From positions 7,427 through 71,426 of the forward strand of contig CAZAFB010000005.1 in assembly GCA_964484505.1 (NCBI GenBank): DNA of 64,000 bases. Direction: 5' to 3'. Each line of letters opens with the position of its first letter. Position 1 is the first letter of the stretch. The notes beneath the pieces are model-generated. The model worked only from the letters and a program-made list of their open reading frames with translations, did not search any database and had not been told where the DNA came from. Shown piece by piece: positions 1 through 64,000 of this stretch. The position numbers were made by a program, and so were the translations under genes. Source of the DNA: an uncultured Bdellovibrionales bacterium. Its GTDB lineage: Bacteria; Patescibacteriota; Minisyncoccia; Moranbacterales; GWC2-37-73.

Positions 1-251
1 TCCGAAATCGCAGCTCAGCATCCGGAAACTTTCAAGAAATTCATGGAAACCGTAAAATAGTTTCCCCAGGCAACCAAAAACAAAGGTCCGACATCTTTTA
101 TGGAAGTCGGACCTCTTTGTATCTAAAAAAATTGGCTATTTGCTTCTACTCATAAACTCACGAAAAAGTTTTTTAAAGGCAAATATGGGAAGCCAGATCC
201 AAAGAGTCTTGCGAATCACCTTTTCCCCCATCTTATGAATATCCATATGCT

Positions 252-971
252 TCAAACAAGATTAAGATTTATACATTGTGTCATTTCATAAACAACGTCT
301 TTTTTCTCCACCACGATGCGCCAACCTCTTTCCTGGGCAATTTTCTTGAGATTTTCGTTAGGATTTAGTGCGATCGGATTTTCCACCAATTCCAAAAATT
401 TTACATCAGATTCCGTATCCCCGACGCCATAGGAATTTTCCATGGTCAGCTTGTGCTCAAAGGCAAATTGTTTGACAACAGCCCCTTTATCCTTAGTCGG
501 CTCAAAAACAGTGTTTCCGGTATATATGCCGCGCTCATCAGTTTCATATACGCTACCGTAAGCCGCATCAAAATGCAAGTGTTTGTCGTTGAATTCACGG
601 ACAATTTCAATAGGAGAACCAGAAATCGCGATGATATGATATTCTTCTTTTCTAAATTTTTCAATCAACTGTTCGGCAAAAACATACGTCCTGTCCCTGT
701 GAAACGCCACGACCATTTTGCTCGCATGTTCAACATCACGCACATTGCAACCCTTTAGGTATTTTTCATACAATTCAACAAGAGCCAAACGATACGCTTC
801 ATATGTGCCCTTATGATCAAGCCATGCTGTGTACAGATCAACGAGTTGATCGCGAACCTTGCGTGGAAAAACATTGAGCCAAGAAAGTTCATTAATAAGC
901 TCAAACGCCAAGTTCTTGCGAAAGATCGTGCCATCGATATCGAAAATTGCCAATTTGTTTTGCTTCGCCAT
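252..971 (-). CDS. HAD-superfamily hydrolase, subfamily IB (phosphoserine phosphatase-like)
   Basis: N-terminal FDIDGTI motif (DxDGT, HAD motif I); later GDTESD (motif IV-like); 239 aa; no signal peptide. Confidence 0.7.
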   Translation of the reverse strand: MAKQNKLAIFDIDGTIFRKNLAFELINELSWLNVFPRKVRDQLVDLYTAWLDHKGTYEAYRLALVELYEKYLKGCNVRDVEHASKMVVAFHRDRTYVFAEQLIEKFRKEEYHIIAISGSPIEIVREFNDKHLHFDAAYGSVYETDERGIYTGNTVFEPTKDKGAVVKQFAFEHKLTMENSYGVGDTESDVKFLELVENPIALNPNENLKKIAQERGWRIVVEKKDVVYEMTQCINLNLV

Positions 972-998
972 AAATAAATAGGAATTTTTTTATTTTAA

Positions 999-1111
999 GA
1001 CTTACACGTTTGTCTGAAACAAAGAAATGGGTCTCTGCGCTTCATTGCATAAATGTTAATAGACAAAGCGCATAGGGGCCCATTTAGACTTGAAGACAAA
1101 ATGCGTAAGTC
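999..1111. repeat. Structured intergenic repeat, copy 1 (outer stem gacttacacgtttgtc / gacaaaatgcgtaagtc; inner stem aaatgggtc / ggcccattt)
   Basis: Nested inverted repeats; homologous to 37421-37526 and degenerate copy at 40021-40120; lies between SpoU stop and HAD start. Confidence 0.55.
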
Positions 1112-1113
1112 TC

Positions 1114-1620
1114 CTATATAACCTCGCCAATCCTATTATACAGCTCATATCCTGCAACTCCAAGAGCGACAGCAACATTGAGAGAATTTTTTGTGCCACG
1201 CATGGGAATTTCAATTATCGCATCACACGCGTCAACAACTTCTTTTTCCATGCCAACAGGTTCATTGCCAAGAATAAGCGCTACGGATTTTCGAGGAATA
1301 TAATTTTTGTAATCTATACTCCTATCATCTTGTTCAAGCGCAACTATTTCAAAATTTCTATCTTTTAATTCCCTTATCAATTCCGATATATTTTCTTTCT
1401 TCTCCCAAGCCAAATTCTTTTCAGCTCCAAGTGCTGTCTTGGCAATCATTTTTTGAGCACTGGTTTGTAGAATTTTTTTCCCGTCATGCGGTGAAGGTGT
1501 ATATCCTGTCAGGTACAATTTTTTCGCGCCCATTCCGTCAGCGGTACGAAAAATAGAGCCTACATTGTAGGCACTTCTGATATTATGAGCTATTATGTGT
1601 AATTTCTTTCCTGCGCTCAT
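1114..1620 (-). CDS. SpoU/TrmH-family (SPOUT) RNA 2'-O-methyltransferase
   Basis: Motifs NVGSIFRTADGMG, ILGNEPVGM, IPMRGTKNSLNVAVALGV typical of the SpoU methylase domain. Confidence 0.8.
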   Translation of the reverse strand: MSAGKKLHIIAHNIRSAYNVGSIFRTADGMGAKKLYLTGYTPSPHDGKKILQTSAQKMIAKTALGAEKNLAWEKKENISELIRELKDRNFEIVALEQDDRSIDYKNYIPRKSVALILGNEPVGMEKEVVDACDAIIEIPMRGTKNSLNVAVALGVAGYELYNRIGEVI

Positions 1621-1636
1621 GGTAACATACTTATTT

Positions 1637-3004
1637 TCATGATTTTTTAGCCCTTTTAAGCTTTAGCGTGAAATGCGAACCGACACCTTCGATACTTTCT
1701 ACATTAATGTCACCTCCCATCTTACGCGCAAGTTCGCGGGAAATCCAAAGTCCCAAACCGGTACCGGAGATTCTACTGGTTTGATCAGTCTTGATGCGAT
1801 AAAATTTTTCAAAAAGATGCGCTACTTGCTCGGCAGACATGCCCAAACCGGAATCAGCTACAGTAAAATATACGAATTCATCATCGCTCTTACCCATGAG
1901 TTCAATTGTTCCTTTGGGCGTATATTTTATCGCATTACTTATGAGATTTATCGCGATTTGCCTCACCCGATCGGAATCAGCAAAAACAATTGGTAATTCC
2001 GGAAGCGACAGCTTAAGTTCCAAGCCTTTTTCCCTGACCAAAACTTGATGTTGCTCAGCAGCAGCTAAAGCGATATCTTTCACGGATATTTCACTAACAT
2101 TGATTGGAATTCTGTTTTGTTGTAGACGTGAGACCTCAAGTAAATCTTCTACCAATTCTCGCAGCCGTTTTGTAGAACTTCCTATCTGCTGAACATAATG
2201 CCCGATCTCTTCTTTTTTGTTTTCAGTCATTTCCTTTTCACTTAGGTCATCTTCCAATAATTCGACGTATCCTTGCATAGCTGTAAGCGGACTTTTTAGT
2301 TCATGACTGGCCATTGAAATAAAATCATCCTTCATGTGGTCAATTTCCTCAAGCTTAGTAGCCTTAATAGCGTATTTGAGAGTTCGAATATGATTGGCAA
2401 CCAAAAGCAAAACAACAAGAAGCGACAAAAGCGTCACCACATAAACTTTAGAAATTGCATCCTTAACGAATCTATCGTGAGCATCCAGCGACATTTGAAA
2501 AAGCAGGATTCCAACTTTTTTGCCATTTTTATCCTTAATTGACTTGCCAATATTCCAAAATCTGCCATTATCATCACTACCCAAATATGCCAAGGGTTTT
2601 TCCGCGTTCCAAATAAGAGACATGGCCATATTATTGCTTTTAGCCCCTATATCCTCAGATCTATTTGAGGCAGCAATCGCGTAAGTTCCATCTTCCTGAG
2701 TAGGCTTAAGAAAAACTATCGATTTCACTTCACTGTCTTTTTCAGATATTGATTTGAATTTTTCACTCACGCCAGCTATTTGCGCTTCATCCTCCGCCTC
2801 CTCCGATACTATTATTTGAGAAATATTACCACCAAGCAACCCTTTACTCTGCAATAATTGGTCTGTAACTCCTTGGAAATTATTGATGGCATAATAAGTG
2901 TTTCCAAAAAGAAGTGCCGTTATAACCACGATCAAAACCAGCGAATAAATAATTGCCGGATTTTTACGGATAAATTGAAAAGCGTTATTGATGATGTGCT
3001 TCAT
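1637..3004 (-). CDS. Sensor histidine kinase (membrane-bound, HisKA + HATPase_c)
   Basis: H-box SHELKSPLTAMQGY; N box NLISNAIKYT; G boxes DSGLGM and GTGLGLWIS; N-terminal transmembrane segment; no response regulator in window. Confidence 0.85.
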   Translation of the reverse strand: MKHIINNAFQFIRKNPAIIYSLVLIVVITALLFGNTYYAINNFQGVTDQLLQSKGLLGGNISQIIVSEEAEDEAQIAGVSEKFKSISEKDSEVKSIVFLKPTQEDGTYAIAASNRSEDIGAKSNNMAMSLIWNAEKPLAYLGSDDNGRFWNIGKSIKDKNGKKVGILLFQMSLDAHDRFVKDAISKVYVVTLLSLLVVLLLVANHIRTLKYAIKATKLEEIDHMKDDFISMASHELKSPLTAMQGYVELLEDDLSEKEMTENKKEEIGHYVQQIGSSTKRLRELVEDLLEVSRLQQNRIPINVSEISVKDIALAAAEQHQVLVREKGLELKLSLPELPIVFADSDRVRQIAINLISNAIKYTPKGTIELMGKSDDEFVYFTVADSGLGMSAEQVAHLFEKFYRIKTDQTSRISGTGLGLWISRELARKMGGDINVESIEGVGSHFTLKLKRAKKS

Positions 3005-4505
3005 CTTTTTGGTGACGATATGAGACTATGCCGATGAGCAGCAGTGCAACGCTTAGAAATACCGCCATAATAATAAGAGCTATTGAAAGATAAGCATTTT
3101 TTTTCTGTATCATTGGCGGAGCTGCTTTGCCAGAGATATTATCTCCCGTTGAAGCGACAACTGTTGCAGCCTGAGCGGTCTTAATAAAGCTAAGTGGTTG
3201 GCTCTTGGCTGTTATCTTTCCTGTGTTGTCAGTTACTGCAACATACACTTGATGTTCCCCGTCTTCCAAATTCTTGTCCAAATCATAGGACCAATTGCCA
3301 TCTGCGTCAGTTTTTACGGTAATTACAATCGGTGAATCACTATATACGTACAAGGTAACAAACATATTTGGCAACGCTTTTCCGTTGATACGCAAAGTCT
3401 TTTGCGATTGAACATCTTTCGATTGATCAGAATCGATAAATGAAACATTCTCCACCATGTAACGCCCATCCACTTCGCCGATTTCTTTCGGACTTTGAAA
3501 AACCACCTTATCCTCTTTGTTGCCATAAGATGATTTAAGCGGATTATATCCGGATTTCATTTCATCCCCATCAAGATAACCGTCCTGGTCAGAATCTGGA
3601 TTGTAAGGGTCAGTTCCCAAACGTTTTTCCTCATCATCGGATATTCCATCACCATCACTGTCTGCCGGAGCATTGTCGGCTGGCGCTTGTATCGATGCTC
3701 TTAAAGAATTTGCCGGCAAGGAAATTACAAAATGCACAGGGTTTGTTTCCAATGTTCCACCGCTATTCAAATAGGCGCGTGCAATCAACTCATAGTCACC
3801 ATTTGGCAAGTTGCTTGCAGGAAAGCTCAGCTTCCAAATTCCATCCTGTGCATAAACCGCCTTTTTGAGATATTTGGTTGCATCAGATCCTGCATTGGTC
3901 TGGCGATAAAAAAACTCTACCGATGTCGACCCTACTGCACGCACAGAAAACTGCACATTATCCCCGGTATATTTAGTGCTTTCAGTTGGTTCGATTATCA
4001 CGGGAGGAATATATTTAACCGTGTTTTGAGTGGTTGTTGAAACAGACGACGGATTGTTACTGCCAGAAACAGCGGTATTTGTCGCTATCGGAGTTGTCGT
4101 TGTTTGAACGATAGGGTTAAGTGTCGTATTGGCGGCAGAAGTAGTTGGGGTTGTTGTTGAAGTAGTTGTGCCCGTCACAGTACTACTGGCGGCAGCACTA
4201 TCATATGTAGTTGGTTTTATTGTTGTGGTAGTTGTCTGAACAGAGGTATTTGTACTTACTGGAGCGGCAGTTGGTAATGAAGTGGTCGTTGTAACAGGAG
4301 CCGTAACAGTACTGCCAGAAGTTGTATTTATTGTAGTAATTGGAAGAGTCTGCGCATCAACAAGATTAGCCATAATGTTCCGAATGAAGCGCTTGTCATC
4401 AAGCATAAGAAAACCTTCGTTTTTTGCGCTTAAATAACCACCTATCGCTATAGCCCCAAGAGAAATAAAAATCAGGATCAAGGGTATTATTTTTCTTTTA
4501 TCCAT
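2985..4505 (-). CDS. Membrane-anchored surface protein with Thr/Ser-rich linker, thrombospondin type 3-like Ca-binding repeats and Ig-like domain
   Basis: N-terminal TM segment; ~120 aa T/S-rich tract; DSDGDGISDDEE...DPYNPDSDQDGYLDGDE (DxDxDG repeats); C-terminal hydrophobic anchor; overlaps histidine-kinase start by 20 nt. Confidence 0.6.
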   Translation of the reverse strand: MDKRKIIPLILIFISLGAIAIGGYLSAKNEGFLMLDDKRFIRNIMANLVDAQTLPITTINTTSGSTVTAPVTTTTSLPTAAPVSTNTSVQTTTTTIKPTTYDSAAASSTVTGTTTSTTTPTTSAANTTLNPIVQTTTTPIATNTAVSGSNNPSSVSTTTQNTVKYIPPVIIEPTESTKYTGDNVQFSVRAVGSTSVEFFYRQTNAGSDATKYLKKAVYAQDGIWKLSFPASNLPNGDYELIARAYLNSGGTLETNPVHFVISLPANSLRASIQAPADNAPADSDGDGISDDEEKRLGTDPYNPDSDQDGYLDGDEMKSGYNPLKSSYGNKEDKVVFQSPKEIGEVDGRYMVENVSFIDSDQSKDVQSQKTLRINGKALPNMFVTLYVYSDSPIVITVKTDADGNWSYDLDKNLEDGEHQVYVAVTDNTGKITAKSQPLSFIKTAQAATVVASTGDNISGKAAPPMIQKKNAYLSIALIIMAVFLSVALLLIGIVSYRHQKDEAHHQ

Positions 4506-4569
4506 TTTGTTTTACATTTAGTTATCAATAAATAAATTTTACCATAAAAAAGCCTTCAACATAATCAAA

Positions 4570-5706
4570 TCAACCGTGAATTACCACCGGCGTACCTATT
4601 TGAGCCCATTCATAAACTCTTTTTGCTGAACCAACCCCTAATCTGACACATCCGTGAGATACGGGAGTCCCCAGATGATTTGCTCCTTCTTTATATCCTC
4701 CGGGCCATTCAGGAAGTTCGTGAATGCCAAATTCCCCACTGGGAACCAAAGCCATCCAATATGGCATAAACAAAGAATATTTTTTTGACCAAGGTTTTTC
4801 AGCCTTATTACAAATAGCAAAAGTTCCTTCTTCTGTTTCCATTCCTCTCTTACCAGATGAAATCAGATACGCATCAAGAGCTTTGCCATCTTCAAAAATC
4901 ACCATTATTTGCTGCTTAAGATTTATGTCAATGTATTTACCACTTGTCAATTGAGGTTTGGTGTTTTCCTTGGCTTGCTGCAATTTCACTTGAGGATCAC
5001 GGTCCCATTTTTCTGAAGGCAACGTCTTTTTCGTTTCAAAAAAAGTTTCATATATCTGTCTGTATTCCTGACTCGCTTGCTTGGAATATTTTACATATAC
5101 CTTGATAAAATATTTTTCGCCTTCCGCCAAATCAACACGTGGCATCAAACGAATTTGTTGCTTTTCTTCATCGCGTGAATAGGCCAAATTATTTGCCGGA
5201 TCAACAACGAACTTCACATCCCATTTTTTATTAAGATTTTCAAAATTGGCAACTATGGGATTTTCCATATCCAAAGAAACATCTTTTTCTTTATTCAAGG
5301 GAAAAAATGATTTTACGGAAGGGCCGGGAGCGGTTTCAAAAAAGAGATCTTTCGTTGAATTTGTCATATAGGCGCTTCTTCCTTTGAGACTTATCTTGTA
5401 GGAACTTCCATAAGTCCAGAGTGATATGGGGATTATCGTCAAGCGCTTATTTTTATCATTCCAAAAAAAATTTACATCAGCTTTGGGCTCAATATTTATC
5501 GATTTTTGCGTAATTTCAGTCAGCATTGGCTGTGAAAAAATTATTTCCACAGCATCATCAGGATTTAAACTCCTGTCCTTCACTAAAAAAACATCTGCCG
5601 CAAAAATTTCCTGATATTTCAAAAAACAAAAAACACCACCTGCGATAATCGGAATAAGCAAGGCAATCAAAAAAATAATTTTTTTTCTTTTTCCAAAATA
5701 ATGCAT
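4570..5706 (-). CDS. L,D-transpeptidase (YkuD family) with N-terminal membrane anchor
   Basis: C-terminal catalytic motif SHGCVRL; N-terminal TM segment. Confidence 0.8.
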   Translation of the reverse strand: MHYFGKRKKIIFLIALLIPIIAGGVFCFLKYQEIFAADVFLVKDRSLNPDDAVEIIFSQPMLTEITQKSINIEPKADVNFFWNDKNKRLTIIPISLWTYGSSYKISLKGRSAYMTNSTKDLFFETAPGPSVKSFFPLNKEKDVSLDMENPIVANFENLNKKWDVKFVVDPANNLAYSRDEEKQQIRLMPRVDLAEGEKYFIKVYVKYSKQASQEYRQIYETFFETKKTLPSEKWDRDPQVKLQQAKENTKPQLTSGKYIDINLKQQIMVIFEDGKALDAYLISSGKRGMETEEGTFAICNKAEKPWSKKYSLFMPYWMALVPSGEFGIHELPEWPGGYKEGANHLGTPVSHGCVRLGVGSAKRVYEWAQIGTPVVIHG

Positions 5707-5707
5707 C

Positions 5708-6766
5708 CTATTTTATTTCATTTTCCGCAAACAACTCGCGCGCCTTATTCCAAACCGAATAATCTCCTTTTTCTTCAGCGAGCCAATACCACCATTCAAC
5801 GCCCCAGATATATATTTTTTCCATGTCAGTCTTTTTGGCAAAAGATACGTTGTCTGCCAAAATATTCGCATTCATTGATTCCAATTGTAATTCAAGCGGT
5901 GCATCCGTGGTCCAACCCTGCACCCACGGTTCTCCCTGTAATTCTATCACCATAGCGTTTTTTTGGTCGGCAAAAATCCTTATGAGTAGACGCTTCAATT
6001 TGAAAAAGTTTGGACCTATCGGATAGCGCCAATGTCCCAGAGGTTTTCCTAAAAATTCACGTGAGCTATATACTTCACGGTACATCGTCGTGCCAAAAAC
6101 ATCGGCCCGCTGCGCAGCTTGCAACCACAAACTAAGTTCGCCACTGTCTGTAACCACGATTTTTCTCGAAGGGTCGATTTTTCTTGCTTGAGCAATTTCC
6201 GCATCTACTTGTGCAGCAGGAATGGTTCCACAAATACCGAAATTTAAAAATGGTTCATTTTCAATTTGCCAACTTATAACTTCAGGATGATTGTCCTTAT
6301 AGCGATTTATGACTACATTTTCAAAATTAAGCAAAGCTTCTTTTTTCACATCATCATCTGTGCTGACCCACTCAGGCACAAAACACTCCGGCCAACGTGG
6401 AACCTTCTCTCCCACAACCAAAATCACTTTGGCATCACGCTTAGCAGCCTCTTGCAGTTGCCAATCAAGATCATCGAATAAATAAGTCCCTTTTTCTTTC
6501 TCAACTAAATCCCAATATATAGGAATGCGAATATTTTTCACTTTCAAATCATCGAGCATTGCCACATAAGCCTGTTTCCAGTCTAGACCGATATCCGAAG
6601 CGTAGCGTGCTGAAAAGGTTACCCCAAGAGGGACGGCCTTGCTGATTTCACTCATTGGTAAATTAATATAAACAAAAAACAAAACCAGCAAGAAAAATAA
6701 TGAAAACAAGGTCCAGCCGATTTTTTTCAATACCTTTTGCCTTTTTTCTGTTTCTATTTTTTTCAT
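5708..6766 (-). CDS. Glycoside hydrolase, GH5/GH113-like TIM-barrel (cellulase/mannanase-type), membrane-anchored
   Basis: WQIENEPF (NEP acid/base motif of GH5 clan A); later ELQGEPW candidate nucleophile; N-terminal TM segment; 2-nt gap to downstream L,D-transpeptidase. Confidence 0.5.
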   Translation of the reverse strand: MKKIETEKRQKVLKKIGWTLFSLFFLLVLFFVYINLPMSEISKAVPLGVTFSARYASDIGLDWKQAYVAMLDDLKVKNIRIPIYWDLVEKEKGTYLFDDLDWQLQEAAKRDAKVILVVGEKVPRWPECFVPEWVSTDDDVKKEALLNFENVVINRYKDNHPEVISWQIENEPFLNFGICGTIPAAQVDAEIAQARKIDPSRKIVVTDSGELSLWLQAAQRADVFGTTMYREVYSSREFLGKPLGHWRYPIGPNFFKLKRLLIRIFADQKNAMVIELQGEPWVQGWTTDAPLELQLESMNANILADNVSFAKKTDMEKIYIWGVEWWYWLAEEKGDYSVWNKARELFAENEIK

Positions 6767-7716
6767 AACTGACTGAATCTACCTGTGGTTAATATTCCGG
6801 AAACCAAATAAATACCGACAGCGATAATTGCTATTGCCAAAAAACGCTGCAGCCAATCATTAAAGGAGAGTTTTTCATCAAATATTTTTGGATATTTAAG
6901 GGAGGCAAAAAAAGCTAAAATAACCACGAAAACATATTGCACAGAGGTCAGCGAATTTACCAACGTCGCGCTACCCAGAGATATGGCGTAGTTAAACATC
7001 AGAGAACTTGTCCCCCCGATTATTTTGTTGGATATAAATAAGGCGCCCGTCTTGTAATTTTCTTTGCGCGCTTTTTTCATTCCCTTGAAGCTACCGATTA
7101 TTTCCTTGCGCCATTTCGGAACGAACAAAATTACAAACAGAACTAAAAAGGATCCTACCCTGGTCCAGAAAAAACCATTAAAAAATGTCTGCTCCGCATA
7201 TACCAATTTGAAAATTGCATAAGCTCCGGAAAGCAGCAGTGCGGAAAGAAGACAATGATAGAATCCGGAAAAGAACTTTTTTTTATTTATCTTGAGAGGA
7301 AGATCAAAAGAAAGGAGCAATCCCCCAAAAACCAGCATAAGCATTCCCGCGAGTTCGGTTTTATTGAGTACTTCATTGGACACAAAGAAGGAGAAAATAT
7401 ACGTACCCACCGGAGTCATTGCACCGATTACCGGAATAACTCTACTGGCTTGCGATTGACGAATAGCAAAATACAAAGACATTATGCCGAAACTAAACAA
7501 TAGCCCTGAAACAAAGCTTATGATTAACTGATAGAAAGATGGGGGCGTCAACTCTATAAAAGGCAAAAAAATAGCCGAGCCCAAGCCCAAAAGAGTAACA
7601 TAAAAAGTATAAACTGCCGGCGAGGAAATCCTTTTTGAACCCAGCAAAAACTTATCCAAAATATTGGCAAATGCACCTAGGAAATAAGCTCCCGATGCAA
7701 TCAAAATCCAAGTCAT
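6763..7716 (-). CDS. Polytopic membrane protein (about 10 TM, DMT/EamA-like)
   Basis: Hydrophobicity pattern only; 4-nt overlap with GH5-like gene suggests an operon. Confidence 0.4.
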   Translation of the reverse strand: MTWILIASGAYFLGAFANILDKFLLGSKRISSPAVYTFYVTLLGLGSAIFLPFIELTPPSFYQLIISFVSGLLFSFGIMSLYFAIRQSQASRVIPVIGAMTPVGTYIFSFFVSNEVLNKTELAGMLMLVFGGLLLSFDLPLKINKKKFFSGFYHCLLSALLLSGAYAIFKLVYAEQTFFNGFFWTRVGSFLVLFVILFVPKWRKEIIGSFKGMKKARKENYKTGALFISNKIIGGTSSLMFNYAISLGSATLVNSLTSVQYVFVVILAFFASLKYPKIFDEKLSFNDWLQRFLAIAIIAVGIYLVSGILTTGRFSQL

Positions 7717-7824
7717 ATGTTTTTGTTTTCATTACAATACAATTGTACAACATAAACCAAAGTGTAGAAAGCCGCAAAAAACAAAAGAGGCCTTTAAAGA
7801 CCTCTTTTGTAATATTCAACTTTT

Positions 7825-8559
7825 TTATCCTTCATGATTCATCAATCTGTTGAAATACAAATCGACATCACTGACCCACTTGCGAACCGCTTGCGGATCA
7901 TGTCCCGCACAACTGGAACCACATTTCCAAACGACCATACGCGAAGGGGTGTTTAAATTTTTGTCCACTAATTCGCCTATACGGCCGCCTATCGCATCCA
8001 CAGCTTCTTCAGGATCAGCAAAGCAGCCATATCCCATTGCGGTGCCGAGACTTCCGGCACCCTTATACCCCCAATAGTTATAGCAAGTCATCCCGTTCTT
8101 AGACGGAGCAGCCTTGCCCCAATCGCTTTCTTTTTTGGCGATACCAATGATCAGCGCAGCAACGCGCTTATCTTTTTCAGCTATGAAAGGAACCATTTCC
8201 TTGATTGGCGCATTGCCAACCACATCATAAAGTTCCTGTTCAAACCCGTCCTCATTTGCACTGGATGCATCTTTCGGATCTTCGTTTTTTTCAAAACACT
8301 GACCGTCCTCCTGCTCTGACTTTGAGAAAACCTGCGCCTGAGCATTTTGGATCGAATCTTTTACAGAGGCCTTTTGGGCATCTATATTTTCAGCATATGC
8401 ATATACATATTGCTGCGGTTGCAAGCGATCGAGACGAAAAAAAGAACCCGCCATGACTGCCATGGCGATGGTCGCGATTAGGATCTTTTTTTGTTTCGCC
8501 CGACCTTCTTTTTGCTTCCAGTTAAGCAACCAATTCCCCCATTCAGGGCTTTTACCCAT
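7825..8559 (-). CDS. Membrane-anchored GH73-like (glucosaminidase/FlgJ-type) peptidoglycan hydrolase, paralog 1
   Basis: IAKKESDWGK (cf. GH73 ESGWG catalytic-Glu motif); CYNYWGYK (cf. NNLFGIK); MVVWKCG; four conserved Cys; N-terminal TM segment. Confidence 0.5.
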   Translation of the reverse strand: MGKSPEWGNWLLNWKQKEGRAKQKKILIATIAMAVMAGSFFRLDRLQPQQYVYAYAENIDAQKASVKDSIQNAQAQVFSKSEQEDGQCFEKNEDPKDASSANEDGFEQELYDVVGNAPIKEMVPFIAEKDKRVAALIIGIAKKESDWGKAAPSKNGMTCYNYWGYKGAGSLGTAMGYGCFADPEEAVDAIGGRIGELVDKNLNTPSRMVVWKCGSSCAGHDPQAVRKWVSDVDLYFNRLMNHEG

Positions 8560-8783
8560 ACGGTAATGTTACTTCTTACTATCCCCCAGCGTGTCTGCCT
8601 AAAATCCATAGGTACTTTCGGACACGCATTCCAGGGTACCATCAGTACAAGTTGTGGTCAACGAAGTTATCCACATGCTTAAAAATATTTCTGGTAATTT
8701 TTGGCTTCAAAAAGCCATTTATCATTTTTATCCACAAAAAAATGGCTCAATAGAGCCAAATTTTAAATTTATCGCCAAATGTT

Positions 8784-9851
8784 TCAGTCTGCCATTTTCT
8801 TGATGTACATATCCACATCGTTAATCCATTTGTTGGCAGCAGCTCTGCCTCCCGTCGCATTGCAATCGCGACCACATTTCCAAACCACCATTTCCGAAGG
8901 CGTATCAATATTTTCTTCTTTTATAAGAGTACTTAAGCGTTTAGCAACAGTATCGACAGCGTCTTTCTTACTATTGAAACAGGTATGTCCGCCTGTACCC
9001 ATCAAATTGCGCTGAGCGCGATATCCCCAAAGATTATTACAATCTTGTCCTTCTAAAGTTGGTACTCTTTTCCCCCAGTTGCTTTCTTTTTTGGCAATAG
9101 CGATCAGATAGGTAGCGACTTTGCGGTCTTTGGCAAAGATATAAGGAAGCATCTCCTCGATAGGATATCCCTTGACCATTTTGCGTACTTCCTGCTCAAA
9201 TTTGTCCTGATCGTTTATTTCATCAAATTGACTAAGCACTTTTTCCGCCTCCGTCATATTACTATAATCAGCGCTTGCCAAATCGGAATTATCCGTTTGT
9301 ATTTGCTGATGCGTTGCAGGTTCCGTTGCGATGTTTCCAGCAGCAGCACCCTGACCAAGATAACGATAAATCATAGTCATGGAAAACATTCCCAGCAATA
9401 TCGCGCCAACAATCGAAAGATTCCACAAGCGCACCAATGACAACTGTTGAACAAAACCTCTCATAGCGCCATCGACAGCTTCAGCGCTTTGTCTGGAGAT
9501 AGCATCAATTCTGCGCTCAAGAGAGCGAGCTAATATACCGACTGAAGATGGCTGGTATGATTTATATTCACGCACGATACGGCTGCTAAGACTATCCCAT
9601 TTTTTAATATCGCGATCCAGTTTAATGCCCTTGCTGATCCATTGGTATTCGCGTGGAGTAATATAGCGGCGAGAATCCTCTGTTATAAACTTTCCCGTAC
9701 GATACTTGTTTGATAAAAGTTGAGAAAAATTAATTTGTCTGTCTTTTTTTTCACGCAAATTCTCGTAAATTGCCAAGTCAAAATAAGGATCAACCCTTCG
9801 CGGCACCCTGCCGAAATCGATATTTATTTTTGTCTTTGTATTAAAATTCAT
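8784..9851 (-). CDS. Membrane-anchored GH73-like peptidoglycan hydrolase, paralog 2, with extra N-terminal cytoplasmic region
   Basis: IAKKESNWGK, DCNNLWGYR, GGHTCF, MVVWKCG, DVDMY motifs shared with 7825-8559 and 37620-38228; internal TM segment. Confidence 0.5.
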   Translation of the reverse strand: MNFNTKTKINIDFGRVPRRVDPYFDLAIYENLREKKDRQINFSQLLSNKYRTGKFITEDSRRYITPREYQWISKGIKLDRDIKKWDSLSSRIVREYKSYQPSSVGILARSLERRIDAISRQSAEAVDGAMRGFVQQLSLVRLWNLSIVGAILLGMFSMTMIYRYLGQGAAAGNIATEPATHQQIQTDNSDLASADYSNMTEAEKVLSQFDEINDQDKFEQEVRKMVKGYPIEEMLPYIFAKDRKVATYLIAIAKKESNWGKRVPTLEGQDCNNLWGYRAQRNLMGTGGHTCFNSKKDAVDTVAKRLSTLIKEENIDTPSEMVVWKCGRDCNATGGRAAANKWINDVDMYIKKMAD

Positions 9852-9952
9852 TTCTGACTATTTGAACTATTTTTTTACCATACCCCGCTGTCTGATTTGG
9901 GGTTTATTTTCTTGAATGCTTATGCTGCATTAAGAATTTCAGCCCTTGGTGA

Positions 9953-10333
9953 TTATAGCCCTGCTTCCTTTTTGAAGAAATCAATCACTTCAACGTCACC
10001 TACATAGCACTTGCCATTTGCAGCTACAAAAGGCACACCAAGATCTTCTTTTTTGATATCACATTCCTCAGCTCGTTGCTGCCACTCTGATGCGGCATCT
10101 TTGTCCCCGGAATTGATAACTTCTTTCTTTGTATAGGCAACTTTATTGGCAACATTATTTTCATCTAAGAATGTTTGGACTTTTTTACAGTGAGAGCATT
10201 GCTGACCATAATAATAAACAACATCATTATTTGTTGATATCTGATTTGATTGCGAAGCGACACCCCAAGCTATAAAACAGCCTGCGGCTATGGCAGTTAA
10301 AACCAGTACGATAATCATCGTTTTCTTGGACAT
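9953..10333 (-). CDS. Membrane-anchored thioredoxin-fold protein (glutaredoxin-like thiol-disulfide oxidoreductase)
   Basis: CSHC (CxxC) active site after N-terminal TM segment; GVPFV motif typical of glutaredoxin fold. Confidence 0.6.
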   Translation of the reverse strand: MSKKTMIIVLVLTAIAAGCFIAWGVASQSNQISTNNDVVYYYGQQCSHCKKVQTFLDENNVANKVAYTKKEVINSGDKDAASEWQQRAEECDIKKEDLGVPFVAANGKCYVGDVEVIDFFKKEAGL

Positions 10334-10357
10334 AAGGTATATTTACATGCTTAATGT

Positions 10358-11197
10358 TTATATTATAGCATATCTTTTTCGACAAAGATGGAAAAAGAAT
10401 ACGACAACAATAATCGCCACCAAAGAAAACAACTGCCCTTCCGTAAGTTTCATGCCGGCAAAAAATGCATAAGCTTTTTCCTCGCGGAAAAATTCCATCA
10501 TAAAACGAATTATCGCATATCCGAAAATATATATCAATAATAATTGTCCTGGAAATTTATTTTTATTGCGCAGCGACCAAAGAACCACAAACAAAACCAC
10601 TCCTTCAAAAAAAGCTTCGTACAATTGGGATGGATGGCGCAAAATGTTGCTTGTGTCCGCCGGAAAATACATTCCCCAGGGCATCTGAGTAACACGCCCG
10701 TATAATTCACCGTTGATAAAATTGCCTAAGCGCCCAAAAAAATATCCCAAGGGCACGGCCGGAATAATAAAATCCGCCCAAGCTAAAAAAGACTGCTTTT
10801 GTGATTTTAGATAAAAATAAGAAATTATGATAGCGCCAATAAGTCCGCCAAAATAGCTCATGCCATATATTCCGGTATAACTACCTTCCTTGTCAAAAGG
10901 AGATATGATCGCCAAGGGATTATGTAAATAATGCGCCGGCTCGTAAAAAAGGACATACCCTAATCGCCCTCCTATAATTATTCCGACAAAAATATAAACT
11001 AGGAGCTGAATCAACGTTTCATCTGAAAATCCAGATTCCTTTTTTTTGATCCTGTAAGTCAGCAATCCAAAAACTACGACAAAACCCGCAATATACATCA
11101 ATGCGTACCAGCGGACAGCAAAAGAGCCGATCGAAAAAACGACTGGATTTATATGGTATAGGAAGTGCTGATACAGAAAACTCACTAATTTGAGCAA
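10358..11197 (-). CDS. lgt: Prolipoprotein diacylglyceryl transferase
   Basis: Signature GRLGNFINGELYG; multi-TM; WYALMY N-terminal motif. Confidence 0.85.
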   Translation of the reverse strand: MLKLVSFLYQHFLYHINPVVFSIGSFAVRWYALMYIAGFVVVFGLLTYRIKKKESGFSDETLIQLLVYIFVGIIIGGRLGYVLFYEPAHYLHNPLAIISPFDKEGSYTGIYGMSYFGGLIGAIIISYFYLKSQKQSFLAWADFIIPAVPLGYFFGRLGNFINGELYGRVTQMPWGMYFPADTSNILRHPSQLYEAFFEGVVLFVVLWSLRNKNKFPGQLLLIYIFGYAIIRFMMEFFREEKAYAFFAGMKLTEGQLFSLVAIIVVVFFFHLCRKRYAII

Positions 11198-11258
11198 ATA
11201 TAAGCTAATTCGAACGAAGTTGCTCCCTATTCGCTATTATTAGCTCCTTATCCGTGAA

Positions 11259-12317
11259 TTATTGATTATATTCTTTAAGTTGTTGTTTGAACTCAACAGC
11301 ATATATTTCCCAAAGTGCCAAGAAAATTGTCATTATGATTGGTCCAATAATAAAACCTGGGAGGCCAAACAAGCTTATGCCACCCAAGGTGGCAAAAAAT
11401 ATCAATAAAGGATGCATTTGGGTATCCTTACCCACAAGCTTGGGACGCAAGAAATTGTCAATTAAAGAAATAACCAAACCTCCAAAAAGGAGCACTGTTA
11501 TTCCTTGCCAAATATTGCCAGTAAGCAGCAAGATCGCTCCTGCAGGAAACCACACGACGCTTGAACCAACCATCGGAATTAGCGAAAGTATAGCCATTAT
11601 TATGCCCCAGACAACAGCTGAAGGTATCCCTACTATCGCAAACAAGATTCCTCCTAATGATCCTTGCACAATTCCAACCACTAGAGTTCCCTTAACCGTA
11701 GCTGTAATCATGGACACGAATTTATCAATAAGCATCCTCTCATGGTTATTCTTGAGCGGACTGAGATACATGATGCGTTTTATTAAATCCTTTCCACCAA
11801 CCAACAGGTAGTACAAAGTAAAAAAGACAACAAAAGACAAGAAAATAAAATGAGCTATGCCCTGATAAGCCTTTTGAACAAGCAGAAGCAAAGCATTGGC
11901 TGTTGAGCTTACTATTTTGGATATCGTTTGGGCATCAATGTTTTTTTCTATTCCTAAATAACGACCCGCCGACACTATTTGGGAGGATTCTAATATGCCA
12001 TCGATATTTTTCATAAATGATTCCTCTCCGGACACTCTTTGGTAAAAATCCGCAGCCTCGTTAACTACCAACCCTAAAATTGTAACAAATACAGCCACAA
12101 AAAGGGATATTGCTAACAAAGAAGTGCACAACGCCGCCAGGTGACGCTTGCCGCCAGTCAGACGTTCAAAAAATCTCTGCGGCCTTTGAAAAATTATTGC
12201 CAGAATTGCCGCTATACAAAGCGCGAGCAGAAACGGCTGCAAAACAAAATAAGCGGCTATCGTAACACAAAACAACAAAATACCAAAAAAATAAACATTT
12301 AAATTATTGAGCTTCAT
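11259..12317 (-). CDS. AI-2E family (UPF0118/PerM-like) transporter
   Basis: Eight predicted TM segments with the topology and size typical of AI-2E/YhhT proteins. Confidence 0.55.
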   Translation of the reverse strand: MKLNNLNVYFFGILLFCVTIAAYFVLQPFLLALCIAAILAIIFQRPQRFFERLTGGKRHLAALCTSLLAISLFVAVFVTILGLVVNEAADFYQRVSGEESFMKNIDGILESSQIVSAGRYLGIEKNIDAQTISKIVSSTANALLLLVQKAYQGIAHFIFLSFVVFFTLYYLLVGGKDLIKRIMYLSPLKNNHERMLIDKFVSMITATVKGTLVVGIVQGSLGGILFAIVGIPSAVVWGIIMAILSLIPMVGSSVVWFPAGAILLLTGNIWQGITVLLFGGLVISLIDNFLRPKLVGKDTQMHPLLIFFATLGGISLFGLPGFIIGPIIMTIFLALWEIYAVEFKQQLKEYNQ

Positions 12318-12365
12318 ATAATATTTTTAAAAATTAGTCACGCCAGTTGATTTCTTGCGTTTTTT

Positions 12366-13403
12366 CTATCTTCTTTTGGCATCATTCACTACCCCATATA
12401 TTATGTCAGAAATATCTCTGATTGTGCTTGATAATTCACCGAAACTATCTCCCCTTGTCATCACGCAAAGTAAATAAGGGTTGCCCGGATAATAAATAAT
12501 TCCGCAATCATGCAATTGTTTTGTTTTTGCTCCCGAAATATCAATTTCTCTTTCCCCAAATTTGTGAGCGATTTTCATATCTGCTGGTATGCCTGCAACA
12601 AGACCGTCTTTATATTCCACATTGGAAAGTAATTCCAAGGCCTTTTCCGAGTTTGCCCTATTTAAATATGATGCGTTATAAAGTATCCTGAAAAAAGATG
12701 CGTACTGCTTAACAGACATGAAATCTTCAGGCTTGCGAATATCTGGCACACTCATACCTAAATCCAAATAAATCTTATCCAGACTTTCCTGATCCATATT
12801 GTCCAAAAGAATCCTCATGGCATCATTGTCAGAATACACTATCATGAACCACAAAAGCTTTTCTATCGTATATTCTTGACCCTCTTGTATACTATATTTT
12901 GGTTTTAAATTTTGTTTTAAATTTTTATTTATCTCATCCTTTCCGAAAATAAGCTTCTCTTCCAATAAATTCGGGTAAGTTTCCGATTTTTTCAAATATG
13001 CCATCAGGAGCGGTACTTTCAAGAGAGATGCCGGAGAAAAGTTTTCACCTTCATTGATGCCGAACCAGGGTCCATTATTAAGATCTCTGTAATAAACAGA
13101 AACCTCTTTAGCCCTTTTAATATCTATGATATTTTTTTGAATCTTGTTTTTCGCCTCTTCTTCAAAAGGAATATATTCATTATTCAAAATTTGACCTTCC
13201 ATTTCACACTCCAGGAGAGGATTTATGAAAGAAAAGCCATTCTGACGTAATTCTGTTTTAACTGAGGATGTCCCCCCGACTTCTTCTTTCTTATGATCTC
13301 CTGTTGAAAATAAGACGATGCACAACCCAAATCCCGCAAAAAATGACAGGATGTGCAAACGATACTTTATAAGAAAATCCAAAGATGTCCTGAAAAAAAC
13401 CAT
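12366..13403 (-). CDS. Class A beta-lactamase-like serine hydrolase / PBP-like protein (membrane-anchored)
   Basis: SPASLLK (SxxK), YSDN (SDN), HKFGE (K[TS]G-like); paralogous to 56293-57318. Confidence 0.6.
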   Translation of the reverse strand: MVFFRTSLDFLIKYRLHILSFFAGFGLCIVLFSTGDHKKEEVGGTSSVKTELRQNGFSFINPLLECEMEGQILNNEYIPFEEEAKNKIQKNIIDIKRAKEVSVYYRDLNNGPWFGINEGENFSPASLLKVPLLMAYLKKSETYPNLLEEKLIFGKDEINKNLKQNLKPKYSIQEGQEYTIEKLLWFMIVYSDNDAMRILLDNMDQESLDKIYLDLGMSVPDIRKPEDFMSVKQYASFFRILYNASYLNRANSEKALELLSNVEYKDGLVAGIPADMKIAHKFGEREIDISGAKTKQLHDCGIIYYPGNPYLLCVMTRGDSFGELSSTIRDISDIIYGVVNDAKRR

Positions 13404-13582
13404 ATATTTTCCAATTATATGTTCTTAATTATAGCATAGCGAAGGACGATTTGAAATATGTTATATTTTCATACTTAATCCTACGCCAATCTTGACCGCT
13501 ATTACAGACTGGCTTCTACGATAGTCCATCTTCCAATTTCTCAGAATACTTGCTAGAATTAATTTGTTAACATAGAACTAAC

Positions 13583-14323
13583 ATGATAAAGGGATCCATA
13601 TCCGTCGTTATTCCCTGTTTTAACGAGGAAACAACTATTTTTGGAAATCTTATCAAGATAAACAGATATCTGGAATCAACCTTCCAGAGTTTTGAGATTA
13701 TCGCCGTAAACGATGGTAGCAATGATGACACCATGGGAGAATTATTAAAAGTCAAAGAGCTGTTTCCACTCAAGGTAATTTCCCTGCAAAAAAATGAAGG
13801 CAAGGGTGGGGCTGTTAAAAAAGGTTTCCTAGAAAGCAAAAATGATATCGTAATGTTTTTGGATGCTGACCTTGCCATACCTATTGAAGAATTGGACAAA
13901 TTCGTTGCCACAACAAAAAATGGTTTTGACATCGCAATAGCTTCTCGATTTGTCCCTGGACTCAAGATAAAAAAACGGGTTGTCTGGTATCGTAAGTTTA
14001 TGGAACATATATTTCGCTTGATGCGGATGGCGATTATTAATAATTACGACATTCGCGATACCCAATGCGGCTTTAAAGTTTTTTCACGTCACGCAGCTAT
14101 GGCTATTTTCCCACAACTTACGATCAGTCGCTTCGCTTTTGACAGTGAAATAATATTCATAGCCCGCAAGATGGGCTTAAAAATAAAAGAATTGCCAATT
14201 ACCCTGCAAAATCCGAGGGAGAGTCATGTAAGACTTCTGCGAGATCCTCTAAATATGACCAAGGATTTGCTAAAAATAAGATTCAATCAATTAAAAGGAA
14301 AATATAACTTCAAGATAAACTGA
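13583..14323 (+). CDS. Glycosyltransferase family 2 (polyprenol-phosphate sugar transferase type)
   Basis: ISVVIPCFNEE, NDGSNDDT, LDADL (DxD) motifs. Confidence 0.85.
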   Translation: MIKGSISVVIPCFNEETTIFGNLIKINRYLESTFQSFEIIAVNDGSNDDTMGELLKVKELFPLKVISLQKNEGKGGAVKKGFLESKNDIVMFLDADLAIPIEELDKFVATTKNGFDIAIASRFVPGLKIKKRVVWYRKFMEHIFRLMRMAIINNYDIRDTQCGFKVFSRHAAMAIFPQLTISRFAFDSEIIFIARKMGLKIKELPITLQNPRESHVRLLRDPLNMTKDLLKIRFNQLKGKYNFKIN

Positions 14324-14324
14324 A

Positions 14325-15029
14325 ATGGAAACTTCCTTTGCCGATCGAAGAAAAATAATACTTTCCGCCGATGATTTCGGCATGAGCGCCAAAGCCAATG
14401 ACCGTATTTTGGAATTGGCAAGTTTGGGAAAAATAGACCGCGTGGCTGTTATGATTGGCATTGACAGAAATTTCACTCAAAATGAGGTAGCATCTCTAAT
14501 GCGCTCGGGCATAAAAATGGATATTCATTTGGACCTTCCTGGCTTTAACGACGATGGAAAACATACTGGCATACTTTCGCGTACCATAATTTTTGTTTAT
14601 TTACGTTTAACAGGCAAAATAGCAAAAGAAGAAATTAATTTATCATGGAAAAAACAAGTTGAGCTTTTTAAATCACGCTTTGGAAGATATCCCGATGGCA
14701 TCAACTCCCATGAACATGTGCACTTTTTTCCTTCCTACTTTAAAATTGCACGAGATTTACAGAATGAATTTAATATCCCCTTCATTCGCTTAGGCAAGAA
14801 AGATGTTTTACACTTTCGCGATTCCCGCCACTTAATCCTTCGCTTTATGCGCCACCTAATATCCAGAAATACTGACTTGCAAAATATTATATCTTCAGAT
14901 CATATGGTCAGCCTGGATTGGATAAGCGATATCGAAAAATTTGCCAATAATTTACCCGAAGGAACGACGGAAATTATTTGCCATCCGGAAAGGGATGATG
15001 AATACAAGGCTATATTGAAATGGTTCTAA
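14325..15029 (+). CDS. YdjC/ChbG/HpnK-family carbohydrate deacetylase
   Basis: N-terminal ILSADDFGMS motif and overall YdjC-like profile; start 2 nt after GT2 stop (operon). Confidence 0.7.
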   Translation: METSFADRRKIILSADDFGMSAKANDRILELASLGKIDRVAVMIGIDRNFTQNEVASLMRSGIKMDIHLDLPGFNDDGKHTGILSRTIIFVYLRLTGKIAKEEINLSWKKQVELFKSRFGRYPDGINSHEHVHFFPSYFKIARDLQNEFNIPFIRLGKKDVLHFRDSRHLILRFMRHLISRNTDLQNIISSDHMVSLDWISDIEKFANNLPEGTTEIICHPERDDEYKAILKWF

Positions 15030-15061
15030 ATACATTGCTCAATTTGAGCAAAAGCGACATA

Positions 15062-15679
15062 TCAATCCGTTTTTTTAAGGTATTTATCCCCCACTACTTT
15101 AGCAATTAGGATACCAAAGAGGGTGGCCGAAAAGAAAAAAAGCGCATGTCTTATTACTTCAACCTGAGTAACCAATGCCAAAAAGCTTCTGTGAAAATAA
15201 TAGCCTAAACTGATAAAAAACAATGCGTGCAGGATCGAGGCGGCGGCATTGATGAAAAAAAACTTACGCCATTTGATTTTTAACATGCCAGCCAATACTG
15301 GTCCGAAAAAACGTAGTCCCACAATGAAACGGATAAAGAAAATCGTCTTGCCGATATGCTCTTGCATCACATGTTCATAGTGTATCAATTTGTTCTTGCG
15401 TAACTTATTCTTCAGTCGCTCTATATACTTGCTACCGTGAAGACTCAATAAGAATAGAATGTTGTCGCCAATAATCACGCCAACAGCAGCGGTAATTACC
15501 GCCCAGTAAAACTTTATCAGACCGACTCCAGCGATATAGCCAACAATTAAAAGAGCGATTTCTTCGGGAATAGGAATAAGATATCCTACTAACATAGAAA
15601 AACCGACTATGCCTAAATAGGAAAAACTTTGAATTACTTGAATGACACCATCCGTGTATAAATAATGAGGATTAATCAT
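15062..15679 (-). CDS. DedA/VTT-domain membrane protein
   Basis: Multi-TM protein of 205 aa with the size and hydrophobicity profile typical of DedA. Confidence 0.65.
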   Translation of the reverse strand: MINPHYLYTDGVIQVIQSFSYLGIVGFSMLVGYLIPIPEEIALLIVGYIAGVGLIKFYWAVITAAVGVIIGDNILFLLSLHGSKYIERLKNKLRKNKLIHYEHVMQEHIGKTIFFIRFIVGLRFFGPVLAGMLKIKWRKFFFINAAASILHALFFISLGYYFHRSFLALVTQVEVIRHALFFFSATLFGILIAKVVGDKYLKKTD

Positions 15680-15729
15680 AAATAATCAACTTAAGAAAGT
15701 TTTACACAGACTATTATAACATATGCTAA

Positions 15730-17928
15730 CTATCTTTGCGTCGAAGCACCGGCAACTTGCTCGGCAAGTGGCATTGGCGAGGATTGCAACGCCTGTTCCC
15801 AGCGAATTGCCATGGGGTCCTTAAGGTCAGGAGCCAAATTGGAAAGAGGATTATCTTTGTTTACATAATAAAGGATGCTATGTCTTATTGTAGGGATATC
15901 TCTAACCTCTATTTTTGATGCTTCCGTTTTGGCTAGTTTTTTCTCATTTAGTTGCTTGCCTGTTTTTTTGTTGTAGTATGACTTCTCTGTCGCAATCGCA
16001 CCGGCAAGCAAGGAATTTTTAGTGTTAACTCTTTCATAATCAGCAAAATATTCGCGCTGTTTTCCATCCAGCGCACGCGCCATTAATTTGTTCCAAATAG
16101 GAGCAGCAACGAATACTCCGTCGCTGCCCGGTTTCATTATTCGGCTGTCGTTATTGCCTGTCCATACTCCAATAGCAATGGTCGGGGTGAATCCAACAGT
16201 CCATGCGTCTTTAAAATCCTGCGTGGTACCTGTCTTAGCGGCCACTGTTTTGTCTGGCAAAATCAAAGGGCTATTGGGACCGAAGATAGGCGTACGTGCA
16301 GCATTATCAGACAGGATCGAATCAATTTTACGAGCCACTTGGGAATCAATGACTTGCTGATTAACATTTTCATGTTTATATAATTCTTTTCCAGGTGAAT
16401 CCTTTATCGACAGGATCGGATCGGGAGGATTTCGTTTGCCATCATTGGCATAAACGGAAAAGGCACTTGTAAGTTCAAGTAATTTGACATCTCCTCCGCC
16501 AAGAGCCAGCGATAACCCATAGCGCTGCCGATCGTTAAGCGTTGTAATGCCTAGACGCCTGGCAAACTCCAACATGTTGTCGATACCTCCCAGATATAGC
16601 GTTTGTACTGCAGGGACATTAAGAGACATCGCCAGGGTTTGTCGCATAGAAAGCATACCATGAAATTTGCCATCGTAATTTTGAGGAATATATTCACGCC
16701 CCGATCCATCCGGCCCGAAATTGGTCGGCACATCAAACAAGATTGTTTCTGGTTGATATCCCCTTTCAAAAGCATTTCCATAAACAATGGGTTTGAAAGA
16801 TGAGCCTGGTTGACGAGGGCGAAGAGTTACATTTACCTGACCATCTATCGAAGAATCAAAATAGTTACGACTGCCAACCATTGCCAAAATCTCTCCGCTG
16901 CGCGGATCGATGGCGACCATGGCGGCATTCTCCCCATTAAATTTTTGCTGATTATAAGCAGCACCTTCTGCAATTATTTTTTCAGCATCTTTCTGAAGAG
17001 GGATATCCAAGGAGGTTTTTACGATCAATCCGCCACTTTCCACTGTCGCTACACCATATTGTTTTTCCAACTGCTCCTTCACATACATAACAAAATGTGG
17101 CGCAATTATCTTTTCTTTGAAAGGGACCACCTTCTCAAAAGTATTCTCTTCCTTGGCTTTCGCAATCTCATATTTATCAATGAGCTCAAGTTCCTCCAAG
17201 CGGGAAAGAATGTATTGCTGCCTGGCAGAAAGCTCCTTGCGATGATTGCCATAAGGAGAAAAATAGGTGGGAGCTTTTGGCAACGCGGCTAACAATGCAG
17301 CTTCATCCAAAGAAAGTTGGGATGCATCCTTTCCAAAAAAAGTTTGTGCTGCCGACTGAATGCCATAGCTATTTGAACCATAAGGTACTTCATTAAGATA
17401 ATAATCCAAAATTTGTTCTTTCGAATAGCGTTGCTCCACTTTGACAGCCAGCAGGGCTTCTTTTATTTTTCGTTCAAAAGTTCGATCGCGATTAAGAAAA
17501 ATATTGCGCACCAGCTGCTGAGTGATTGTTGAACCGCCCTGAACAACACCTCCATTTTGAATATTAGCCTTCGCCGCACGTACAATAGAAGACGGATCGA
17601 TTCCGAAGTGGTGGTAAAAGGAATCGTCTTCAGCAGCAATAGTCGCAATGCGTATGTTGTTAGGAATTTTTTCGTGAGAAATTATGGTCCTATTTTCTTC
17701 CCCATGTATTTCATAAAGCAATGTGTTGCCGGTACGATCATATATCTTGGTTGTTTCTGGACGAACGCTGCCGTGTTCAATATCACCATCACCCACATTT
17801 CGATACATCAAAAAAACAATCAAGGAAAAAACGATGCCGAGAACCAGAACAGCATCGAAAACACCAAGCACAATCTGCGCAAAAGCCTTTAAAAATGGGT
17901 GCTTTATGATTCTGTCCTTTTTTGACAT
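15730..17928 (-). CDS. Class A penicillin-binding protein (bifunctional transglycosylase/transpeptidase, PBP1A-type)
   Basis: GT51 motif AAEDDSFYHHFGID; transpeptidase SSFKP (SxxK), SLN, KTGT; N-terminal TM segment. Confidence 0.9.
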   Translation of the reverse strand: MSKKDRIIKHPFLKAFAQIVLGVFDAVLVLGIVFSLIVFLMYRNVGDGDIEHGSVRPETTKIYDRTGNTLLYEIHGEENRTIISHEKIPNNIRIATIAAEDDSFYHHFGIDPSSIVRAAKANIQNGGVVQGGSTITQQLVRNIFLNRDRTFERKIKEALLAVKVEQRYSKEQILDYYLNEVPYGSNSYGIQSAAQTFFGKDASQLSLDEAALLAALPKAPTYFSPYGNHRKELSARQQYILSRLEELELIDKYEIAKAKEENTFEKVVPFKEKIIAPHFVMYVKEQLEKQYGVATVESGGLIVKTSLDIPLQKDAEKIIAEGAAYNQQKFNGENAAMVAIDPRSGEILAMVGSRNYFDSSIDGQVNVTLRPRQPGSSFKPIVYGNAFERGYQPETILFDVPTNFGPDGSGREYIPQNYDGKFHGMLSMRQTLAMSLNVPAVQTLYLGGIDNMLEFARRLGITTLNDRQRYGLSLALGGGDVKLLELTSAFSVYANDGKRNPPDPILSIKDSPGKELYKHENVNQQVIDSQVARKIDSILSDNAARTPIFGPNSPLILPDKTVAAKTGTTQDFKDAWTVGFTPTIAIGVWTGNNDSRIMKPGSDGVFVAAPIWNKLMARALDGKQREYFADYERVNTKNSLLAGAIATEKSYYNKKTGKQLNEKKLAKTEASKIEVRDIPTIRHSILYYVNKDNPLSNLAPDLKDPMAIRWEQALQSSPMPLAEQVAGASTQR

Positions 17929-17971
17929 AAGCTTTTTTTATTTACACTTTATATTACAAAAGATCTTTTCT

Positions 17972-18006
17972 TTATAGTACAAAAAAATCCGCTTTACGAG
18001 AAGCGG
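17972..18006 (-). terminator. Rho-independent terminator downstream of ABC permease gene
   Basis: cccgcttctcgtaaagcgg hairpin followed by T-run on minus strand. Confidence 0.5.
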
Positions 18007-18040
18007 GAAATGTCAAACCACAAGAAAACTTAATTCAACG

Positions 18041-19324
18041 CTATTCGTAGCGCAAGGCGTCCAAAGCGTGGATTTGGGCGGCACGACGGGCCGGCAAAAG
18101 ACCGGTAACCATACCGAGAAAAATAATAAAAGCACCTATGGCGATCATGAATGTCGGCGGAATATACACAAAATGGATGGCTGATAAGCCCTGTTTGGCA
18201 GCAAAAATATTAAAGATAAAGTTTATCAAAACAGCAAAGCCATAACCAAGAGCAAAACCAACCAAGCCACCGGTAAAACTTATAATTGCCGCTTCAAACA
18301 CGAACATATAAAAAATATCCTTGCGTTTGGCTCCCAAAGCTTTCATGATTCCTACTTCGCGCGTTCGTTGAAGAAGTGAAACGCTAAGAGTATTGAGCAT
18401 GCCCATAGCGGAAATGGACATGATAATCGTACCCAAGACTACTAATACAATGCGGATAATCACGAAAAAACTGTTGATATCCGTGACCAGATCAACTACG
18501 CTTTCCGTAACCAATCCCATTTGTTCGATCTGGGAACGAATATTCCCGATATTACCAGCATCTATTCTTAATTTTGCTGATTGAGCCGCAGTTACTCCCA
18601 AATCTCGCTTGAGCAAGCCAAATGGCACATAAATAAAAGTATTCTGGTTATCACTTATAACACCCACAATGGTGCTAGTATCTTCCTTTTCTTCTCCTGA
18701 TTTCTCAACGTTTTCACTGATATCACGCGAGAGGGCCAGATTAAATTTGATTTCCTTGCCTAAGGCTTCTTCATTATTTGCAAAACCAAGAAGACCTGCC
18801 AAACGAGAGGAAATGATCACAGTATTTCCTTCGTCTTCATATTTACTCAACTCTCCCGCAGTAAGCGACATATTGGCCAAGGGGAAATAACCCCTATACG
18901 CACCATAGATAACCACGTCTGTTTGGGAATTTTCAAAATAGGCCTGCCCGCCTCCATTCATCAAAACTTCTATCTCCTTCACGCCTGAAATTTCGGAAAG
19001 TTTTTTGACCATATCATCATTCATCAACACAAAACTTTCCAGATTGGCATTACTGACATCGAGCACATCGATAGAGTTATTTTTAGTAACCTCATTTACA
19101 ATAACCCGCTGCACTCCGAAGCCTAAACAAATTAAAAAGGTAATAATGGCAATACCGATAGCTACACCACCGATAGTAAGCATGGAGCGCATCCTTCCTA
19201 CCTTTAAATTACGATATCCGATGAATATCGTCGTCGATAATTTCATGCGCGAAGCCTTGCCCCCATCGCAACTGGCTTCTGACAGAAATTTGTTTTTTAT
19301 CCAATTTAATAACGCCATATACAA
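18041..19324 (-). CDS. ABC transporter permease, FtsX/MacB family
   Basis: N-terminal TM, large extracytoplasmic domain, C-terminal FtsX-like four-TM bundle. Confidence 0.8.
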   Translation of the reverse strand: MYMALLNWIKNKFLSEASCDGGKASRMKLSTTIFIGYRNLKVGRMRSMLTIGGVAIGIAIITFLICLGFGVQRVIVNEVTKNNSIDVLDVSNANLESFVLMNDDMVKKLSEISGVKEIEVLMNGGGQAYFENSQTDVVIYGAYRGYFPLANMSLTAGELSKYEDEGNTVIISSRLAGLLGFANNEEALGKEIKFNLALSRDISENVEKSGEEKEDTSTIVGVISDNQNTFIYVPFGLLKRDLGVTAAQSAKLRIDAGNIGNIRSQIEQMGLVTESVVDLVTDINSFFVIIRIVLVVLGTIIMSISAMGMLNTLSVSLLQRTREVGIMKALGAKRKDIFYMFVFEAAIISFTGGLVGFALGYGFAVLINFIFNIFAAKQGLSAIHFVYIPPTFMIAIGAFIIFLGMVTGLLPARRAAQIHALDALRYE

Positions 19325-19406
19325 GTGAAATATAAAATTCCTACACTTAGTTCAAATATGCATCATTGTAATCGATAACCTTAAACATTTTTAATCTTTA
19401 GTGATT

Positions 19407-20129
19407 CTATTTATCGACAACTAGTCCATCCAGCATATGAATGACTTGATCAGCATATTGATACTGTTCAGGATTATGCGTAACCATCAAAATAGTAATA
19501 TTGAATTGCTTATTGAAATCTTTTAGCAATTCCATTAATTCCTGTCCGGCTTTCATATCCAGATTTCCAGTAGGCTCATCCGCAATCAAAAAACGCGGAT
19601 TAAGCAAGAGCGCCCTAGCCAAGGCAACGCGTTGCTGCTGGCCTCCGGAAAGGTCATATGGCCTATTGTGCATCCATTTGCCCATGCCCACCATCTCAAT
19701 CAATTGCGCTGCACGTTCCAGCGATTGCGCGAAGGTATCTCCTTTTATTAAGGATGGGATGGAAACATTTTCCAGAACAGAAAGTGATTTTATCCAGAAT
19801 GTCTGCTGGGGAATAAAGCCAACAAATTTGTTGCGAAAATCAGCTCGCCAATCCTTGGTTTTTTCCCAAATGCTGCATCCATCTATATATATCTTGCCCG
19901 TCGAAGGACCTTCCAGCCCATAAATAATATGAAGCAATGTTGATTTTCCACAACCGGAAGGTCCTGCCAAAATTGCAAAATCGCCCTCGTTTATGGAAGC
20001 GCTCACACCTTTGAGTACATTTACCGTGGTTGCACCCAAAATGAAATCTTTGGTTACATCTTCCACTCTGATGATTTCTTTTTTTGTTTTTTTTGTTTTT
20101 TCTATTTGCTCCATAATTTCGAGATCCAA
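19407..20129 (-). CDS. ABC transporter ATP-binding protein (MacB/LolD-like)
   Basis: Walker A GPSGCGKST; ABC signature LSGGQQQRVALARAL; Walker B LIADEPTGNLD. Confidence 0.9.
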   Translation of the reverse strand: MDLEIMEQIEKTKKTKKEIIRVEDVTKDFILGATTVNVLKGVSASINEGDFAILAGPSGCGKSTLLHIIYGLEGPSTGKIYIDGCSIWEKTKDWRADFRNKFVGFIPQQTFWIKSLSVLENVSIPSLIKGDTFAQSLERAAQLIEMVGMGKWMHNRPYDLSGGQQQRVALARALLLNPRFLIADEPTGNLDMKAGQELMELLKDFNKQFNITILMVTHNPEQYQYADQVIHMLDGLVVDK

Positions 20130-23100
20130 CCGAATCTGCTGGCGAATGTATCCACCACCACCTCCGTTGCGTTTTGTTTTTTGCCTTCCGTTACAATTGT
20201 CTGGGGTTGGGTCAAGGTTAAGTTTCCAGCATCATCATATGCTTCGACTTGATAACTGTATACTTGTCCAGCCTCTGCCGGAATCGTAACCATATGGTAG
20301 GTATTCAAATTGTCTTCCGGTGTGTTCTGTTCAAAATTAGATACAATAACTCCTTTGCCAAAGCGTACCTTGGTACGAGTCAATTCATTTGTTTCTATTT
20401 TTATATATATATTCGCTTGAGCATCCTTGCCACGCCCGTTTACTTTACCAACAGCTCGGTTGGTAACAATTTCCGGAGGCCTGCTGTCAGATTTGGTCGT
20501 AATTTTCTGCTCTACGGGAGTAGCCTCTACGCCAGCTTCACTAACACCACTTATGGAAAGCGTGTATTCCTTGGCAGGATCCATTCCGGCTATTTCAGCG
20601 ACATGTTCAGTTGTTGGCTGACTTTCCAAAAAATTATGGAAATTAGCCTCATCGGCAGTCTTGAATCTGACCAATGTGGTCGTATTTACATCTGTCTTAT
20701 ATCTTACCACAACAGTCGGCACATCCACATTCTCCTTATTTTCGACTTGAACTTCCGATACTACCGGCAATTTAAGTGTAGTGAAAGTATATTCATCTGA
20801 AGAGAATTGGTTATTGTCAGCATCCAATGCATCGACCATTACTTTGTATGTTGAGGCACTGTCCAGTCCTTCCAGCTTCATCACATGGGAAGTCGAACCG
20901 GACGTTTCCTCTGAAGATCCAGTAAAAGCTCCTTTGCCGAATTTCAAGGTACAAGTTGCACTGACATTAGTTTTCCAAGAAACCGTTGCTGTGTTAAGAC
21001 CGACGTCATTGATAACCATATCGGAAATAGTAGGAGGAGGAAGGGTTGTGAAAGTTAGAATCTCAGAGGTACCAATGTTACCGTCAGGATCAATATATTT
21101 AACACGATAGAAATATTTAGTATCAGCAGCAAGACCTTTCACTTGCACGGCGTGATCCGTGACCGAGTCAACTTGCCCGGTTGTTTCCCCGAGTTCCGTA
21201 GTTTTGCCATATTCAATGAAAGAACTAGCCGTACGATTTGTTGCCCACGTGAAATCAGCAGCAAATGATTGTGCTTCAACAGCTGGCTGTTTAACTATGG
21301 CCGGTGGCCTTGTGTATTTACCAGTCGGCGTAAGCTGCACTGTAGCGGAAGCCGGAGAATAGTTATTGGTCTTATCTTTGGCTTTAACGTAGTAATAATA
21401 TAATCTACTTTCCAATTCCGTATCCACATAAGCGCTACCAGTAGTTGAAGCTATCTCCGTGAAATCGACATTGTCATCCGAACGATAGATAGTATATCCG
21501 GCAAAATTACCCGAATCGTACGTTACAGGCGGTGACCATTTCACTGCCACGCTATATTCAGCATTTTCACGATCAGAGGTATCGAAGGCTTGTGCGTTGA
21601 GCGGCTGACTTGGCGCGCTGGTCTCGGCATAGAAATTTACCGCTGCCGGATTATTCCAATCGGCGTTGTTCAAAAGATCGGTTTCACCTCCTTCGTTCAA
21701 GGCAACAATATAAAAAGTATTCTTTCCATATTGCGTAGCAAATGGTCCTGGTCCTGCCGCAAGTGCCGTGGTTACAGTCGTGTTGTACGGGGTTGGCAAA
21801 ACATTTATTGAATAATAATATTTGAGCTTAGTAGGATCTCCTCCGTATACTGATGGAGTTTCCCAAGTGAAAGTGAATGAATTTGTCGTATTGTTTATAT
21901 CCGACGGAGTAACTTGCAGATTATTCGGTGGTGAAGCCGGACCTCCGGTATAGTAGTAATCCTGAGAAATTGGCGAGGAAGTGTTTCCTGCGGCATCTAC
22001 TGTGCGAAGATAGAAAGTATTTTTATTGTTCTGATAATGTGTTTCTGTTTGGGTAACTGTTGCAGGATCAGGAATATCATGCCAGACCCCAGGTGTATCA
22101 CCACCAGTTCGATATTGAAACATAGCCACGCCAGAATTAGCATCTGATGCATCCGGAGTCCAGGAGAAAGTATATGAAATAGCAGATGAATACCCTGTCG
22201 GATTCACGGAAATATCACTCGGATTGCTTGGTGCAGTTGCATCATAGCGATAAACAAATGCATCATAACTTGTTGAGCTTATAAAACCGGCATTATCAAT
22301 GGTCTTGATTTTTAGATAATAGTCAGAACCGGAACTTGATGGCGATCCAGCAAAACTGTTTCCGGCTTGAAAAGAGCCGTCTACAAAAGGATCAGCCGAA
22401 GCATTAGTGCCGAAATAGACATAATATCCTGCCACACCCGAACCTCCGGTGTTATCCTGAGCACCACCCCCTGCTCCCGCCAGAGGCCATTCAAAATATG
22501 GTGCTGCATGATTATACCAATTGTTAGTAGTTATACTACTTCCCGTAGAGCTGCTTTTGGCTGTAATTGAGGAGGGATTTGTCGGAGGATCAATATCTTG
22601 ATAATAATTGATCGTAAAATCATCAAGCCGCGGTGAAAAAATACGATCATTTGAAGTGAATCTGGCACGAACCTGAATGAATTCTGCGGGAGCAGAAACA
22701 ATACTCATCACATGTGTGTTACCAAATACATGATCATTTGCCGTCGGACTCCAAGATGACCAATCCGTACCGTTGCTAGAAGTTCGTGTTTCAAAAGTCA
22801 ATGTCGTATTATTGGGCTGCACATAATTTACGGTAAGATTTGCCCAGCGATAAACGGAAACAAGGTCCATTGCTTCAGATTCATATGTTCCAGTCTTTGC
22901 AAAACCGGTACCATTTGTTTCACTACCGATTACATAATTATACAAACCATCGCCAAAAGAATTTGTGCCAGCACCCGAAATCAACCAATTGCGATTAGCA
23001 AGATAAACAGAAAATCCTCCGGTAGTTACATTGGCTGGAATATTGGCGGAAGTTAAAGATTCCCACGTTCCAGGCGTCGCCTGCGCAGTATTGTAACGAT

Positions 23101-26100
23101 AATAGGTGTTGGTATTGATACCACGAGATACGTAGAGATAACCATCATGACCATCAATCATATTGGCGCCAGCTCCTGCAGTTGCGGGCAATGCTCCGAG
23201 CACAGTCCAAGTAGTGTTGGAAATTTGATAACGACAAGTAGTCGCATTTGTGGCACCTCGTAAAAGATAGATATAACCGTCTTTATATACAATCTTTCCG
23301 CCATCACCCGTAAGACATGAAGCATTGACGGGAAGTGCCGCAGACCAACGAGAACCTGCTGCCGCAGTCGTATCATAACGCCACCAGGTGTTAGCACCGT
23401 TTCCGGCGGTTAAATATATATATTGAGATCCGTCATAAGTCATTGAGGAGCCAACCAGTGTTTTAGCCGGCGGACGGTCCGTGATTATTTCTTCCCAAGT
23501 ATTGGTATTAGTGAGGTATCTGAAAAAATATGGGGCTTTGGAATCTCCGGTACGTGCGGTCCTAATATTTCCTGGTATATAATAAACGGCATTTTCATCT
23601 TCATTGAAAACCATACTACTTCCTTGATATAAACCTACCGGCAATTTCGAGAGTTCCGTAAATGTTCCCGAATCCGTATCATAACGCCCAAAAACATTAT
23701 CATATGAACCACGTGCCATATAAATCGAATCACTTTTGTCCGCAGCTATAACCGATCCATTACCATAGAGGAAATAACTGGTTCCGGCAGTTGTCGACGG
23801 TCCAAAAAATGCTCGCTGCGGCAATTCCCAAGTATTTTCAGCAATATTAAAGCGATAAAAATTCGTTGTCGTGCCACCGCGCGTTGCATAGATGTAACCA
23901 TTGTAAACAACCATGGATGCACCATAGGATATGGAAGCAGGAACATCAGGCATCACATACCAGGTAGCAGACTCAATATCGTAGCGATAAAATTTTTGCC
24001 TACCTTTTCCCGCAAACACATAGATGGAATTGGCAGTGTTGTCAAAAACGATAGTGCCACCATCATAGATTCCTTCGGGAGCCATAGGCAGCGAAGTCCA
24101 AGAGTTGGCATGCTCACCCCGAGATAAATCGTCCCCGATGGAATACTTGGCAAAATAGGGATACAAGTTTCCCTGAATCACATAAATATTATTGCGCTCA
24201 TCATAGATAGCATCACCACCAATATATGTCCTTTGTCCATCTGCCGTATTTGGGTTTCCAAACTCCGCATTCGGGAGCTGCGTCCAAGAGGGTGTACATG
24301 ATGTTTGATTATTGCACGTGTCATATTTGTAGAAAGCATCGTCATTTCCAGGCATCGCATAAATATAGCGCGAACCATCATAGGAAAGATTCGAGCCATA
24401 ATCGAAATTCTTCGGCGCGCTGTCTATTGTGCTCCAAACATTATTCTCTATGTCATACATCCAAAAAGTTGAAGTTGCTACACCTCGAGCAGCATATAGA
24501 TAACCGGCAGGACCTGCCACCAAAAATCCGCCATTATTGACTGCCAAAGGAGCGGCAGCAACGGTTGCGGGAGATGTGGTCCATGTATCAGTTTCTATTT
24601 CATACCTATGAAACGTGGTTCCGTTAGCGCCACCGAAAGTATAGAGACAATGATTACTATTGCCCCTACATGAACTTAATGCCAATTCTCCCCCAGCAGC
24701 AATATTTCCCAGAGCAAGTGAGAGCCGTGCTTGATTCCAAAAACCATTTGATGAATTCAGTCTTACGGAATCAGTTACACTAGTGGCATTAACATCAGTA
24801 AGCGTGCCTGCGGCAAAATCTGCAGTTGAAGTTTTTTGCTCATCAAGATAAGGGGAGACACCGCTATAGACATAAGTAAATGCATCCCAGGTAGAAGAAG
24901 AAACATTGCCGTTTACATCTTTGGTTTTAACGCGCAGATAGTATGTTCCTGTTTGCAGGGCCAAATTTACCACATAAGAACTGGCGGTTTGGTATGATCC
25001 TTGCGTTACTGGGTCTGCGCCATCGTCAGTACCAAAATACACATAATAACCATCAATACCACTGCCGGAGTCGGCAGCACCACTCCAAGAAAAATAAGGA
25101 TGTTCATGCGGATATGATTGCCCTGAGGTCAGCGCTTGTCCACCTACTTGCTGCGATCTTGCATCAACCGCGGTCGGATTTGTAGGCGCATCGTCCTCAC
25201 TGTTATAAGAAATTGTGTAATCAGATACTGTAGGCGTGTAAAGGCCATCAGACGTGTTAAGCGTAACCTTTACTTGCACATATCTGTTGACTGGCGAAGC
25301 GATTGTCGTTCCGGAAATAACTTGCCAAGAAGACCAGTTTTCGTTATCAGAACTAGTACGGGTTTCATAGGTAATGCTGGTATTGGTCGGCGTATTGTCC
25401 GCTTTATTGAAAGAAACCCAGCTTTGCACATTGGATAAGTCTAGTGATTGACTGACATAAGTACCACTAGCAACAAAATTGGTAGCGCCGGAAGTGTAAC
25501 TCCACACGTCAGCAAGACCTTGCCCTGTTGTGGCAAAAAATGAAGTGCCACCGGCATATTCTATAGATGCTCCATTATATGGTCCGCGGCCGAAGGTATA
25601 TTGTTGATTATTCGGCAGCTTGCGCCAAGTGTCCGTGGCAATGGTATATTCCCAAGTGTCATCTTTATAAAGTCCCGCCAGAGCATATACTTTGCCATTG
25701 GCATAAGTCATATCAGTACCATAATATTGTGCAAAAGGCGTTGAAGCAATCTTACTCCAAACACCTCCACTATATTTCAAGAAGGTTGTTTCTCCATCTC
25801 CCAACATCACATACACATCAGTTCCATCAGTAACAATACGTGCTCCAATACTAGCATAATAGGTAACACCACTCACCACCATGTTGGCAAGGGCGGTCCA
25901 ACCGCCAGCATCAGTGTAACGATAAAAATTGGCAGTACCATTACCGCGAATGGCATAAATTGAATTATCGGATGCGCAAGCAAGCCCTGCACCATTACTT
26001 GCCGTAGCCGGGAAAGGCTGTGTGGTCAATGTCGTCCAAGCGTTTTCAGCGTAACGATAGAATGTTGTCGTATTGCCGCCTAGAAGAGCATACACATAAC

Positions 26101-27703
26101 CGTTGCAATAAGTGGCCTTTACATCCGTTGTAATTGAAGCAGGCGTGGTAGCTTTATTGGTCCAGATATTTGTAGCGACATCGTAACGATAGAAAGCATT
26201 ACTGTTGCCTCTTATAGCATAGACGTAATTAGTTGCACCGGATTGCCCATTCCAAATCAAATCACCACCAGTATTTACGGTTCCGGTTCCATCCAGCATC
26301 TGTTTTGGTCCCTCCCACTCGCCATTTGCTCCCAAAGAAGGATCAAATTTCCAAATATCCGTCGTACCGTTACCACGAACGCCATACAATTTATTATCAT
26401 CGGTATTAAGAATCAGTGAACCATAATTCACTGTTGCAGGAGCGACTTCATTCGTTCCCGAAAGCACGGTCCAGGAGTTACCCGCAACATTAAAACGAAG
26501 AAAGCTAGTTGTCGAGCCACTACGAAAATAATAAATATTTCCATTGTAATATGCACCTCTTTGATCCGAAGTGAAAGTATAACCTGTAGTAGCATTTGCT
26601 CTGGCTTCCCAGGTATTTGCCCCCGTACCAGATATCTTGTAACGATAGAATGTTAGAGTGCTAGCACCCCGAGTAAGATAGAAATATCCGTCCTGACCAT
26701 TTACCAAATCACCTCCCGCACCGACAGTTGCAGGAACTGGAGCTAGATTACTCCAATCATTTGTCGCCACATTGTAACGCCAAAAATCAGTACTGCCATT
26801 ACCCCTGACCACGAAAATATTCGTACCATCAGTTTCCACTGCAGCGCCTTGCCAAGGGGTGTCCAAAAGATCTGCAAGCTGGGTCCAAACACCCGTGGCA
26901 ATCGTATATTTGTAAAATTTTTGCGAATATCCTCCAAAAATCGCATATATAGCTCCATTGCCATCATAGATCATGTCCGCACCATAATATGCAGGCACCG
27001 GCAGATCAGCCAATGTATCCCATTTGTTTTCTGCAACATCATAACGCCAGAAAGCTTTGTCTGAATACCCCCTAAAAACATACATATAGCCACCGGTTAT
27101 CACACCAGAATGTCCATATGCAATGGTATCTTGCGGTGGCGCCCAAACGCGCGCGCCCCAAGTTCCTGTGGGTTTCAATTGAATCGCATCTTGAGAACTT
27201 TCAGTACTGACGCTGGCAAGCGTACCTTTGTCCCAATCATTTTTGAAAGTAATTGTTGTTGATTGTGGGGCGCTGAGCGCAAAAGGATTTGCTGCATAAA
27301 CCATGGCAATTGCCACTGCGATCACCATGCTTCGATACGTTGTCTTAATACCGAAAATCGCTGTTTTTTTAGTAAATTTTTTGAAAAGTGCACTTAACTT
27401 CTCTACCAACTTGAGCCTAACATAAGCCTTTCCCAAAACATGTGCTTCATGCTTTTTTGCAACCAAAGCAACTTCCAAATCATCAATTTTACCCCAACGC
27501 AAAACACGCTTGCGAGAAATTTTCTCTCCGCGCTGACAGCTTTTCCAATTCCCGTTTTTATTATCCATACAACGGGTCTTATCTGTAGTATTCTTTTTTG
27601 TTTTTCCTTTTGTCTTTTCTGTCATTTTATATTGTAAAAACAAAGGCCCAGGCCGGCACAAACGCTTTTGGCGTTTTATGTCGACTCGGGCCGGTTTTGC
27701 CAT
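20102..27703 (-). CDS. Giant (about 2500 aa) secreted/surface protein with multiple Kelch-like beta-propeller repeat blocks and C-terminal fibronectin type III domains
   Basis: Recurrent ~50-aa units (…FYRYD..TN.W..L…); Fn3-like segments (APSNPSDISVNP…, TATVSWKTNVSATCTLKFGK); signal-anchor MVIAVAIAMVYAANPFALSA; alternative start at 27625 (MTEKTKGK) lies after a terminator-like hairpin; 28-nt overlap with ABC ATPase gene. Confidence 0.7.
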   Translation of the reverse strand: MAKPARVDIKRQKRLCRPGPLFLQYKMTEKTKGKTKKNTTDKTRCMDNKNGNWKSCQRGEKISRKRVLRWGKIDDLEVALVAKKHEAHVLGKAYVRLKLVEKLSALFKKFTKKTAIFGIKTTYRSMVIAVAIAMVYAANPFALSAPQSTTITFKNDWDKGTLASVSTESSQDAIQLKPTGTWGARVWAPPQDTIAYGHSGVITGGYMYVFRGYSDKAFWRYDVAENKWDTLADLPVPAYYGADMIYDGNGAIYAIFGGYSQKFYKYTIATGVWTQLADLLDTPWQGAAVETDGTNIFVVRGNGSTDFWRYNVATNDWSNLAPVPATVGAGGDLVNGQDGYFYLTRGASTLTFYRYKISGTGANTWEARANATTGYTFTSDQRGAYYNGNIYYFRSGSTTSFLRFNVAGNSWTVLSGTNEVAPATVNYGSLILNTDDNKLYGVRGNGTTDIWKFDPSLGANGEWEGPKQMLDGTGTVNTGGDLIWNGQSGATNYVYAIRGNSNAFYRYDVATNIWTNKATTPASITTDVKATYCNGYVYALLGGNTTTFYRYAENAWTTLTTQPFPATASNGAGLACASDNSIYAIRGNGTANFYRYTDAGGWTALANMVVSGVTYYASIGARIVTDGTDVYVMLGDGETTFLKYSGGVWSKIASTPFAQYYGTDMTYANGKVYALAGLYKDDTWEYTIATDTWRKLPNNQQYTFGRGPYNGASIEYAGGTSFFATTGQGLADVWSYTSGATNFVASGTYVSQSLDLSNVQSWVSFNKADNTPTNTSITYETRTSSDNENWSSWQVISGTTIASPVNRYVQVKVTLNTSDGLYTPTVSDYTISYNSEDDAPTNPTAVDARSQQVGGQALTSGQSYPHEHPYFSWSGAADSGSGIDGYYVYFGTDDGADPVTQGSYQTASSYVVNLALQTGTYYLRVKTKDVNGNVSSSTWDAFTYVYSGVSPYLDEQKTSTADFAAGTLTDVNATSVTDSVRLNSSNGFWNQARLSLALGNIAAGGELALSSCRGNSNHCLYTFGGANGTTFHRYEIETDTWTTSPATVAAAPLAVNNGGFLVAGPAGYLYAARGVATSTFWMYDIENNVWSTIDSAPKNFDYGSNLSYDGSRYIYAMPGNDDAFYKYDTCNNQTSCTPSWTQLPNAEFGNPNTADGQRTYIGGDAIYDERNNIYVIQGNLYPYFAKYSIGDDLSRGEHANSWTSLPMAPEGIYDGGTIVFDNTANSIYVFAGKGRQKFYRYDIESATWYVMPDVPASISYGASMVVYNGYIYATRGGTTTNFYRFNIAENTWELPQRAFFGPSTTAGTSYFLYGNGSVIAADKSDSIYMARGSYDNVFGRYDTDSGTFTELSKLPVGLYQGSSMVFNEDENAVYYIPGNIRTARTGDSKAPYFFRYLTNTNTWEEIITDRPPAKTLVGSSMTYDGSQYIYLTAGNGANTWWRYDTTAAAGSRWSAALPVNASCLTGDGGKIVYKDGYIYLLRGATNATTCRYQISNTTWTVLGALPATAGAGANMIDGHDGYLYVSRGINTNTYYRYNTAQATPGTWESLTSANIPANVTTGGFSVYLANRNWLISGAGTNSFGDGLYNYVIGSETNGTGFAKTGTYESEAMDLVSVYRWANLTVNYVQPNNTTLTFETRTSSNGTDWSSWSPTANDHVFGNTHVMSIVSAPAEFIQVRARFTSNDRIFSPRLDDFTINYYQDIDPPTNPSSITAKSSSTGSSITTNNWYNHAAPYFEWPLAGAGGGAQDNTGGSGVAGYYVYFGTNASADPFVDGSFQAGNSFAGSPSSSGSDYYLKIKTIDNAGFISSTSYDAFVYRYDATAPSNPSDISVNPTGYSSAISYTFSWTPDASDANSGVAMFQYRTGGDTPGVWHDIPDPATVTQTETHYQNNKNTFYLRTVDAAGNTSSPISQDYYYTGGPASPPNNLQVTPSDINNTTNSFTFTWETPSVYGGDPTKLKYYYSINVLPTPYNTTVTTALAAGPGPFATQYGKNTFYIVALNEGGETDLLNNADWNNPAAVNFYAETSAPSQPLNAQAFDTSDRENAEYSVAVKWSPPVTYDSGNFAGYTIYRSDDNVDFTEIASTTGSAYVDTELESRLYYYYVKAKDKTNNYSPASATVQLTPTGKYTRPPAIVKQPAVEAQSFAADFTWATNRTASSFIEYGKTTELGETTGQVDSVTDHAVQVKGLAADTKYFYRVKYIDPDGNIGTSEILTFTTLPPPTISDMVINDVGLNTATVSWKTNVSATCTLKFGKGAFTGSSEETSGSTSHVMKLEGLDSASTYKVMVDALDADNNQFSSDEYTFTTLKLPVVSEVQVENKENVDVPTVVVRYKTDVNTTTLVRFKTADEANFHNFLESQPTTEHVAEIAGMDPAKEYTLSISGVSEAGVEATPVEQKITTKSDSRPPEIVTNRAVGKVNGRGKDAQANIYIKIETNELTRTKVRFGKGVIVSNFEQNTPEDNLNTYHMVTIPAEAGQVYSYQVEAYDDAGNLTLTQPQTIVTEGKKQNATEVVVDTFASRFGWISKLWSK

Positions 27704-27969
27704 TCAACTCCCTGCACGCACATGGGCAATCCTTATATCTTCAACAAAAGTAAAGGCTTCGTGCAGATCAATGTTTCCTGAGTTTTTGATTCCTCCGAAA
27801 GGTGAAAAAAATCCCTGACAGAGCGAAAAAAATATTCTTTTTGTATGTTTTAATTTTAACATATTTTGTTTTTTAAATCGAGAAGTTATCCACAGCAAAT
27901 CCACATGTGTTTAATCAACAAAAAACGAGGCTGCTAAGCCTCGCCTTCGAAAAATATTCTAATATGATT

Positions 27970-29757
27970 CTATTGTTTCTTCCTGGCCGCTTTCACTCGA
28001 TCCGTTTCCTTGAGGAATTGTTTGCGAAGACGCACGGATTGTGGCGTAACTTCCAAATATTCATCCTCATTCATAATTTCCAAACCGCGTTCAATGGATA
28101 GTTCCCATGGCGGTGTCAGCTGAATTGCATCATCACTGCCTGAAGCACGCATGTTGGTCAGCTGCTTACCCTTCAATGGATTGACGGTCATTTCTTCTCC
28201 CTTGGCCACATTACCGATAACCTGACCCTCATATACTTCCGTAGCCGCCGGAATATACAGCACACCACGTTCCTGCAAATTCGCCAAAGAAAATCCAAGT
28301 GCTTTGCCGGTGCCATTGGAAATCATCGAGCCCACTTCGCGACGCTTGATTTCTCCTACATACGGCCTAAAACCGATCACACGTGAAGACAAAATTCCTT
28401 CACCTTTTGTATCAACAACAAACTGGCCACGATAACCAAGCAGACCGCGTGTCGGCGCTTCAAACAAAAGACGTGTCTGAGAGCCGTGAATTTGCATGTC
28501 TGTCATGATTCCCTTGCGTTTGCCCAACGTTTCAATAACCGTTCCTGAAAGTTCGCTTGGTACATCCACAGTCACCTCTTCAAACGGCTCGGATTTTACT
28601 CCGTCAATTTCTTTGATAATTACTTGCGGCTGCGAAACTTGAATTTCATATCCTTCGCGACGCATGTTTTCCAAAAGTACGGCAATATGCAATTCGCCGC
28701 GACCGAAGACCATGTAATACTCACTGGAAGAAAAATCAATTTTGAGTCCGACGTTTACTTCCAATTCTTTTTCCAATCTTTCCCTGATTTGTTTGTTGGT
28801 GACAAATTTTCCTTCCTTTCCGGCAAACGGTGAGTCGTTAACCAAAAATCGCAAGGAGATTGTCGGCTCATCAATCGTAATCGCTGGAAGCGCTTCTTGC
28901 TCGGCATTTTCACAAATAGTCTCCCCGATATCGATTTTAGGAAAACCGGCTATCATCACAATATCGCCAGCATAAGCTTCTGCAACCTCTTCGCGTTCGG
29001 TGCCTTTGAAAGTATATAACTTGGTTACACGTGAAGTTTCCACGCCTCCATCCATTTTTTTCAAAGTAAGCGTTTGTCCTGATTTTATGGTACCTTCGTG
29101 AATTCTGCCTACCGCCAAGCGTCCCAAAAAGTTATCATAACCCAAGTTGAAAGGCTGCATCCGCAGCGGCGCGTCTTTATTAGCCTTGGCCGGATGCACT
29201 TTAAACAAAATCATATCAAGCAAAGGAGTGAGGTCCTTGGAATCATCGTCCATATGTTCTTTAGCAATTCCTTCGCGACCGATTGCATACAAAGTTGTAA
29301 AATCAAGCTGTTCATCGTTTGCACCCAAGTCTAAGAATAATTCATATACTTGTTCTTGCACCACATCAGGCTGCGCCGCCGGTTTATCGATTTTGTTGAT
29401 CACCACGATCGGTTTAAGCCCAAGTTCCAATGATTTTTTAAGCACGAAACGCGTCTGCGGCATCGGACCTTCTTGCGCGTCAACAACCAAAATCACGCTG
29501 TCGATCGAGCGCAAGACACGTTCTACTTCGGAGCCGAAGTCCGCATGACCGGGCGTGTCCACGATGTTGATTTTGGTATCGCGATAGAAAATCGAAGTGT
29601 TTTTGGCATAAATCGTAATGCCGCGCTCCTGCTCGAGCGCGTTGTTGTCCATGCTGACGCCTTCGCCCACCATGCCAGTTTGGCGCATGATAGCGTCGGT
29701 AAGTGTTGTTTTCCCATGATCCACATGGGCGATAATCGCAATGTTTCTAATCTCCAT
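27970..29757 (-). CDS. typA: Translational GTPase TypA/BipA
   Basis: MEIRNIAIIAHVDHGKTTLTD G1 motif; DTPGHADF; NKIDK; EF-G-like domain order over 595 aa. Confidence 0.9.
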   Translation of the reverse strand: MEIRNIAIIAHVDHGKTTLTDAIMRQTGMVGEGVSMDNNALEQERGITIYAKNTSIFYRDTKINIVDTPGHADFGSEVERVLRSIDSVILVVDAQEGPMPQTRFVLKKSLELGLKPIVVINKIDKPAAQPDVVQEQVYELFLDLGANDEQLDFTTLYAIGREGIAKEHMDDDSKDLTPLLDMILFKVHPAKANKDAPLRMQPFNLGYDNFLGRLAVGRIHEGTIKSGQTLTLKKMDGGVETSRVTKLYTFKGTEREEVAEAYAGDIVMIAGFPKIDIGETICENAEQEALPAITIDEPTISLRFLVNDSPFAGKEGKFVTNKQIRERLEKELEVNVGLKIDFSSSEYYMVFGRGELHIAVLLENMRREGYEIQVSQPQVIIKEIDGVKSEPFEEVTVDVPSELSGTVIETLGKRKGIMTDMQIHGSQTRLLFEAPTRGLLGYRGQFVVDTKGEGILSSRVIGFRPYVGEIKRREVGSMISNGTGKALGFSLANLQERGVLYIPAATEVYEGQVIGNVAKGEEMTVNPLKGKQLTNMRASGSDDAIQLTPPWELSIERGLEIMNEDEYLEVTPQSVRLRKQFLKETDRVKAARKKQ

Positions 29758-29760
29758 ATC

Positions 29761-29923
29761 CCTACGAATTACGAATTTATACGAATGTACGAATCATTTT
29801 TCATGCATTTGTAATCAATTCATAACTAAGCTTAAATTTTTTATCATCTCACAACTTAATTTGAAACATTTATTCTTTTTGTCTTCCTTTCGTACATTCG
29901 TATTTTGTTCGTAATTCGTAGAG
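29761..29923. promoter_or_regulatory. Pair of 33-bp inverted ACGAAT/ATTCGT hexamer arrays flanking an ~90-bp spacer, immediately upstream of typA start
   Basis: cctacgaattacgaatttatacgaatgtacgaatc (29761-29795) versus its reverse complement tttcgtacattcgtattttgttcgtaattcgtagag (29888-29923). Confidence 0.5.
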
Positions 29924-30077
29924 AAAACAAAAGACTGCCTTGTGGGCAGCAAATGTCCTAAGCCCTTGAAATATAGCAGGAAAAATACTATATGTCAATA
30001 TTTTAAAAGCCGCTCCTTTATTAAAGCAGAGCGGCATATAAAACTTTTGGGAAAGCTTGAAGCACATTATGACACGA

Positions 30078-30581
30078 TTATGCTATTTTTAGAACTTCTT
30101 CTCTTGAGATCACTTCTCCGATGTTGCGGACGGACCATTCGTATTGAGTATTAGCAAATTTTGCTTTTGCGTAAGCAAGCACATCTTGCTTACGCGTAAA
30201 GTAATAAACATTTGCCCATGGCACAGGATTTAAAGACATACCACCATTGATTATTTCCCAATTGCCCTGAGGTTTAACCGAAAAGAAGCTAAGGGCGCTT
30301 AAAAGATCAACGACTTCAGGATAGGTATTGTTCCATTCATCATGCTTATTTTCAATATGTACGAAATATTCCCAGTCTATATGCTCGCCAAAATGCGTAC
30401 CATTTTTGAAAATCTTAAGTTTATACTTTTGCAAAAGATTTGAATAATATTCTTGCACGCAGTAGATACACTGGCTACCTCTTTTGAAAGCGGTGCAAAT
30501 AAAACCGCCAATTCCAAAAGAGACAATTCCCGCCGACCCCGCCTCCGGAGTGTTACAAAAACATTTTTCTTTCATGGCCAT
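30078..30581 (-). CDS. Hypothetical protein (Cys-rich N-terminus)
   Basis: 167-aa ORF; no recognisable family. Confidence 0.4.
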   Translation of the reverse strand: MAMKEKCFCNTPEAGSAGIVSFGIGGFICTAFKRGSQCIYCVQEYYSNLLQKYKLKIFKNGTHFGEHIDWEYFVHIENKHDEWNNTYPEVVDLLSALSFFSVKPQGNWEIINGGMSLNPVPWANVYYFTRKQDVLAYAKAKFANTQYEWSVRNIGEVISREEVLKIA

Positions 30582-30756
30582 TCCTCCTTTTGTATGTATT
30601 AGACACCGTTTTAAACTTATTCAACTGTTAAAAATCTTTTTCAAGCTAAGCATGAAAACACAAAAAAATCAAGCTTCTCGCCTGATTTTGCATAATATAA
30701 AGATGGGGTCTTTTTGCCAGTGTACAATGCGATATGACTCAAAAATCCTCTAAGAA

Positions 30757-31335
30757 TTATCCTGCAAAGATTTTCTGCAGCAGTTCTTCTTTGCCCTTGC
30801 CTGTTTTAGCTGAATAATAAACGATGTTTTCCGTATTAAGATTCTCCGCAATATTTCTTTGCTTTTTTATTAGTTCGCTGTTTTTCACTTTGTCCATTTT
30901 ATTGGCAACAACGATAGCGTCATATTCATTTTCTTGCAAAAGCTCCATCATTTCTAAATCGTGTTTTGTCGGTCCGACATTACCATCAATAATCAGCACA
31001 ACTTTTTCAGGCCTTTTTTCGTTGTGCTCCAAATACCACATGATCATCTTGCGCATTTTCTCCGCCTGTTTGAGAGAAATTTTGGAATAACCATACCCCG
31101 GGAGGTCGACAAAATAAACACCTTCATCAATCAAGAAGAAGTTTAGCTGCAGTGTGCGCCCAGGCGTGGATGAAGAAATCGCCAAATCTTTTTTGCCGGT
31201 AAGTGAATTAATGAGGCTGGATTTGCCCACGTTTGAACGCCCCACGAAAGCGATTTGGGGAAGATTGTCATCAGGTAGCCCTTCACTGCCGACGACGCCT
31301 TTCAAAAATTGTGCGCTGAAAATTTTCGTTTGCAT
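30757..31335 (-). CDS. engB: Ribosome biogenesis GTP-binding protein YsxC/EngB
   Basis: FVGRSNVGKSSLINSL G1 motif; DLPGYG; NKMDK. Confidence 0.85.
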   Translation of the reverse strand: MQTKIFSAQFLKGVVGSEGLPDDNLPQIAFVGRSNVGKSSLINSLTGKKDLAISSSTPGRTLQLNFFLIDEGVYFVDLPGYGYSKISLKQAEKMRKMIMWYLEHNEKRPEKVVLIIDGNVGPTKHDLEMMELLQENEYDAIVVANKMDKVKNSELIKKQRNIAENLNTENIVYYSAKTGKGKEELLQKIFAG

Positions 31336-31424
31336 ATAAAGAGATCATACTATTAATAAGCTTTAAAAGCAATAATAAAGGCCGGTTTTCATTGCCGGCC
31401 TCTAAGCTCACGAGAAATCTGGTT

Positions 31425-31655
31425 TCAGATCTTCCAAACAACTTGGCACGCCGGACATCTGTCCGGCAAAGGATCACTCAATTTTTCAAAACGCGCTCCG
31501 CAATTTTTGCAGACATGTTCTGCATCATTAATTTCTTTTTTTGATACTTTCCTCATTTTTCCCTCCTTTGGGTTGAAAGTGTTACCTGAAAATTTAATCA
31601 TACGCCAAACACTTTGGCAATGCTTCATGATTGACAAGTCGGACGATTCATGCAT
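31425..31655 (-). CDS. Small zinc-ribbon protein (probably starts at the internal Met, about 43 aa)
   Basis: CKNCGARF…CPAC (two CxxC pairs). Confidence 0.35.
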   Translation of the reverse strand: MHESSDLSIMKHCQSVWRMIKFSGNTFNPKEGKMRKVSKKEINDAEHVCKNCGARFEKLSDPLPDRCPACQVVWKI

Positions 31656-31997
31656 AATAAAACTCTGTTGGCCATTTTACAACTGGGAGGCTCTATGCCA
31701 AATTCAGCAAAAATCATCAGTTTTTCCAAAATGAAAACAATGTTGCGTAGGCCCGTTTTTTCAATCTCTTCCAGTGACGAACGAAGTCGTTATCTATGGA
31801 CAATCAGAGATGATGGCAGACCTATGATGGTCGGTTATTCAAAACAAGGGATTGAATCAATCCGGGAAACAATGACCTTGGATGATGAATTGATGCAGGT
31901 TCACTTCGGGAAAAAAGATGTCTTCTCTGATAACGAACCTGTTGTTTTTATCGGATGGTTCAAAGATGAAACCTTGAGTCCGCTCTTGCAAACGTGA
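31650..31997 (+). CDS. Hypothetical protein
   Basis: ORF ends inside a strong intrinsic terminator; no family recognised. Confidence 0.45.
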   Translation: MHNKTLLAILQLGGSMPNSAKIISFSKMKTMLRRPVFSISSSDERSRYLWTIRDDGRPMMVGYSKQGIESIRETMTLDDELMQVHFGKKDVFSDNEPVVFIGWFKDETLSPLLQT

Positions 31998-32010
31998 GAG
32001 CGGTTTTTTT
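31979..32010 (+). terminator. Rho-independent terminator (cgctcttgcaaacgtgagagcgg + T7)
   Basis: 7-bp GC-rich stem followed by TTTTTTT; a convergent minus-strand terminator (acaccccgataaatcggagtgt) follows at about 32012-32046. Confidence 0.6.
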
Positions 32011-32083
32011 ATATACAAAAACACCCCGATAAATCGGAGTGTTTTCAAGTCGACTAGAGACTAGTGCTTCGATAAACTCGGCA

Positions 32084-32377
32084 TTAGTAGCGTGAGCCAC
32101 CGTCGAAGTCGCGGCGAGGAGGACGAGCCTCCATTGGGCGAGCTTCGTTCACGGTAAGCGTACGACCATCGAATTCCTTCTTGTCAAACATTTCGATAGC
32201 TTTTTGAGCTTCTTCGTCTGAAGACATTTCTACGAATCCGAATCCTTTCGAACGACCAGTCATTTTGTCAGTAATAATTGCTACGGAAGCAACGGTTCCT
32301 GCTTGAGAAAAATATTCCTTCACAGAATCTTCGGTGCTTGAGTATGGCAATCCACCAACGTACAATTTTGTAGCCAT
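32084..32377 (-). CDS. RRM-type RNA-binding protein
   Basis: RNP-2 LYVGGL and RNP-1 KGFGFVEM; start taken at MATKLY (six-frame track extends to 32440). Confidence 0.8.
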   Translation of the reverse strand: MATKLYVGGLPYSSTEDSVKEYFSQAGTVASVAIITDKMTGRSKGFGFVEMSSDEEAQKAIEMFDKKEFDGRTLTVNEARPMEARPPRRDFDGGSRY

Positions 32378-32617
32378 TTTCGTCTTATATGAACCTGTTA
32401 ACGTTTGTAAGCCGACCTTCTTTTTGTTTGCACGCGTCACACAAGACGAAACGAAACAAAACCAAGAATCTTACAAAACTGCTTCAATTATACACGTTTG
32501 GCGTATTTTGTCAACTATTTAAGTTGTTTTCTACCCCCAAGTTCAGTTGGCAAGCCCACCAACTTTCCTTGCTTATAAAACAGCTCCACTAAAATTAAAA
32601 GTTTGGTGTGTTTCTTA

Positions 32618-33832
32618 TTACTTGAGATATTTTCTCCCTCGAAGTTCGGCGGGTAAATACTCCTGTTCACTGGAATCTTCAATTGGCGTGTATTTGTAAG
32701 CTTTTCCGTAGCCAAGTTGTTCCATAAGTTTCGTGGGGGCATTGCGAAGATGCATGGGCACGGGCAAGTTGCCATATTGCTCCACGTCTTTTCTTGCCGC
32801 GCCATAGGCGAAATATGCCGCCACATTTTTCTTGGCGCGGGCAAGATAAATCACCAATTGCGCCAGGTGCACATTACATTCGGGCATTCCCAATTTGTGA
32901 CAAGCTTCGAAAACATTATTAGCCAGCACTAAAGCGAAATTATCCGCTACACCTACATCTTCCGCCGCAAAGCGAAGCAAACGTCGTGCGACATAAATCG
33001 GGTCCTCCCCACCTTCCAGCATACGCGCCAGCCAATAAAGTGAAGCATCCGCATCGCCACCGCGCATCGATTTGTGCAGTGCAGAAATTATATTGTAGTG
33101 TTCTTCACCTGTTTTGTCGTAGTAGAGATGTGATTTTTGCAGCACCTGCCTGATCAATTCGTGCGTTATGTTTGTATCTTGATCAGTTGCCGCTTCCAGA
33201 GTGTTAAGCGCCATGCGCGCATCGCCATTTGCCAACATGGAAATTTCCTTGATAACTTTGTCTTCTATTTTTATTTTCCTGTCACCAAGTCCTTTTTCTT
33301 TGTCGCTCAGCGCATGCCTAAGAATTTTTTCAATATTTTCCGCTTCTAATTTTTTCAACACAAAGACTCGCGTCCTGGAAACCAAGGCGCTGTTCACTTC
33401 AAAGCTGGGGTTTTCCGTGGTTGCCCCGATCAAAGTAACCAAGCCGTGTTCCACATGCGGCAAAAAAGCGTCTTGCTGCGCCTTGTTCCAGCGATGGATC
33501 TCATCAATAAACAAAATGGTTTTCTTTTTCTGCCATTCGTTTTCTTGCGCCTCAGCGATAATCTTACGCAGTTCTTTGATGCCGCTGGTTACTGCGCTTA
33601 TTTGCAAAAACTCCGCTTTTGTTTCTTTGGCGATGATGTGAGCCAGCGTTGTTTTGCCGCTTCCTGGAGGCCCCCAAAGAATCATCGAAGGCACATTATC
33701 CTGTTCGATCGCTTTTCGCAAAAACGAAACTTCCCCGACCAAATCATCTTGCCCAAAAAAATCTTCCAGCCTCTCCGGCCGCATCCGATCGGCAAGGGGA
33801 ATATTAGCGTTTGTTTTATTATCCTTATCCAT
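32618..33832 (-). CDS. rarA: Replication-associated recombination protein A (AAA+ ATPase RarA/MgsA)
   Basis: Walker A GPPGSGKTTLA; LIGATTENPSFEVNSALVSR; C-terminal MgsA helical domain. Confidence 0.9.
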   Translation of the reverse strand: MDKDNKTNANIPLADRMRPERLEDFFGQDDLVGEVSFLRKAIEQDNVPSMILWGPPGSGKTTLAHIIAKETKAEFLQISAVTSGIKELRKIIAEAQENEWQKKKTILFIDEIHRWNKAQQDAFLPHVEHGLVTLIGATTENPSFEVNSALVSRTRVFVLKKLEAENIEKILRHALSDKEKGLGDRKIKIEDKVIKEISMLANGDARMALNTLEAATDQDTNITHELIRQVLQKSHLYYDKTGEEHYNIISALHKSMRGGDADASLYWLARMLEGGEDPIYVARRLLRFAAEDVGVADNFALVLANNVFEACHKLGMPECNVHLAQLVIYLARAKKNVAAYFAYGAARKDVEQYGNLPVPMHLRNAPTKLMEQLGYGKAYKYTPIEDSSEQEYLPAELRGRKYLK

Positions 33833-33907
33833 ATTATTATTTAAAAACGATCTAGATGCCGAAACCAGTCTGCCGACGAGGCAGGTAAATTAAGCATGGC
33901 AAGGGAG

Positions 33908-33942
33908 TATTCGCACATTCGTATAAATTCGTATTTCGTAGG
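33908..33942. promoter_or_regulatory. ATTCGT hexamer array (single copy) about 75 nt upstream of rarA start
   Basis: tattcgcacattcgtataaattcgtatttcgtagg, near-identical to the reverse complement of 29761-29795; followed by TTATAAT. Confidence 0.4.
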
Positions 33943-33988
33943 CATGTTATAATACAACCATATTAACAATTACTACGCAAACAAAATC

Positions 33989-34228
33989 ATGAAGAAATTC
34001 ATAATCATAGTCATGGTTCTGATAGGCATCATTGCTGCCTGGAAATATTTCAAAAAACCAATCGAACAGAGCGCGCCAGCACAGGCCGTAAAAGAAAATG
34101 TTGATCCGGTCGTCAACTACGTACCCAACATGATCGACACCAAAAACCAAGCAGAGCAAAACATCAAGGACACGACAAATAAAGAAAACCAATACCGCAC
34201 CGACAGCTTGAATAATATCCAACAATAA
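33989..34228 (+). CDS. Small membrane-anchored hypothetical protein
   Basis: N-terminal TM segment; followed by terminator acggagctcgactccgt + T-run at about 34229-34252. Confidence 0.4.
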   Translation: MKKFIIIVMVLIGIIAAWKYFKKPIEQSAPAQAVKENVDPVVNYVPNMIDTKNQAEQNIKDTTNKENQYRTDSLNNIQQ

Positions 34229-34351
34229 CGGAGCTCGACTCCGTTTTTGCGTACCCTTCCCTTTCTGCCAATCATGTGCTATGCTATGTTTTCAATCGAT
34301 AACATTGAAATATTCGCGTAAATTCGTTTTTAATTCGAGAAAATTAGCATC

Positions 34352-35314
34352 ATGCTCATAGATGACATCACAATCAAAATATCCGCAGGACACGGCGGCA
34401 CAGGCTGCGTAGCGTTCAACAAGAACCTCATGAGCTTGGGACCAGCTGGAGGTAGCGGTGGCGAAGGCGGCAGCGTCTATTTTGAAGCTATTTCAGATTT
34501 GGGAGCGCTTCGCCAATTTCGTTTCAAAAAAGAAATTTCTGCCCCCAATGGCCGCGATGGCAAAGGGCATTTTTGTGATGGCCCGGACGGTAAAGATTTG
34601 GTAATTAAATTGCCGGTTGGCACAGTGATTCATAATTTGGATACGCAAACAGACAGCGAACTTACGAAGGTTGGTCAAAAAATATTGGTCGCTAAAGGCG
34701 GCCGCGGTGGCCGTGGCAACTTTTTGTTTCGCTCAGCGACAAACACCACGCCAAAACAATTTGAGGAAGGCAAGCCAGGGGAAGAATTTAACCTAAGGTT
34801 GGAATTAAAAATGATCGCCGATGTCGGTTTCATCGGTCTTCCTAACGTTGGTAAATCAAGTTTGCTCAATGAGCTTACCAATGCCAATGCCAAAACAGCA
34901 AACTATCAGTTCACCACTTTGGAGCCTAACTTGGGCGTATATTATGGCCTTATTCTTGCCGATATTCCCGGACTTATTGAAGGAGCGTCTGAGGGCAAGG
35001 GATTGGGACACAAATTTTTGAAACACATTGAGCGCACGAAAATTTTGTTTCACTTTCTGGCAGCAGACAGTGATGATATTGCCAAAGATTATAAAGCTAT
35101 CCGCAAAGAGCTGAAACAATTTAATCCTGAATTATTGGAAAAGCCTGAATATATCGTCATTTCCAGAAGCGATACCGTCACGCCAGAAGAACTCAAGAAA
35201 AAACTTGCCAAGGCAAAAAAAATCAGCAAGAATGCAATTGCGATATCAATTCATGATTGGGATAGCGTGGAAAAAATAAAGGAAATATTGAATAACATCG
35301 AGAACAAAAAATAA
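34352..35314 (+). CDS. obg: GTPase Obg/CgtA
   Basis: Obg fold Gly-rich N-terminus (GGRGGRG); G1 GLPNVGKSSL; DIPGLIEGA. Confidence 0.9.
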   Translation: MLIDDITIKISAGHGGTGCVAFNKNLMSLGPAGGSGGEGGSVYFEAISDLGALRQFRFKKEISAPNGRDGKGHFCDGPDGKDLVIKLPVGTVIHNLDTQTDSELTKVGQKILVAKGGRGGRGNFLFRSATNTTPKQFEEGKPGEEFNLRLELKMIADVGFIGLPNVGKSSLLNELTNANAKTANYQFTTLEPNLGVYYGLILADIPGLIEGASEGKGLGHKFLKHIERTKILFHFLAADSDDIAKDYKAIRKELKQFNPELLEKPEYIVISRSDTVTPEELKKKLAKAKKISKNAIAISIHDWDSVEKIKEILNNIENKK

Positions 35315-35359
35315 GGCCTATCGAAGTTCTTTGTCACCAACCAAAAAGAGGAGGGCACC

Positions 35360-35866
35360 ATGGAAAATGTCGGCTATTGCAGAAATTCGGCTCGCACCAA
35401 AAAGAGTGATTTCGACAGCATTATGAATAACATTGTCTCTGATCTTCAGCAATGTGAAGATTCAGTAAGCACCTGGATTGCCGCAATGCTTCCTCTTAAG
35501 CTATACTTTCTTTTTGTAAAAGAGCTTTCCAAAAGAAACGTTGCCACAAAAATACAAAAAGCGATTAGCTATGCAATCGAGGAAACATTGTTGCTGAACA
35601 TCCCCTGTTCACTCAAAAAAATCACCGGACCCAATGGACTCCTACTGCTCTTCCCAAACGGCAAGGAAAAAAATCTCCTGGATTACATCTGTAAGTTGCC
35701 CCAGAAAACATCCTCTAATCCTTTGTTTTTTGCAAGCAAAAACAGTGTCGACATTTACTTAGAAAGGATTGAGGAGCTTATGGATATGCTCGAGAAAGAA
35801 GCCGGGCACATTTCCTGGTTTGATCGCCTGGAAAACTTGGTTGCTCCCGAAAAAAAAGTTGCCTAG
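35360..35866 (+). CDS. Hypothetical protein
   Basis: Strong RBS GAGGAGGG 7 nt upstream of ATG; terminator after stop; no family recognised. Confidence 0.5.
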   Translation: MENVGYCRNSARTKKSDFDSIMNNIVSDLQQCEDSVSTWIAAMLPLKLYFLFVKELSKRNVATKIQKAISYAIEETLLLNIPCSLKKITGPNGLLLLFPNGKEKNLLDYICKLPQKTSSNPLFFASKNSVDIYLERIEELMDMLEKEAGHISWFDRLENLVAPEKKVA

Positions 35867-35919
35867 TAAACCTGGGCTGCGCAAAACAAAAAACGGTTAC
35901 GCATCAGCGCAGCCGTTTT

Positions 35920-36903
35920 TTATTTTCCCGAATTTATTATTCTCTCCACTTCTCCCGCACTTCCCGCTTCCATCAATTTCATCCGCAATTCCCTTGCGCC
36001 GTCAAAACCCCGCACATACATGGCAATGTGTTTTTTCATATCATGGAATTTCGCTTCGGGAAAATATTTTGAGTTCAAGTTGAGATATTCCACAAGTGCC
36101 GCAAGTCTCTCCTTAACAGTTATTTTTTCGATATCTTTTTCACCAAAAAACCAAGGGTTGCCAAAAAGCGCGCGGCCAACCATTGCGCCATCGAGTCCAT
36201 ATTTGCTGGCTTTTTCCATCGCTTCTTCTTTGCTTTTCACATCACCATTGCCAACAACTACTGTGCCTGCTTTTTTAGCAATCTTAGCAACTTCGTTGAT
36301 CGCTTCCCAATCAGCTGCTCCCGCAAAAGCTTGCTTGCGCGTACGACCATGGATGATCAATGCGTCCGGTTTTTCTTTTAATATTTCCGGAATCCAAGTT
36401 TCGATTTCATTTTGCGAATACCCGATGCGTGTTTTTACAGATACTGCAATTTTATTATCCGCACCTTCTTTAGCCGCCCTGATAAGTTCTCGCGCCAGCT
36501 CGGGATTCTTAATCAGCGCACATCCCGCCCCTTGCTTGATCACCGCGCGATCCGGACAGCCCATGTTTACTTCCATGCCGTCAAAACCAAGTTCCACCGC
36601 AAGCTTGGCACACTCGCGCATCTTCTCGGGATTAGCACCAAAAAACTGCGCCACAATCGGGCGCTGGTTTTCCTCAAACTTAAGGCGTCCGATCAGCGCC
36701 TCCCTGCCCTCGCTGCAAAGCCCGTCCGCCGAAACGAATTCCGTATAAATCAAATCCGGCTTGCCATATTTAACCAGCATCTGCCGAAAAGCCACATCCG
36801 TAATCTCCGCCATCGGCGCCTGCGCGATAAAAGGCCTGCCCGCAATGCTACGCATAGCGTTGCAGGCGGGTTTATTTAGTTTTTTCCAAAAATTATTGTT
36901 CAT
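35920..36903 (-). CDS. dus: tRNA-dihydrouridine synthase
   Basis: FMN-binding TIM barrel with AQAPMAEITD and VNMGCP motifs. Confidence 0.85.
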   Translation of the reverse strand: MNNNFWKKLNKPACNAMRSIAGRPFIAQAPMAEITDVAFRQMLVKYGKPDLIYTEFVSADGLCSEGREALIGRLKFEENQRPIVAQFFGANPEKMRECAKLAVELGFDGMEVNMGCPDRAVIKQGAGCALIKNPELARELIRAAKEGADNKIAVSVKTRIGYSQNEIETWIPEILKEKPDALIIHGRTRKQAFAGAADWEAINEVAKIAKKAGTVVVGNGDVKSKEEAMEKASKYGLDGAMVGRALFGNPWFFGEKDIEKITVKERLAALVEYLNLNSKYFPEAKFHDMKKHIAMYVRGFDGARELRMKLMEAGSAGEVERIINSGK

Positions 36904-37030
36904 AATTTGATATCATACTCATAAATCACGCTTTAGGCAAGATAAGTCTTTCCCAAATGAAGAACAAAGAAAAAAAGCCCGCGGTTTCCCGCGAGCTTAT
37001 GTAAGAAAGTTGCCCGTTGTCTGTTGGAAG

Positions 37031-37402
37031 TTACTCCGTAGTTTTCCCATAATCCGCCTTCTTGAATTTCACCGAATATTGCGGCTCGTAGGAATTTTGA
37101 TATTCATCAGTAACAACAACCGTTTCTCCCTTCATCAATGTTGAAATCGCGATGTCATTCATCATTTCTTTTTCGGATTCCATCTCATTCTTCAGGTCTT
37201 CAAGTTTCTCATAGGCTTTCCCCATCTCCGCCTGGATACGCCCCTCTATCTGCTTTTTTTGCTCGCGCAGTTCTTTGATTTGTTCAGTTATCTCCTCATA
37301 TTTATCCGCTTGCACCAGAGCATCCTTATACATTTCCTTCAATTCTTTCTGTTCTTTTCTGATTTCACGAATCCGATTAAATGTCTCTTGTATATTTTTC
37401 AT
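37031..37402 (-). CDS. Coiled-coil hypothetical protein
   Basis: Lys/Glu-rich heptad-like sequence; 123 aa. Confidence 0.45.
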   Translation of the reverse strand: MKNIQETFNRIREIRKEQKELKEMYKDALVQADKYEEITEQIKELREQKKQIEGRIQAEMGKAYEKLEDLKNEMESEKEMMNDIAISTLMKGETVVVTDEYQNSYEPQYSVKFKKADYGKTTE

Positions 37403-37420
37403 GTTACTCTTTGTATCTAG

Positions 37421-37526
37421 GGCTTACGCGTTTGCCCGAAATAAGAAATGGGTATTTGCGCTTCCTTTAAGAAAAATATCAAAGCGCATAGGGGCCCATT
37501 TCGACTTGAGGGTAAATGCGTAAGTC
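37421..37526. repeat. Structured intergenic repeat, copy 2 (outer stem gcttacgcgtttgccc / gggtaaatgcgtaagtc; inner stem aaatgggt / gcccattt)
   Basis: Homologous to 999-1111 with compensatory changes in the outer stem (gtc/gac in copy 1, gccc/gggt here). Confidence 0.55.
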
Positions 37527-37619
37527 CTAACATTATTTTGTTACCAATATATAATATCATAAATCCGCAAACGAAAAAAGGCTACCTTGATACAGATAGC
37601 CTTCGAGCATTATTCACTT

Positions 37620-38228
37620 TTATTCATCGGCAAGCTGACTATAGTAATAATCCACGTCTTGTTCCCATTTTTTTACGCTTGCTGTCGGATGAGTACAATT
37701 ATATCCACACTTCCACACAACCATTTTTTTGGGAGTATCCAAATTTTCTTCATTAACCATTTTGTCTATACGGCTGGCAATTGCATCAACAGCTTCTTTG
37801 GGATTATCAAAACAAGTGTGTCCACCACTACCCATTTTTTCCGATTTCATGCGAAAGCCCCAATAATTATAACAGTCTTCTCCGGCAAGCACCGGCTTTC
37901 TTTTGCCCCAATTGCTTTCTTTTTTGGCAATGCCCACAATAAAAGCAGCGACTTCACGGTCATAGGAAGCAATATATGGAGTCATTTGTTCAATCGGATA
38001 TCCCTTAACCATTTCCTTAATTTCCTTTTCTAGAGCAGCATTCTTTTGGGGAGCTTCCTGCACGATTAGTGTCGGCATATTTATTTCACGCCTAGCATGC
38101 TGAGAAACAACCAAAAACGTCTCCAAAAAGACAATGGCGATGATAAGCCCCAAAATGCGGGCACGGGACGGACTGATATTTCCCAAATCAAGTCCCAAAT
38201 ATATATTTTTTTTGCTTTTTTTAGCCAT
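37620..38228 (-). CDS. Membrane-anchored GH73-like peptidoglycan hydrolase, paralog 3
   Basis: IAKKESNWGK, DCYNYWGFR, GGHTCF, MVVWKCG, DVDYY motifs; N-terminal TM segment. Confidence 0.5.
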   Translation of the reverse strand: MAKKSKKNIYLGLDLGNISPSRARILGLIIAIVFLETFLVVSQHARREINMPTLIVQEAPQKNAALEKEIKEMVKGYPIEQMTPYIASYDREVAAFIVGIAKKESNWGKRKPVLAGEDCYNYWGFRMKSEKMGSGGHTCFDNPKEAVDAIASRIDKMVNEENLDTPKKMVVWKCGYNCTHPTASVKKWEQDVDYYYSQLADE

Positions 38229-38254
38229 TTTTTTGTTTTTTGCAGAAAAATAAG

Positions 38255-38279
38255 AAAAAACGGGAGTTCACCCGTTTTT
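38255..38279. terminator. Intrinsic-terminator-like hairpin aaaaacgggagttcacccgttttt (A-run/hairpin/T-run, potentially bidirectional)
   Basis: Near-identical copy at 60805-60832; both lie about 27 nt upstream of a minus-strand gene start. Confidence 0.45.
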
Positions 38280-38437
38280 CGCTTGTTTTCCACATTCCTA
38301 TACCCATTATACACCATTTTTTGGCAAAAAGCAAGCCCCCCCATAAAATATCCGCACTATTTTGAAGCCCTTGACATAAGTTTAGTTAATGCATAAACTA
38401 TTTATGGATTAACAATTAAATAATTTTATTTTTATAT

Positions 38438-38896
38438 ATGGAAACAATTTCAGAATCAATAATCCATGCTGCTATGCGCCTTGAAAATATAGCGAACAAG
38501 CACATCTTTAGCCACTTAGGAATGACTTCGGCAAGCATTAAAATCATGTTCGTATTAAAAAAGTGCCCCGCCTATAACACACCCACCAAAATATTGGAAG
38601 CGATCGGCGGCACCAGGTCAAACATCAGTCAGCGCCTGGATTTCTTGGAAAAAAAAGGCTTCATCACAAGAAAACACCAGGAGCTTGATTCGGACAAGCG
38701 TAAGGTAAACATCATGCTTACCTCTCAAGGAAAAGCTAAGCTTATGGAGGCTGAAAAATGGCTCGAAAAAGCCAATATGTATTTAGAAAAATATTTTACC
38801 CAAGAAGAATTAGCTTCTCACTTTGCTTTTTTTCAAAAACTTAACGAGGCTTTAGACGCCGAAGAAGAAAACAAGAGTTGTCGTATAATTTCTTAA
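38438..38896 (+). CDS. MarR-family transcriptional regulator
   Basis: Winged-helix region SNISQRLDFLEKKGFITRKHQELDSDKRKVNIMLTSQG typical of MarR. Confidence 0.8.
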   Translation: METISESIIHAAMRLENIANKHIFSHLGMTSASIKIMFVLKKCPAYNTPTKILEAIGGTRSNISQRLDFLEKKGFITRKHQELDSDKRKVNIMLTSQGKAKLMEAEKWLEKANMYLEKYFTQEELASHFAFFQKLNEALDAEEENKSCRIIS

Positions 38897-38924
38897 ATAG
38901 CTTATTTAATCCCAGATAAACCTT

Positions 38925-40004
38925 ATGAAAAAAAATATCTTTTTCATCATCCTGCCAATTGCAATTTTTGCAGGCTTATTGATTTTTAGAAACACAGTAC
39001 AAAAAACAGAGGGCGAAGTTTCTCCTGAAGTTGACAAAATAATGCCAGCAAAAATACAATTTGCCTCCGAAAGTAAAAGTATTGTTATTAAAAATGAATA
39101 TCCTGCGACCATAGGTGCAGACCAAGAGGCTACCATAACTGCAAAAACTTCCGGCACAGTTACCGCCGTCAATTTTGATTTAGGCAAATATGTTGGAAGC
39201 GGCAGCTTGTTAGTGAGAATAGACGACACTAGCGCAAATCTTGCTACTGGAGATAACAATTTAAAAAGCGCGCAAGTTAAACAATTGGAGATAGCCGTGC
39301 AAGAAGCTGAGCGATCCTTAAAACTTGCCAAGAAGAATGAGTCTGAAGACAGCACTTCAGCTACCAGGGCAGCCGAAGATATCGCTAAGCTACAATTGGA
39401 AAACGCAAAGGTAGCATTAAGTAGCGCCCTTGACTCACATAATGTGATCGCCCCCATAAGCGGATCGGTAACATCAAAAAATGTTTCGGTTGGTGATTCT
39501 ATTTCCCAGGGACAAACCCTGGCAACCATAAGCAAAACCGGTCAAATAAAGCTTACTTTTTTTGTCGAACAAGATAAAATAAATTCCTTAACAATTGGCG
39601 ATAAAATCTTGGCGACGACCCCCGATAACATCTCTTTCGAAGCTGTTGTGAGTAATATAGCTCCGCAAGCCGACAGTGTTACAAAAAGATTTCAAGTTGA
39701 TGCTAAGTTTACAGAAAAAATAAATCTAAAGCCAGGAACTATTATTTCGGTAAAAATAACCCGGGAAGAGAATGTCAGCGAAAACAAAAACGTCATATTG
39801 CCACTTTCGGCGATTACAATAGCCCAAAATGAAAACTATCTTTTTGTGGTTGAGAACGATTTGGCCAAAAAAATTAACTTCGAGATTGTCCGCATTTTTG
39901 GGGAAAATGCCGAATTAAAAGCAGACATTGCCGATAACGCGCAAATAGTCATCGAAGGAAACAAGCTTCTGAAAGATGGTAGCAAAATAAAAATTCTGAA
40001 TTAG
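38925..40004 (+). CDS. Efflux membrane fusion protein (HlyD/RND adaptor family)
   Basis: N-terminal TM segment; biotinyl-lipoyl-like hairpins (TITAKTSGTVTAVNFDLG…LLVRID; VIAPISGSVTSKNVSVGD); coiled-coil. Confidence 0.8.
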   Translation: MKKNIFFIILPIAIFAGLLIFRNTVQKTEGEVSPEVDKIMPAKIQFASESKSIVIKNEYPATIGADQEATITAKTSGTVTAVNFDLGKYVGSGSLLVRIDDTSANLATGDNNLKSAQVKQLEIAVQEAERSLKLAKKNESEDSTSATRAAEDIAKLQLENAKVALSSALDSHNVIAPISGSVTSKNVSVGDSISQGQTLATISKTGQIKLTFFVEQDKINSLTIGDKILATTPDNISFEAVVSNIAPQADSVTKRFQVDAKFTEKINLKPGTIISVKITREENVSENKNVILPLSAITIAQNENYLFVVENDLAKKINFEIVRIFGENAELKADIADNAQIVIEGNKLLKDGSKIKILN

Positions 40005-40020
40005 GACTTTAGGATATTAC

Positions 40021-40120
40021 GGACTTGCCTGAAACAAAGAGATGTCCTTCACACTTCACTGATAAATACTTAGGGATCAGAAAACATAGCAACCCATTGG
40101 AACTTGAGGGCAAATGCATA
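40021..40120. repeat. Degenerate copy 3 of the structured intergenic repeat, in the leader of the RND gene
   Basis: Shares ctgaaacaaaga…cccatt…gacttgagggcaaatgc with copies 1 and 2. Confidence 0.4.
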
Positions 40121-43100
40121 ATGTCTAACTATTACCACTTAACTATGGACAAACAACAATCATCGGATTCCAGATATTTGGAAAAACTAGAATTCAAGCC
40201 GGAACTACGCAAGACTTGGTTAAATTTTTTTGTTACCAATTTTCGCGTAGTCGTTCTTTTAATTGTGCTACTCAGCGCCTGGGGCATATATTCATTCGTT
40301 AGCCTTCCTCGAGAATCGGATCCTGAAGTGAAAATCCCCTATGCAATGGTAATTACGACCTTCCCGGGCGCTTCACCTTCAGACATTGAAGAATTGGTTA
40401 CCAAAAAGATTGAGACTGTGATTTCCAGCGTGAAAGGCGTGAAGAAAATAACTTCCGATTCTTCCAATTCAATATCCTCGATAACCGTAGAATTCGATAG
40501 CAGCGAAGATCAAGACGAAGCCTTGCGCAATTTACGTGACAAAGTCTCCACTGTAGACGATCTTCCGGATGATGCAAGCGAGCCATCCGTAAATGAAATA
40601 TCCTTGGATGACACTCCTATTTTTACTTTTTCCATTTCCGGACCATATGATGGATTAACATTGCGAGAATATGCCGAAAAAATTCAAGACGAGTTGGAAA
40701 AAATTCCCGGTGTTCGTGAAGTGAATGTTTCTGGTGGAGACCAGAAAGAATTCGAGGTTGCCTATGATCCACAAAAACTTTCTTTGTATGAAATTACCGC
40801 CAATCAAGCAAATTTGGCAATCAGCGCAACGAATGTCGCCATAGCCGGAGGAAACTACGAGGGCGCTTCTTTCAATTATCCTGTGCGGACAGACGCGCGT
40901 TTCTTCGATGAAAAATCATTAGGTGAAGCTCCGATAAAACATAACGGTAGCGCCATTGTACAGTTAAAGGACATAGCCTCAGTCAAAGAAAAAGCGATCC
41001 AGCGCAATGTATATTCCCGTCTCTCCGTGGAAGGAGACGCGCCTCAAGAAGCGGTGACGATTAGCGTCATCAAAAAAACGGGAGGCTCAATCATCAAAAC
41101 CACTGATGAATGCAAAAAAAGAATCGAGACGATGATGAAAACTTTTCCCGAAGGAGTTTCCTATGACACCACCTCGGACACTTCCAAGTTCATTCGTCGC
41201 GATTTCGACCAACTGACACATGATTTCATCCTTACCCTTATATTGGTGATGACTATATTGTTTCTGATCGTTGGATTTAAAGAAGCTATAGTTGCCGGAC
41301 TGGCCATCCCCTTGGTGTTTTTTGCAACATTCGGCATAATGTTGCTCACAGGCATAACGCTTAATTTCCTTTCATTGTTCTCCTTGCTTCTTTCCTTGGG
41401 GCTCTTGGTTGATGATGCCATTGTGGTAGTCAGCGCGACAAAACAATATATGCGTACGGGTAAATTCACGCCTGAAGAAGCTGTACTGCTTGTGCTTAAT
41501 GATTTCAAAGTGGTGCTTACTTCCACCACACTGGCTACGACTTGGGCGTTTTTACCGCTTCTTTTCTCAACAGGTATCATGGGTTCGTATATTAAATCTA
41601 TTCCCATAACTGTTTCCGTGACACTTATTTCATCATTGATCATTGCTTTGATTGTAAATCATCCCCTCGCCGCAATCCTGGAGCGCATCCGCCTTACTCG
41701 AAACATTTTCCGCATAGACATCGCATTACTTTTGATTTTGGCAATCGTCGGTTTCTTAAGCAAGTCCACTTTCGGCAGCGCACTCTTCGCAATTTCCCTG
41801 ACAATGATCGTGTGGCTTGTTTGGTGGTATCGCAAAAAGGGCAAAAGGCAGCTAATCGCTAATGAGGCTTTGGCAAAAGAAGAATGGAAAAATGACGAGC
41901 TGATCAAGAAAAAACTGGCCTCCCAGGGAAGCACCGAGGATACTTCTTTTTCCAGCAAGCTTATTCACGGCATCATCCACTTCGATAAAGTAATACCCGT
42001 CTACGAGAAATATCTCAAGCTGGTTATTTCCACCAAAAAATCACGCTGGATTACTTTACTTGCTACACTTGTTTTATTTATCGGTGCCATAATCCTGCCT
42101 ATAACAGGCGTTGTTCCTTCGGAATTTTTTCCTGCTTCAGACCAAGATAATATCTATGTAAATATCGAAGCTCCATCTGGATTGAATCTCGACAAGACAG
42201 ATTACATCACCAGAAAAGTCGAGGAAAAACTTCTGGCTTTTCCTCAGGTAGCCAATTTTTCCACAGTAATAGGAAAAAGCGGTTCTTCAGGTCATCGTAT
42301 CAGCGGCTCCATGAGCGGCTCGACCCATTTGGCTTCCATAACGATAACCTTGGTTGAGAAAGAACTTCGCGAGGAAACTTCCTATGAGCTTGAAAAAGAT
42401 ATCAGAAATGCTATTTCAGGCGTTGAAGGAGCAAAAATAACCGTGGAATCACAACGTGGCGGACCGCCATCAGGCAGCGCCTTCGAAGCGCAAATTCGCG
42501 GAGATGATTTGCAAGCTTTAGACACTATAGTACAAGATTTGCAAATAAAACTATCCGAAATTAAAGGTGTTGTAAATATAGACTCTTCTCTCAAAGAAGC
42601 GCCGGCTCAATACACTTTTGCACTCAACCCCGTGAAAATGGAGCTATATGGCCTCAATGCTTCTTACGTAGGTTCATCTATCCGCATGGCAATTTCCGGA
42701 GTAGACGTCTCCACAATCATCAAAAACAACAAGGAATTCGATGTTATTGCGCGTTTCGACAAAAGCAAGCTTCCAGATCTTGAATCAGTCCAGAATATCC
42801 AACTCACAAACTTGCAAGGAAATCCCGTGTATATCAAAGATGTTGCAACAGTAAAGTTGGAGCCATCTATTGAAACTATAAGCAGAATAGATCAAAAACG
42901 CGTAGCAATTCTGAGTGCGGGAGTTGAAGGAACAACCAGACCCAATGACGTACTAGCCCAATTCCAAAAGAAAGTCTCGGAAGAATACTCTCTGCCCGAG
43001 GGATATGAAATAACCTATGGCGGCGAAAATGAACAAAATCAAGAATCAGTCATGTCGATTATCCGCGCAATGGCGATTGCCGCAGTTTTGATAATTTCAA

Positions 43101-43534
43101 CACTGATCATCCAATTCAATTCCTTCAGAAAATCTATGATCGTTTTGGTTACTTTGCCTCTGGCCTTGATCGGTGTCTTTATCGGCATGGCAGCATTCGG
43201 AGTATCTTTGAGTTTCCCTGGTCTTATCGGGGTGCTGGCGCTGTTTGGTATTGTGGTAAAAAACGCAATCATTCTGATTGATAAAATAAACCTAAATCTT
43301 AAAAGCGACATCGCTTTTGATGATTCAATCATCGATGCCGGTAAATCGCGTCTAGAAGCTATATTTATCACTTCCATATGCACAATTGCCGGCATTATCC
43401 CAATAACTCTTTCCAATGAGATGTGGACCGCCTTGGGCAGCGCCGTGATTTTCGGCCTCACAATTTCATCATTCTTCACACTCTTTATTATTCCGATACT
43501 GTTCAAGACATTCATTAAATCGGAAGATCATTAA
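40121..43534 (+). CDS. RND-family efflux transporter (AcrB/HAE-type), 12 TM
   Basis: About 1130 aa with two large extracytoplasmic loops and duplicated six-TM halves; start set at MSNYY because the longer ORF (40025) runs through the intergenic repeat. Confidence 0.85.
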   Translation: MSNYYHLTMDKQQSSDSRYLEKLEFKPELRKTWLNFFVTNFRVVVLLIVLLSAWGIYSFVSLPRESDPEVKIPYAMVITTFPGASPSDIEELVTKKIETVISSVKGVKKITSDSSNSISSITVEFDSSEDQDEALRNLRDKVSTVDDLPDDASEPSVNEISLDDTPIFTFSISGPYDGLTLREYAEKIQDELEKIPGVREVNVSGGDQKEFEVAYDPQKLSLYEITANQANLAISATNVAIAGGNYEGASFNYPVRTDARFFDEKSLGEAPIKHNGSAIVQLKDIASVKEKAIQRNVYSRLSVEGDAPQEAVTISVIKKTGGSIIKTTDECKKRIETMMKTFPEGVSYDTTSDTSKFIRRDFDQLTHDFILTLILVMTILFLIVGFKEAIVAGLAIPLVFFATFGIMLLTGITLNFLSLFSLLLSLGLLVDDAIVVVSATKQYMRTGKFTPEEAVLLVLNDFKVVLTSTTLATTWAFLPLLFSTGIMGSYIKSIPITVSVTLISSLIIALIVNHPLAAILERIRLTRNIFRIDIALLLILAIVGFLSKSTFGSALFAISLTMIVWLVWWYRKKGKRQLIANEALAKEEWKNDELIKKKLASQGSTEDTSFSSKLIHGIIHFDKVIPVYEKYLKLVISTKKSRWITLLATLVLFIGAIILPITGVVPSEFFPASDQDNIYVNIEAPSGLNLDKTDYITRKVEEKLLAFPQVANFSTVIGKSGSSGHRISGSMSGSTHLASITITLVEKELREETSYELEKDIRNAISGVEGAKITVESQRGGPPSGSAFEAQIRGDDLQALDTIVQDLQIKLSEIKGVVNIDSSLKEAPAQYTFALNPVKMELYGLNASYVGSSIRMAISGVDVSTIIKNNKEFDVIARFDKSKLPDLESVQNIQLTNLQGNPVYIKDVATVKLEPSIETISRIDQKRVAILSAGVEGTTRPNDVLAQFQKKVSEEYSLPEGYEITYGGENEQNQESVMSIIRAMAIAAVLIISTLIIQFNSFRKSMIVLVTLPLALIGVFIGMAAFGVSLSFPGLIGVLALFGIVVKNAIILIDKINLNLKSDIAFDDSIIDAGKSRLEAIFITSICTIAGIIPITLSNEMWTALGSAVIFGLTISSFFTLFIIPILFKTFIKSEDH

Positions 43535-43612
43535 ACTAAAACGATTTGTTTGTTTCATATTTAAAAGGCGCCAATTTTGTTTTGGCGCCTTTTTGTTAGT
43601 TCATGCCTTAAG

Positions 43613-44674
43613 TCATAAAACGCTCAGATCTTCAGCAACAAATTGTCCTTTTGCCTTATCGAACTTTGCAGTTATTCTGACTTGCTTTTCATTATATCCG
43701 ACATTCAGTCGATCCATGGGTGGCGGAATCTTTCCCGCATCAACAAATATACCTATCTGGCTCCCCACTCGCAAATTCTTTGTCATATCGCTTTGCAATA
43801 ATAACTGCTGGGATAATTTCTCCAAGGAATCAACCTTGCCAGTTATAAGATATTCATTTTCGCTATCGCGATAAAAATCTACCGGTGAAATCAACGCAAC
43901 GAAGGACAAATCCGCATCATCAGGCAACTCACCATATATACGTGACTCTATGGAAGATATGGCTCGCTGGTAAGCTTCAGCCGCTGCAGAATTCTTTGCT
44001 GTGATATCTTTGGCTACGAAATCAGCTTTTTCAGCTATGGCGTTGGCAAGTTTTTGGGTATTTTCATCTTGTTGAATAAAACTGAAAGCGGTTATGCTTT
44101 CTTCAAGCACGCTTCCCTGCCACATCGATCTGGTACCCTGAAAAATCAGAGCTACTGCGGTAGAATAGGAGTCTATAATTATTTCCTTGTCTTTATTTCC
44201 TGCAAGCGCATAAATCATTATTGGTTTTTCTGTTTCTTTTCCTTGAAAAACATTCAGGAAACTAGTTTTTTTCAAAGCAAAAACACAAAATTTTCCCTCG
44301 GCAGAAACCGGATATATTTCATTATCGGAAATTATGGAAAGAGGCACGGCCAAATCAAGCCATTGCGGTCTCACTACTGAGCCGCTTATTTGAACATATC
44401 CTTGCCTTGAACCGTCTTTGCAAGATTTTTCAGCCACGCGAAATTCATCAATTTTGGTTTTTTCTTGTCCTAAAACTTCCTGCTGTTCGTTCCTTCGGAT
44501 ATCAACAGGTTTTTCATCACGAAAAATGTAATATGAAATTACTGCTATGGAAACCAGCAAGACCGCAGCAAACAAAAATGCCATGGGTTTTTTCACAGCC
44601 CTTATTGCATATAAATTCTTGATAATAAAGTTTTTTGCTTTATTCATGTGCTTATTATAGCACATCTTCAGCAA
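43613..44674 (-). CDS. Membrane-anchored hypothetical protein
   Basis: N-terminal TM segment; no recognisable domain. Confidence 0.45.
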   Translation of the reverse strand: MLKMCYNKHMNKAKNFIIKNLYAIRAVKKPMAFLFAAVLLVSIAVISYYIFRDEKPVDIRRNEQQEVLGQEKTKIDEFRVAEKSCKDGSRQGYVQISGSVVRPQWLDLAVPLSIISDNEIYPVSAEGKFCVFALKKTSFLNVFQGKETEKPIMIYALAGNKDKEIIIDSYSTAVALIFQGTRSMWQGSVLEESITAFSFIQQDENTQKLANAIAEKADFVAKDITAKNSAAAEAYQRAISSIESRIYGELPDDADLSFVALISPVDFYRDSENEYLITGKVDSLEKLSQQLLLQSDMTKNLRVGSQIGIFVDAGKIPPPMDRLNVGYNEKQVRITAKFDKAKGQFVAEDLSVL

Positions 44675-44678
44675 TTCA

Positions 44679-45383
44679 TCAGCGGCAGATAAAATCGCAC
44701 GGGTTCAGCCATTCAACCAATTTGTTCTCTTGCGATACATACCCTCGCATATCCATAACCTCCCCCTTGTGTATTCCCAGATGCAAATGTTTGCGCTCAC
44801 CATCAGTTTCAGGGGAATATCCCGTGCCAAGATATGCCATAAAATCACCTGCCTTCAATCGATCACCCACCTTTGTATTCATGCTGGAAAGCCGCAGATG
44901 ACCATACACTACCGTAACTGCATTATTGTCCAAAATACATTCCTCAACGACAACGCCGCCATATCCGCTGACAAAACGCTTCTCCAATAATTCTCCTTCG
45001 CATATCGCCTTTATGGGCACATCAATATTTTGTTCTTCGAGAGTAATTTCAAAATCCGTACCGACATGATATCCTTGAAATCTCTCGGGTTGCACTGGCG
45101 AAGTTTTGGGCGTGATATAAATACCGAACGGTTTTTTTGTCACCCTGCTTGCTGCTCCACTGATGGGCTCCAAAATTTCAACTGATTCTTGTTTGGGACC
45201 GTTTTCAATTCCAATATTACTTAAATCTCCTTGGGATTTTGATTTTAATTTATCCGCTTGCTGCAAACTATCGCTTGAAAACTGTTCGTTATATTTTAAA
45301 AATTCGGCTTTTTCAAGCAACAAAACAAGCACTAACGCAATAGCTGCCACAATCAATATATTCAAGAACAATTTCTTTTTCAT
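44679..45383 (-). CDS. M23-family (LytM) metallopeptidase, membrane-anchored
   Basis: HVGTDF (HxxxD), VVYGHL and HLHLGIH (HxH) motifs. Confidence 0.8.
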   Translation of the reverse strand: MKKKLFLNILIVAAIALVLVLLLEKAEFLKYNEQFSSDSLQQADKLKSKSQGDLSNIGIENGPKQESVEILEPISGAASRVTKKPFGIYITPKTSPVQPERFQGYHVGTDFEITLEEQNIDVPIKAICEGELLEKRFVSGYGGVVVEECILDNNAVTVVYGHLRLSSMNTKVGDRLKAGDFMAYLGTGYSPETDGERKHLHLGIHKGEVMDMRGYVSQENKLVEWLNPCDFICR

Positions 45384-45442
45384 AAATTTAACAAAAAAAA
45401 TCCTAGACTTTCGACGCCTAGGATCTTATACAAATTTCAATA

Positions 45443-46699
45443 TTATTTCTTTGCAGCTTCAACCCCCGCAACAAATCCTGTTGCCCAACACATTTGAAGA
45501 TTATAACCGCCGGTCGGACCATCGACATCGATGATTTCTCCGGCAAAGAAAAGGTTTTTGATAATTTTTGAGCGCATGGTTTTGGAATCTATCTCTTTCG
45601 TAGACACGCCGCCACCAGTAACCATCGCCCGTTCAAAACCGAAAAGTTTTTCCACGGTAAGCTCCAAGCTCTTAAATAAATTTACCAGAGCGTGTCTTTC
45701 TTGCTTGCTTATCTTGGCAGCATGTTTTTCCAGATCAAGTCCGCTATGTTTCAACAAAAATTCCAAAAGTTTCGGCGAAAGCAAATCAGCAAGACAATTA
45801 GCTAGCTTTTTGGAAGCATTTTTTTCAAAATCCTTGCGCAAAATTTCATCCAATTGTTCAAATGCAAGATAAGGCTTAAAGTCTATCTTTATTTTTACCT
45901 CTCCGCTTTCCAATATAGGTCTTATGCTGCGGCTTAAATTAAGCACCAACGGACCGCTCACACCTAAATGAGTGAAAAGCATGTCACCTTCGGCAGCAGT
46001 TTGTTTTTTGCCACTCTGCCAAACGCTCATGGCGCAGCTATGCACACTTGTTCCTGCAAGTTCCTCCACCCATTTTTCTCTTGTCTCAATTGGCACCAGA
46101 AGAGGCTGCGGCTCAATGATGCTGTGGCCAAATTTTTTTGCCCATTCATATCCCTGCCCCGCGCTTCCCGTACTTGGATATGATTTACCACCAAAGGCGA
46201 ATATATAATTATGTGCAGCTATTTCCCTTTTTTTGTTGAGAATAATTTTTTTGATTTCTCCACTTTCAAATTCTATTTCTTCCACTGTTGATTTTAGCAA
46301 AAAAGTAACATTATTTTCCTTGAGCATATTTTCCAGAACACCAAGCACGTCTTTGCCTTGATCACTCACCGGAAAAACGCGATTGTCTTTTTCGACTTTT
46401 GTTCTGATGCCGGCCTTTTCCAAAAAAGCGATCACTTTTTCAGGACCGAAGGCGGCAAGGGAGGAATATAAAAAGCGTCCATTTTTGCCATATTTTTTGA
46501 CCAATTCGTTCAAATCTTTCTCATTTTGGGTGAAATTACAGCGACCGTTTCCTGCCATCAGTAACTTGATTCCCAAGCGATCGTTTTTTTCAATCAGCGC
46601 AACGCGCGCGCCTTTTTTGGCAGCGCAAATAGCGGCCATCATCCCCGATGGGCCGCCGCCAATCACTGCCACGTCAAATTGAATGTCTTTATCATACAT
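45443..46699 (-). CDS. FAD-dependent oxidoreductase, HI0933/BaiN (YhiN) family
   Basis: DVAVIGGGPSGMMAA Rossmann motif; C-terminal GGYNLQMCWATG typical of the HI0933 family. Confidence 0.8.
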   Translation of the reverse strand: MYDKDIQFDVAVIGGGPSGMMAAICAAKKGARVALIEKNDRLGIKLLMAGNGRCNFTQNEKDLNELVKKYGKNGRFLYSSLAAFGPEKVIAFLEKAGIRTKVEKDNRVFPVSDQGKDVLGVLENMLKENNVTFLLKSTVEEIEFESGEIKKIILNKKREIAAHNYIFAFGGKSYPSTGSAGQGYEWAKKFGHSIIEPQPLLVPIETREKWVEELAGTSVHSCAMSVWQSGKKQTAAEGDMLFTHLGVSGPLVLNLSRSIRPILESGEVKIKIDFKPYLAFEQLDEILRKDFEKNASKKLANCLADLLSPKLLEFLLKHSGLDLEKHAAKISKQERHALVNLFKSLELTVEKLFGFERAMVTGGGVSTKEIDSKTMRSKIIKNLFFAGEIIDVDGPTGGYNLQMCWATGFVAGVEAAKK

Positions 46700-46789
46700 A
46701 ACGACTCATTCTAGCATCTATAAAAATAAAAATCAAGCCTACCATCCGAAAATTTAGCCTTCGAAGAAATTCCCTTCTGCCAATAAGCG

Positions 46790-46826
46790 CTATTCGTACT
46801 TTCGTATTTATTCGTAATTTGTAGAG
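46790..46826. promoter_or_regulatory. ATTCGT hexamer array copy (ctattcgtactttcgtatttattcgtaatttgtagag) upstream of the oxidoreductase gene
   Basis: Matches 29888-29923; overlaps the last codons (TNYE*) of the 46808-48694 gene. Confidence 0.4.
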
Positions 46827-48694
46827 ATTTTCTCGAACACAAAATACCGCACATCGCGTTCTTTGTCTTCTTTGTCTTCGCGGAAATAACGCGTGATTAT
46901 ATATTTAGAAGTAGTATTATCACCCTCTGTATTTTCCATATCATCATTTTTAGCGACCAGAAGCTCTTGCATAACTTTTTTCATGCGTTCGAAATCGTTT
47001 TGCATGTCGAATTTGAGCACGAAAGATTCTTGTCCGAGCAAGGGCGCAATATCCTCATGCGTCCAACATTGATTCTTCAAATGTTCTTCGTCAATCGGCT
47101 CATCTTTGCCTTCATTGCGATAAGCATATTTTGGATTTTTCTCATTATCCAGACGAATCGTGAAAAGCGGCTCGCCTGATTCATGATAATCACTGATAAA
47201 ACCATCGATTACATGTCCATAATCCTCAACATAGGAACAACCGACTGGTATTCTTACCGAAACCGCCGCAATCAATACATGCTCGCGCGCTTCTTCCAAA
47301 ATCGCCCTTTTCATCAGTTCATTTCCAACGCCAATGCTGCGAGCATCCGCATCAACATTGAATGATCCCCAATAGTATGTGCTTTGATCAAGCTTTTTCA
47401 AACGTAGTTCTGCAACAATTCTTTTCTTATACCGTATAGAATAAAACTTGTGTTGTTTCGGATTTTTCAGACCATCGTCAAGTCCGGCCATCGCCGCATC
47501 TTTCAATGGGTCGCCGGCATAATTTCTTTCAGGGATATCGCGGTGCTCTTTCATGTCTTCCTCATCCGGAAAATTCTCCCCGAAGTCCTTGATTGCAAAA
47601 TCAACGTCTTTGATGTATTCCAAGTCTATTTTTACATCACTTTCTTTAGCAGCTTTCAACGCCGCCGCGAGCAGAATAATATCGGTTTTGGATTTTTCAA
47701 GGTCGGAAAGTAGCGCTTCAACCAATTGCTGCTTCTCTTTTTTATTATATTTCCCGATTACGCTCATCTTAAACGCTTTGGAAAAATTAACAATAATTGC
47801 ACGTACTTTTTCCAATAACTGCCCACGTAAATTCAATTGCTCTCCCTCAATTCCTAGTGCTTTATTAAGTGTTTCATTTTCCTGATCAGCCAAACCAACG
47901 ATTTCGGCAATTTTTTGAAAAACCAACTCGCCCTTTTCTTTTTGTAAATCTTCCTGAAAGCGCTCACCTATTTTTAAAATATTTTCACCAATTATTGCAT
48001 CTATTTCCAAGACTAAAAAGGATTTAAGACCATTACCGCCAAATTGATGTGTAAATTTTTTGAGTTTTGTTATATTTTCCACGCTACGCGAGTTGAGAAA
48101 ATCGAAGAAATTTTTACGGATATTTGGCGAGTAACCCTGAATATCAACACCAAAATCTTTTTTTAGCAAGTGTTGCATATAGGCATTATCAGCATCAAAA
48201 AACCAGTTCTCATTTTTCGGCACCAAAATCTCTTCCGCGTCTTCCTCATATTGGTCCGCAATGCCCTGCTGATATGGCGCATCCAATATTTCTTTGATGT
48301 GAAGTTGCACTAAATAATTCCCGAATCTGTTTTTTTCTTTTCTCAATGCATTGAATATTTCAACGCTTACATCATCGTCAAATTCATATTGATCATACTC
48401 GTCGGTTTCCGCATCTTCATATTCATGATGATAATTTTTCAATGGCACAAAAATATCTTTCCTGCCCTCCGCATCTTCATCGAGTTCAACAGTAAGATGG
48501 ATGGGATTTTCCAACATATATCCGGATAATTTGTCCAAAATGACATGAATCTCCTCTTTTGATGGTGTGTAATATAAAACCTGTTCCAACAGATCTTCAG
48601 CATCCTCACTCGTGAGACTTTCTTTTTTGAGCAACTCGTAATATTCAGGATTTTGAGAATTTTCTATTGAATTGTTTGAGATTTCCTTTTTCAT
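46808..48694 (-). CDS. Large acidic hypothetical protein with possible C-terminal GNAT-like acetyltransferase fold
   Basis: Start trimmed to MKKEISNN (ATG 48692-48694) to avoid overlap with upstream ATPase; C-terminal RIVAELRL…SIGVGNELMKRAILEEA resembles GNAT motif A. Confidence 0.45.
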   Translation of the reverse strand: MKKEISNNSIENSQNPEYYELLKKESLTSEDAEDLLEQVLYYTPSKEEIHVILDKLSGYMLENPIHLTVELDEDAEGRKDIFVPLKNYHHEYEDAETDEYDQYEFDDDVSVEIFNALRKEKNRFGNYLVQLHIKEILDAPYQQGIADQYEEDAEEILVPKNENWFFDADNAYMQHLLKKDFGVDIQGYSPNIRKNFFDFLNSRSVENITKLKKFTHQFGGNGLKSFLVLEIDAIIGENILKIGERFQEDLQKEKGELVFQKIAEIVGLADQENETLNKALGIEGEQLNLRGQLLEKVRAIIVNFSKAFKMSVIGKYNKKEKQQLVEALLSDLEKSKTDIILLAAALKAAKESDVKIDLEYIKDVDFAIKDFGENFPDEEDMKEHRDIPERNYAGDPLKDAAMAGLDDGLKNPKQHKFYSIRYKKRIVAELRLKKLDQSTYYWGSFNVDADARSIGVGNELMKRAILEEAREHVLIAAVSVRIPVGCSYVEDYGHVIDGFISDYHESGEPLFTIRLDNEKNPKYAYRNEGKDEPIDEEHLKNQCWTHEDIAPLLGQESFVLKFDMQNDFERMKKVMQELLVAKNDDMENTEGDNTTSKYIITRYFREDKEDKERDVRYFVFEKISTNYE

Positions 48695-48704
48695 ATATTT
48701 TGAT

Positions 48705-49856
48705 TTACAGCCCCACAAATTCTTCAAAGTTTTCCTTGTTGACCAAGGTGACATCACTGCCAGGATAGGCTTCCAGAAATGCTTTGGGTTTTTTGAATTT
48801 GTCTTTTTTCCATTTAAACTCAAATCCCTCCATTTTTCCACCCTCTTCTTCAATATAATCAATTTCTTGTTTTTGCATCGTGCGCCAAAAATACGTCAAT
48901 TTGTCATGCTCATTGTTGCCATTGAATTTCATGCGCTCACTAAGCATGAAGTTTTCCCAAAGCGCACCCGCATCGGTTCGCAGGTCAAGCGGATTAAAAT
49001 TATTAATCAAGGCGTTGCGCACACCTGTGTCATAGAAATAAATCTTGCGCATTTTCTTGAGCTCGTTGCGCAAGTTTCGCGAAAGCGGCCGCAGGCGAAA
49101 AATAATAAAAGCCTGCTCCAAAATTCTAATGTAATTTTCAACTGTGTTTTTGCTGATTTTCAAAAGATTCGACAATTCATTGTATGAAACTTCATTGCCG
49201 ACTTGCAAAGCCAAAGCTTGCAACAAATTGTCCAGCAAATCAGAATGCTTTATGCCTTGATATTCCAAAACATCCTTATATAGATAACTGTGAGTTATTT
49301 CTTTCAATCTGTTTTTGGCATCCTCCCCGGCATCAATAACTTCGGGATATGCTCCAAATATCATTTGTCTCTCCAAAATTCTGCGCATTTCAAGACGGTC
49401 ATATTTTTGTGACAACTCTTCAAGAGAAAAAGGATGCAAAAAAAATTCATATTTTCTTCCCGTGAGCGGTTCTATAATTTTATTTGACAAATCAAATGAT
49501 GATGATCCCGTCGCAATGATTTGTATTTCAGGATAATTATCAACCAAAAGCTTTAGCGTGAGTCCAATGTTTTCAATTCTTTGCGCTTCATCAATAACTA
49601 CAAAATCTTTTTGACCAAGATATTCTTTGAGTGCCGTCGAAGTTTTGTTTGTGAGTGCCTGACGCACATCCAAATCATCACTACTCAGATACTTTGTGTC
49701 ACGCTCTTTGGCATATTTTTCCAAAATTGTCTTTGCCAAAGTGGTTTTGCCAACCTGGCGTGGGCCATAGATTATGATTATTTTCCCTTTAAAAAGGCGT
49801 TTTTCAATGTTTTTTTGGATTGTTCTTTCAAAAATCATATGATTTTGGTCAATCAA
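48705..49856 (-). CDS. AAA+ ATPase, AAA_14 + DUF4143 architecture
   Basis: Walker A GPRQVGKTT; Walker B VVIDEAQ; C-terminal DUF4143-like region; 10-nt gap to downstream gene. Confidence 0.8.
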   Translation of the reverse strand: MIDQNHMIFERTIQKNIEKRLFKGKIIIIYGPRQVGKTTLAKTILEKYAKERDTKYLSSDDLDVRQALTNKTSTALKEYLGQKDFVVIDEAQRIENIGLTLKLLVDNYPEIQIIATGSSSFDLSNKIIEPLTGRKYEFFLHPFSLEELSQKYDRLEMRRILERQMIFGAYPEVIDAGEDAKNRLKEITHSYLYKDVLEYQGIKHSDLLDNLLQALALQVGNEVSYNELSNLLKISKNTVENYIRILEQAFIIFRLRPLSRNLRNELKKMRKIYFYDTGVRNALINNFNPLDLRTDAGALWENFMLSERMKFNGNNEHDKLTYFWRTMQKQEIDYIEEEGGKMEGFEFKWKKDKFKKPKAFLEAYPGSDVTLVNKENFEEFVGL

Positions 49857-49975
49857 CTGACCTAATTTATATATATTTAGGTGACTTAACTGACCTAAAT
49901 ATATATCATTTTGGTGATTTTGTCAAGATTTTGGGCAAGAAAAAAGCGCCCGTCAACCACGACAGGCGCAAAACA

Positions 49976-50242
49976 TTACTTCTCGAGGCGGATGTCAAGC
50001 CCACCGCCTCTGGACACCTTTACGGTGTCCCCCTTGTGGGCTCTTCGGCCCGAAAAATTTAGAGGGTAGTTACCCCACGGTGTTTCCACCGTGGCCAGTA
50101 ACTTGTCCCCCATCTTTCCCCCGGGGGCAGGTTCCGTGAGTAACCTGCCCACCCCCTCTTCTACGGGGGAAAGGAACGGCCACAACAGCAGCGACAGTAT
50201 CACTGCTGCTACCACCGCTACTGCCAAATCCCCTTTTTTCAT
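49976..50242 (-). CDS. Small GC-rich ORF (88 aa, one hydrophobic segment), cassette ORF-A
   Basis: Preceded by GAGGAGG RBS within a repeated promoter cassette; followed by minus-strand terminator gcgcctgtcgtggttgacgggcgc + T6 (about 49935-49972); GC content well above the flanking genome. Confidence 0.35.
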   Translation of the reverse strand: MKKGDLAVAVVAAVILSLLLWPFLSPVEEGVGRLLTEPAPGGKMGDKLLATVETPWGNYPLNFSGRRAHKGDTVKVSRGGGLDIRLEK

Positions 50243-50350
50243 ACTTCCTCCTCGCCCCGCTTCTGCGGAGCTTTTTTGATTTTGACTACCCAATAATATT
50301 TTCAAATAAAAACATAAAGGGTAGTCAAAAATGGAAAAATTTATCAAAGA
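50238..50350. promoter_or_regulatory. Promoter/operator-RBS cassette, copy 1: perfect 10-bp inverted repeat TTGACTACCC…GGGTAGTCAA
   Basis: The inverted repeat supplies a TTGACT -35 hexamer on both strands; followed by GC hairpin and GAGGAGG RBS on minus strand; homologous to 50888-51010. Confidence 0.5.
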
Positions 50351-50437
50351 ACAAAAACTTTCTGTCTGAATTTACATCTTGTGATATAAACTCGGAAAAA
50401 AGTGGGAGCGAGCGACCAAGCAACGCTCCCGAAACCA

Positions 50438-50890
50438 TCATGCCTCTGCAGGCACCTCTCTCTGAATGTTCTTTGAGAAAGAGGGGGTGCATGTCGCCCC
50501 TACGTGCTGGGCGGCGACATACACCAACCCACCACTCTCGGGGAAATTCTCCCCGAGAAGGCGGTAAAGCTCCCTTGTCCGTTCGCCGATCAGGCGAGCG
50601 GGGAAAAGGCCTTTGTGTGGGCATGCCGAGAACGCCTCGGCGTAACCCTGCTCCTGCCATTCTTCCGGGGCAGGAGCAAGAAACACATTGTACTTCGCGT
50701 TGCCGATCAGCAACGCGCTGTGCAAAGTGTTCCAGGAGGTGAAGCCGAACTCCACCTCCTCTCTATGGTCAGTGTTCCGACCATAGAGATTCACCGCCAC
50801 TCGGGTTTCCCCAAAAGTGGCGAAAATGTCAGTTGAGTCCTCGATGCTTCTCAGCATCGAGGAAAGAATTTCAAAATTTTTCCTTCTCAT
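50438..50890 (-). CDS. GC-rich ORF (150 aa), cassette ORF-B, hypothetical
   Basis: ATG 6 nt downstream of GGAGGA in cassette copy 2; own terminator gggagcgttgcttggtcgctcgctccc + T-run (about 50395-50430). Confidence 0.4.
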   Translation of the reverse strand: MRRKNFEILSSMLRSIEDSTDIFATFGETRVAVNLYGRNTDHREEVEFGFTSWNTLHSALLIGNAKYNVFLAPAPEEWQEQGYAEAFSACPHKGLFPARLIGERTRELYRLLGENFPESGGLVYVAAQHVGATCTPSFSKNIQREVPAEA

Positions 50891-51010
50891 ACTTCCTCCT
50901 CGCCCCGCTTCTGCGGAGCTTTTTTAATTTTGACTACCCAGCGATATTTTCAATATAAAAAATACTCAGGGTAGTCAAACTGGAAAATGAAATTTTTATC
51001 AAAGAACAAA
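50888..51010. promoter_or_regulatory. Promoter/operator-RBS cassette, copy 2
   Basis: ttgactacccagcgatattttcaatataaaaaatactcagggtagtcaa; reads as TTGACT-N18-TATAAA on plus strand and TTGACT…TATATT on minus. Confidence 0.5.
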
Positions 51011-51276
51011 TTCTCTCAGAAACTTTCATCAAATAACTTCATGAAAATTTCAATTGAGAGGAGAAGAATAACCACATTCTTCTCCAAAAAACTTCAATCT
51101 GAGTTGACCTTTAGCCCGTCGAATGACTGGGCTCCGCTCTGATTAGTAAGGAGTGTTCTTTTTTAAGTCGAACACACAAACGACTTGAGAACTTCTATTT
51201 AACCTCCCTAATCTCGATAACTGTCCCACCAAAATAATTTTGGTAGGAATCTATAGAGCAGATTTCTTTGGGAGTA

Positions 51277-51320
51277 CAGACGTACTGTCTGTACTCCCCC
51301 GTTAATCTTTTTTTCACAAC
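51277..51320 (+). terminator. Strong intrinsic terminator (gggagtacagac gtact gtctgtactccc + T-run)
   Basis: 12-bp perfect stem followed by cgttaatcttttttt on plus strand. Confidence 0.55.
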
Positions 51321-51339
51321 TACTATAATTTTTTTTGCC

Positions 51340-51500
51340 ACATTTCCTCCTCGCCCCATCTTGCGACGGGGCTGACGTCGGTCGTCACCCATTTTTTGCA
51401 CCGCTCACAAAAACATCTTTGTTGCTTGAAAATATTTTTGCGAGCAGTACAGTTTGAGGAAAACGAAATTTGGAATTTTTAAATCAAAGAACTTCTGTGG
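51340..51500. repeat. Degenerate third copy of the cassette (RBS-like catttcctcctcgcccc, GC hairpin, ttgaaaatat, ggaaaacgaaattt…atcaaagaac) without the inverted-repeat halves
   Basis: Aligns with 50238-50350 and 50888-51010 downstream regions. Confidence 0.4.
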
Positions 51501-52403
51501 ACTTGTCGAGCACTTTTGAAAATAGTGCTTAATTCCCTCCACAATTCTGTATGTGACAGGTATCTGGCTTTTTGGGTTCCGATTACTCGGAAAGAGAGAG
51601 ATAACCCAAGATGCAAGACAGATGCCAACGTATCACATACAGGATTGCGGAGACAATTTTGTTTTTCGGTAAAGGTTACGATGCCTGTTTGGTTTAGCGG
51701 TTATGTTTTTCGGCATGCGAACCTAACCTTAACCTTTTGACGATACGGGCTTCATTACCTTTACCGTTTTACAATACTGGGCGCGACACTCTCTCTTCAT
51801 CGCGCCTGTTTTATATAAATTGCTTTAATTTGCTATCCTTGTGTTCGACTCCGTACTTTGTACTTAATGAGTTCACAAGGAGTGTAGTGGATACATGCTA
51901 TCTTTTGATTCATGTGTCCACCTTCACTCATTGCGAAGATGTGGAAGTATTAGCGAACCTCACCGTAGGAATGTCTCCCTCTTTAGGTTATTCCTACAAC
52001 TTGGTTACGACTTGCTCAGGTCATGGTTAGCGACCTGCCTTAATTCCAAATGAGTAATGGAATCAGATGCACATCTTTTGTAAATCGTTGCCTTGTCCAG
52101 CTTTGTGGAAAGGGGGATATGCAAGAAAGCCGCCTTCTTTTTTTGAGGAGGCGGCTTTGCTTTATTCAATGTCTGCGCCTCTCTCTTTGCGCATCCCTCT
52201 TTTCACAGAGGATATTTGATTGTTAATGGGGTGTTACGCTTTTTCGGATGTGCGCTTTCGGATACTTCATCGTAACACCGCATTATACACCCAGAAACAC
52301 TTTTTGTCAATGGTTTTGGTGCAATATTTTGGCTAACTGTCGCTTTTTTCTTTACTATGGTGTTATTTTTGGCGTGTTTTTGAAAATATTTTGTCATTTT
52401 CGA

Positions 52404-52432
52404 ATTGACATTTTTGAAATTGTTTGCTATAA
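52404..52432 (+). promoter_or_regulatory. Consensus sigma70-type promoter TTGACA-N17-TATAAT upstream of TrmB-family regulator gene
   Basis: ttgacatttttgaaattgtttgctataat; followed by two 8-bp hairpins arranged as a larger palindrome (about 52463-52548). Confidence 0.55.
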
Positions 52433-52553
52433 TGGGAGTAGAAATAACCAATAAATTTGTCATCCTGAACTTGTTTCAGGATCTACGTAATAGAAAGCGC
52501 AGCGAAATAAAGCTCGGGATTCCGGATCAAGTCCGGAATGACAAAGTAAAAAA

Positions 52554-53303
52554 ATGTATACCCAACTACTAATAAACGCCGGGCTCAGCGAAATCCAAGC
52601 CAAAACATTGGACTTTTTGATCCGGTCCGGCGAATCCAAAGCGGCCGATATCGCCAAAAACACCGCTCTCGCCCGGGGAGTGGCATATAAAGCGCTGGAT
52701 GAATTGATTTTGTTAGGCTTAATAGAAAAACAAGAAAAAGGCTCCAAAGTCGCCCGTTTTCGCGCCGAGCATCCAAGTAAAATCGAAGAATTTTTTGAGG
52801 AAAAAGAAAGGCAAAGCCACAAACAAAAACGGGAATTTATTCAATCCCTGCCTGATATCATTTCTTCCTACAATCTGGCTAGCAACAAACCCGGCGTGAA
52901 ATTTCTCGAAGGCGAAGACGGCATCCGCATTGCCCTTTTCGACACTCTCAAATCAACCACGGAAATATATACGTTTGCCGACATCAAAGCTACCAACGAA
53001 AATCTCAAAGAAATCAACGACGAATACGCCCGAAAACGTGAAAGACTTGGCATTAAGAAAAAAATCATCGTTTCTGACAGTGAAGAAAACAGAAAATTCT
53101 TTGAAGGATTCGACAATGAAATCACGCAAGTAAAATTCATCAAGAAAGAATATTATCCTTTCAAAACAGGCATGCAAATATATAACAATAAAGTTTCCTA
53201 TCAGACCTTGGAAAAGGAAAACAATATCGCGGTCATCATCGAAGACCGCAATATCTACCAAATGCACAAACTGTTTTTCGAGTATATGTGGGAGACATTA
53301 TAA
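52554..53303 (+). CDS. TrmB-family transcriptional regulator (wHTH + sugar-binding-like C-domain)
   Basis: N-terminal GLSEIQAKTLDFLIRSGESKAADIAKNTALARGVAYKALDELILLGLIEK typical TrmB wHTH. Confidence 0.7.
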   Translation: MYTQLLINAGLSEIQAKTLDFLIRSGESKAADIAKNTALARGVAYKALDELILLGLIEKQEKGSKVARFRAEHPSKIEEFFEEKERQSHKQKREFIQSLPDIISSYNLASNKPGVKFLEGEDGIRIALFDTLKSTTEIYTFADIKATNENLKEINDEYARKRERLGIKKKIIVSDSEENRKFFEGFDNEITQVKFIKKEYYPFKTGMQIYNNKVSYQTLEKENNIAVIIEDRNIYQMHKLFFEYMWETL

Positions 53304-53332
53304 AAATTTTCCGAAGGTTTAGCCTTCGGAAA

Positions 53333-54487
53333 TTATTTGCCACTTAGAATTTTGTTAATCACATCTTCATCTTTGCAAGAATAGGCGTTGTCCGCTGAGT
53401 AGAAGCGTTTTTTGGGGCCGTAGCAACCGCCGTTAGTCTTATCTAACACGCCGAAAAGCGGCATCAAAAAGCCCATGTTTTGGGAGGTGAATTTATTATA
53501 CAGATTTCGCAAAGTCTCGGCCCGTTTTTGCTGATCCATGCGGGCAAAGACATCCAGATCATCGCTTTTGATTCCCGTCCAATCCAAATGAAGCAACACG
53601 TTTTTTGATCTGGAGGCATAATTATCATGCCAAAGCAGCGCCCAGCAACCGCCGCGCCAAGAAAGACATGCCCCTTCTTCGACGCTCCCGTTAGAGCTCA
53701 GACCTACCCCTCCTTCGATATAATCGAAAAGCGAAAGGTATTCTTGGTCGGTGATGGCGCCGGTTTGTGCGCCAATCACGATATCAACACCCTTTTTCTT
53801 GGCATAAGAGCGCATGTCTTGAATGATTTTTTTCGCGTAATCGTTGTCTCCCCCTTCCTGCATGTAAATTTGCCCGAACATGAAACTCTGGATGCCCAGA
53901 TCAATCGCTTTGTGAGTGATGTATGCCAAATATTCACGGTAAGCCGCGCTGCCGAATGTCGGCTTGCAAGAATGCTCGCCCCAGACATTCTTCGAACCTT
54001 CGCGACACATTGTCTTGAAATCAAAATTCTCTTTTGTATATTCATTGAAATAATCAGCGTTTGTATCAAGCGCCTCCGCAATAAACATGCCATACACCAC
54101 GTCTTTCTTTTTGACATTATTCATCACATAATCAATGGCCTGAAAATCTGGCGGCGTGAGCCATGTTTCAACCGCGCGATGCAGATAATAGCAATTGGAG
54201 CGATTGACCATCTCGACGTATTTTCCCGTGTCTGGGTTATATTCTGAAAGCAGCCCGTCTGCCACACACCCTTGCTTTTTTAGACGAGCCATGGAAACTG
54301 CGGCAGGTTTTGGCCGTTCAACTTTGCCGAATTTTTCCGGTATTTTATATTTCTTTTTCGGCACTGTTGTTACGACAGGATCTGGAAATTTCAATTCATG
54401 TGCTTGCCGCAAAGCAAAAAAGCCTGCAGCAAAAGAAGCGGCAAAAATTATAGCTATTGCAAGATAAGTATTAATAGTTCTTCCCAT
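53333..54487 (-). CDS. Membrane-anchored hypothetical extracytoplasmic protein (possibly a carbohydrate-active TIM-barrel)
   Basis: N-terminal TM segment; several Cys pairs; no family confidently recognised. Confidence 0.45.
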   Translation of the reverse strand: MGRTINTYLAIAIIFAASFAAGFFALRQAHELKFPDPVVTTVPKKKYKIPEKFGKVERPKPAAVSMARLKKQGCVADGLLSEYNPDTGKYVEMVNRSNCYYLHRAVETWLTPPDFQAIDYVMNNVKKKDVVYGMFIAEALDTNADYFNEYTKENFDFKTMCREGSKNVWGEHSCKPTFGSAAYREYLAYITHKAIDLGIQSFMFGQIYMQEGGDNDYAKKIIQDMRSYAKKKGVDIVIGAQTGAITDQEYLSLFDYIEGGVGLSSNGSVEEGACLSWRGGCWALLWHDNYASRSKNVLLHLDWTGIKSDDLDVFARMDQQKRAETLRNLYNKFTSQNMGFLMPLFGVLDKTNGGCYGPKKRFYSADNAYSCKDEDVINKILSGK

Positions 54488-54586
54488 AATTCACTACCAA
54501 CTTAGTACGCCCAAGGAGCTTCCATATTGCAAAGCGGGCAATCCGCCAACGCGAACGGCCCGCCGAAAAGAAATTGCGACAAAAAA

Positions 54587-55450
54587 TTACAACCGATCGC
54601 TTCCCAAAATGATCAGAACATCCCCTTCCGGAGCAGTCTCCCCATCCGGCAAGATATCTACTTCGGCGGAAATTTTTTCCGCAATTGTTTTGGCCAAATC
54701 AGCATTGTTTCCCTTGAGATCAATAATGATTGTTTTGGCATAATCTTGCTTGGCAGCCGATTCTTTGATGCCAACGGCAACACCAGGAATTTCTTTGGTC
54801 AGATATTGCTCAAAAACGAAAGTGATGCCTTTTTTGCTGGTGCCATTATACAAGGCCACAGTTTTCCCTTGCTGCTCGGAAGTAGTTTCCTCACCCGCCA
54901 CTTGCGGCTGGGCGGACTGTCCGCTGGCTGCTTCTTCTTGCGGCATAACCGCTTGTTGCTGTTGAACTTGGCTGTTTTGATCGCCCAAAGTCGCCTGCGC
55001 CACGTTGATTATTTTACCCGAAGACGGACGATAGAGGATTGCCTGTCCAGCCTTGTTGTAAATCAAAATTTTGTCCCCATTTTCCGCTTTGGCGAAAAAA
55101 GTTTGATTGCCCAATTTACTTTTGTCGGAAACAGTTGCCAAAACAGGTGCTTCACCTTGCGGCAATTCCAAAAACTGGGAAATTTTCGCCGTCAATTGAT
55201 CCAACTCACTTTGTTCTTGCGCTGGCACATTCTTGGTCAGCTTTACATTGCGATATTGGTAATAGAAATAGCCCGCTGCGGCAAGTGAACTGACAATCAC
55301 AACAATCATTGTTGTGCCAAGCACCGTGTTTTTCGAAGGTTTTTTCAGTTTAAATTTTGATTTTGCCTTGACCGATTCTTCCTGCGGCATTTCAACCGCA
55401 GTAGCCTTCCTTCCCTCATTTTCACTTTCTAATTTTTCCCAGAAACCCAT
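54587..55450 (-). CDS. LytR_C (cell-envelope-related attenuator C-terminal) domain protein, membrane-anchored
   Basis: C-terminal KTVALYNGTSKKGITFVF…TIIIDLKGNNADLAKTIAEKI matches the LytR_C pattern; Gln-rich linker; TM segment. Confidence 0.55.
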   Translation of the reverse strand: MGFWEKLESENEGRKATAVEMPQEESVKAKSKFKLKKPSKNTVLGTTMIVVIVSSLAAAGYFYYQYRNVKLTKNVPAQEQSELDQLTAKISQFLELPQGEAPVLATVSDKSKLGNQTFFAKAENGDKILIYNKAGQAILYRPSSGKIINVAQATLGDQNSQVQQQQAVMPQEEAASGQSAQPQVAGEETTSEQQGKTVALYNGTSKKGITFVFEQYLTKEIPGVAVGIKESAAKQDYAKTIIIDLKGNNADLAKTIAEKISAEVDILPDGETAPEGDVLIILGSDRL

Positions 55451-55564
55451 ATGTTTTTGTAATTTTATTTTATAAGTATATTATACAACTTACATAATAA
55501 AATCGCCAACAAAAAAACTGCCGCGCATCTGGCAGTTTTTGTTTTGGTTTTGTTTTTGTTTTGC

Positions 55565-56302
55565 TTAATTATTAATCACTTCACTATTTGAGGCTTGATT
55601 TTCATTGTTTATAGCTTCCGAATTTTCCGTAGCAGGAAAAATATCATTATAATCCTGCGCTGTAGCTGTTGAATCGTTAGCCGTTTCTGCCTGAGCTGTT
55701 TCGCTCTGCTGACTGTCCGCGGAAAACAGCATGTCACTTATTTTTCCCACCAATTTGTCGATGCCATCCAATGCGCCATCAATGCCACTTTTCGCCCAAG
55801 AAGGATATTTTGTCTCGGCAAGCCAAGTGCGCATATCCAGAATTGATTGTTGAAAAACAGCAAACGCATCGAGAAACCTAAGCTCAGCACTTTCTTTTTC
55901 CTGCGTTTTATTTTCGACTTCATTATCCAAAAAATTTTTGGATTTTATACCACCTTTTTTGACAATCGAAACCAAGTTTTGACTCTTTTCTCCACCAACA
56001 GCAACTATGTAATTACCAGTTGGAATTTCAGATTCCGAAAAATCTTTCGAAAGGAAGAATTTTCCATCCTCACAATCTGCAATTATTGTTTTCAACGAAT
56101 CTTTACTTTCCCCATTTTTAAACAGCTCAATTTTTGTTTGTTTTTCATTGCATTCTCCTTGAATATTAACCATGCTCCCCTCCTGATTAAGCGCCCAACT
56201 TGTCTGAGCCAGAGCTTCTGGCGAAACAATGCAAAAAAGTCCTAAGAATAAAGCGGCTTTTAAAATCATGGGTTTGTTTTTATTCATAATGTTTGTTATC
56301 AT
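55565..56302 (-). CDS. Secreted hypothetical protein
   Basis: Signal peptide; acidic C-terminal tail. Confidence 0.45.
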   Translation of the reverse strand: MITNIMNKNKPMILKAALFLGLFCIVSPEALAQTSWALNQEGSMVNIQGECNEKQTKIELFKNGESKDSLKTIIADCEDGKFFLSKDFSESEIPTGNYIVAVGGEKSQNLVSIVKKGGIKSKNFLDNEVENKTQEKESAELRFLDAFAVFQQSILDMRTWLAETKYPSWAKSGIDGALDGIDKLVGKISDMLFSADSQQSETAQAETANDSTATAQDYNDIFPATENSEAINNENQASNSEVINN

Positions 56303-57318
56303 TTACCTGTCCTGCAATTATCTTTTTTATAATTATGACAAAAAAATTATTTATTGCCTTTTTTGTAGTTGTTTTTTTTCTTGTTGGAATATATTTTTTT
56401 CGTTTTGAGCATCTGGCAAAAAAGTCTGACGGCATTTTTGTCCGATGCAATGAAAAATATACTTTTCTCAATAATAACCTTGATTGTAGCTCCATCGACC
56501 AAGATATTGACCAGTTGAGCAGTCTTCACCAAAATATCAAATTCTTCTTGGAGCAAAGTAAGAGCAACGGGGAAATTACAGAGGCTGGTGTATTTTTCAG
56601 AGACTTAAACTCTACTCGTTGGTTTGGCATCAACGAAAATGTGAATTTTTACCCTGCCAGTTTATCCAAGCTTCCCTTTTCAATGATGATGTACAAAGCT
56701 GCAGAAATTGACAAGGAAATATTGAACGAGCCAATACAAATTGATGACATCGATTTAAACCTCAATGAAGGTCAACATTATCAGCCATCGCAATTATTAA
56801 CTCCCGGAACATACTCAGTCCGCGAACTTCTTCGCAGACTTCTCGTTTTTTCCGACAACGCACCGACAAATAAACTAATGGAACTTTCCGCTCCCCTCAG
56901 CCAACCAATTTTGAATGATCTAGGAGTTTTATTTCCTCCCGATACTCAATCCGGGGAAGCAAAATGGAATATAACGCCAAAAATTTACGCCAATTTTTTC
57001 CGAATATTATACAATTCTTCTTACTTGCGCCCGGAATATTCAAACGACATCCTTGAACAACTTTCTCAAGCTAAGTTTAAGAATGGGTTGTCTGCCGGCT
57101 TGCCTGAGGAAATAGCAACAGCGCATAAATTTGGAGAAGCATCAATGATTGATGCAAAAACCGGTGGGCATATTTCCGTGCTAAGTGATTGCGGCATTAT
57201 TTATAAAAGGAACAGCCCTTACATTCTTTGCATCATGACACAGGGTGGAGATTATCAAAAACTGGAACAGGTAATTCAAAACATTTCTAAAGCAATATAT
57301 CAGTATTCCCTAGAATAA
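56293..57318 (+). CDS. Class A beta-lactamase-like serine hydrolase, paralog of 12366-13403
   Basis: SLSKLP (SxxK), FSDN (SDN), HKFGE; same C-terminal DCGIIY…YILCIMTQGGDY block as the paralog. Confidence 0.6.
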   Translation: MLSFTCPAIIFFIIMTKKLFIAFFVVVFFLVGIYFFRFEHLAKKSDGIFVRCNEKYTFLNNNLDCSSIDQDIDQLSSLHQNIKFFLEQSKSNGEITEAGVFFRDLNSTRWFGINENVNFYPASLSKLPFSMMMYKAAEIDKEILNEPIQIDDIDLNLNEGQHYQPSQLLTPGTYSVRELLRRLLVFSDNAPTNKLMELSAPLSQPILNDLGVLFPPDTQSGEAKWNITPKIYANFFRILYNSSYLRPEYSNDILEQLSQAKFKNGLSAGLPEEIATAHKFGEASMIDAKTGGHISVLSDCGIIYKRNSPYILCIMTQGGDYQKLEQVIQNISKAIYQYSLE

Positions 57319-57333
57319 TGTTTTTTCTTTCTT

Positions 57334-60300
57334 TTAATAATCAGTCTCAATATATAGAGACGCTATATCCAATCCTACTACCGATGCCGCCGTATTGTTA
57401 GTTTTCCAAAATCTGCTAGCTAGCAAAGTTGTCGCAGCTGGCAATTGAGTTCCGGGGGTAGCAGCTGTAAGGGTCCCGGAAGCCTGATAGGCAGTGCCTA
57501 AACGTGTCACGCGATAATTGACAACGTTGTTAACATTGGTTGGAGCGAACAGTACCAACTCATACATATCTGCAGAAGACGTGTTGGCAGGAAAATTTGC
57601 CCCAAGATCAATAGGGGTCTGTGCGGCACTCCCCCCATAACATATCTGCCAATTATTGCTTGTAGAAAGTTGACACATACCAATGGCATTCGTCAAAGTA
57701 CTTGGTTCAACATTGGTCGGAACAGCCGTCGAAGATGTGAATCCGACAAATGCTCTTGCTGCAGAAATAGCATCTGTTGATCCGAATCGTGCAACATATG
57801 TGAATCCTCCCAAGCCAGATCCATTGCCAACAGTAAATTGTGCAGTACCGTTTCGCATGCTTGCTATATATCCTGCAGTTGTAGTCGAAACAATTCCGGC
57901 TCTTTTCATACGTGTAAAGAGATTGGTAGTTGCGACACTTCTTGAAGTTAAGGCTGTCCCCCCATTGGAAACTATCGTTTGCGCCGCCATCCCAAGCACG
58001 CCTGGGGCTGTCGTTGCATTTCCAGGCGGATTCCACCAAGCAACTTTATTCATAGCCACCATAGGTTGCACGATCGAATCTAGACCCGACGGACCTATCC
58101 ATTTTGGCATCATTCTTCCAGCTATAGATTTGGCATAAAAATCCATCGTCCCAGCCGCTGGTGCGGTAGGTTCTGTGGTAATCCCAGTCATGTTGATTGC
58201 AGCATCCGTACCGTTGAGTCCCAAGGTTTGAGTCGAACTATCGAAAGTAAGTCCCGCATTGGCACCAAATGACCCGCTACTGTTGTATTGTATTTGGGTG
58301 TTGGAACCGGCAGGAGATCCGCCTGTGACACTGCCGATACAATCAGTCCAGGATGTGTTTTGATAACAACGAAACTTATTTAGCGCAGTCGAATAATACA
58401 TAGCTCCAACAGTTCCTGTCGGTTCGGCACTGCCCGTGTCTAAGACGAGTAAGTCTGGTGTAGCGGAAGATGTTCCACCATCGCCAATCTGCACATTGCC
58501 TGTGCCTGTTCCTGCCGGTTGAATGTTAATATTTCCGGAAGCGTTAGTAATTGTTACACCTGCGCCCAAAGTAAGCGTAGTGACTCCAGAAGCAGTCAAT
58601 GCCGTGTCAGATGAATCGATAGTAGTGGTATTGCTGCCTGAATCGAAAGTTAATCCGGAGCTCGTGGAAGCAATGGTTAGAGCACCGGCCGCCGTCAAAT
58701 TGGTGCCCAATCCAGTAATGTTGTTGGAATTGAAAGCCAAGCCAGTAGAAGAAAAATTATATTCATCTGTTCCATTTACGGCTATATTTAGCGTCTTCCC
58801 GGTCAAAACATTTCCAGTCAAATCTCCGGAATTATCACGATAAAATCCCACATCCGTGCCTGTTGGAGTTCCGGTGGTTTCTTGAAACAACAAATTGGAA
58901 AGGCTACCCAAGTCATATCCTGCTGCATTGATATCACCTGTCCAAGGAGTTTGTGATCCGCCACCTGGAGCTGTCCAGTATGGCGTATTGGTCGCCGTGT
59001 TATATGCCAAAACCCAACCGTTTGTTCCTGATCCTGCAAGTTTAGTGGGAGATCCAGAGGTGCCACCGTAAATCAAATCCCCAGGAGCGGTCATCGGGTT
59101 AGCCATCAAGGTCACTGTGCCGCTTGGCAAAGTCGCGTTGGTAGTTCCAGTGGAAGTAAGAGTGACTGAATTTCCACCTGAAGTTGCCAAAGTCGATCCA
59201 CTGGCCAAAGTCAAAGTTCCGGTAGTTGAGCTTACGGTCAAGCCGTTATATGTACCTCCTGTCACCGCGCCGTTAGCGTCTATCTTAAACTGCGAAACGC
59301 TGTTTTTTTGCAAATCAACAAAATTTCCCGTGAAAGAACCTGTACTGTTGGCAAAATTCATGAGCAAACCGGTTCCGGAAAAAGCACTGGTGGCCTGATT
59401 AAAAACAGAAAGGTTCGAGCTGGTGATTGTTGTTGATTCCGCCTTGAGGGCATTTCCGGCACTCGTACCTGTTGTCTTTCCATAAACTCCCACGCCTGTG
59501 CCATATGCTGAGTTATCTCCATAAACACCATAGGTTCCTCCTTGACCATAGATGGCATTGTTCACCGCATATGCATATATTCCATGCCTGGCTCCGGCAG
59601 CTCCACTTGAGTTAGTCACATGAATTCCATAGGTAGTGTCAGTTCCCCAAGAAAGAGTGTTGTTGAGAACCATTTTGTAACCATAATTGGTATAACCTGC
59701 GACAGATTGAGTAATGGTAGGATTATGATAAATACTGCTTGTTCCATTGGAATCAGTCATTGAACCTGCAATGTCCAGAGTTGCGGAGGGAGCATTTGTG
59801 CCGATTCCAATTCTGTTGTTCAAAGCATCTATCGTCAGAGTATCACTATCAAAATTAAGCGCATTAGCAACATTAGCCAAAGTTACTGTGGAAGCTGCTG
59901 CTGAAGAAAGATTTAACGCTCCCGCCGAATTCAAAGCAAGCGTACCGGAAGTTGCCGTTGAAATCGTAAGCCCACCAGAAGTATTCGTCCAAGCAGAAGT
60001 ACCGCCGGAATTCATGGTTACTGCGCCGGTCGTGTTACCAATACTCAAGGTGGAGCCGGCATTAGTGCCGATGCTAGCGCTGCCATTGTTGTTGAGTGTT
60101 TTGGCAGTAAATGCCGCCGGCAATGCGCCAATCATTTTGCGAGGACTCATTTCAGGATCATTTCCTACGGTCACTCCCAGATAGAGAGTTTGGTTGAAAT
60201 CAATAGCAGAAAAACTGGAAACAGTACCCATCATTACCGAAAAGAGTCCGCTTTTGACATAAACACGGTTAGTAAGATCATCGCTGTTTGCCCAGGAAGA

Positions 60301-60777
60301 ATATGGGTTAGAAACACAAAGTGTGTTGGTTCCAGTAGTGATGCCAGTTACGACTGCCGATTCTTTGAGGGTCGTGTTCCAAATTGTTTGCCCGACGGCG
60401 ATCGAATTTTCATTAGTGCCGGTCGCATAGACGATGCTCGTAAAACCACTGCCGCCGCATCCTGCAGCATTACGTGTTACGGTCGTGCTGGCTGTTTCGG
60501 TCCAAAGATTGGCATTGTTCAAAGATTCCGTCCAAACTGTCGATCCACCAGCCGCTGCATCATATAGTCTGAAAACAATGTCATAAGCCCCATCAGACAC
60601 AGGAATGGCGCTGCCGTCAGTTAACTTACCTTGATAGTTGATGTTTTCATTGAAAGCTGCGCTCGCTGCTGGAGATCCAACAAACAAAAACATAAAAATA
60701 GCCACAAAAAAGAGTAGCTCTCCTACTCGTAGCCCCCTAGTTACGGATTTTTTGTTTGTGTTAATTTTGATGCGCAT
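57334..60777 (-). CDS. Large (1147 aa) secreted Gly/Thr/Ser/Asn-rich surface protein (putative beta-helical adhesin or S-layer-like)
   Basis: Signal peptide; low-complexity G/T/S/N-rich repeats throughout. Confidence 0.55.
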   Translation of the reverse strand: MRIKINTNKKSVTRGLRVGELLFFVAIFMFLFVGSPAASAAFNENINYQGKLTDGSAIPVSDGAYDIVFRLYDAAAGGSTVWTESLNNANLWTETASTTVTRNAAGCGGSGFTSIVYATGTNENSIAVGQTIWNTTLKESAVVTGITTGTNTLCVSNPYSSWANSDDLTNRVYVKSGLFSVMMGTVSSFSAIDFNQTLYLGVTVGNDPEMSPRKMIGALPAAFTAKTLNNNGSASIGTNAGSTLSIGNTTGAVTMNSGGTSAWTNTSGGLTISTATSGTLALNSAGALNLSSAAASTVTLANVANALNFDSDTLTIDALNNRIGIGTNAPSATLDIAGSMTDSNGTSSIYHNPTITQSVAGYTNYGYKMVLNNTLSWGTDTTYGIHVTNSSGAAGARHGIYAYAVNNAIYGQGGTYGVYGDNSAYGTGVGVYGKTTGTSAGNALKAESTTITSSNLSVFNQATSAFSGTGLLMNFANSTGSFTGNFVDLQKNSVSQFKIDANGAVTGGTYNGLTVSSTTGTLTLASGSTLATSGGNSVTLTSTGTTNATLPSGTVTLMANPMTAPGDLIYGGTSGSPTKLAGSGTNGWVLAYNTATNTPYWTAPGGGSQTPWTGDINAAGYDLGSLSNLLFQETTGTPTGTDVGFYRDNSGDLTGNVLTGKTLNIAVNGTDEYNFSSTGLAFNSNNITGLGTNLTAAGALTIASTSSGLTFDSGSNTTTIDSSDTALTASGVTTLTLGAGVTITNASGNINIQPAGTGTGNVQIGDGGTSSATPDLLVLDTGSAEPTGTVGAMYYSTALNKFRCYQNTSWTDCIGSVTGGSPAGSNTQIQYNSSGSFGANAGLTFDSSTQTLGLNGTDAAINMTGITTEPTAPAAGTMDFYAKSIAGRMMPKWIGPSGLDSIVQPMVAMNKVAWWNPPGNATTAPGVLGMAAQTIVSNGGTALTSRSVATTNLFTRMKRAGIVSTTTAGYIASMRNGTAQFTVGNGSGLGGFTYVARFGSTDAISAARAFVGFTSSTAVPTNVEPSTLTNAIGMCQLSTSNNWQICYGGSAAQTPIDLGANFPANTSSADMYELVLFAPTNVNNVVNYRVTRLGTAYQASGTLTAATPGTQLPAATTLLASRFWKTNNTAASVVGLDIASLYIETDY

Positions 60778-60804
60778 GCTGACAATTTTTGGCCTGAAAT
60801 AGAT

Positions 60805-60832
60805 AAAAAACGGGCGTTCACCCGTTTTTTTC
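60805..60832 (-). terminator. Intrinsic terminator aaaaaacgggcgttcacccgtttttt (copy of the 38255 hairpin)
   Basis: Lies downstream of the 61060-62052 gene on the minus strand and about 28 nt upstream of the 57334-60777 start. Confidence 0.5.
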
Positions 60833-61059
60833 TCTACCTCTATATATGTTAATTATAGCAGGTTTTTGGCCCGAAGTCAACTGTTCTTTTTAGCTAAGAT
60901 AAGGCAATTTTAATAATTACAGCTCCCAGGAGGTTCAACCTCCCAAATGGAGGTTGAACCTCCACGAAGATCTTCCGAAAAATAAAACTCCCACAAAGGG
61001 AGTTTAAATGATGTTGACAAAAATTTGATACGTTTTTAGAGGAAGTTCGGCAAAAAATT

Positions 61060-62052
61060 TTAGCGGCCACTTCTTGCTTTTTTGATGATCCAGCGATTAT
61101 ACGTTCTAAACAGAAGAATCAAAACAGCCAGACCAACAAAAGCGATGAGCAACAATTGCCAAGGAATAATCCAAAAGTTTAAAACCATAGGTGCGGCTTG
61201 ACCTTGAGGCAAAACTACTGTCGCAATCGCTGCGTATCTACCAAAATGAAAATGTTTGAATTCATATTGCGCTTTCTGCCAAAAACTTTGAGGGCCATCT
61301 TTGTTTTCTTGCGCTTCCCAAATAAGGTCATAACGACGCGTACTATTGGGCAAAACATTACCGCCTTCTTCTTCGGAATTAGTCACTTTTAGCTCAGCTG
61401 CTTTTTTATTAAAAATATTTTTGATTTCAATTGTGCCGCCCGGCTTGAAGTGAACATTGCCTGTGTTTTCCACGCGCAGTTCCATATTCACCGGCACGTA
61501 TTCAAAGAATGATTTGTTATTCTTAAGTGAAAAACTTTTTATATTACCACCCTGTTTGGCTTCGCCGGTAACAGTGAGTAAAACCAAGGAACCGGTTTTG
61601 TAGTCAACGCTGACTCCATCCGGACCAGCCTGTTCATTCTTGCTAGGCGCGAAGAATGCAGCCGCATAATGACCTCCTGGTTCGGCATCTTTGGGGATTT
61701 CAATATTAATTATTACCGTTTGCCAATCCAGTGGGTTTATGGTGATGTTTCCCTCTGGCAAAGACATCCAGGAAGCCAGATCATGTGTAGATTCCTTTTC
61801 CGTACCTAAATCGGCAAATTCAGGCTCTCCGGCTCCGTTTTCTTTGGCTGTGAAATTGGTTGCGGTTGCTTTTACGGTTACTGCGTCTTTGGTTTCGTTA
61901 TATAGTTTGACGATATATTGCACCGTTTCTCCAGGATTTCCTGCCAATTCTTTAACCGGCGGAGAAACAGTAAGAGCGTGCGCATCGCGCACGCCTAAGA
62001 GCAAACTGGCAAAGGCAAACAGAGTTGCAATAGATACGGAATATTTTTTCAT
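61060..62052 (-). CDS. Cell-surface protein with signal peptide and C-terminal TM anchor (DUF916/DUF3324-like architecture)
   Basis: Signal peptide, beta-rich ectodomain, C-terminal WIIPWQLLLIAFVGLAVLILLF anchor plus basic tail. Confidence 0.4.
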   Translation of the reverse strand: MKKYSVSIATLFAFASLLLGVRDAHALTVSPPVKELAGNPGETVQYIVKLYNETKDAVTVKATATNFTAKENGAGEPEFADLGTEKESTHDLASWMSLPEGNITINPLDWQTVIINIEIPKDAEPGGHYAAAFFAPSKNEQAGPDGVSVDYKTGSLVLLTVTGEAKQGGNIKSFSLKNNKSFFEYVPVNMELRVENTGNVHFKPGGTIEIKNIFNKKAAELKVTNSEEEGGNVLPNSTRRYDLIWEAQENKDGPQSFWQKAQYEFKHFHFGRYAAIATVVLPQGQAAPMVLNFWIIPWQLLLIAFVGLAVLILLFRTYNRWIIKKARSGR

Positions 62053-62075
62053 ATGGCTATTTGGCCCCCAAATAA

Positions 62076-63167
62076 TCAGAATTTACCTGTCGCTACCAGT
62101 GTTAAGGTGTCCGCATAATCTCCAGGAGCGGTTGAAGCGGCTACCGCAGCTATGGTAGAAACATCAAAAGACGCTGACGATACGGCTGCGGTTGTGCTTG
62201 CTATGGTTTGAAATGAAGTGCTTATCGCTAAGTCGGAAGAAGAATCATGATCGAATGCCTCATCCAAAGTTATGTTTGAAGCGTTTTTCGCATATACTCC
62301 GAACCCTATGGTTCCTGCAGAAACTGCGGTACTCGCTCTGGATGTCAAAGTTGTCGCAGGACTCGAATTATACATACCACTGCCGGCTGCTGCGTTAGTG
62401 TCTTTCACTTCTATAACCAATCCGGACTGAGCATTAGTGGAAGCGGAGACAGTTGTTGGCGCACCATTACCTGGAACAGAGGCTGCGCCTACTTCATCGG
62501 CGGTAGCATAGCGAAGCGCCGCGGAAGTGATTGTCCCAAAACCGATTTGCGTATCAGTGATACTAAAAGTTAAAGTCGGATCAACTTTTCCAGTAATTGA
62601 AATCTGATCACTCGCCACAGTTACAAGAGCAATGTTTCTGGTATCAACATCGCTTCCATTGTTTGTTTTCACGGTAACAATAGATGCAGTGGCAGAATTG
62701 GCTGTGCCCAACACTCCGGTATTGCCAGATATTCTCACACCATAAGTCGTGCTGTTTGAAATGGCGCTGGAAAAAGTAACCGTTATCGTATCATAGCTAG
62801 AAGAACCAGATCCCTGAGTACAACTTGCGGAAAGTGTCCCAGGAAGAGCCGTAGCACTGTCATGCAAACTAGTTGTTGCTGCTGTCAACGTTCCCGCAGT
62901 TCGACACCACTGCCCATCATTCGCATCTGGAAAAACTATTATCAAGCTTCCGCTGGACATGCCGCCAGTTGATGAAGTAGTAAAGATTATTTCATGAGTT
63001 GCTCCAGTTGCCAAACTTGCCACATTACGATTCATATAGTCCCTTGCTTGCATTGATGCAGCCTCGGCATTAAAAACTGGTGTCACGATACTTGCAATCA
63101 AGATAAGTGCCAGTACATCCCTTCCGAGAAGTAATAGGTATTTTAATTTAAATCCGATTTTTTGCAT
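62076..63167 (-). CDS. Secreted Thr/Ser-rich pilin-like/adhesin-like protein, C-terminus …GDYADTLTLVATGKF
   Basis: Signal peptide; C-terminal strand motif shared with 63265-63978. Confidence 0.5.
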   Translation of the reverse strand: MQKIGFKLKYLLLLGRDVLALILIASIVTPVFNAEAASMQARDYMNRNVASLATGATHEIIFTTSSTGGMSSGSLIIVFPDANDGQWCRTAGTLTAATTSLHDSATALPGTLSASCTQGSGSSSYDTITVTFSSAISNSTTYGVRISGNTGVLGTANSATASIVTVKTNNGSDVDTRNIALVTVASDQISITGKVDPTLTFSITDTQIGFGTITSAALRYATADEVGAASVPGNGAPTTVSASTNAQSGLVIEVKDTNAAAGSGMYNSSPATTLTSRASTAVSAGTIGFGVYAKNASNITLDEAFDHDSSSDLAISTSFQTIASTTAAVSSASFDVSTIAAVAASTAPGDYADTLTLVATGKF

Positions 63168-63264
63168 ATATTTATATTTTTATTTTACTTTCAGAGAACA
63201 TCTTTTCTCTTGTGAATATGATAGCATGTTTTTGTCAAACCGACCACACGGCTGTTAATAACTT

Positions 63265-63978
63265 TCAGAATTTTCCGGTCATCACAACTGTCAAATTTGC
63301 CGAATAATCTCCCGCATCACTGATACCGCTAATATTGCCGATGAAAGAAGCGGTGTAATTGGTGTATGTGGATTGATTGGCTGATTCAGCAATAGTGTCT
63401 CCGGAAACGAATTTGTAGGCATCCGTTGTGCCATAGCCTGTTGCCGCTTGTCCGTTCCCCCCGCTGGGGTCATTGCCAATCGTAGGATTATTATTCTGCC
63501 TTAGGTTGAAACCGAATTGTTCATTGCCTGTGGATGGACCGGTTGGGCTTGATAGCGGGGTGATGGTGTGTGATGTCGAAGAAAGAGAGTTACCGTACAC
63601 GGAAATGGCATAGCCGCTTTTTGCCGTGGTGGCCGCCCGAAACGTAGCCGTGTCGGCTTTTACCAAATTATTTACCAATGTCCCCAGGTCTGCCGAATCT
63701 TTGGTTATTTCAAAAGTAAGCACCGACTCATTGCCAATCATTGCCAAAAAACCGGCGTCCATAATGTATGATGAACTGCGCAGCGCACCCGTTCCTACTT
63801 CGCCCAGCATGTTTTGCTCGACATATTCATTGGAAATCTGCCTACCTCCCCCAATACTGATTGCATCCGCGCTAATTAAATAATTTGAACTGTTCATGTC
63901 TGCGTGCACGCCAAAAGCCGCGCCCATGCACGCTATTATCAACAATACAATGAAAATATTTTTTGTTTTACAAATCAT
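63265..63978 (-). CDS. Secreted pilin-like/adhesin-like protein, C-terminus …GDYSANLTVVMTGKF
   Basis: Signal peptide; paralogous C-terminal motif G-D-Y-x-x-x-L-T-[LV]-V-x-T-G-K-F. Confidence 0.5.
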   Translation of the reverse strand: MICKTKNIFIVLLIIACMGAAFGVHADMNSSNYLISADAISIGGGRQISNEYVEQNMLGEVGTGALRSSSYIMDAGFLAMIGNESVLTFEITKDSADLGTLVNNLVKADTATFRAATTAKSGYAISVYGNSLSSTSHTITPLSSPTGPSTGNEQFGFNLRQNNNPTIGNDPSGGNGQAATGYGTTDAYKFVSGDTIAESANQSTYTNYTASFIGNISGISDAGDYSANLTVVMTGKF

Positions 63979-64000
63979 TTTTATTTTTCATCCTTTTCCC

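Follow-up and report, generated by a model that had tools for sequence, protein, structure and literature searches.

What is the ~110-nt intergenic sequence that recurs in the 64-kb stretch of DNA analysed here (hereafter, the window), a structured RNA acting in its own right or a piece of mobile DNA? The original prediction had described a three-copy element with nested stems and compensatory base changes, and on the strength of the latter leaned toward a functional RNA, keeping a MITE as the alternative. Sequence reading and alignment identified three copies, each in the + orientation (Table 1), of which copies 1 and 2 share ~80% identity (divergence, ~18–20%) and copy 3 is further diverged. 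A 21-mer, AAAGCGCATAGGGGCCCATTT, occurs twice, as compared with zero expected occurrences. The covariance model made from the repeat copies (R1) was run on the 64-kb window with the filters off, and matched the same loci at 997–1114 (124 bits), 37419–37529 (121 bits), and 40012–40127 (98 bits), with no further match above noise. The claim of three copies is thus borne out by reading, alignment, and the R1 model alike, and only these three occur in ~84 kb of the source genome. The window is devoid of tRNAs. Named homologues closest to it come from Candidatus Moranbacteria/Moraniibacteriota, which places the organism in the candidate phyla radiation as a Moranbacteria-like bacterium.

Table 1. 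Positions of the repeat copies, the helices of copy 1, and the flanking features in the window
Feature	Position	Strand	Remark
Copy 1	998–1114	+	117 nt, intact; AGACTTACACGTTTGTCT...AGACAAAATGCGTAAGTCTCC
Outer helix of copy 1	998–1015 with 1094–1112	+	18 pairs; terminal inverted repeats (5′ arm and 3′ arm)
Middle helix of copy 1	1025–1032 with 1078–1085	+	8 pairs; AAATGGGT/GCCCATTT
Inner helix of copy 1	1036–1042 with 1066–1072	+	7 pairs; TGCGCTT/AAGCGCA
Inner part of copy 1	1025–1085	+	middle and inner helices; terminal loop variable
TA left of copy 1	996–997		putative target-site duplication
TA right of copy 1	1115–1116		starts the SpoU stop codon TAG (− strand, 1116→1114)
Copy 2	37420–37527	+	108 nt, intact; GGGCTTACGCGTTTGCCC...GGGTAAATGCGTAAGTCC
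TA left of copy 2	37418–37419		from the sequence
TA right of copy 2	37528–37529		from the sequence
Intrinsic-terminator-like hairpin and T-run	37577–37604	−	of the upstream gene 37620–38228; outside the element; identical in L064
Copy 3	40004–40125	+	122 nt (114 nt by the alternative boundary), degenerate
TA left of copy 3	40002–40003		starts the MFP stop codon TAG (40002–40004)
TA right of copy 3	40126–40127		followed by ACTAT; TAACTAT corresponds to stop and spacer of the L056 empty site

Copies 1 and 2 form, on either strand, a nested hairpin composed of three helices, the outermost of which is built from the terminal inverted repeats with a core, CTTACRCGTTTG, common to the copies. Calculated fold energies on the + strand are −42.5 kcal/mol for copy 1 and −50.6 kcal/mol for copy 2 (z-scores, −6.2 and −8.3); on the − strand, the corresponding values are −38.0 and −35.8 kcal/mol (−6.4 and −5.7). 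The middle and inner helices show no difference between these two copies. Copy 3, on the other hand, folds no better than shuffled sequence (z-scores, +1.0 and +0.2), and has Watson–Crick pairs at only 17 of the 33 pairs. Folding of each copy therefore upholds the predicted nested stems for copies 1 and 2, as a strong hairpin (z-scores from −5.7 to −8.3), but not for the decayed copy 3.

The compensatory base changes were confirmed. Three pairs of the outer stem are changed on both sides when copy 1 is set against copy 2: 998/1112 is A–T in copy 1 and G–C in copy 2, and both 1013/1096 and 1015/1094 are T–A in copy 1 and C–G in copy 2. Two further pairs differ on one side only via G·T, and all of the compensatory and G·U half-step changes are transitions. 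By a rough estimate, we infer that neutral double hits would be expected ~0.2–0.3 times, as compared with the three full compensatory changes seen. For pair counting, a set of six distinct sequences (the three loci plus strain variants) was used, in which pairing amounts to 91.9% versus 88.1% in shuffles and is reached in none of 500 shuffles, a weak signal with only three independent copies. All six two-sided pair changes in this set reside in helix 1, which is the terminal inverted repeat, and none in helices 2 and 3. Hence the covariation behind the functional-RNA leaning exists, but all of it lies inside the outer stem. The complementarity of the arms is nonetheless kept by some process, which could be selection for a fold (of RNA or of single-stranded DNA), repair templated by the hairpin, or descent from subfamilies with co-evolved ends. 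Wobble (G·U) pairs correspond to 7 events on the + strand versus 3; this asymmetry is not significant, and assignment of the strand from it was dropped.

The boundaries of the repeat are sharp, with the similarity between copies reaching precisely to the hairpin base and falling to zero outside a TA...TA frame. TA is present on both sides of all three copies, whose ends (a slash marking the boundary) read TA/AGACTTAC...GTAAGTCTCC/TA in copy 1, TA/GGGCTTAC...GTAAGTCC/TA in copy 2, and TA/GGACTT...AATGTC/TA in copy 3. Given an intergenic TA dinucleotide frequency of 0.067, TA at all of the ends would occur by chance with a probability of ~7e-5, when 3×3 boundary freedom is allowed. On the − strand, copy 1 has the geometry ATA TA/G GAGACTTAC... 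...GTAAGTCT/TA AAAT, with AAATAAAA directly after this second TA. This is the same geometry as that of copy 3, in which the TA of a stop codon is followed by the element's G; in copy 1, the element's terminal base supplies the G of the SpoU stop, TAG. TAG accounts for 10 of the 46 stop codons in the window, a share that is compatible with insertion into stop codons, if no proof of it. A target-site duplication can be read in all three copies, with the caveats that copy 1 has an extra CC between the right TA and the paired stem, that copy 3 has two candidate left boundaries (40002, or the TA at 40010–40011), and that the TA...TA flanks also extend the palindrome and could be read as part of it instead of a duplication.

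The three copies occupy different gene contexts. Copy 1 is located between the stop codon of SpoU and the start codon of HAD (971), both genes being on the − strand. Copy 2 lies 16 nt ahead of the start (37402) of a gene for a 123-aa coiled-coil protein, downstream of a conserved promoter-like block and of the terminator of gene 37620–38228; as this terminator is separate from the element, copy 2 belongs to the leader of the transcription unit that follows. Copy 3 is within the 140-nt gap from the MFP stop to the RND start, both genes being on the + strand. Judged against its counterparts in relatives, the RND gene truly begins with the ATG at 40145, so that this copy is intergenic. With respect to the genes around it, copy 3 points the other way from copies 1 and 2. 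The distance from the end of the copy to the downstream start codon is 16–25 nt in all three cases. As for the neighbours named in the original prediction, SpoU→HAD and HlyD/MFP→RND were correct, but the label of a GH73 paralog for 37620–38228 found no support, since Pfam gave no family for its protein.

The three neighbourhoods were compared with those of four related species (~165 kb), in which R1 with the filters off found zero copies; the covariance-model search therefore gives three copies in the window and none in the relatives. The copy-3 site is the only one that offers a clean empty-site comparison. MFP and RND are spaced by 7 nt in L056 (GCA_964500125.1) and L064, and the empty site of L056 reads GAC TAA CTATCAT ATG, the corresponding sequence in the window being AAT TA(element)TA ACTATTACC...ATG. 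Removal of copy 3 together with one TA restores TAACTAT, as in L056, which argues for a TA target-site duplication inside the MFP stop codon. Three relatives (L056, L064, and L058) have TAA as this codon, whereas the window has TAG. These sequences are most simply read as an insertion into the TA of the stop codon that duplicated this dinucleotide, the first G of the element probably regenerating the stop.

At the other two junctions the element is also missing from the relatives, so that none of the three sites is occupied by it in the sister species compared. The SpoU–HAD spacer in L039 is 100 nt long and unrelated to the element, and the SpoU–HAD gene order differs in L037 and L043, with gaps of 11–15 nt. 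In the leader of the coiled-coil gene, the flanks are conserved, the L064 terminator being the same as that of the window and a TTTTGTTACC block being in common, and the inserts of 110–130 nt in the window, L064, and L056 are mutually unrelated. Such unrelated inserts between near-identical flanks point to replacement or independent insertion, not to gradual divergence. The L064 insert folds strongly (z-scores, −4.4 to −5.6), the folding of the L056 insert is not significantly above that of shuffled sequence (−1.2 to −1.5), and the L058 leader is essentially without an insert. At the MFP–RND junction, L058 has another, unrelated hairpin; a weak R1 match in this gap (16 bits; E, 0.08) was treated as a different hairpin family. 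A resemblance to ACGCCTGCCC in L056 was likewise dropped, the homology of the site filler being not above shuffled controls. The MFP–RND gap of L063, a conspecific strain, contains a 117-nt hairpin (L063:676–792, − strand) with the same terminal core as the element, GGRYTTACRCGYTT...AARYGCGTAA-YCC, and a differing interior; its global alignment with the element gives a z-score of 3.5–4.0 (p ≤ 0.001). Shared ends with a swapped interior are typical of related MITE subfamilies.

Variation between strains was also surveyed for signs of constraint. Copy 1 in ten assemblies is unchanged save for one SNP in L006. Strain L062, with 96.9% genome-wide identity and 7.4% divergence at fourfold-degenerate sites, differs at 5 of the 117 positions of copy 1 (4.3%), all by transitions; on the + strand, three of these changes lead to G·U, one repairs an A·C mismatch, and one leads to C·A. 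Copy 2 of L063 has five changes: an internal loop and the terminal loop each contain one, a third adds a C–G pair where the loop meets helix 3, a fourth gives U·G, and the last, an A·A, breaks the helix. From these substitutions, the element appears to evolve at about the neutral rate or slightly slower, with the inner helices not spared, and we see no clear sign of purifying selection on it.

Searches of reference collections gave no known identity for the repeat. Rfam had zero matches over the whole window at gathering thresholds, and in E-value mode returned only matches with E above 2 for the copy-1 region. The repeated unit contains neither a promoter nor a terminator, nor is any such site common to the copies. 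The copies share no conserved reading frame; the 102-aa ORF at 37448–37756, the ATG of which is inside copy 2, has zero homologues among 5.8 billion proteins, and searches of protein libraries with this ORF and a 40-aa read-through frame led back to the ORF or to eukaryotic repeat proteins of no relevance. A reading as a small ORF was rejected for these reasons. The pattern CCCATTNNRACTTGARGRYAAA, which fits all three copies, matched by chance, with the remainder of the element lacking, in genome_contigs (9 matches) and metagenome_contigs (17 matches); as both collections are without the source genome, this negative carries little weight. Pattern matches in viral contigs were likewise due to chance, and viral contigs, phage records, and plasmid records yielded no true match to the element. 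The 15-mer GGGCTTACGCGTTTG in a 1175-aa gene of other strains is a coincidence, as it belongs to a conserved QTRKP protein segment with no extended similarity. Neither the window and its flanks nor the loci of the relatives contained a transposase or a full-length insertion sequence whose terminal repeats match those of the element.

Several classes of palindromic sequence were also considered and rejected. Integron attC sites and REP/BIME sequences resemble the element in being imperfect palindromes directly after stop codons. The GACTTAC/GTAAGTC ends fit the attC core at 5 of 7 positions, but the element is without the RYYYAAC/GTTRRRY core, an integrase, or a cassette array, and its flanking genes are syntenic housekeeping genes in the relatives. 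REPs are much shorter and tied to RAYT transposases, whereas the present unit is ~110 nt and single, with no Y1 gene in the window. No copy contains an intrinsic terminator, and the nearest one (Table 1) is a separate structure. The element also lacks what would mark a generic functional structured RNA, namely orthologous conservation, fixed orientation, and covariation across the helices.

Based on the sequence comparisons described above, the repeat is probably a MITE, non-coding and inserting at TA dinucleotides with duplication of the TA. The unit is 108–122 nt long without coding capacity, has imperfect terminal repeats of ~18 bp (5′-RGRCTTACRCGTTTGYCY) beside the flanking TA, and is also self-complementary in its interior, making the whole unit one long imperfect palindrome. 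Filled and empty sites are both at hand, with the copy-3 site empty in L056 and L064 and the copy-2 site empty in L058. The 2-bp TA target duplication is that of MITEs derived from IS630/Tc1-mariner; by analogy, we infer from this signature of IS630/Tc1-mariner-type transposition the superfamily of the transposase. The flanks, the empty site, the orthologous absence, copy 3, and the strain data thus all favour the MITE that the original prediction had held as its alternative. The functional RNA toward which it leaned fared badly against the same evidence, namely TA flanks in all three copies with a matching empty site in a relative, absence from the orthologous sites, a third copy that is decayed and inverted relative to its flanking genes, and strain substitutions in which constraint is not clear, and it gained nothing from Rfam or from the promoter and terminator scan.

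A plausible history can be outlined for such a MITE. The element would have inserted at TA in AT-rich intergenic DNA with duplication of the TA, the activity being presumably supplied in trans by a transposase from elsewhere. In a compact genome, insertions would survive at only a few permissive spots. Two of the copies would have entered the TA of the TAA stop codon of the upstream gene, where the terminal G restored TAG, and the remaining one (copy 2) would have settled between the promoter-like block and the start codon. The inserted element is then likely to be co-transcribed with the host genes and to form a stable hairpin on either strand, which as a side effect may change how the mRNA is processed, how stable it is, or how translation is coupled. 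Copy 3 would represent an old, decaying insertion, and copies 1 and 2 either younger ones or a different subfamily. The compensatory pairs and the identical inner helices are a counterpoint to the MITE, because they are not predicted by simple neutral decay, and the hairpin may have a secondary RNA-level effect on the host mRNAs. Also counting against the MITE are the small number of copies, with one related element in another strain, and the negative search for a matching transposase.

It is unlikely, in our judgment, that the repeat is instead a structured cis-acting RNA of whatever origin, whose fold is selected in the host mRNA, where it could, for example, act as a stabiliser on the 5′ side, serve RNase III as a processing site, or decouple translation. 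The three double compensatory changes and two G·U half-steps between copies 1 and 2 are what such selection would produce, but the covariation occurs only in the terminal-repeat helix, and the shuffle statistics are weak with three independent copies only. The inner helices of these copies are identical despite the overall divergence of ~18–20%, and most stem substitutions in L062 and L063 preserve pairing on the + strand; the divergence between strains is, however, not clearly below neutral, and for copies 1 and 2 this best-folding strand is the antisense of the mRNAs. The position of all three copies 16–25 nt before a start codon would also suit this reading, although the ribosome-binding region is not sequestered, a U-tract is absent, copy 3 is inverted and decayed, and Rfam has no match. 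The element is moreover missing at orthologous sites, and its flanking genes are functionally unrelated; that one leader and the MFP–RND gap harbour unrelated inserts, in three lineages each, could still mean that any hairpin is selected there. Quite unlikely is the variant in which the element is a domesticated, structure-selected RNA module, spread by transposition, with unrelated ~110-nt TA-inserting hairpins of these ultra-compact genomes recolonising the same few junctions (gene leaders, and stop codons rebuilt by the terminal G) and the fold acting on the mRNA. If this were true, the stems would be kept by compensatory transitions, and the module might, for example, help to process or stabilise the mRNA or uncouple operon genes that overlap.

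Spread of a palindromic dispersed repeat without TA-duplicating DDE transposition is distinctly improbable. It would have proceeded through single-stranded DNA with a Y1 (HUH) transposase, as for REP/BIME-like or IS200/IS605-derived (PATE-like) sequences, or alternatively by recombination or gene conversion. A Y1 transposase is not in the window, but a Y1_Tnp (PF01797) gene is located beside SpoU in a related species (L043, 9299–9970). The full-length hairpin, in which G·T wobbles favour one DNA strand, would suit recognition of single-stranded DNA, and these genomes have several unrelated families of intergenic hairpins; against this stand the true inverted-repeat ends, the TA...TA flanks, and the matching empty site. 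REPs are 20–40 nt long, and the ends of IS200/IS605 elements are not mutual inverted repeats and are accompanied by no target duplication. An independent family of small-RNA genes on the + strand, antisense to the flanking genes, is highly improbable. The unit is too short for a promoter and a terminator, its similarity stops at the stem base, and no promoter-like or terminator-like site is common to the copies, which are neither matched in Rfam nor conserved in the relatives; the greater stability of the + strand in both intact copies and the + orientation of all three copies in the window are the points in its favour.

Among known systems, RUP (repeat unit of pneumococcus) is a MITE thought to be mobilised by IS630-Spn1. 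RUP (107 bp) and the element (108–117 bp in the intact copies) are both intergenic and non-coding with terminal inverted repeats, insert at TA, have TA termini, and give transcripts that form one long stem-loop (PMC2229807). The two have no sequence similarity; an IS630-type partner was not found for the element, RUP is present in ~108 copies per pneumococcal genome as compared with 3 in ~84 kb, and the host of the element is a bacterium of the candidate phyla radiation. In general, bacterial MITEs are under 200 bp, with terminal inverted repeats, 5′-TA-3′ termini, and a target-site duplication, and their transcripts fold into long stem-loops (Delihas 2008, PMC2229807). By analogy, the element appears to match this published profile, as represented by RUP, Correia, and ERIC (PMC2229807).

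The Correia/NEMIS elements of Neisseria (~107 and 155 bp) are likewise bounded by terminal inverted repeats and a TA duplication, were defined by filled and empty sites between strains, and are located near genes; they are co-transcribed as hairpins able to affect mRNA, a property that would be shared by the present element if it is co-transcribed as we suppose (PMC2229807). Correia terminal repeats differ in length (24–26 bp) and sequence, and Correia elements have an IHF site, outward promoters, and RNase III cleavage, whereas no common outward promoter was detected in our scan of the element. The ~127-bp ERIC/IRU sequences of enterobacteria resemble the element in that the whole unit is an imperfect palindrome in transcribed intergenic regions, with stem-keeping differences between copies and variable presence among related species. 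They differ in occurring in many genera, the element being found in one species-level lineage with an evident TA duplication. To our knowledge, the mobility of ERIC has never been demonstrated.

The element is most likely of an ordinary kind, although it represents a new family and its host lineage has been little studied; RUP, Correia, and ERIC, which are of this kind too, have been known for decades, and no long-standing question is opened by it. If it is a MITE, the new family belongs to a Moranbacteria-like bacterium in the candidate phyla radiation, a group in which genomes are tiny and tightly packed, with mobile DNA that is poorly catalogued. It would then follow that compact genomes still undergo transposition, that the surviving copies mark the few insertion-tolerant junctions (regenerated stop codons and gene leaders), and that hairpin elements of several unrelated kinds are in competition for these spots. 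For annotation, the element is mistakable for a regulatory RNA and gives rise to false ORFs, among them the 102-aa 'gene' described above that starts in copy 2, and it breaks metagenome assemblies. Five independent assemblies break at 37508, inside copy 2, and these breaks hint at further copies or polymorphism.

The two junctions that are filled in the window by copies 2 and 3 of the ~110-nt palindromic repeat, namely the leader of the coiled-coil protein gene and the gap between the HlyD-type MFP and RND pump genes, hold unrelated inserts in related species, with a significant hairpin fold in two of the three inserts (those of loci L064 and L058). The coiled-coil leader and the MFP–RND gap are either hot spots for insertion or the sole permissive sites. 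Another long hairpin is located directly upstream of the BipA gene, and both of its arms are made up of TACGAAT-type repeats (TCCCTACGAATTACGAA...TTCGTAATTCGTAGAGA). A sister species has, at another locus, a 111-nt hairpin (L039:19215-19325; z, -7.8) whose arms (ACGAATTACGAAT) resemble, on comparison by eye, those of the BipA hairpin. Judged from this visual likeness of sequence, the two hairpins may represent another MITE-like family common to both species. In a related species, a gene for a 223-aa Y1 transposase of the IS200/IS605 or RAYT type (PF01797; L043:9299-9970, also in L044 and L045) is inserted directly upstream of the SpoU methylase gene; this transposase gene is absent from the window.

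Hairpins, repeats and inserts other than the three-copy element
Feature	Coordinates	Length	Remark
Second long hairpin, unrelated to the three-copy element	window 29759-29924	~166 nt	upstream of BipA, 2 nt from its start codon
Inserts in relatives, unrelated to copies 2 and 3	L064:8437-8575; L056:8452-8585; L058:11078-11183	106-139 nt	
81-nt repeats	window 50236-50316 and 50884-50964	81 nt	89% identical
Several long inverted repeats within 49860-52550	window 51531-51658; 52387-52548		

Five contigs in Logan, assembled from separate sequencing runs (L049, L050, L052, L054, and L055), end at the identical base, position 37508 inside copy 2. This suggests an assembly-graph branch, which could be caused by a further near-identical copy elsewhere or by strain polymorphism at the 3' arm. 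Public annotations also contain a 102-aa 'gene' (window 37448-37756, + strand) that starts at an ATG inside copy 2 and extends antisense into the neighbouring gene; a search for its homologues found none, and the ORF is almost certainly spurious. The genes at 37620-38228, 7825-8559, and 8784-9851 share DNA repeats, and therefore appear to be paralogues. For the product of 37620-38228, the sole member scanned against Pfam, no family was returned, leaving its designation as a GH73 paralog in the original prediction unconfirmed.

The region of ~2.6 kb at 49860-52550 is devoid of a long ORF and contains repeated modules, including two to three full or partial occurrences of the motif TTCCTCCTCGCCCCGCTTCTGCGGAGC. 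On the - strand, the modules resemble a hairpin followed by GGAGGA and ATG preceding small ORFs; no Rfam match was obtained in this region.

The 15-mer at the 5' end of copy 2 (GGGCTTACGCGTTTG) has an exact match (L002:3609-3623, also in L004 and L062) lying antisense within the region that encodes an fn3/CarboxypepD_reg protein of 1175 aa. The protein segment concerned (QTRKP) is conserved in relatives, and the match is probably a coincidence. A 3.5-kb gene for a 1175-aa surface-type protein is located in some strains between a 244-aa gene and the EamA gene (L002:112-3904), and is missing from the window strain at the corresponding position (7717-7824). Many contigs of the same species also break in the rplT–rpmI interval, ~315 nt ahead of where the window begins, indicating structural variation at the strain level.

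Follow-up and report, generated by a model that had tools for sequence, protein, structure and literature searches.

Membrane-anchored proteins with very divergent GH73-like domains and a conserved cysteine quartet in Moranbacteria

A 64,000-nucleotide stretch of DNA from an uncultured bacterium of the Moranbacterales (here called the window) encodes three paralogous proteins, par1, par2, and par3. Sequence comparison and structure modelling support the assignment of their C-terminal domains as membrane-tethered, very divergent GH73 relatives, and we consider it probable that the three proteins are membrane-anchored, highly derived glycosidases of the GH73/lysozyme-like type that act on the cell's own peptidoglycan. 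Paralogy, conservation, GH73 homology, fold, the equivalence of the Glu, the deletion of a hairpin, and synteny were established by computation. The family is unannotated and lineage specific; yet it represents a recognizable variant of a known enzyme type and not a new kind of system.

RESULTS

Three paralogs share a C-terminal domain

All three genes and their parts lie on the minus strand. As described in the first-pass annotation, two of them are arranged in tandem and the third is located about 28 kb away: open reading frames were found at positions 7825 to 8559 (par1, 244 amino acids [aa], also recognized by paralogy), 8784 to 9851 (par2, 355 aa), and 37620 to 38228 (par3, 202 aa), the last at a distance of 27.8 kb. 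The three proteins have in common a C-terminal domain of some 138 aa, which occupies residues 106 to 244 of par1 (7828 to 8244), 218 to 355 of par2 (8787 to 9200), and 66 to 202 of par3 (37623 to 38033). Comparison of these domains by tblastn gave E values of 4e-41 for par1/par3 (48.5% identity), 5e-39 for par1/par2 (44% identity), and 3e-52 for par2/par3 (55% identity). The similarity is far above chance, since the next best matches in the window had E values above 0.09, and the shared sequence block quoted in the earlier annotation proved accurate for all three paralogs.

Hydropathy analysis revealed one strongly hydrophobic N-terminal segment per paralog, and AlphaFold modelled these segments as long helices, in agreement with the earlier proposal that all three proteins are anchored in the membrane. 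In par1, a short and basic N-terminus precedes the predicted membrane helix (residues 26 to 44, the best 19-residue hydropathy window; 8428 to 8484), which is flanked by 6 K/R within 15 residues on its N-terminal side and by 1 after it, and a long, acidic, Q/E/D-rich linker leads to the GH73-like domain. par3 starts with a basic N-terminus containing a conserved motif that adjoins the helix predicted by hydropathy (residues 23 to 41; 38106 to 38162), and its linker is short (about 25 residues). In par2, the helix (residues ~139 to 165; 9357 to 9437) was placed by hydropathy and by the AlphaFold helix at 139 to 165, and it is followed by a linker and the domain. A consensus scan detected a terminator-like hairpin with a 13-bp stem and a T run directly past the par1 stop codon (7781 to 7810, minus strand) and a second terminator-like hairpin after par2 (8743 to 8758).

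par2 had been described as carrying an extra N-terminal part of about 150 aa. About 138 residues do precede its membrane helix, and this presumably cytoplasmic region (residues 1 to 138; 9438 to 9851) is conserved in 87 orthologues, which are 46 to 70% identical over the full length. The orthologue alignment exposed a conserved motif, F55-I-T-E-D-S-R-R-Y-I-T-P66 (9654 to 9689), and F55, T57, E58, D59, S60, Y63, and D86 were invariant among the 87 sequences. AlphaFold confidence was low for this region (pLDDT 40 to 80), and no match to it was found in Pfam, NCBIfam, PDB sequences, or Foldseek. One homologue of par2 bore "FtsB" as its source name, and par3 gave a DivIC match (E = 0.15); neither extends beyond the membrane helix and the helical linker next to it, and both were dismissed.

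The genes reside in a conserved cell envelope neighborhood

The surroundings of the tandem pair consist of cell envelope genes. Conserved downstream neighbors, assigned by Pfam on the minus strand and syntenic in related loci, encode an EamA transporter (6763 to 7716), a membrane-anchored GH5-like TIM-barrel glycosidase (5708 to 6766), and a YkuD L,D-transpeptidase (4570 to 5706). Conserved upstream neighbors, likewise assigned by Pfam on the minus strand, encode the prolipoprotein diacylglyceryl transferase Lgt (10358 to 11197; 41 of the best 80 related loci) and an AI-2E family transporter (11259 to 12317; 33 of the best 80). A beta-lactamase-2-like protein is also encoded nearby, and a class A PBP and an M23 peptidase are encoded elsewhere in the window. 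Among the best 80 related loci examined, gene order was conserved in about 40, and in about 30 related loci par2 was followed by a par1 orthologue.

The family is restricted to Moranbacteria and Parcubacteria among the matches named

Searches at E ≤ 1e-3 returned 1955 family matches with par3 as the query and 1297 with par2. Clustered at 90% identity, the family comprises about 2000 groups; at 50% identity, 300 clusters were counted in a set of 1.84e9 representatives. Every named match and each of the 80 best genome loci came from metagenome-assembled genomes (MAGs) of Moranbacteria or Parcubacteria, and the members were annotated as "hypothetical" throughout. The three paralog types and their gene neighborhoods are conserved across these genomes, and the paralogs recur together on contigs across Moranbacteria. 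Conservation was counted over 147 aligned sequences (146 representatives of the 50%-identity clusters plus par3); E104, S105, G108, N121, G124, W172, K173, C174, G175, and W188 (par3 numbering) were present in every one. A literature search on GH73 in Patescibacteria, on glucosaminidases of the candidate phyla radiation (CPR), and on peptidoglycan hydrolases of Moranbacteria found no description of the family. The domain had no tblastn match in 50,697 phage records and is therefore not a known endolysin type, and a PHROGs search gave nothing meaningful. Direct PDB sequence searches with par3 and two family profiles returned chance matches only (COP9, gp41, serpin, Rcf1).

Profile and structure comparisons point to GH73

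A resemblance to GH73 had initially been noted from the E-S-x-W-G and N-x-x-G motifs and was now supported by three independent kinds of test, on sequence against profile, profile against profile, and fold. PF01832 (Glucosaminidase; Pfam gathering threshold, 30.2 bits) was the only recurrent Pfam match, found at E ≤ 1 for 58 of 149 diverse members (best E = 4.4e-5), whereas the next family was matched by only 5. The profile search suggested in the first-pass annotation thus recovered the expected family, though below the Pfam cut-off: the gathering score was reached by 0 of the 149 members. par2 itself scored 13.3 bits (E = 0.13, below the cut-off), and par1 and par3 did not match PF01832; weak matches to FlgJ models of NCBIfam were obtained for par1 (E = 0.011) and par3. 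At the profile-profile level, hhalign aligned the family profile with 71 GH73 domains over 119 columns (Prob 95.0%, E = 3.6e-8) and paired YNYWGFR with YNVFGVK; reversed or column-shuffled controls reached a Prob of 0.1 to 0.3%. An earlier alignment of smaller scope, made with 3 sequences of FlgJ, had already yielded E = 2e-4 around the Glu.

AlphaFold models of the domain were confident for par3 (block-mean pLDDT 89 to 98 over residues 61 to 200) and for par2 (pLDDT 90 to 98). The first-pass annotation had proposed structure prediction as a check for a lysozyme-like fold, and almost all of the top PDB matches of both models in Foldseek were GH73 structures, namely, Sphingomonas and Salmonella FlgJ, pneumococcal LytB, and the glucosaminidase of a C. 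difficile endolysin (prob 0.85 to 1.0 and TMt 0.35 to 0.65, with weak E values of 0.01 to 0.9). By these matches, the two independent models both have the lysozyme-like alpha-helical lobe and the groove with the beta-lobe; DSSP showed the beta-lobe reduced to short bridges. Among viral predicted structures, fold matches were a mixture of GH73 and SLT (GH23).

The general-acid Glu is retained and two GH73 hallmarks are lost

The general acid of GH73 enzymes is an invariant Glu close to the C-terminal end of the central helix (E184 in FlgJ, E122 in Auto, and E585 in LytB) (PMC4752226, PMC4633669). In line with the earlier suggestion of a GH73-like catalytic region, hhalign aligned par3 E104, invariant in 147/147 sequences, with E184 of Salmonella FlgJ (StFlgJ). 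The equivalent residues are E256 in par2 and E144 in par1 (codons at 37917 to 37919, 9084 to 9086, and 8128 to 8130 for par3, par2, and par1, respectively), and in the AlphaFold models E104 and E256 stand at the C-terminal ends of helices 91 to 105 (par3) and 243 to 257 (par2).

A second catalytic carboxylate is carried on a beta-hairpin in many, but not all, GH73 enzymes (FlgJ E223 and Auto E156), and it is not conserved across GH73 (PMC4752226). The hairpin Glu was present in 70 of the 71 sequences of our GH73 comparison set, whereas the hairpin is absent from the present family, which hhalign aligned with a deletion of about 18 residues. The highly conserved YATD motif that precedes the last helix in GH73 is also missing. 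It is replaced by W-K-C-G-x-x-C (aligned segment, W-K-C-G-[SY]-[SD]-C-[GT]); the Tyr of YATD occurred in 71/71 sequences of the GH73 set, whereas the corresponding family column contained Ser in 64 and Tyr in 41 of 147.

A cysteine quartet is accompanied by a putative oxidoreductase gene in part of the loci

The four conserved Cys noted before (Cys159, Cys179, Cys213, and Cys217 in par1; Cys271, Cys291, Cys326, and Cys330 in par2; Cys119, Cys139, Cys174, and Cys178 in par3) were all present in 145/147 aligned sequences. The quartet had been called untypical of GH73, and Cys reached at most 22 of 71 sequences in any column of the GH73 alignment. Covariation of the Cys gave no signal because they are invariant.

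Directly upstream of par2, a gene at 9953 to 10333 (minus strand) encodes a putative membrane-anchored protein of the glutaredoxin/thioredoxin fold with the site C46-S-H-C49 (10187 to 10198). This protein had been pointed out as a CxxC thioredoxin-fold neighbor of the tandem pair, a description that fits its CSHC site, its N-terminal hydrophobic helix (by hydropathy), and its near-threshold match to Pfam Glutaredoxin (E = 9.6e-4; 19.8 bits versus a cut-off of 22.9); the match to Pfam Thioredoxin (E = 0.012) also fell below its cut-off. In 22 related loci, an orthologue lies between the Lgt gene and par2; it carries CPHC in 18 and CSHC in 4 of them. C-x-H-C is an oxidizing motif of the DsbA/PDI type. 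The protein resembles DsbA/PDI thiol oxidases in its predicted thioredoxin/glutaredoxin fold, its predicted extracytoplasmic anchoring, and its C-P-H-C or C-S-H-C site; however, at 126 aa it is far shorter, the helical insertion of DsbA is missing, and its scores fall under the Pfam cut-offs. No candidate partner for re-oxidation (DsbB or VKOR) and no CcdA was found among the window proteins scanned, nor did the window reveal a substrate relationship between this protein and the putative glycosidases.

The four Cys probably form two disulfides, which would lend rigidity to the shortened lobe and to the loop found in place of YATD, and the membrane-anchored oxidoreductase with its DsbA-type motif would introduce these disulfides where its gene is present. 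As an alternative for the quartet alone, a structural site for Zn2+ or another metal would suit anoxic groundwater, and we regard it as possible, although not as the expected outcome. All four Cys are invariant, so that none appears dispensable, and a His often adjoins two of them (H137 in 98/147 and H180 in 103/147 sequences); moreover, the oxidoreductase gene is found in only 22 of the 41 Lgt-linked loci and is thus missing from about half. However, the two His are not invariant, the domain is predicted to be extracytoplasmic, the C-x19-C ... C-x3-C spacing is unlike the classical zinc-knuckle pattern, and the neighboring oxidoreductase carries an oxidizing type of motif.

DISCUSSION

Comparison with known GH73 enzymes

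The FlgJ GH73 domain (Salmonella 5dn4/5dn5 and Sphingomonas 2zyc/3vwo) provided the best profile and fold matches. Its A-x-x-E-S-G-W-G, Y-N-x-F-G-[IV]-K, and F-R-x-Y-x-S-x-x-E-A segments correspond to A-K-K-E-S-x-W-G, [YF]-N-Y-W-G-[YF]-[RK], and T-C-F-x-S-P-x-x-A-V of the present family. However, FlgJ possesses the long mobile beta-hairpin with E223, where about 18 residues are deleted here, keeps YATD, has no conserved Cys, and is exported via the flagellar apparatus, whereas the present proteins are membrane anchored. By TM-score, the closest solved structure was the glucosaminidase of the Clostridioides difficile endolysin Ecd09610 (PDB 8yxk; TMt 0.56 for par3; TMt 0.65 and an rmsd of 3.0 angstroms over 146 columns for par2). 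This is a phage endolysin domain of 13 to 14% identity, whereas the present family is without relatives in the phage records.

In mechanistic terms, LytB of Streptococcus pneumoniae (PDB 7pj3/7pj4) and AtlWM of Staphylococcus warneri are similar in their lysozyme-like helical domain with a Glu ending the central helix and in their short beta-lobe without an essential second carboxylate, for which substrate-assisted catalysis was proposed (PMC4633669). LytB differs in that it keeps YATD and lacks the Cys quartet, and its targeting relies on choline-binding, SH3b, and WW domains instead of a membrane helix.

Proposed mode of action

For the three paralogs, we infer the following picture of topology, activity, chemistry, disulfides, and physiological role. 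Each protein would span the membrane once with its N-terminus inside and its C-terminus outside, so that the domain is extracytoplasmic. The invariant Glu would act as the general acid on the glycosidic bond of the glycan strand, and the invariant Trp and Tyr residues W107, Y122, W123, W172, W188, and Y195 (par3) probably line the glycan groove. Since the truncated beta-lobe carries no second carboxylate, catalysis would most likely be substrate assisted via the GlcNAc 2-acetamido group, the mechanism put forward for the short-lobe enzymes LytB and AtlWM. The paralogs are ancient, conserved, and differently tailed, which suggests a division of labor in wall growth or division among par1 (acidic linker), par2 (138-aa cytoplasmic region), and par3 (short tail); the par2 member may be under cytoplasmic control.

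The same fold and substrate could also serve lytic transglycosylation instead of hydrolysis, in which the MurNAc C6-OH attacks intramolecularly and 1,6-anhydro-MurNAc ends are formed, as in GH23/GH103/GH104. A single invariant Glu with Ser next in the sequence, together with the deletion of the beta-lobe acid, would fit this chemistry, for which substrate-assisted mechanisms were proposed in GH23, GH103, and GH104 (PMC4633669). GH23 (SLT) enzymes share the lysozyme-like fold and a single catalytic Glu, often in E-S, and SLT/LT_GEWL proteins were interspersed with GH73 proteins when viral predicted structures were compared; GH23 also appeared among the weaker matches lower in the PDB list. An enzyme of this kind would resemble in function a membrane-anchored glycan-strand terminase such as MltG. 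Pneumococcal MltG combines a cytoplasmic region, a membrane helix, and an outside glycosidase, an architecture to which that of par2 appears similar by analogy; MltG has the YceG fold, which is not GH73-like, and the analogy is functional only. We consider transglycosylation unlikely. The sequence profiles point to GH73 in particular, the family gives no sequence-profile signal to SLT, and the hhalign probability and the top PDB fold matches likewise favor GH73. SLT (PF01464) was not among the ten Pfam families matched by at least 2 of the 149 members (E ≤ 1), and therefore at most 1 member matches SLT, compared to 58 for PF01832 in the same Pfam tally.

Our preferred reading, a glycosidase acting on the cell's own peptidoglycan, also has to be weighed against a GH73-derived glycosidase with another substrate, such as a glycan of the S-layer or of a secondary cell wall, a material resembling chitin, or the wall of the host cell to which a CPR epibiont attaches. 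CPR bacteria often live as episymbionts; the loss of YATD and the remodeled beta-lobe may have changed the groove, and the genes are linked to those of the GH5-like glycosidase and the EamA transporter. However, the membrane tether with a short linker would keep the domain beside the cell's own membrane and wall, the window encodes enzymes of peptidoglycan synthesis and remodeling (class A PBP, YkuD, and M23), and relatives are missing from the phage records, which makes such a substrate quite improbable. A catalytically dead, GH73-derived module serving in peptidoglycan binding or regulation, as a membrane-anchored sensor or scaffold, would explain the loss of two hallmarks (hairpin acid and YATD) and the scores under the family cut-offs but is slightly more improbable still, given that the Glu and the adjoining S-x-W-G are invariant in 147/147 sequences and in all three paralog types, which is unexpected for a pseudoenzyme, and that single-Glu GH73 enzymes are active (PMC4633669).

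Implications

Neither Moranbacteria nor other CPR bacteria are in culture, their genomes are reduced, and how they build and split a peptidoglycan wall has largely been deduced from incomplete annotation. With the assignment as GH73-derived glycosidases, a conserved "hypothetical" family gains a testable function, and GH73 sequence space is extended to a minimal beta-lobe without YATD and with four added Cys. For the debated idea of single-Glu, substrate-assisted catalysis in short-lobe GH73 enzymes, the family provides a natural case to examine. It also connects putative wall hydrolases with a putative extracytoplasmic thiol oxidoreductase in bacteria regarded as largely anaerobic. These points are relevant mainly to specialists in cell wall enzymology and CPR biology. 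A more far-reaching and doubtful idea is that the paralogs constitute a lineage-specific core glycan-cleaving machinery of Moranbacteria, made up of GH73-derived, single-Glu enzymes that respond to the extracytoplasmic thiol redox state via a Cys quartet acting as a switch and serviced by the CPHC oxidoreductase; the par2 member would be controlled from the cytoplasm through its conserved F-x-T-E-D-S-x-x-Y-x-T-P motif. If true, this machinery would take over the function of canonical autolysins or of an MltG-type strand terminase in these reduced genomes, possibly with lytic transglycosylase chemistry on a GH73 scaffold.

The paralogs and their shared domain

Only two ORFs occupy positions 7825 to 9851, par1 (7825 to 8559, minus strand, 244 aa) and the adjoining par2 (8784 to 9851, minus strand, 355 aa). 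A tblastn search of the window with both proteins recovered one further copy, par3 (37620 to 38228, minus strand, 202 aa), in agreement with the tandem pair and distant third copy of the first-pass annotation; the remaining matches had E values above 0.09 at best. The common region comprises the C-terminal ~138 aa (44 to 55% identity; tblastn E values of 3e-52 for par2/par3, 4e-41 for par1/par3, and 5e-39 for par1/par2), and the shared motif block quoted in that annotation was found to be correct on alignment. Each paralog has one strongly hydrophobic N-terminal segment, which is preceded by basic residues and forms a long helix in the AlphaFold models; therefore, by this predicted topology, the common domain would lie outside the membrane.

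Conservation of the par2 orthologues extends along the entire protein (46 to 70% identity). Within the par2 N-terminal region (residues 1 to 138; 9438 to 9851, minus strand), F55, T57, E58, D59, S60, Y63, and D86, as well as the motif F-x-T-E-D-S-x-x-Y-x-T-P, were invariant in 87 orthologues. The AlphaFold model of this region is of low confidence, and sequence and fold searches returned no detectable homologue or known match. It appears to be a partly disordered cytoplasmic tail with a binding motif, which may act as a docking site for a cytoplasmic partner. The par3 type has a conserved motif adjoining the membrane helix (G16 in >90%), and the linker of par1 is rich in Q, E, and D and contains a fifth Cys.

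A compact family in Moranbacteria and Parcubacteria MAGs

In a collection of 5.8 billion proteins, 1,955 relatives of par3 and 1,297 of par2 were found at E ≤ 1e-3. None carried a precomputed Pfam domain, all were named "hypothetical protein" except for one spurious "FtsB," and the named records were Candidatus Moranbacteria or Parcubacteria MAGs. An exhaustive search of 1.84 billion 50%-identity representatives with the family profile yielded only 300 proteins at E ≤ 1e-3, 238 of them below 1e-30. At the sequence level, the family forms a compact group with sharp limits and no gradation into ordinary GH73. Among GTDB species representatives, at least 576 stretches encode the family, and the best 80 of these were all from Moranbacteria, Parcubacteria, or Patescibacteria MAGs. 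Some records, titled "uncultured Bdellovibrionales" (loci L008, L013, L023, L026, L033, and many more) had the gene order of Moranbacteria MAGs, and these titles look like taxonomic mislabelling. No model in Pfam, NCBIfam, or PHROG describes the family, and no published description was found in the literature searched.

Relationship to GH73

Matches of the single sequences were weak but converged on the region of the E-S-x-W-G motif (PF01832 for par2, E = 0.13; FlgJ NCBIfam models for par1 and par3, E = 0.011 and 0.013, respectively). A Pfam scan of 149 diverse family members produced PF01832 matches for 58 (best E = 4.4e-5) and for every other Pfam family at most 5; the family falls below the Pfam threshold of PF01832. 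We then compared it with 71 GH73 domains, comprising FlgJ from E. coli, Salmonella, and Sphingomonas and 68 IMG/VR phage domains with 29 to 49% identity to Salmonella FlgJ. The hhalign match spanned the whole domain (119 columns) with a Prob of 95.0% and E = 3.6e-8, compared to a Prob of 0.1 to 0.3% and an E value of ~0.3 for reversed or column-shuffled GH73 alignments. A smaller test with three FlgJ sequences gave E = 2e-4 for the catalytic region. These profile searches support the GH73 likeness proposed from motifs.

The Cys quartet, previously regarded as atypical of GH73, was present in 145 of 147 aligned family sequences (par3 and 146 representatives of clusters). Cys is not conserved in any column of the GH73 set (maximum, 22/71). 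The membrane-anchored CxxC thioredoxin-fold protein annotated beside the tandem pair (9953 to 10333, minus strand) is a small glutaredoxin/thioredoxin-fold protein with a CSHC motif. We mapped the neighbour proteins of the window onto the best 80 of the at least 576 related loci; the thioredoxin-like gene was present in 22 of 41 Lgt-containing loci, with the active site CPHC in 18 and CSHC in 4, and it lies between Lgt and par2 (L031, L039, L041, L043, and other loci). Two further Cys of the protein encoded in the window, C91 and C109, have aligned Cys counterparts in the orthologues that were displayed, and no DsbB or VKOR partner was seen in the window. C-x-H-C is the oxidising motif of the DsbA/PDI type, and its presence in the neighbouring putative oxidoreductase favours disulfides in the quartet, with a linkage to this gene that is not universal. 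For the quartet only, a metal site in place of disulfides is a possible but less likely arrangement.

The AlphaFold models were of high confidence in the domain (par3, mean pLDDT of 86, with block means of 89 to 98 over residues 61 to 200; par2, 90 to 98). In the structural check that the annotation had suggested for a lysozyme-like fold, GH73 structures led the PDB matches, accounting for nearly all of the first nine for par3 (at least six of the first seven; rank 8 was an unrelated chain) and for ranks 1 to 8 and 10 for par2. They were Sphingomonas FlgJ (3vwo, 2zyc, 3k3t), Salmonella FlgJ (5dn4, 5dn5), LytB (7pj3, 7pj4), and a C. difficile endolysin glucosaminidase (8yxk), with probabilities of 0.85 to 1.0, modest E values of 0.01 to 0.9, and a target-normalised TM-score of up to 0.65 (rmsd of 3.0 Å over 146 columns). 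In the search of viral predicted structures, SLT proteins were interspersed with those of GH73. By these models, the fold is securely lysozyme-like; the affinity for GH73 specifically comes mainly from the sequence profiles. We consider it unlikely that the same scaffold carries out lytic transglycosylation instead of GH73-type hydrolysis.

Genomic neighbourhood

Two arrangements recurred. The first (AI-2E transporter, Lgt, [thioredoxin-like protein], par2, par1, EamA, GH5-like glycosidase, [YkuD L,D-transpeptidase]) was found in ~40 of the best 80 loci, and the second (par3, a 123-aa coiled-coil protein, Dus) was found in ~25. A divergent MarR/HlyD/AcrB-type unit lies upstream in six loci of the second arrangement, and a seventh has HlyD and AcrB only. 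Both arrangements occur on one contig, 19 to 30 kb apart, in several contigs, as in the window, which argues that the triplication is old and maintained. Elsewhere in the window are genes for a class A PBP, an M23 peptidase, two beta-lactamase-2-like proteins, and a WxL-type peptidoglycan-binding protein; from this gene content, it is clear that the organism both synthesises peptidoglycan and remodels it. A different glycan as substrate of the par domains appears improbable.

Further features were observed in the window. The cytoplasmic coiled-coil protein directly downstream of par3 (37031 to 37402, minus strand) matched no family and is more conserved than par3 (62 to 93% identity across syntenic Moranbacteria loci). 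A membrane-anchored TIM-barrel glycosidase (5708 to 6766, minus strand; weak GH5, GH2, and GH42 matches, best E = 9e-7) is syntenic with par1 and EamA in ~19 loci. Terminator-like hairpins directly follow the stop codons of par1 (7781 to 7810) and par2 (8743 to 8758, both minus strand), and 2.9 kb contained six terminator-like sites, where shuffled sequence gave 2.5 ± 1.5. The tandem pair may form two separate transcription units or attenuated ones. A giant 2,533-aa protein with Kelch repeats and FN3 and Ig-like domains (20102 to 27703, minus strand) is probably a surface protein; immediately downstream of its gene, in the same orientation, are those for an ABC ATPase and a MacB/FtsX-type permease (18041 to 20129). 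The Beta-lactamase2-family paralogs (PF13354; 12366 to 13403, minus strand, E = 6e-38; 56293 to 57318, plus strand, E = 4e-29) include one that adjoins the AI-2E/Lgt cluster. Six minus-strand ORFs (57334 to 60777, 53333 to 54487, 54587 to 55450, 55565 to 56302, 62076 to 63167, and 43613 to 44674; up to 1,147 aa) had no Pfam match at E ≤ 1e-4.

Predicted catalytic residues and proposed function

In the hhalign alignment with Salmonella FlgJ, E104 (par3 numbering) corresponds to the general acid E184, [YF]-N-Y-W-G-[YF]-[RK] to Y-N-V-F-G-V-K, and H-T-C-F-x-S-P-x-x-A-V to F-R-V-Y-S-S-Y-L-E-A-L, so that this motif and this segment are kept in the family. The beta-hairpin bearing the second Glu, E223, is lost through a deletion of ~18 residues, and W-K-C-G-x-x-C replaces N-A-G-Y-A-T-D. 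In the GH73 set, E184 (71/71), E223 (70/71), and the YATD Tyr (71/71) are conserved; the family has the general-acid Glu in 147/147, lacks the hairpin, and has Ser (64/147) or Tyr (41/147) at the YATD Tyr position. E104 and par2 E256 lie at the C-terminal end of modelled helices 91 to 105 and 243 to 257, the site described for the GH73 proton donor (PMC4633669). Further invariant residues are S105, G108, N121, G124, W172, K173, G175, and W188; with the nearly invariant W107, Y122, W123, and Y195, they make up an aromatic-rich set that would suit a glycan groove. That the domain is a non-catalytic binding module is the least probable reading.

In GH73, invariance is limited to the Glu, and a second carboxylate "remains elusive" (PMC4752226). 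The beta-lobes of LytB and AtlWM are short, and these enzymes require only one acidic residue; substrate-assisted catalysis via the GlcNAc acetamido group has been proposed for them, and the authors suggested that lobe length is related to the choice of mechanism (PMC4633669). The family is an extreme case of this short-lobe type. It shares homology, fold, and general acid with GH73 but fails the Pfam threshold and lacks YATD and the hairpin acid; therefore, we place it as a variant within the GH73/lysozyme-like kind, neither an ordinary GH73 member nor a new kind of system. Functions of the par domains are assigned here by homology throughout. On this basis, the three proteins are probably membrane-tethered, extracytoplasmic, GH73-derived peptidoglycan glycosidases, in which a single Glu with substrate assistance would provide catalysis and two disulfides would stabilise the domain, and as specialised paralogs they would contribute to the growth or division of the wall.

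Follow-up and report, generated by a model that had tools for sequence, protein, structure and literature searches.

CPR bacteria account for much of bacterial diversity, and their presumed way of life is attachment to host cells. In type I secretion systems (T1SS), the substrates carry an uncleaved C-terminal amphipathic signal, and the ABC transporter gene adjoins theirs. In FtsEX, which works with the partners EnvC, PcsB, CwlO and RipC, the external domain of the permease binds the partner and passes on ATP-driven movement, and no substrate is transported. The mode of action of the MacB family is mechanotransmission (PMC5985334), and YtrEF of B. subtilis is a MacB-type pair of unknown substrate that has been linked to cell-envelope properties (PMC8060467). 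In the literature, the giant surface proteins of CPR bacteria have been classed as generic adhesins, and MacB/Lol-like pairs have been taken for defence pumps (PMC11809585, PMC13059738, PMC7427843).

The locus described here lies in the window, that is, the whole stretch of DNA analysed (64,000 nt; contig CAZAFB010000005.1 of assembly GCA_964484505.1, positions 7,427–71,426, forward strand). On the minus strand, the gene of a giant Kelch/Fn3 surface protein is followed by an ABC_tran ATPase gene and then by the gene of a permease with MacB_PCD and FtsX domains. The 2533-aa ORF reported in the first-pass annotation at 20102..27703 (−) was present in the ORF listing; our preferred start, ATG 27625, gives a gene at 20102..27625 (−) that encodes 2507 aa, against 2533 aa from ATG 27703. 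The ATPase gene (19407..20114, −) encodes 235 aa of the LolD/MacB/FtsE clade, and its ATG lies in Leu-Trp codons of the giant gene. The overlap between these two genes was real, but the 28 nt first claimed for it was an artefact of the longest-ORF rule, which places the ATPase at 19407..20129, from the first TTG; with the in-frame ATG 20114 as start, the overlap is 13 nt. Gene callers placed an identical 13-nt overlap in the related loci L001, L002, L004 and L088, and in four genomes the ABC ATG sits inside conserved (L/I)-W codons of the giant's tail. This overlap may couple translation of the ATPase to that of the last codons of the giant gene. A terminator-like hairpin, CCGCTTCTCGTAAAGCGG followed by ATTTTTTTGT, closes the three-gene unit 3' of the permease gene (17989..18006, −), and a second outer one lies 3' of typA (27948–27921); none was found between the giant, ABC and permease genes. 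Because the giant/ABC overlap is conserved, and terminator-like hairpins flank the outer sides with none inside, the sequence supports the earlier suggestion that the three genes form one operon.

The ATPase scored 114.7 bits against ABC_tran (Pfam), and its catalytic motifs were intact (Walker A GPSGCGKST, signature LSGGQQQR, Walker B LIADEPT and H-loop THN). Its best NCBIfam models were LolD, YbbA, DarD, FtsE, DevA and MacB, each below its own cut-off. A cognate ATPase of the LolD/MacB/FtsE clade with these motifs, together with the two permease domains given below, places the pair in the MacB/type VII ABC superfamily. The MacB-type permease (18041..19318, −) has 425 aa from ATG 19318, or 427 aa from TTG 19324, and is laid out as TM1, an extracytoplasmic domain of ~220 aa and three further TM segments. 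The four-helix transmembrane domain matched FtsX (PF02687) at 73.5 bits over residues 296–418 (cut-off 25.5), and the extracytoplasmic domain matched MacB_PCD (PF12704) at 65.4 bits over residues 47–242 (cut-off 27). The closest solved relatives were B. subtilis YtrF (9o9x, 7e-27), 5xu1, MacB and LolC/E.

We compared the locus with its relatives from both sides. On the giant side, all eight assessable homologue loci (L001, L002/L003, L004, L005, L006, L007, L088 and L118) carried an ABC gene and then a MacB-like gene immediately 3' of the giant gene on its strand, with outer flanks that differed from locus to locus; in L118, a LamG passenger replaces Kelch. On the permease side, we surveyed the best 80 of 397 permease relatives, of which 73 were assessable and 7 too short. 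These 80 loci cover Moranbacteria, Saccharibacteria, WWE3, CPR2, CPR3, Berkelbacteria, Doudnabacteria, Dojkabacteria, Microgenomates and Collierbacteria. A large protein bearing the tail pattern '..(I/V)..L...FG(W/F)(L/I)' was encoded directly upstream in 68 of the 73 assessable species-level loci, the end of its ORF lying between ~−43 and +320 nt relative to the start of the ABC gene (at 642 nt in L048, which is truncated), and in four of the other five a giant-like ORF was found elsewhere in the locus. The entire trio is duplicated in tandem in L050. Gene order and the 13-nt overlap in the window were as in the homologous loci. Co-occurrence of the giant and the MacB-like pair in related genomes, which the first-pass annotation had proposed to look for, was thus found from both sides, and its notion of a dedicated link withstood the search for pairs without a giant. 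By gene order, these surveys showed that giant and transporter are genetically linked across the CPR. In Southlakia epibionticum, the MacB-like pair SEML1_0054/0053, a putative orthologue, has no adjacent giant, and Tn-seq gave only a growth defect (PMC10633639 supplement). Within one superphylum, adjacency could be due in part to an old operon that was passed down rather than to direct contact.

The part of the giant nearest the ATPase gene was also the most constant. The Fn3 array (20171..22591, −) ends in four domains (aa 2185–2505) that form the conserved core across the family. The C-terminal segment matched Pur_ac_phosph_N at 48.7 bits (Pfam), AlphaFold2 modelled the C-terminal module as four beta-sandwich domains (pLDDT 89.5), and Foldseek matched it to tandem FnIII arrays; Fn3 membership follows from this fold together with an fn3 score for the giant of 36.9 bits (cut-off 25), and a further Pur_ac_phosph_N-like Fn3 match in the giant fell below threshold. 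The hallmark tail is an amphipathic helix at the C-terminus (20111..20170, −; aa 2512–2531, ATEVVVDTFASRFGWISKLW), modelled with moderate confidence (residues 328–347 of the AlphaFold2 model, pLDDT 61–76). Because its mean hydrophobicity is 0.1–0.45 and its hydrophobic moment 0.31–0.55, we do not regard it as a transmembrane segment. A tail HMM matched the giant at aa 2489–2531 (E = 1.3e-17) and nothing else over the 64 kb window. The tail was kept in all giant homologues and in the 68 CPR loci. When the C-terminal 349 aa served as query, 500 cluster representatives were returned at E<=1e-30; of the top 150, 148 were newly returned, and 80 of these had the tail as their extreme C-terminus. The module ended proteins of up to 6,321 aa. 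These alignments showed that the invariant part of the family is the last four Fn3 domains plus the terminal helix, and that the N-terminal passenger (Kelch, LamG, others) varies.

In the giant itself, the passenger is Kelch-rich. Pfam returned Kelch_6 at 105.9 bits (cut-off 25.3) and Kelch_1 at 68.5, and a score above gathering together with a propeller-blade fold in the model identifies a Kelch propeller. Unit 1 (25154..27265, −), as placed by AlphaFold2, Foldseek and Pfam, holds ~12 Kelch blades, a double propeller, between flanking N- and C-terminal beta strands. The AlphaFold2 model showed ~12 four-stranded blades (pLDDT 93.1, pTM 0.87), and Foldseek matched it to the double propellers Aip1, LRP6 and BT4663 as well as to the Keap1 Kelch domain (TM-score up to 0.74 on the target). 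Judging from strand order in the model, the flanking strands probably form one split beta-sandwich. Unit 2 (22604..24841, −) is a second Kelch block (Kelch_6 89.3 bits, 6 stretches) with equal flanking beta-sandwich pieces, which repeat the sequence motifs of the unit 1 flanks. The giant comprises two double Kelch propellers, each apparently inserted in a beta-sandwich. More than 120 full-length homologues of 2370–2675 aa were found, with identities of 37–83%. Column identity in the ectodomain was 0.55–0.8 over 2,400 aa and uniform along its length, and this uniformity favours a constrained machine part over a fast-evolving adhesin.

The N-terminal tail of the giant is basic and cytoplasmic and precedes a single transmembrane anchor. 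It carries a conserved juxtamembrane motif (27416..27493, −; aa 71–96), ..LE.AL......H.LGKAY.R.K, and an alignment of 85 Moranbacteria-tier N-termini gave the consensus G+.Y.+ inside 'SL.EFL..Y....S.GK.Y.RR'. The anchor itself (27269..27331, −; aa 125–145) is a hydrophobic stretch followed by an ALSA-P motif, and P..LSAP was kept in the 85 homologues. Signal peptidase I cleavage is blocked by a proline at +1. No lipobox is present at the anchor, and the giant is not a lipoprotein; distant family members have ordinary cleavable signal peptides at the N-terminus. In the Moranbacteria tier the N-terminus looks membrane-anchored too, and C-terminal docking would put both ends of the giant at the membrane, which counts against docking.

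Two in-frame ATG codons, 27625 and 27703, could start the giant gene. The first-pass annotation had preferred neither outright, giving 27625 as an alternative to 27703 with its GGGAG ribosome-binding site. The closest homologues now speak for 27625: P0002, which is 82% identical to the giant, begins at MKEKIKEK, the counterpart of this ATG, and similarity to P0001 sets in at the same point. The DNA 5' of ATG 27625 is conserved, but its reading frame differs from genome to genome; the leader block ATGGCAAAACCGGCC is likewise conserved, and in L001 it is followed by TAG and the gene call uses another frame. Because similarity begins at ATG 27625 and the upstream DNA is read in differing frames, this codon is most likely the start. 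The GGGAG motif does sit 5' of ATG 27703, but we do not consider it a meaningful ribosome-binding site because the genome is Shine-Dalgarno-poor (only 4 of the 35 genes of the window have such a motif); the two closest orthologous leaders have GTTAG in its place.

Both GGGAG and ATG 27703 fall in a conserved structured 5' leader (27680..27798, −) with helices P1, P1b and P2. RNAalifold of three orthologous leaders gave 17 pairs, and 3 of these showed compensatory changes; our covariance model R1 matched in the window, in L001 and in L088, each time 5' of the giant gene and nowhere else. An intrinsic-terminator-like long hairpin with a U-run follows (27636..27692, −). The hairpin pair previously taken for a terminator or attenuator retains that reading, given its fold and the conserved leader, but its two members are not separate: both co-fold into one long hairpin (27692–27645), a single terminator, followed by UUUGUUUUU. 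The fold of 27700–27628 had a free energy of −27.9 kcal/mol (z = −4.3, 0 of 200 shuffles equally stable), and its L001 counterpart reached −25 kcal/mol (z = −4.6). The 5' strand of the terminator hairpin overlaps the 3' strand of P1, so that in the folding models the two would pair in a mutually exclusive fashion; by this competition, the leader could gate transcription into the operon. A weak match to the c-di-GMP-II riboswitch (RF01786) found no support: the window scored 25.9 bits against an Rfam gathering threshold of 53.5. The orthologous leaders of L001 and L088 gave no match to RF01786 at E<=10, and neither the window nor any of 88 related loci contained an ORF with a GGDEF/GGEEF motif. 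Farther upstream, a promoter-proximal conserved block (27853..27894, −) joins a DnaA-box-like TGTGGATAA (27894–27886) to an extended −10-like TGTTAAAAT (27861–27853). The window shares the DnaA-box block CTGTGGATAACTT letter for letter with L001 and L088, whereas in L088 the −10-like element differed by one substitution (TGTTAGAAT). The window contains 3 copies of TTATCCACA, where 0.63 would be expected. We infer that this block acts as a promoter; a consensus promoter scan of the window did not include it among its matches.

Since the same three genes are found together in many CPR lineages, the giant protein, not a drug, is probably what the transporter works on. On the strength of these comparisons, we lean somewhat toward a module, found across the CPR, whose transporter, a type VII ABC mechanotransducer, docks the giant's C-terminal module or acts on it. 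The giant would be exported by Sec, using its N-terminal signal or anchor, and its C-terminal module would then dock on the dimeric MacB-type permease, at the extracytoplasmic domain. Driven by the ATPase in the cytoplasm, that domain would change conformation, by mechanotransmission as in FtsEX, LolCDE and MacB, and such changes would keep the giant in place at the cell surface, set its position or actuate it. In this way, the giant would fill the place that an adaptor or partner (MacA, YknX, EnvC, PcsB) takes in other type VII ABC systems. More tentatively, and with the odds somewhat against it in full, the locus may represent a so far undescribed surface-protein system of CPR/Patescibacteria, a powered device by which these epibionts attach to hosts. 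In it, a MacB-type dock and ATP-driven actuator would serve giants built from a four-Fn3 stalk plus helix with interchangeable distal binding domains, in this clade under an unclassified riboswitch-like leader.

Other readings of the same locus have to be weighed. A LolCDE-like transporter might pull the giant's N-terminal anchor or amphipathic tail from the membrane and release the protein to the wall or surface layer. The resemblance of the permease to LolC/E and of the ATPase to LolD would suit this, as would the Moranbacteria-tier anchor, which is apparently uncleavable (conserved LSA-P) and would need another route to freedom, cleavable signal peptides being ordinary in more distant members. 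We nevertheless judge extraction unlikely: the N-terminal anchor, unlike the C-terminal module and the transporter, is not family-wide, the Lol equivalog cut-offs are far off (61.6 vs 362 bits; 204 vs 308 bits), and the locus encodes no acceptor protein. In a sensor reading, the propellers might bind an external ligand such as a host glycan, which the ABC/permease pair would relay or sense, as BceAB does for its histidine kinase. Histidine-kinase-like ORFs occur within the module in L063 and L038, a kinase/regulator pair lies directly upstream in L004, and the double-propeller fold is like that of BT4663, whose periplasmic domain senses glycans. A sensor is nonetheless improbable, since most loci, the window included, have no kinase, and since the passengers vary freely (Kelch, LamG, Fn3) and conservation lies in the stalk and tail.

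We give the same low standing to two independent functions, with the pair as a common efflux or peptide-resistance pump and the surface adhesin as no more than its neighbour in the operon. Export of drugs or peptides is frequent among MacB-family pumps (PMC5985334), and CPR genome papers label such pairs LolCDE/MacAB 'defence' transporters (PMC7427843). Against this, adjacency holds in very divergent CPR lineages in which all other neighbours change, the ABC start codon is embedded in conserved codons of the giant tail, and the whole trio is copied together in the tandem duplication of L050. Least probable is export of the T1SS kind, in which the neighbouring ABC transporter would recognise the C-terminal helix as a secretion signal, on the pattern of RTX/LapA giant adhesins: a tail invariably at the extreme C-terminus, beside an ABC gene, does resemble that of T1SS substrates, but the permease has a MacB/FtsX fold without a transmembrane substrate channel and is not an ABC_membrane exporter, the giant's N-terminal signal/anchor suits Sec, and membrane-fusion and outer-membrane components are absent.

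Coupling of the giant to the pair suggests what a kind of ABC system that is among the commonest without an assigned role in reduced CPR genomes may concretely do. It would also define a recognisable C-terminal signature by which partner proteins may be located, and would make the tail, the external domain of the permease and the ATPase testable targets in Saccharibacteria that can be cultivated. If true, the preferred reading would extend the mechanotransmission principle of type VII ABC systems to a new partner class.

Lastly, we compared the locus with the known systems. RTX/LapA adhesins with their T1SS likewise combine a giant repetitive protein, a conserved extreme C-terminus and an adjoining ABC gene, and carry variable ligand-binding inserts on a repetitive stalk. 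In contrast, the ABC system here is of type VII rather than exporter type, the giant has an N-terminal Sec signal/anchor, and RTX repeats are absent along with the membrane-fusion and outer-membrane proteins; in place of an ABC_membrane exporter with a membrane-fusion protein, we found an FtsX/MacB permease and no HlyD-type gene. MacAB-TolC and the Gram-positive YknXYZ share the permease's MacB periplasmic core and FtsX transmembrane domain, and a partner gene immediately 5' of the ATPase and permease genes. They differ in that the upstream gene here encodes a giant surface protein, the ATPase is not fused to the permease and there is no outer-membrane duct; neither the locus in the window nor the 8 homologous loci for which Pfam annotation was precomputed showed an HlyD-family/MacA adaptor. 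LolCDE, whose LolD was the top NCBIfam match of the ATPase and whose LolC/E align with the permease, too acts on a membrane-anchored protein from outside. The Lol equivalog scores stayed below cut-off (TIGR02212 61.6 vs 362.45 bits; TIGR02211 204.4 vs 307.75), and here there is one permease gene, in a CPR-like organism, with no Lol acceptor in the locus and a giant that is not a lipoprotein. B. subtilis YtrEF (PDB 9o9x) holds the nearest solved permease relative by sequence (E = 7e-27), but the similarity is limited to the C-terminal transmembrane half, and the ytr operon has no giant tail-bearing protein. FtsEX shares the separate ABC ATPase and the four-TM FtsX-fold permease. Its models scored below cut-off (TIGR02673 FtsE 167.8 vs 264.85 bits; FtsX_Gpos 40.3 vs 225; FtsX_Gneg 34.1 vs 255), the permease here has MacB_PCD instead of an FtsX external domain, and the partner is a 2,500-aa Kelch/Fn3 protein without a hydrolase or coiled-coil domain. 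By analogy, we think that partner actuation of the FtsEX type would be the model that best fits this locus.

A minus-strand ORF at 20102..27703 encoded 2533 residues, and Pfam searches of this giant surface protein matched Kelch_6 (105.9 bits), Kelch_1 (68.5 bits) and fn3 (36.9 bits), with weaker hits to further Fn3-like families. The next genes downstream, also on the minus strand, encoded an ABC ATPase and then a permease, in which the MacB periplasmic core domain scored 65.4 bits and the FtsX domain 73.5 bits. The ORF followed by a MacB-type pair in the first-pass annotation was thus confirmed. Upstream of the giant gene was typA/bipA, with a terminator-like hairpin after it (27948-27921); a second terminator-like hairpin (18006-17989) followed the permease gene, with a class A penicillin-binding protein gene beyond it. 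With such hairpins on both outer sides, the three genes are set off from their neighbours as one unit, as had been proposed. The ABC stop codon was separated from the permease ATG (19318) by an 88-nt gap in the region 19325-19406 containing a weak promoter-like match (19394-19365), unlike other loci, in which the ATPase and permease genes overlapped by at least 4 nt. The window had a G+C content of ~41%, and the most similar homologues, for both giant and permease, bore names that included Candidatus Moranbacteria/Moraniibacteriota, Parcubacteria group and Patescibacteria group; we took the source to be a candidate-phyla-radiation bacterium related to Moranbacteria.

The overlap between the giant and ABC genes proved real, but shorter than first described. 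The longest-ORF rule placed the ABC start at TTG 20129, which gave the 28-nt overlap originally reported; the alternative start, ATG 20114, gave 13 nt. On four other contigs (L001, L002, L004, L088), gene callers had the ABC gene begin with an overlap of exactly 13 nt. This ATG straddles two codons of the giant's C-terminal '(L/I)W', taking its A from the end of Leu/Ile and its other two bases from the start of the conserved Trp, and together these observations fixed the ABC start at 20114. The arrangement points to translational coupling of the two genes.

We then examined linkage from both sides. On all contigs of giant homologues at 83, 82, 51, 48, 40, 38 and 37% identity, ABC_tran and then MacB_PCD+FtsX genes lay immediately downstream, whereas the flanking genes were wholly different. 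From the permease side, one genome per species was scanned, yielding 397 relatives, of which the best 80 (spanning at least 10 CPR (candidate phyla radiation) lineages) were examined. Rather than a pair conserved without its giant, we found in 68 of these best 80 a large ORF (up to 2663 aa) with the same C-terminal tail upstream of the ABC gene, which upheld the suggested co-occurrence. Relative to the ABC start, the tail-bearing ORF ended at about −43 to +320 nt, or at 642 nt in L048, a truncated locus. Seven contigs were too short to judge; among the remaining five, the giant-like ORF lay downstream of the permease in three, a kinase-like gene set the tail-bearing ORF apart in one, and one had too little upstream DNA.

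The module, that is, the tail-bearing giant with its ABC ATPase and MacB-like permease, varied among loci. Two complete trios stood in tandem in one genome (L050 1-11185), a histidine-kinase-like ORF was inserted in two modules (L063 3-10351, L038 9761-20981), and a kinase/regulator pair lay just upstream of another (L004 5186-7763). Distant modules (L005, L007, L118) had ATPases with N-terminal extensions of 60–220 residues (309–460 aa in total). The permease's external domain was likewise expanded, with 719–848 aa in L006 and L007. Some public records of metagenome-assembled genomes with such loci were labelled as non-CPR taxa: Bdellovibrionales (L008, L036, L055), Gammaproteobacteria (L040, L074, L086), Melioribacter roseus (L031), Candidatus Fimivivens (L019) and Weeksellaceae (P0107). 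These loci were 50–60% identical to Moranbacteria-type modules, which suggests that the records were mis-binned or mislabelled and do not show the module beyond CPR. Within the window there was no second module; of the other large ORFs, one encoded an AcrB-like transporter and the other a protein of 1147 aa that lacked the tail. The former (40025-43534, plus strand) belonged to the AcrB/AcrD/AcrF family of RND transporters (610 bits), which is unusual for a CPR-like genome if the cell lacks an outer membrane. The latter (57334-60777, minus strand) matched no Pfam family and adjoined a gene (61060-62052, minus strand) for a protein with a WxL-interacting peptidoglycan-binding domain; the two may form a second surface-protein cluster.

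A search with the giant's last 349 residues against 1.84 billion cluster representatives returned 500 matches at E ≤ 1e-30. Of the top 150, 148 representatives were newly returned, and 80 of these had the tail, an amphipathic helix with FG(W/F), at the extreme C-terminus; the proteins were as long as 6321 aa. A 5134-aa member with LamG passenger domains was also encoded directly 5' of an ABC/MacB-like pair. An alignment of the last Fn3 domain and tail from 21 diverse members revealed a common pattern; used as a query, the alignment of the tail (A8) yielded nothing but short fragments with little taxonomy. Because the C-terminal stalk and helix were common to members with differing passengers, they, and not the Kelch repeats, define the family. 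Small proteins of 150–171 aa (P0284, P0292; L006 15143-15601) combined a transmembrane segment with one Fn3 domain of the giant's type, and one such gene sat between the giant and ABC genes; these proteins may be accessory subunits.

The giant began with a cytoplasmic stretch rich in lysine and arginine, with a conserved motif at aa 71-96, followed by one hydrophobic segment (aa 125-145), ending ALSA-P. The P..LSAP pattern was kept in 85 homologues, as P-(G/F)-A-L-S-A-P at the outer end of the anchor (aa 140-147; window 27263-27286). Proline at +1 prevents cleavage by signal peptidase I. The segment is therefore probably a signal anchor, its site resembling a cleavage site made uncleavable by the proline. 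More distant family members had ordinary A-x-A signal peptides instead. An AlphaFold2 model of residues 147-850 (36-sequence alignment; pLDDT 93.1, pTM 0.87) contained ~48 strands forming ~12 Kelch blades, with further strands on their N- and C-terminal sides. In Foldseek it matched single Keap1 Kelch domains as well as the double propellers of Aip1, LRP6 and BT4663, a glycan sensor. The flanking segments had no Pfam match; judging from strand order, they are probably the two parts of a single beta-sandwich that the propellers interrupt. The arrangement recurred at ~955-1700, and an Fn3 array made up the remainder. The last 349 residues were modelled as four beta-sandwich domains and a 20-residue helix (pLDDT 89.5 overall, 61–76 for the helix), which was amphipathic, not transmembrane. 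PDB sequence and profile searches with this C-terminal module found no specific relative, only generic Fn3 domains.

Two starts had been considered for the giant gene, ATG 27703, preceded by GGGAG, and ATG 27625 (MTEKTKGK). The N-terminus of the 82% identical homologue P0002 (MKEKIKEKNKR) was the counterpart of window M27 (MTEKTKGKTKK). The 83% identical P0001 was called further upstream, and its added residues bore no likeness to window residues 1-26. When the DNA upstream was aligned between the window, L001 and L088, it contained a block, TGCAG..AGTTGAATGGCAAAACCGGCC, identical save for the two dotted bases. In L001, a TAG occurred five codons after the ATG inside this block, and the long ORF used another frame through it; conservation of the block is thus not protein-coding. 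Column conservation was only 0.15 over giant residues 1-50, versus 0.55–0.8 for the ectodomain. The supposed ribosome-binding site fared poorly: GGGAG was GTTAG in both L001 and L088, and only 4 of 35 window genes had a Shine-Dalgarno-like motif at a usable distance. A/T-rich sequence precedes starts instead, so that start calling from such motifs is unreliable for the source genome. We rejected 27703 because the DNA is conserved irrespective of frame, a terminator lies downstream of that ATG and Shine-Dalgarno motifs are rare here, and concluded that 27625 is the likely start.

RNAalifold predicted nested helices P1, P1b and P2 in the leaders of the window, L001 and L088, with three pairs altered on both sides yet still paired. 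The two hairpins previously read as a terminator or attenuator folded together into a single long one, with UUUGUUUUU after it (−27.9 kcal/mol, z = −4.3). The terminator-like fold held in the window and in L001 (z = −4.6) but not in L088, whose minimum-energy structure was a different hairpin (z = −1.27). Because the terminator's 5' strand contains P1's 3' strand, formation of one structure should preclude the other, which would follow the logic of a riboswitch or attenuator. The covariance model of the leader (R1) recovered only its three input leaders across 41 loci, and one metagenome scan with the pattern GATTGCCN{8,32}AATGGCAAAACCGG returned 29 stretches, none convincing under R1. The covariation thus rests on three sequences, and the element seems limited to a narrow clade. 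The Rfam c-di-GMP-II aptamer matched the window leader at full length but below threshold (25.9 bits versus 53.5, E ~0.002); although attractive for an adhesin operon, this assignment was rejected because of the low score and because the orthologous leaders of L001 and L088 gave no match and no GGDEF-motif proteins occurred in the window or 88 related loci (~1.5 Mb of related DNA). Upstream of the leader structures, a perfect DnaA-box sequence (27886-27894) was identical in all three, and an extended −10-like TGTTAAAAT was conserved, with one substitution in L088. The perfect box TTATCCACA occurred three times in the window versus 0.63 expected; the other two (8667-8675, 8728-8736), spaced by 61 nt, fell in the intergenic stretch that separates ORFs 7825-8559 and 8784-9851, both without a Pfam match. 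GC skew did not change sign within the window.

The ATPase had all catalytic motifs and belonged to the LolD/MacB/FtsE clade; the closest solved relatives of the permease were YtrF, MacB and LolC/E. The MacB/type VII superfamily works by mechanotransmission, not by substrate passage through the membrane (PMC5985334). Type-1-like export of the giant is one rival explanation. Another is an unrelated pump; MacB/Lol-like pairs are listed as defence transporters in the literature. The pair might also extract or release the giant, or serve in sensing. The C-terminal module, the ABC/permease pair and the coupling between them were the invariant features. Docking at the C-terminal module is the most economical interpretation: the permease external domain would bind this module and either pass ATP-driven motion to it or merely anchor the giant.

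Tn-seq data from Southlakia epibionticum were set aside as evidence, since its Fn3 protein SEML1_0890 is small and unrelated in context and its MacB-like, possibly orthologous pair SEML1_0054/0053 has no giant beside it, as was the preprint on a 'novel pilus system in CPR', which concerns a different operon without ABC or FtsX genes. Papers on CPR giant proteins discuss adhesion alone, and in the open-access literature searched, whose coverage is incomplete, the pairing of a giant with an ABC/MacB pair was undescribed, which is absence of evidence. In the macAB and yknXYZ operons, adaptor genes occupy the position held here by the giant gene, and we class the system as a type VII ABC system whose dedicated partner is of a new class.
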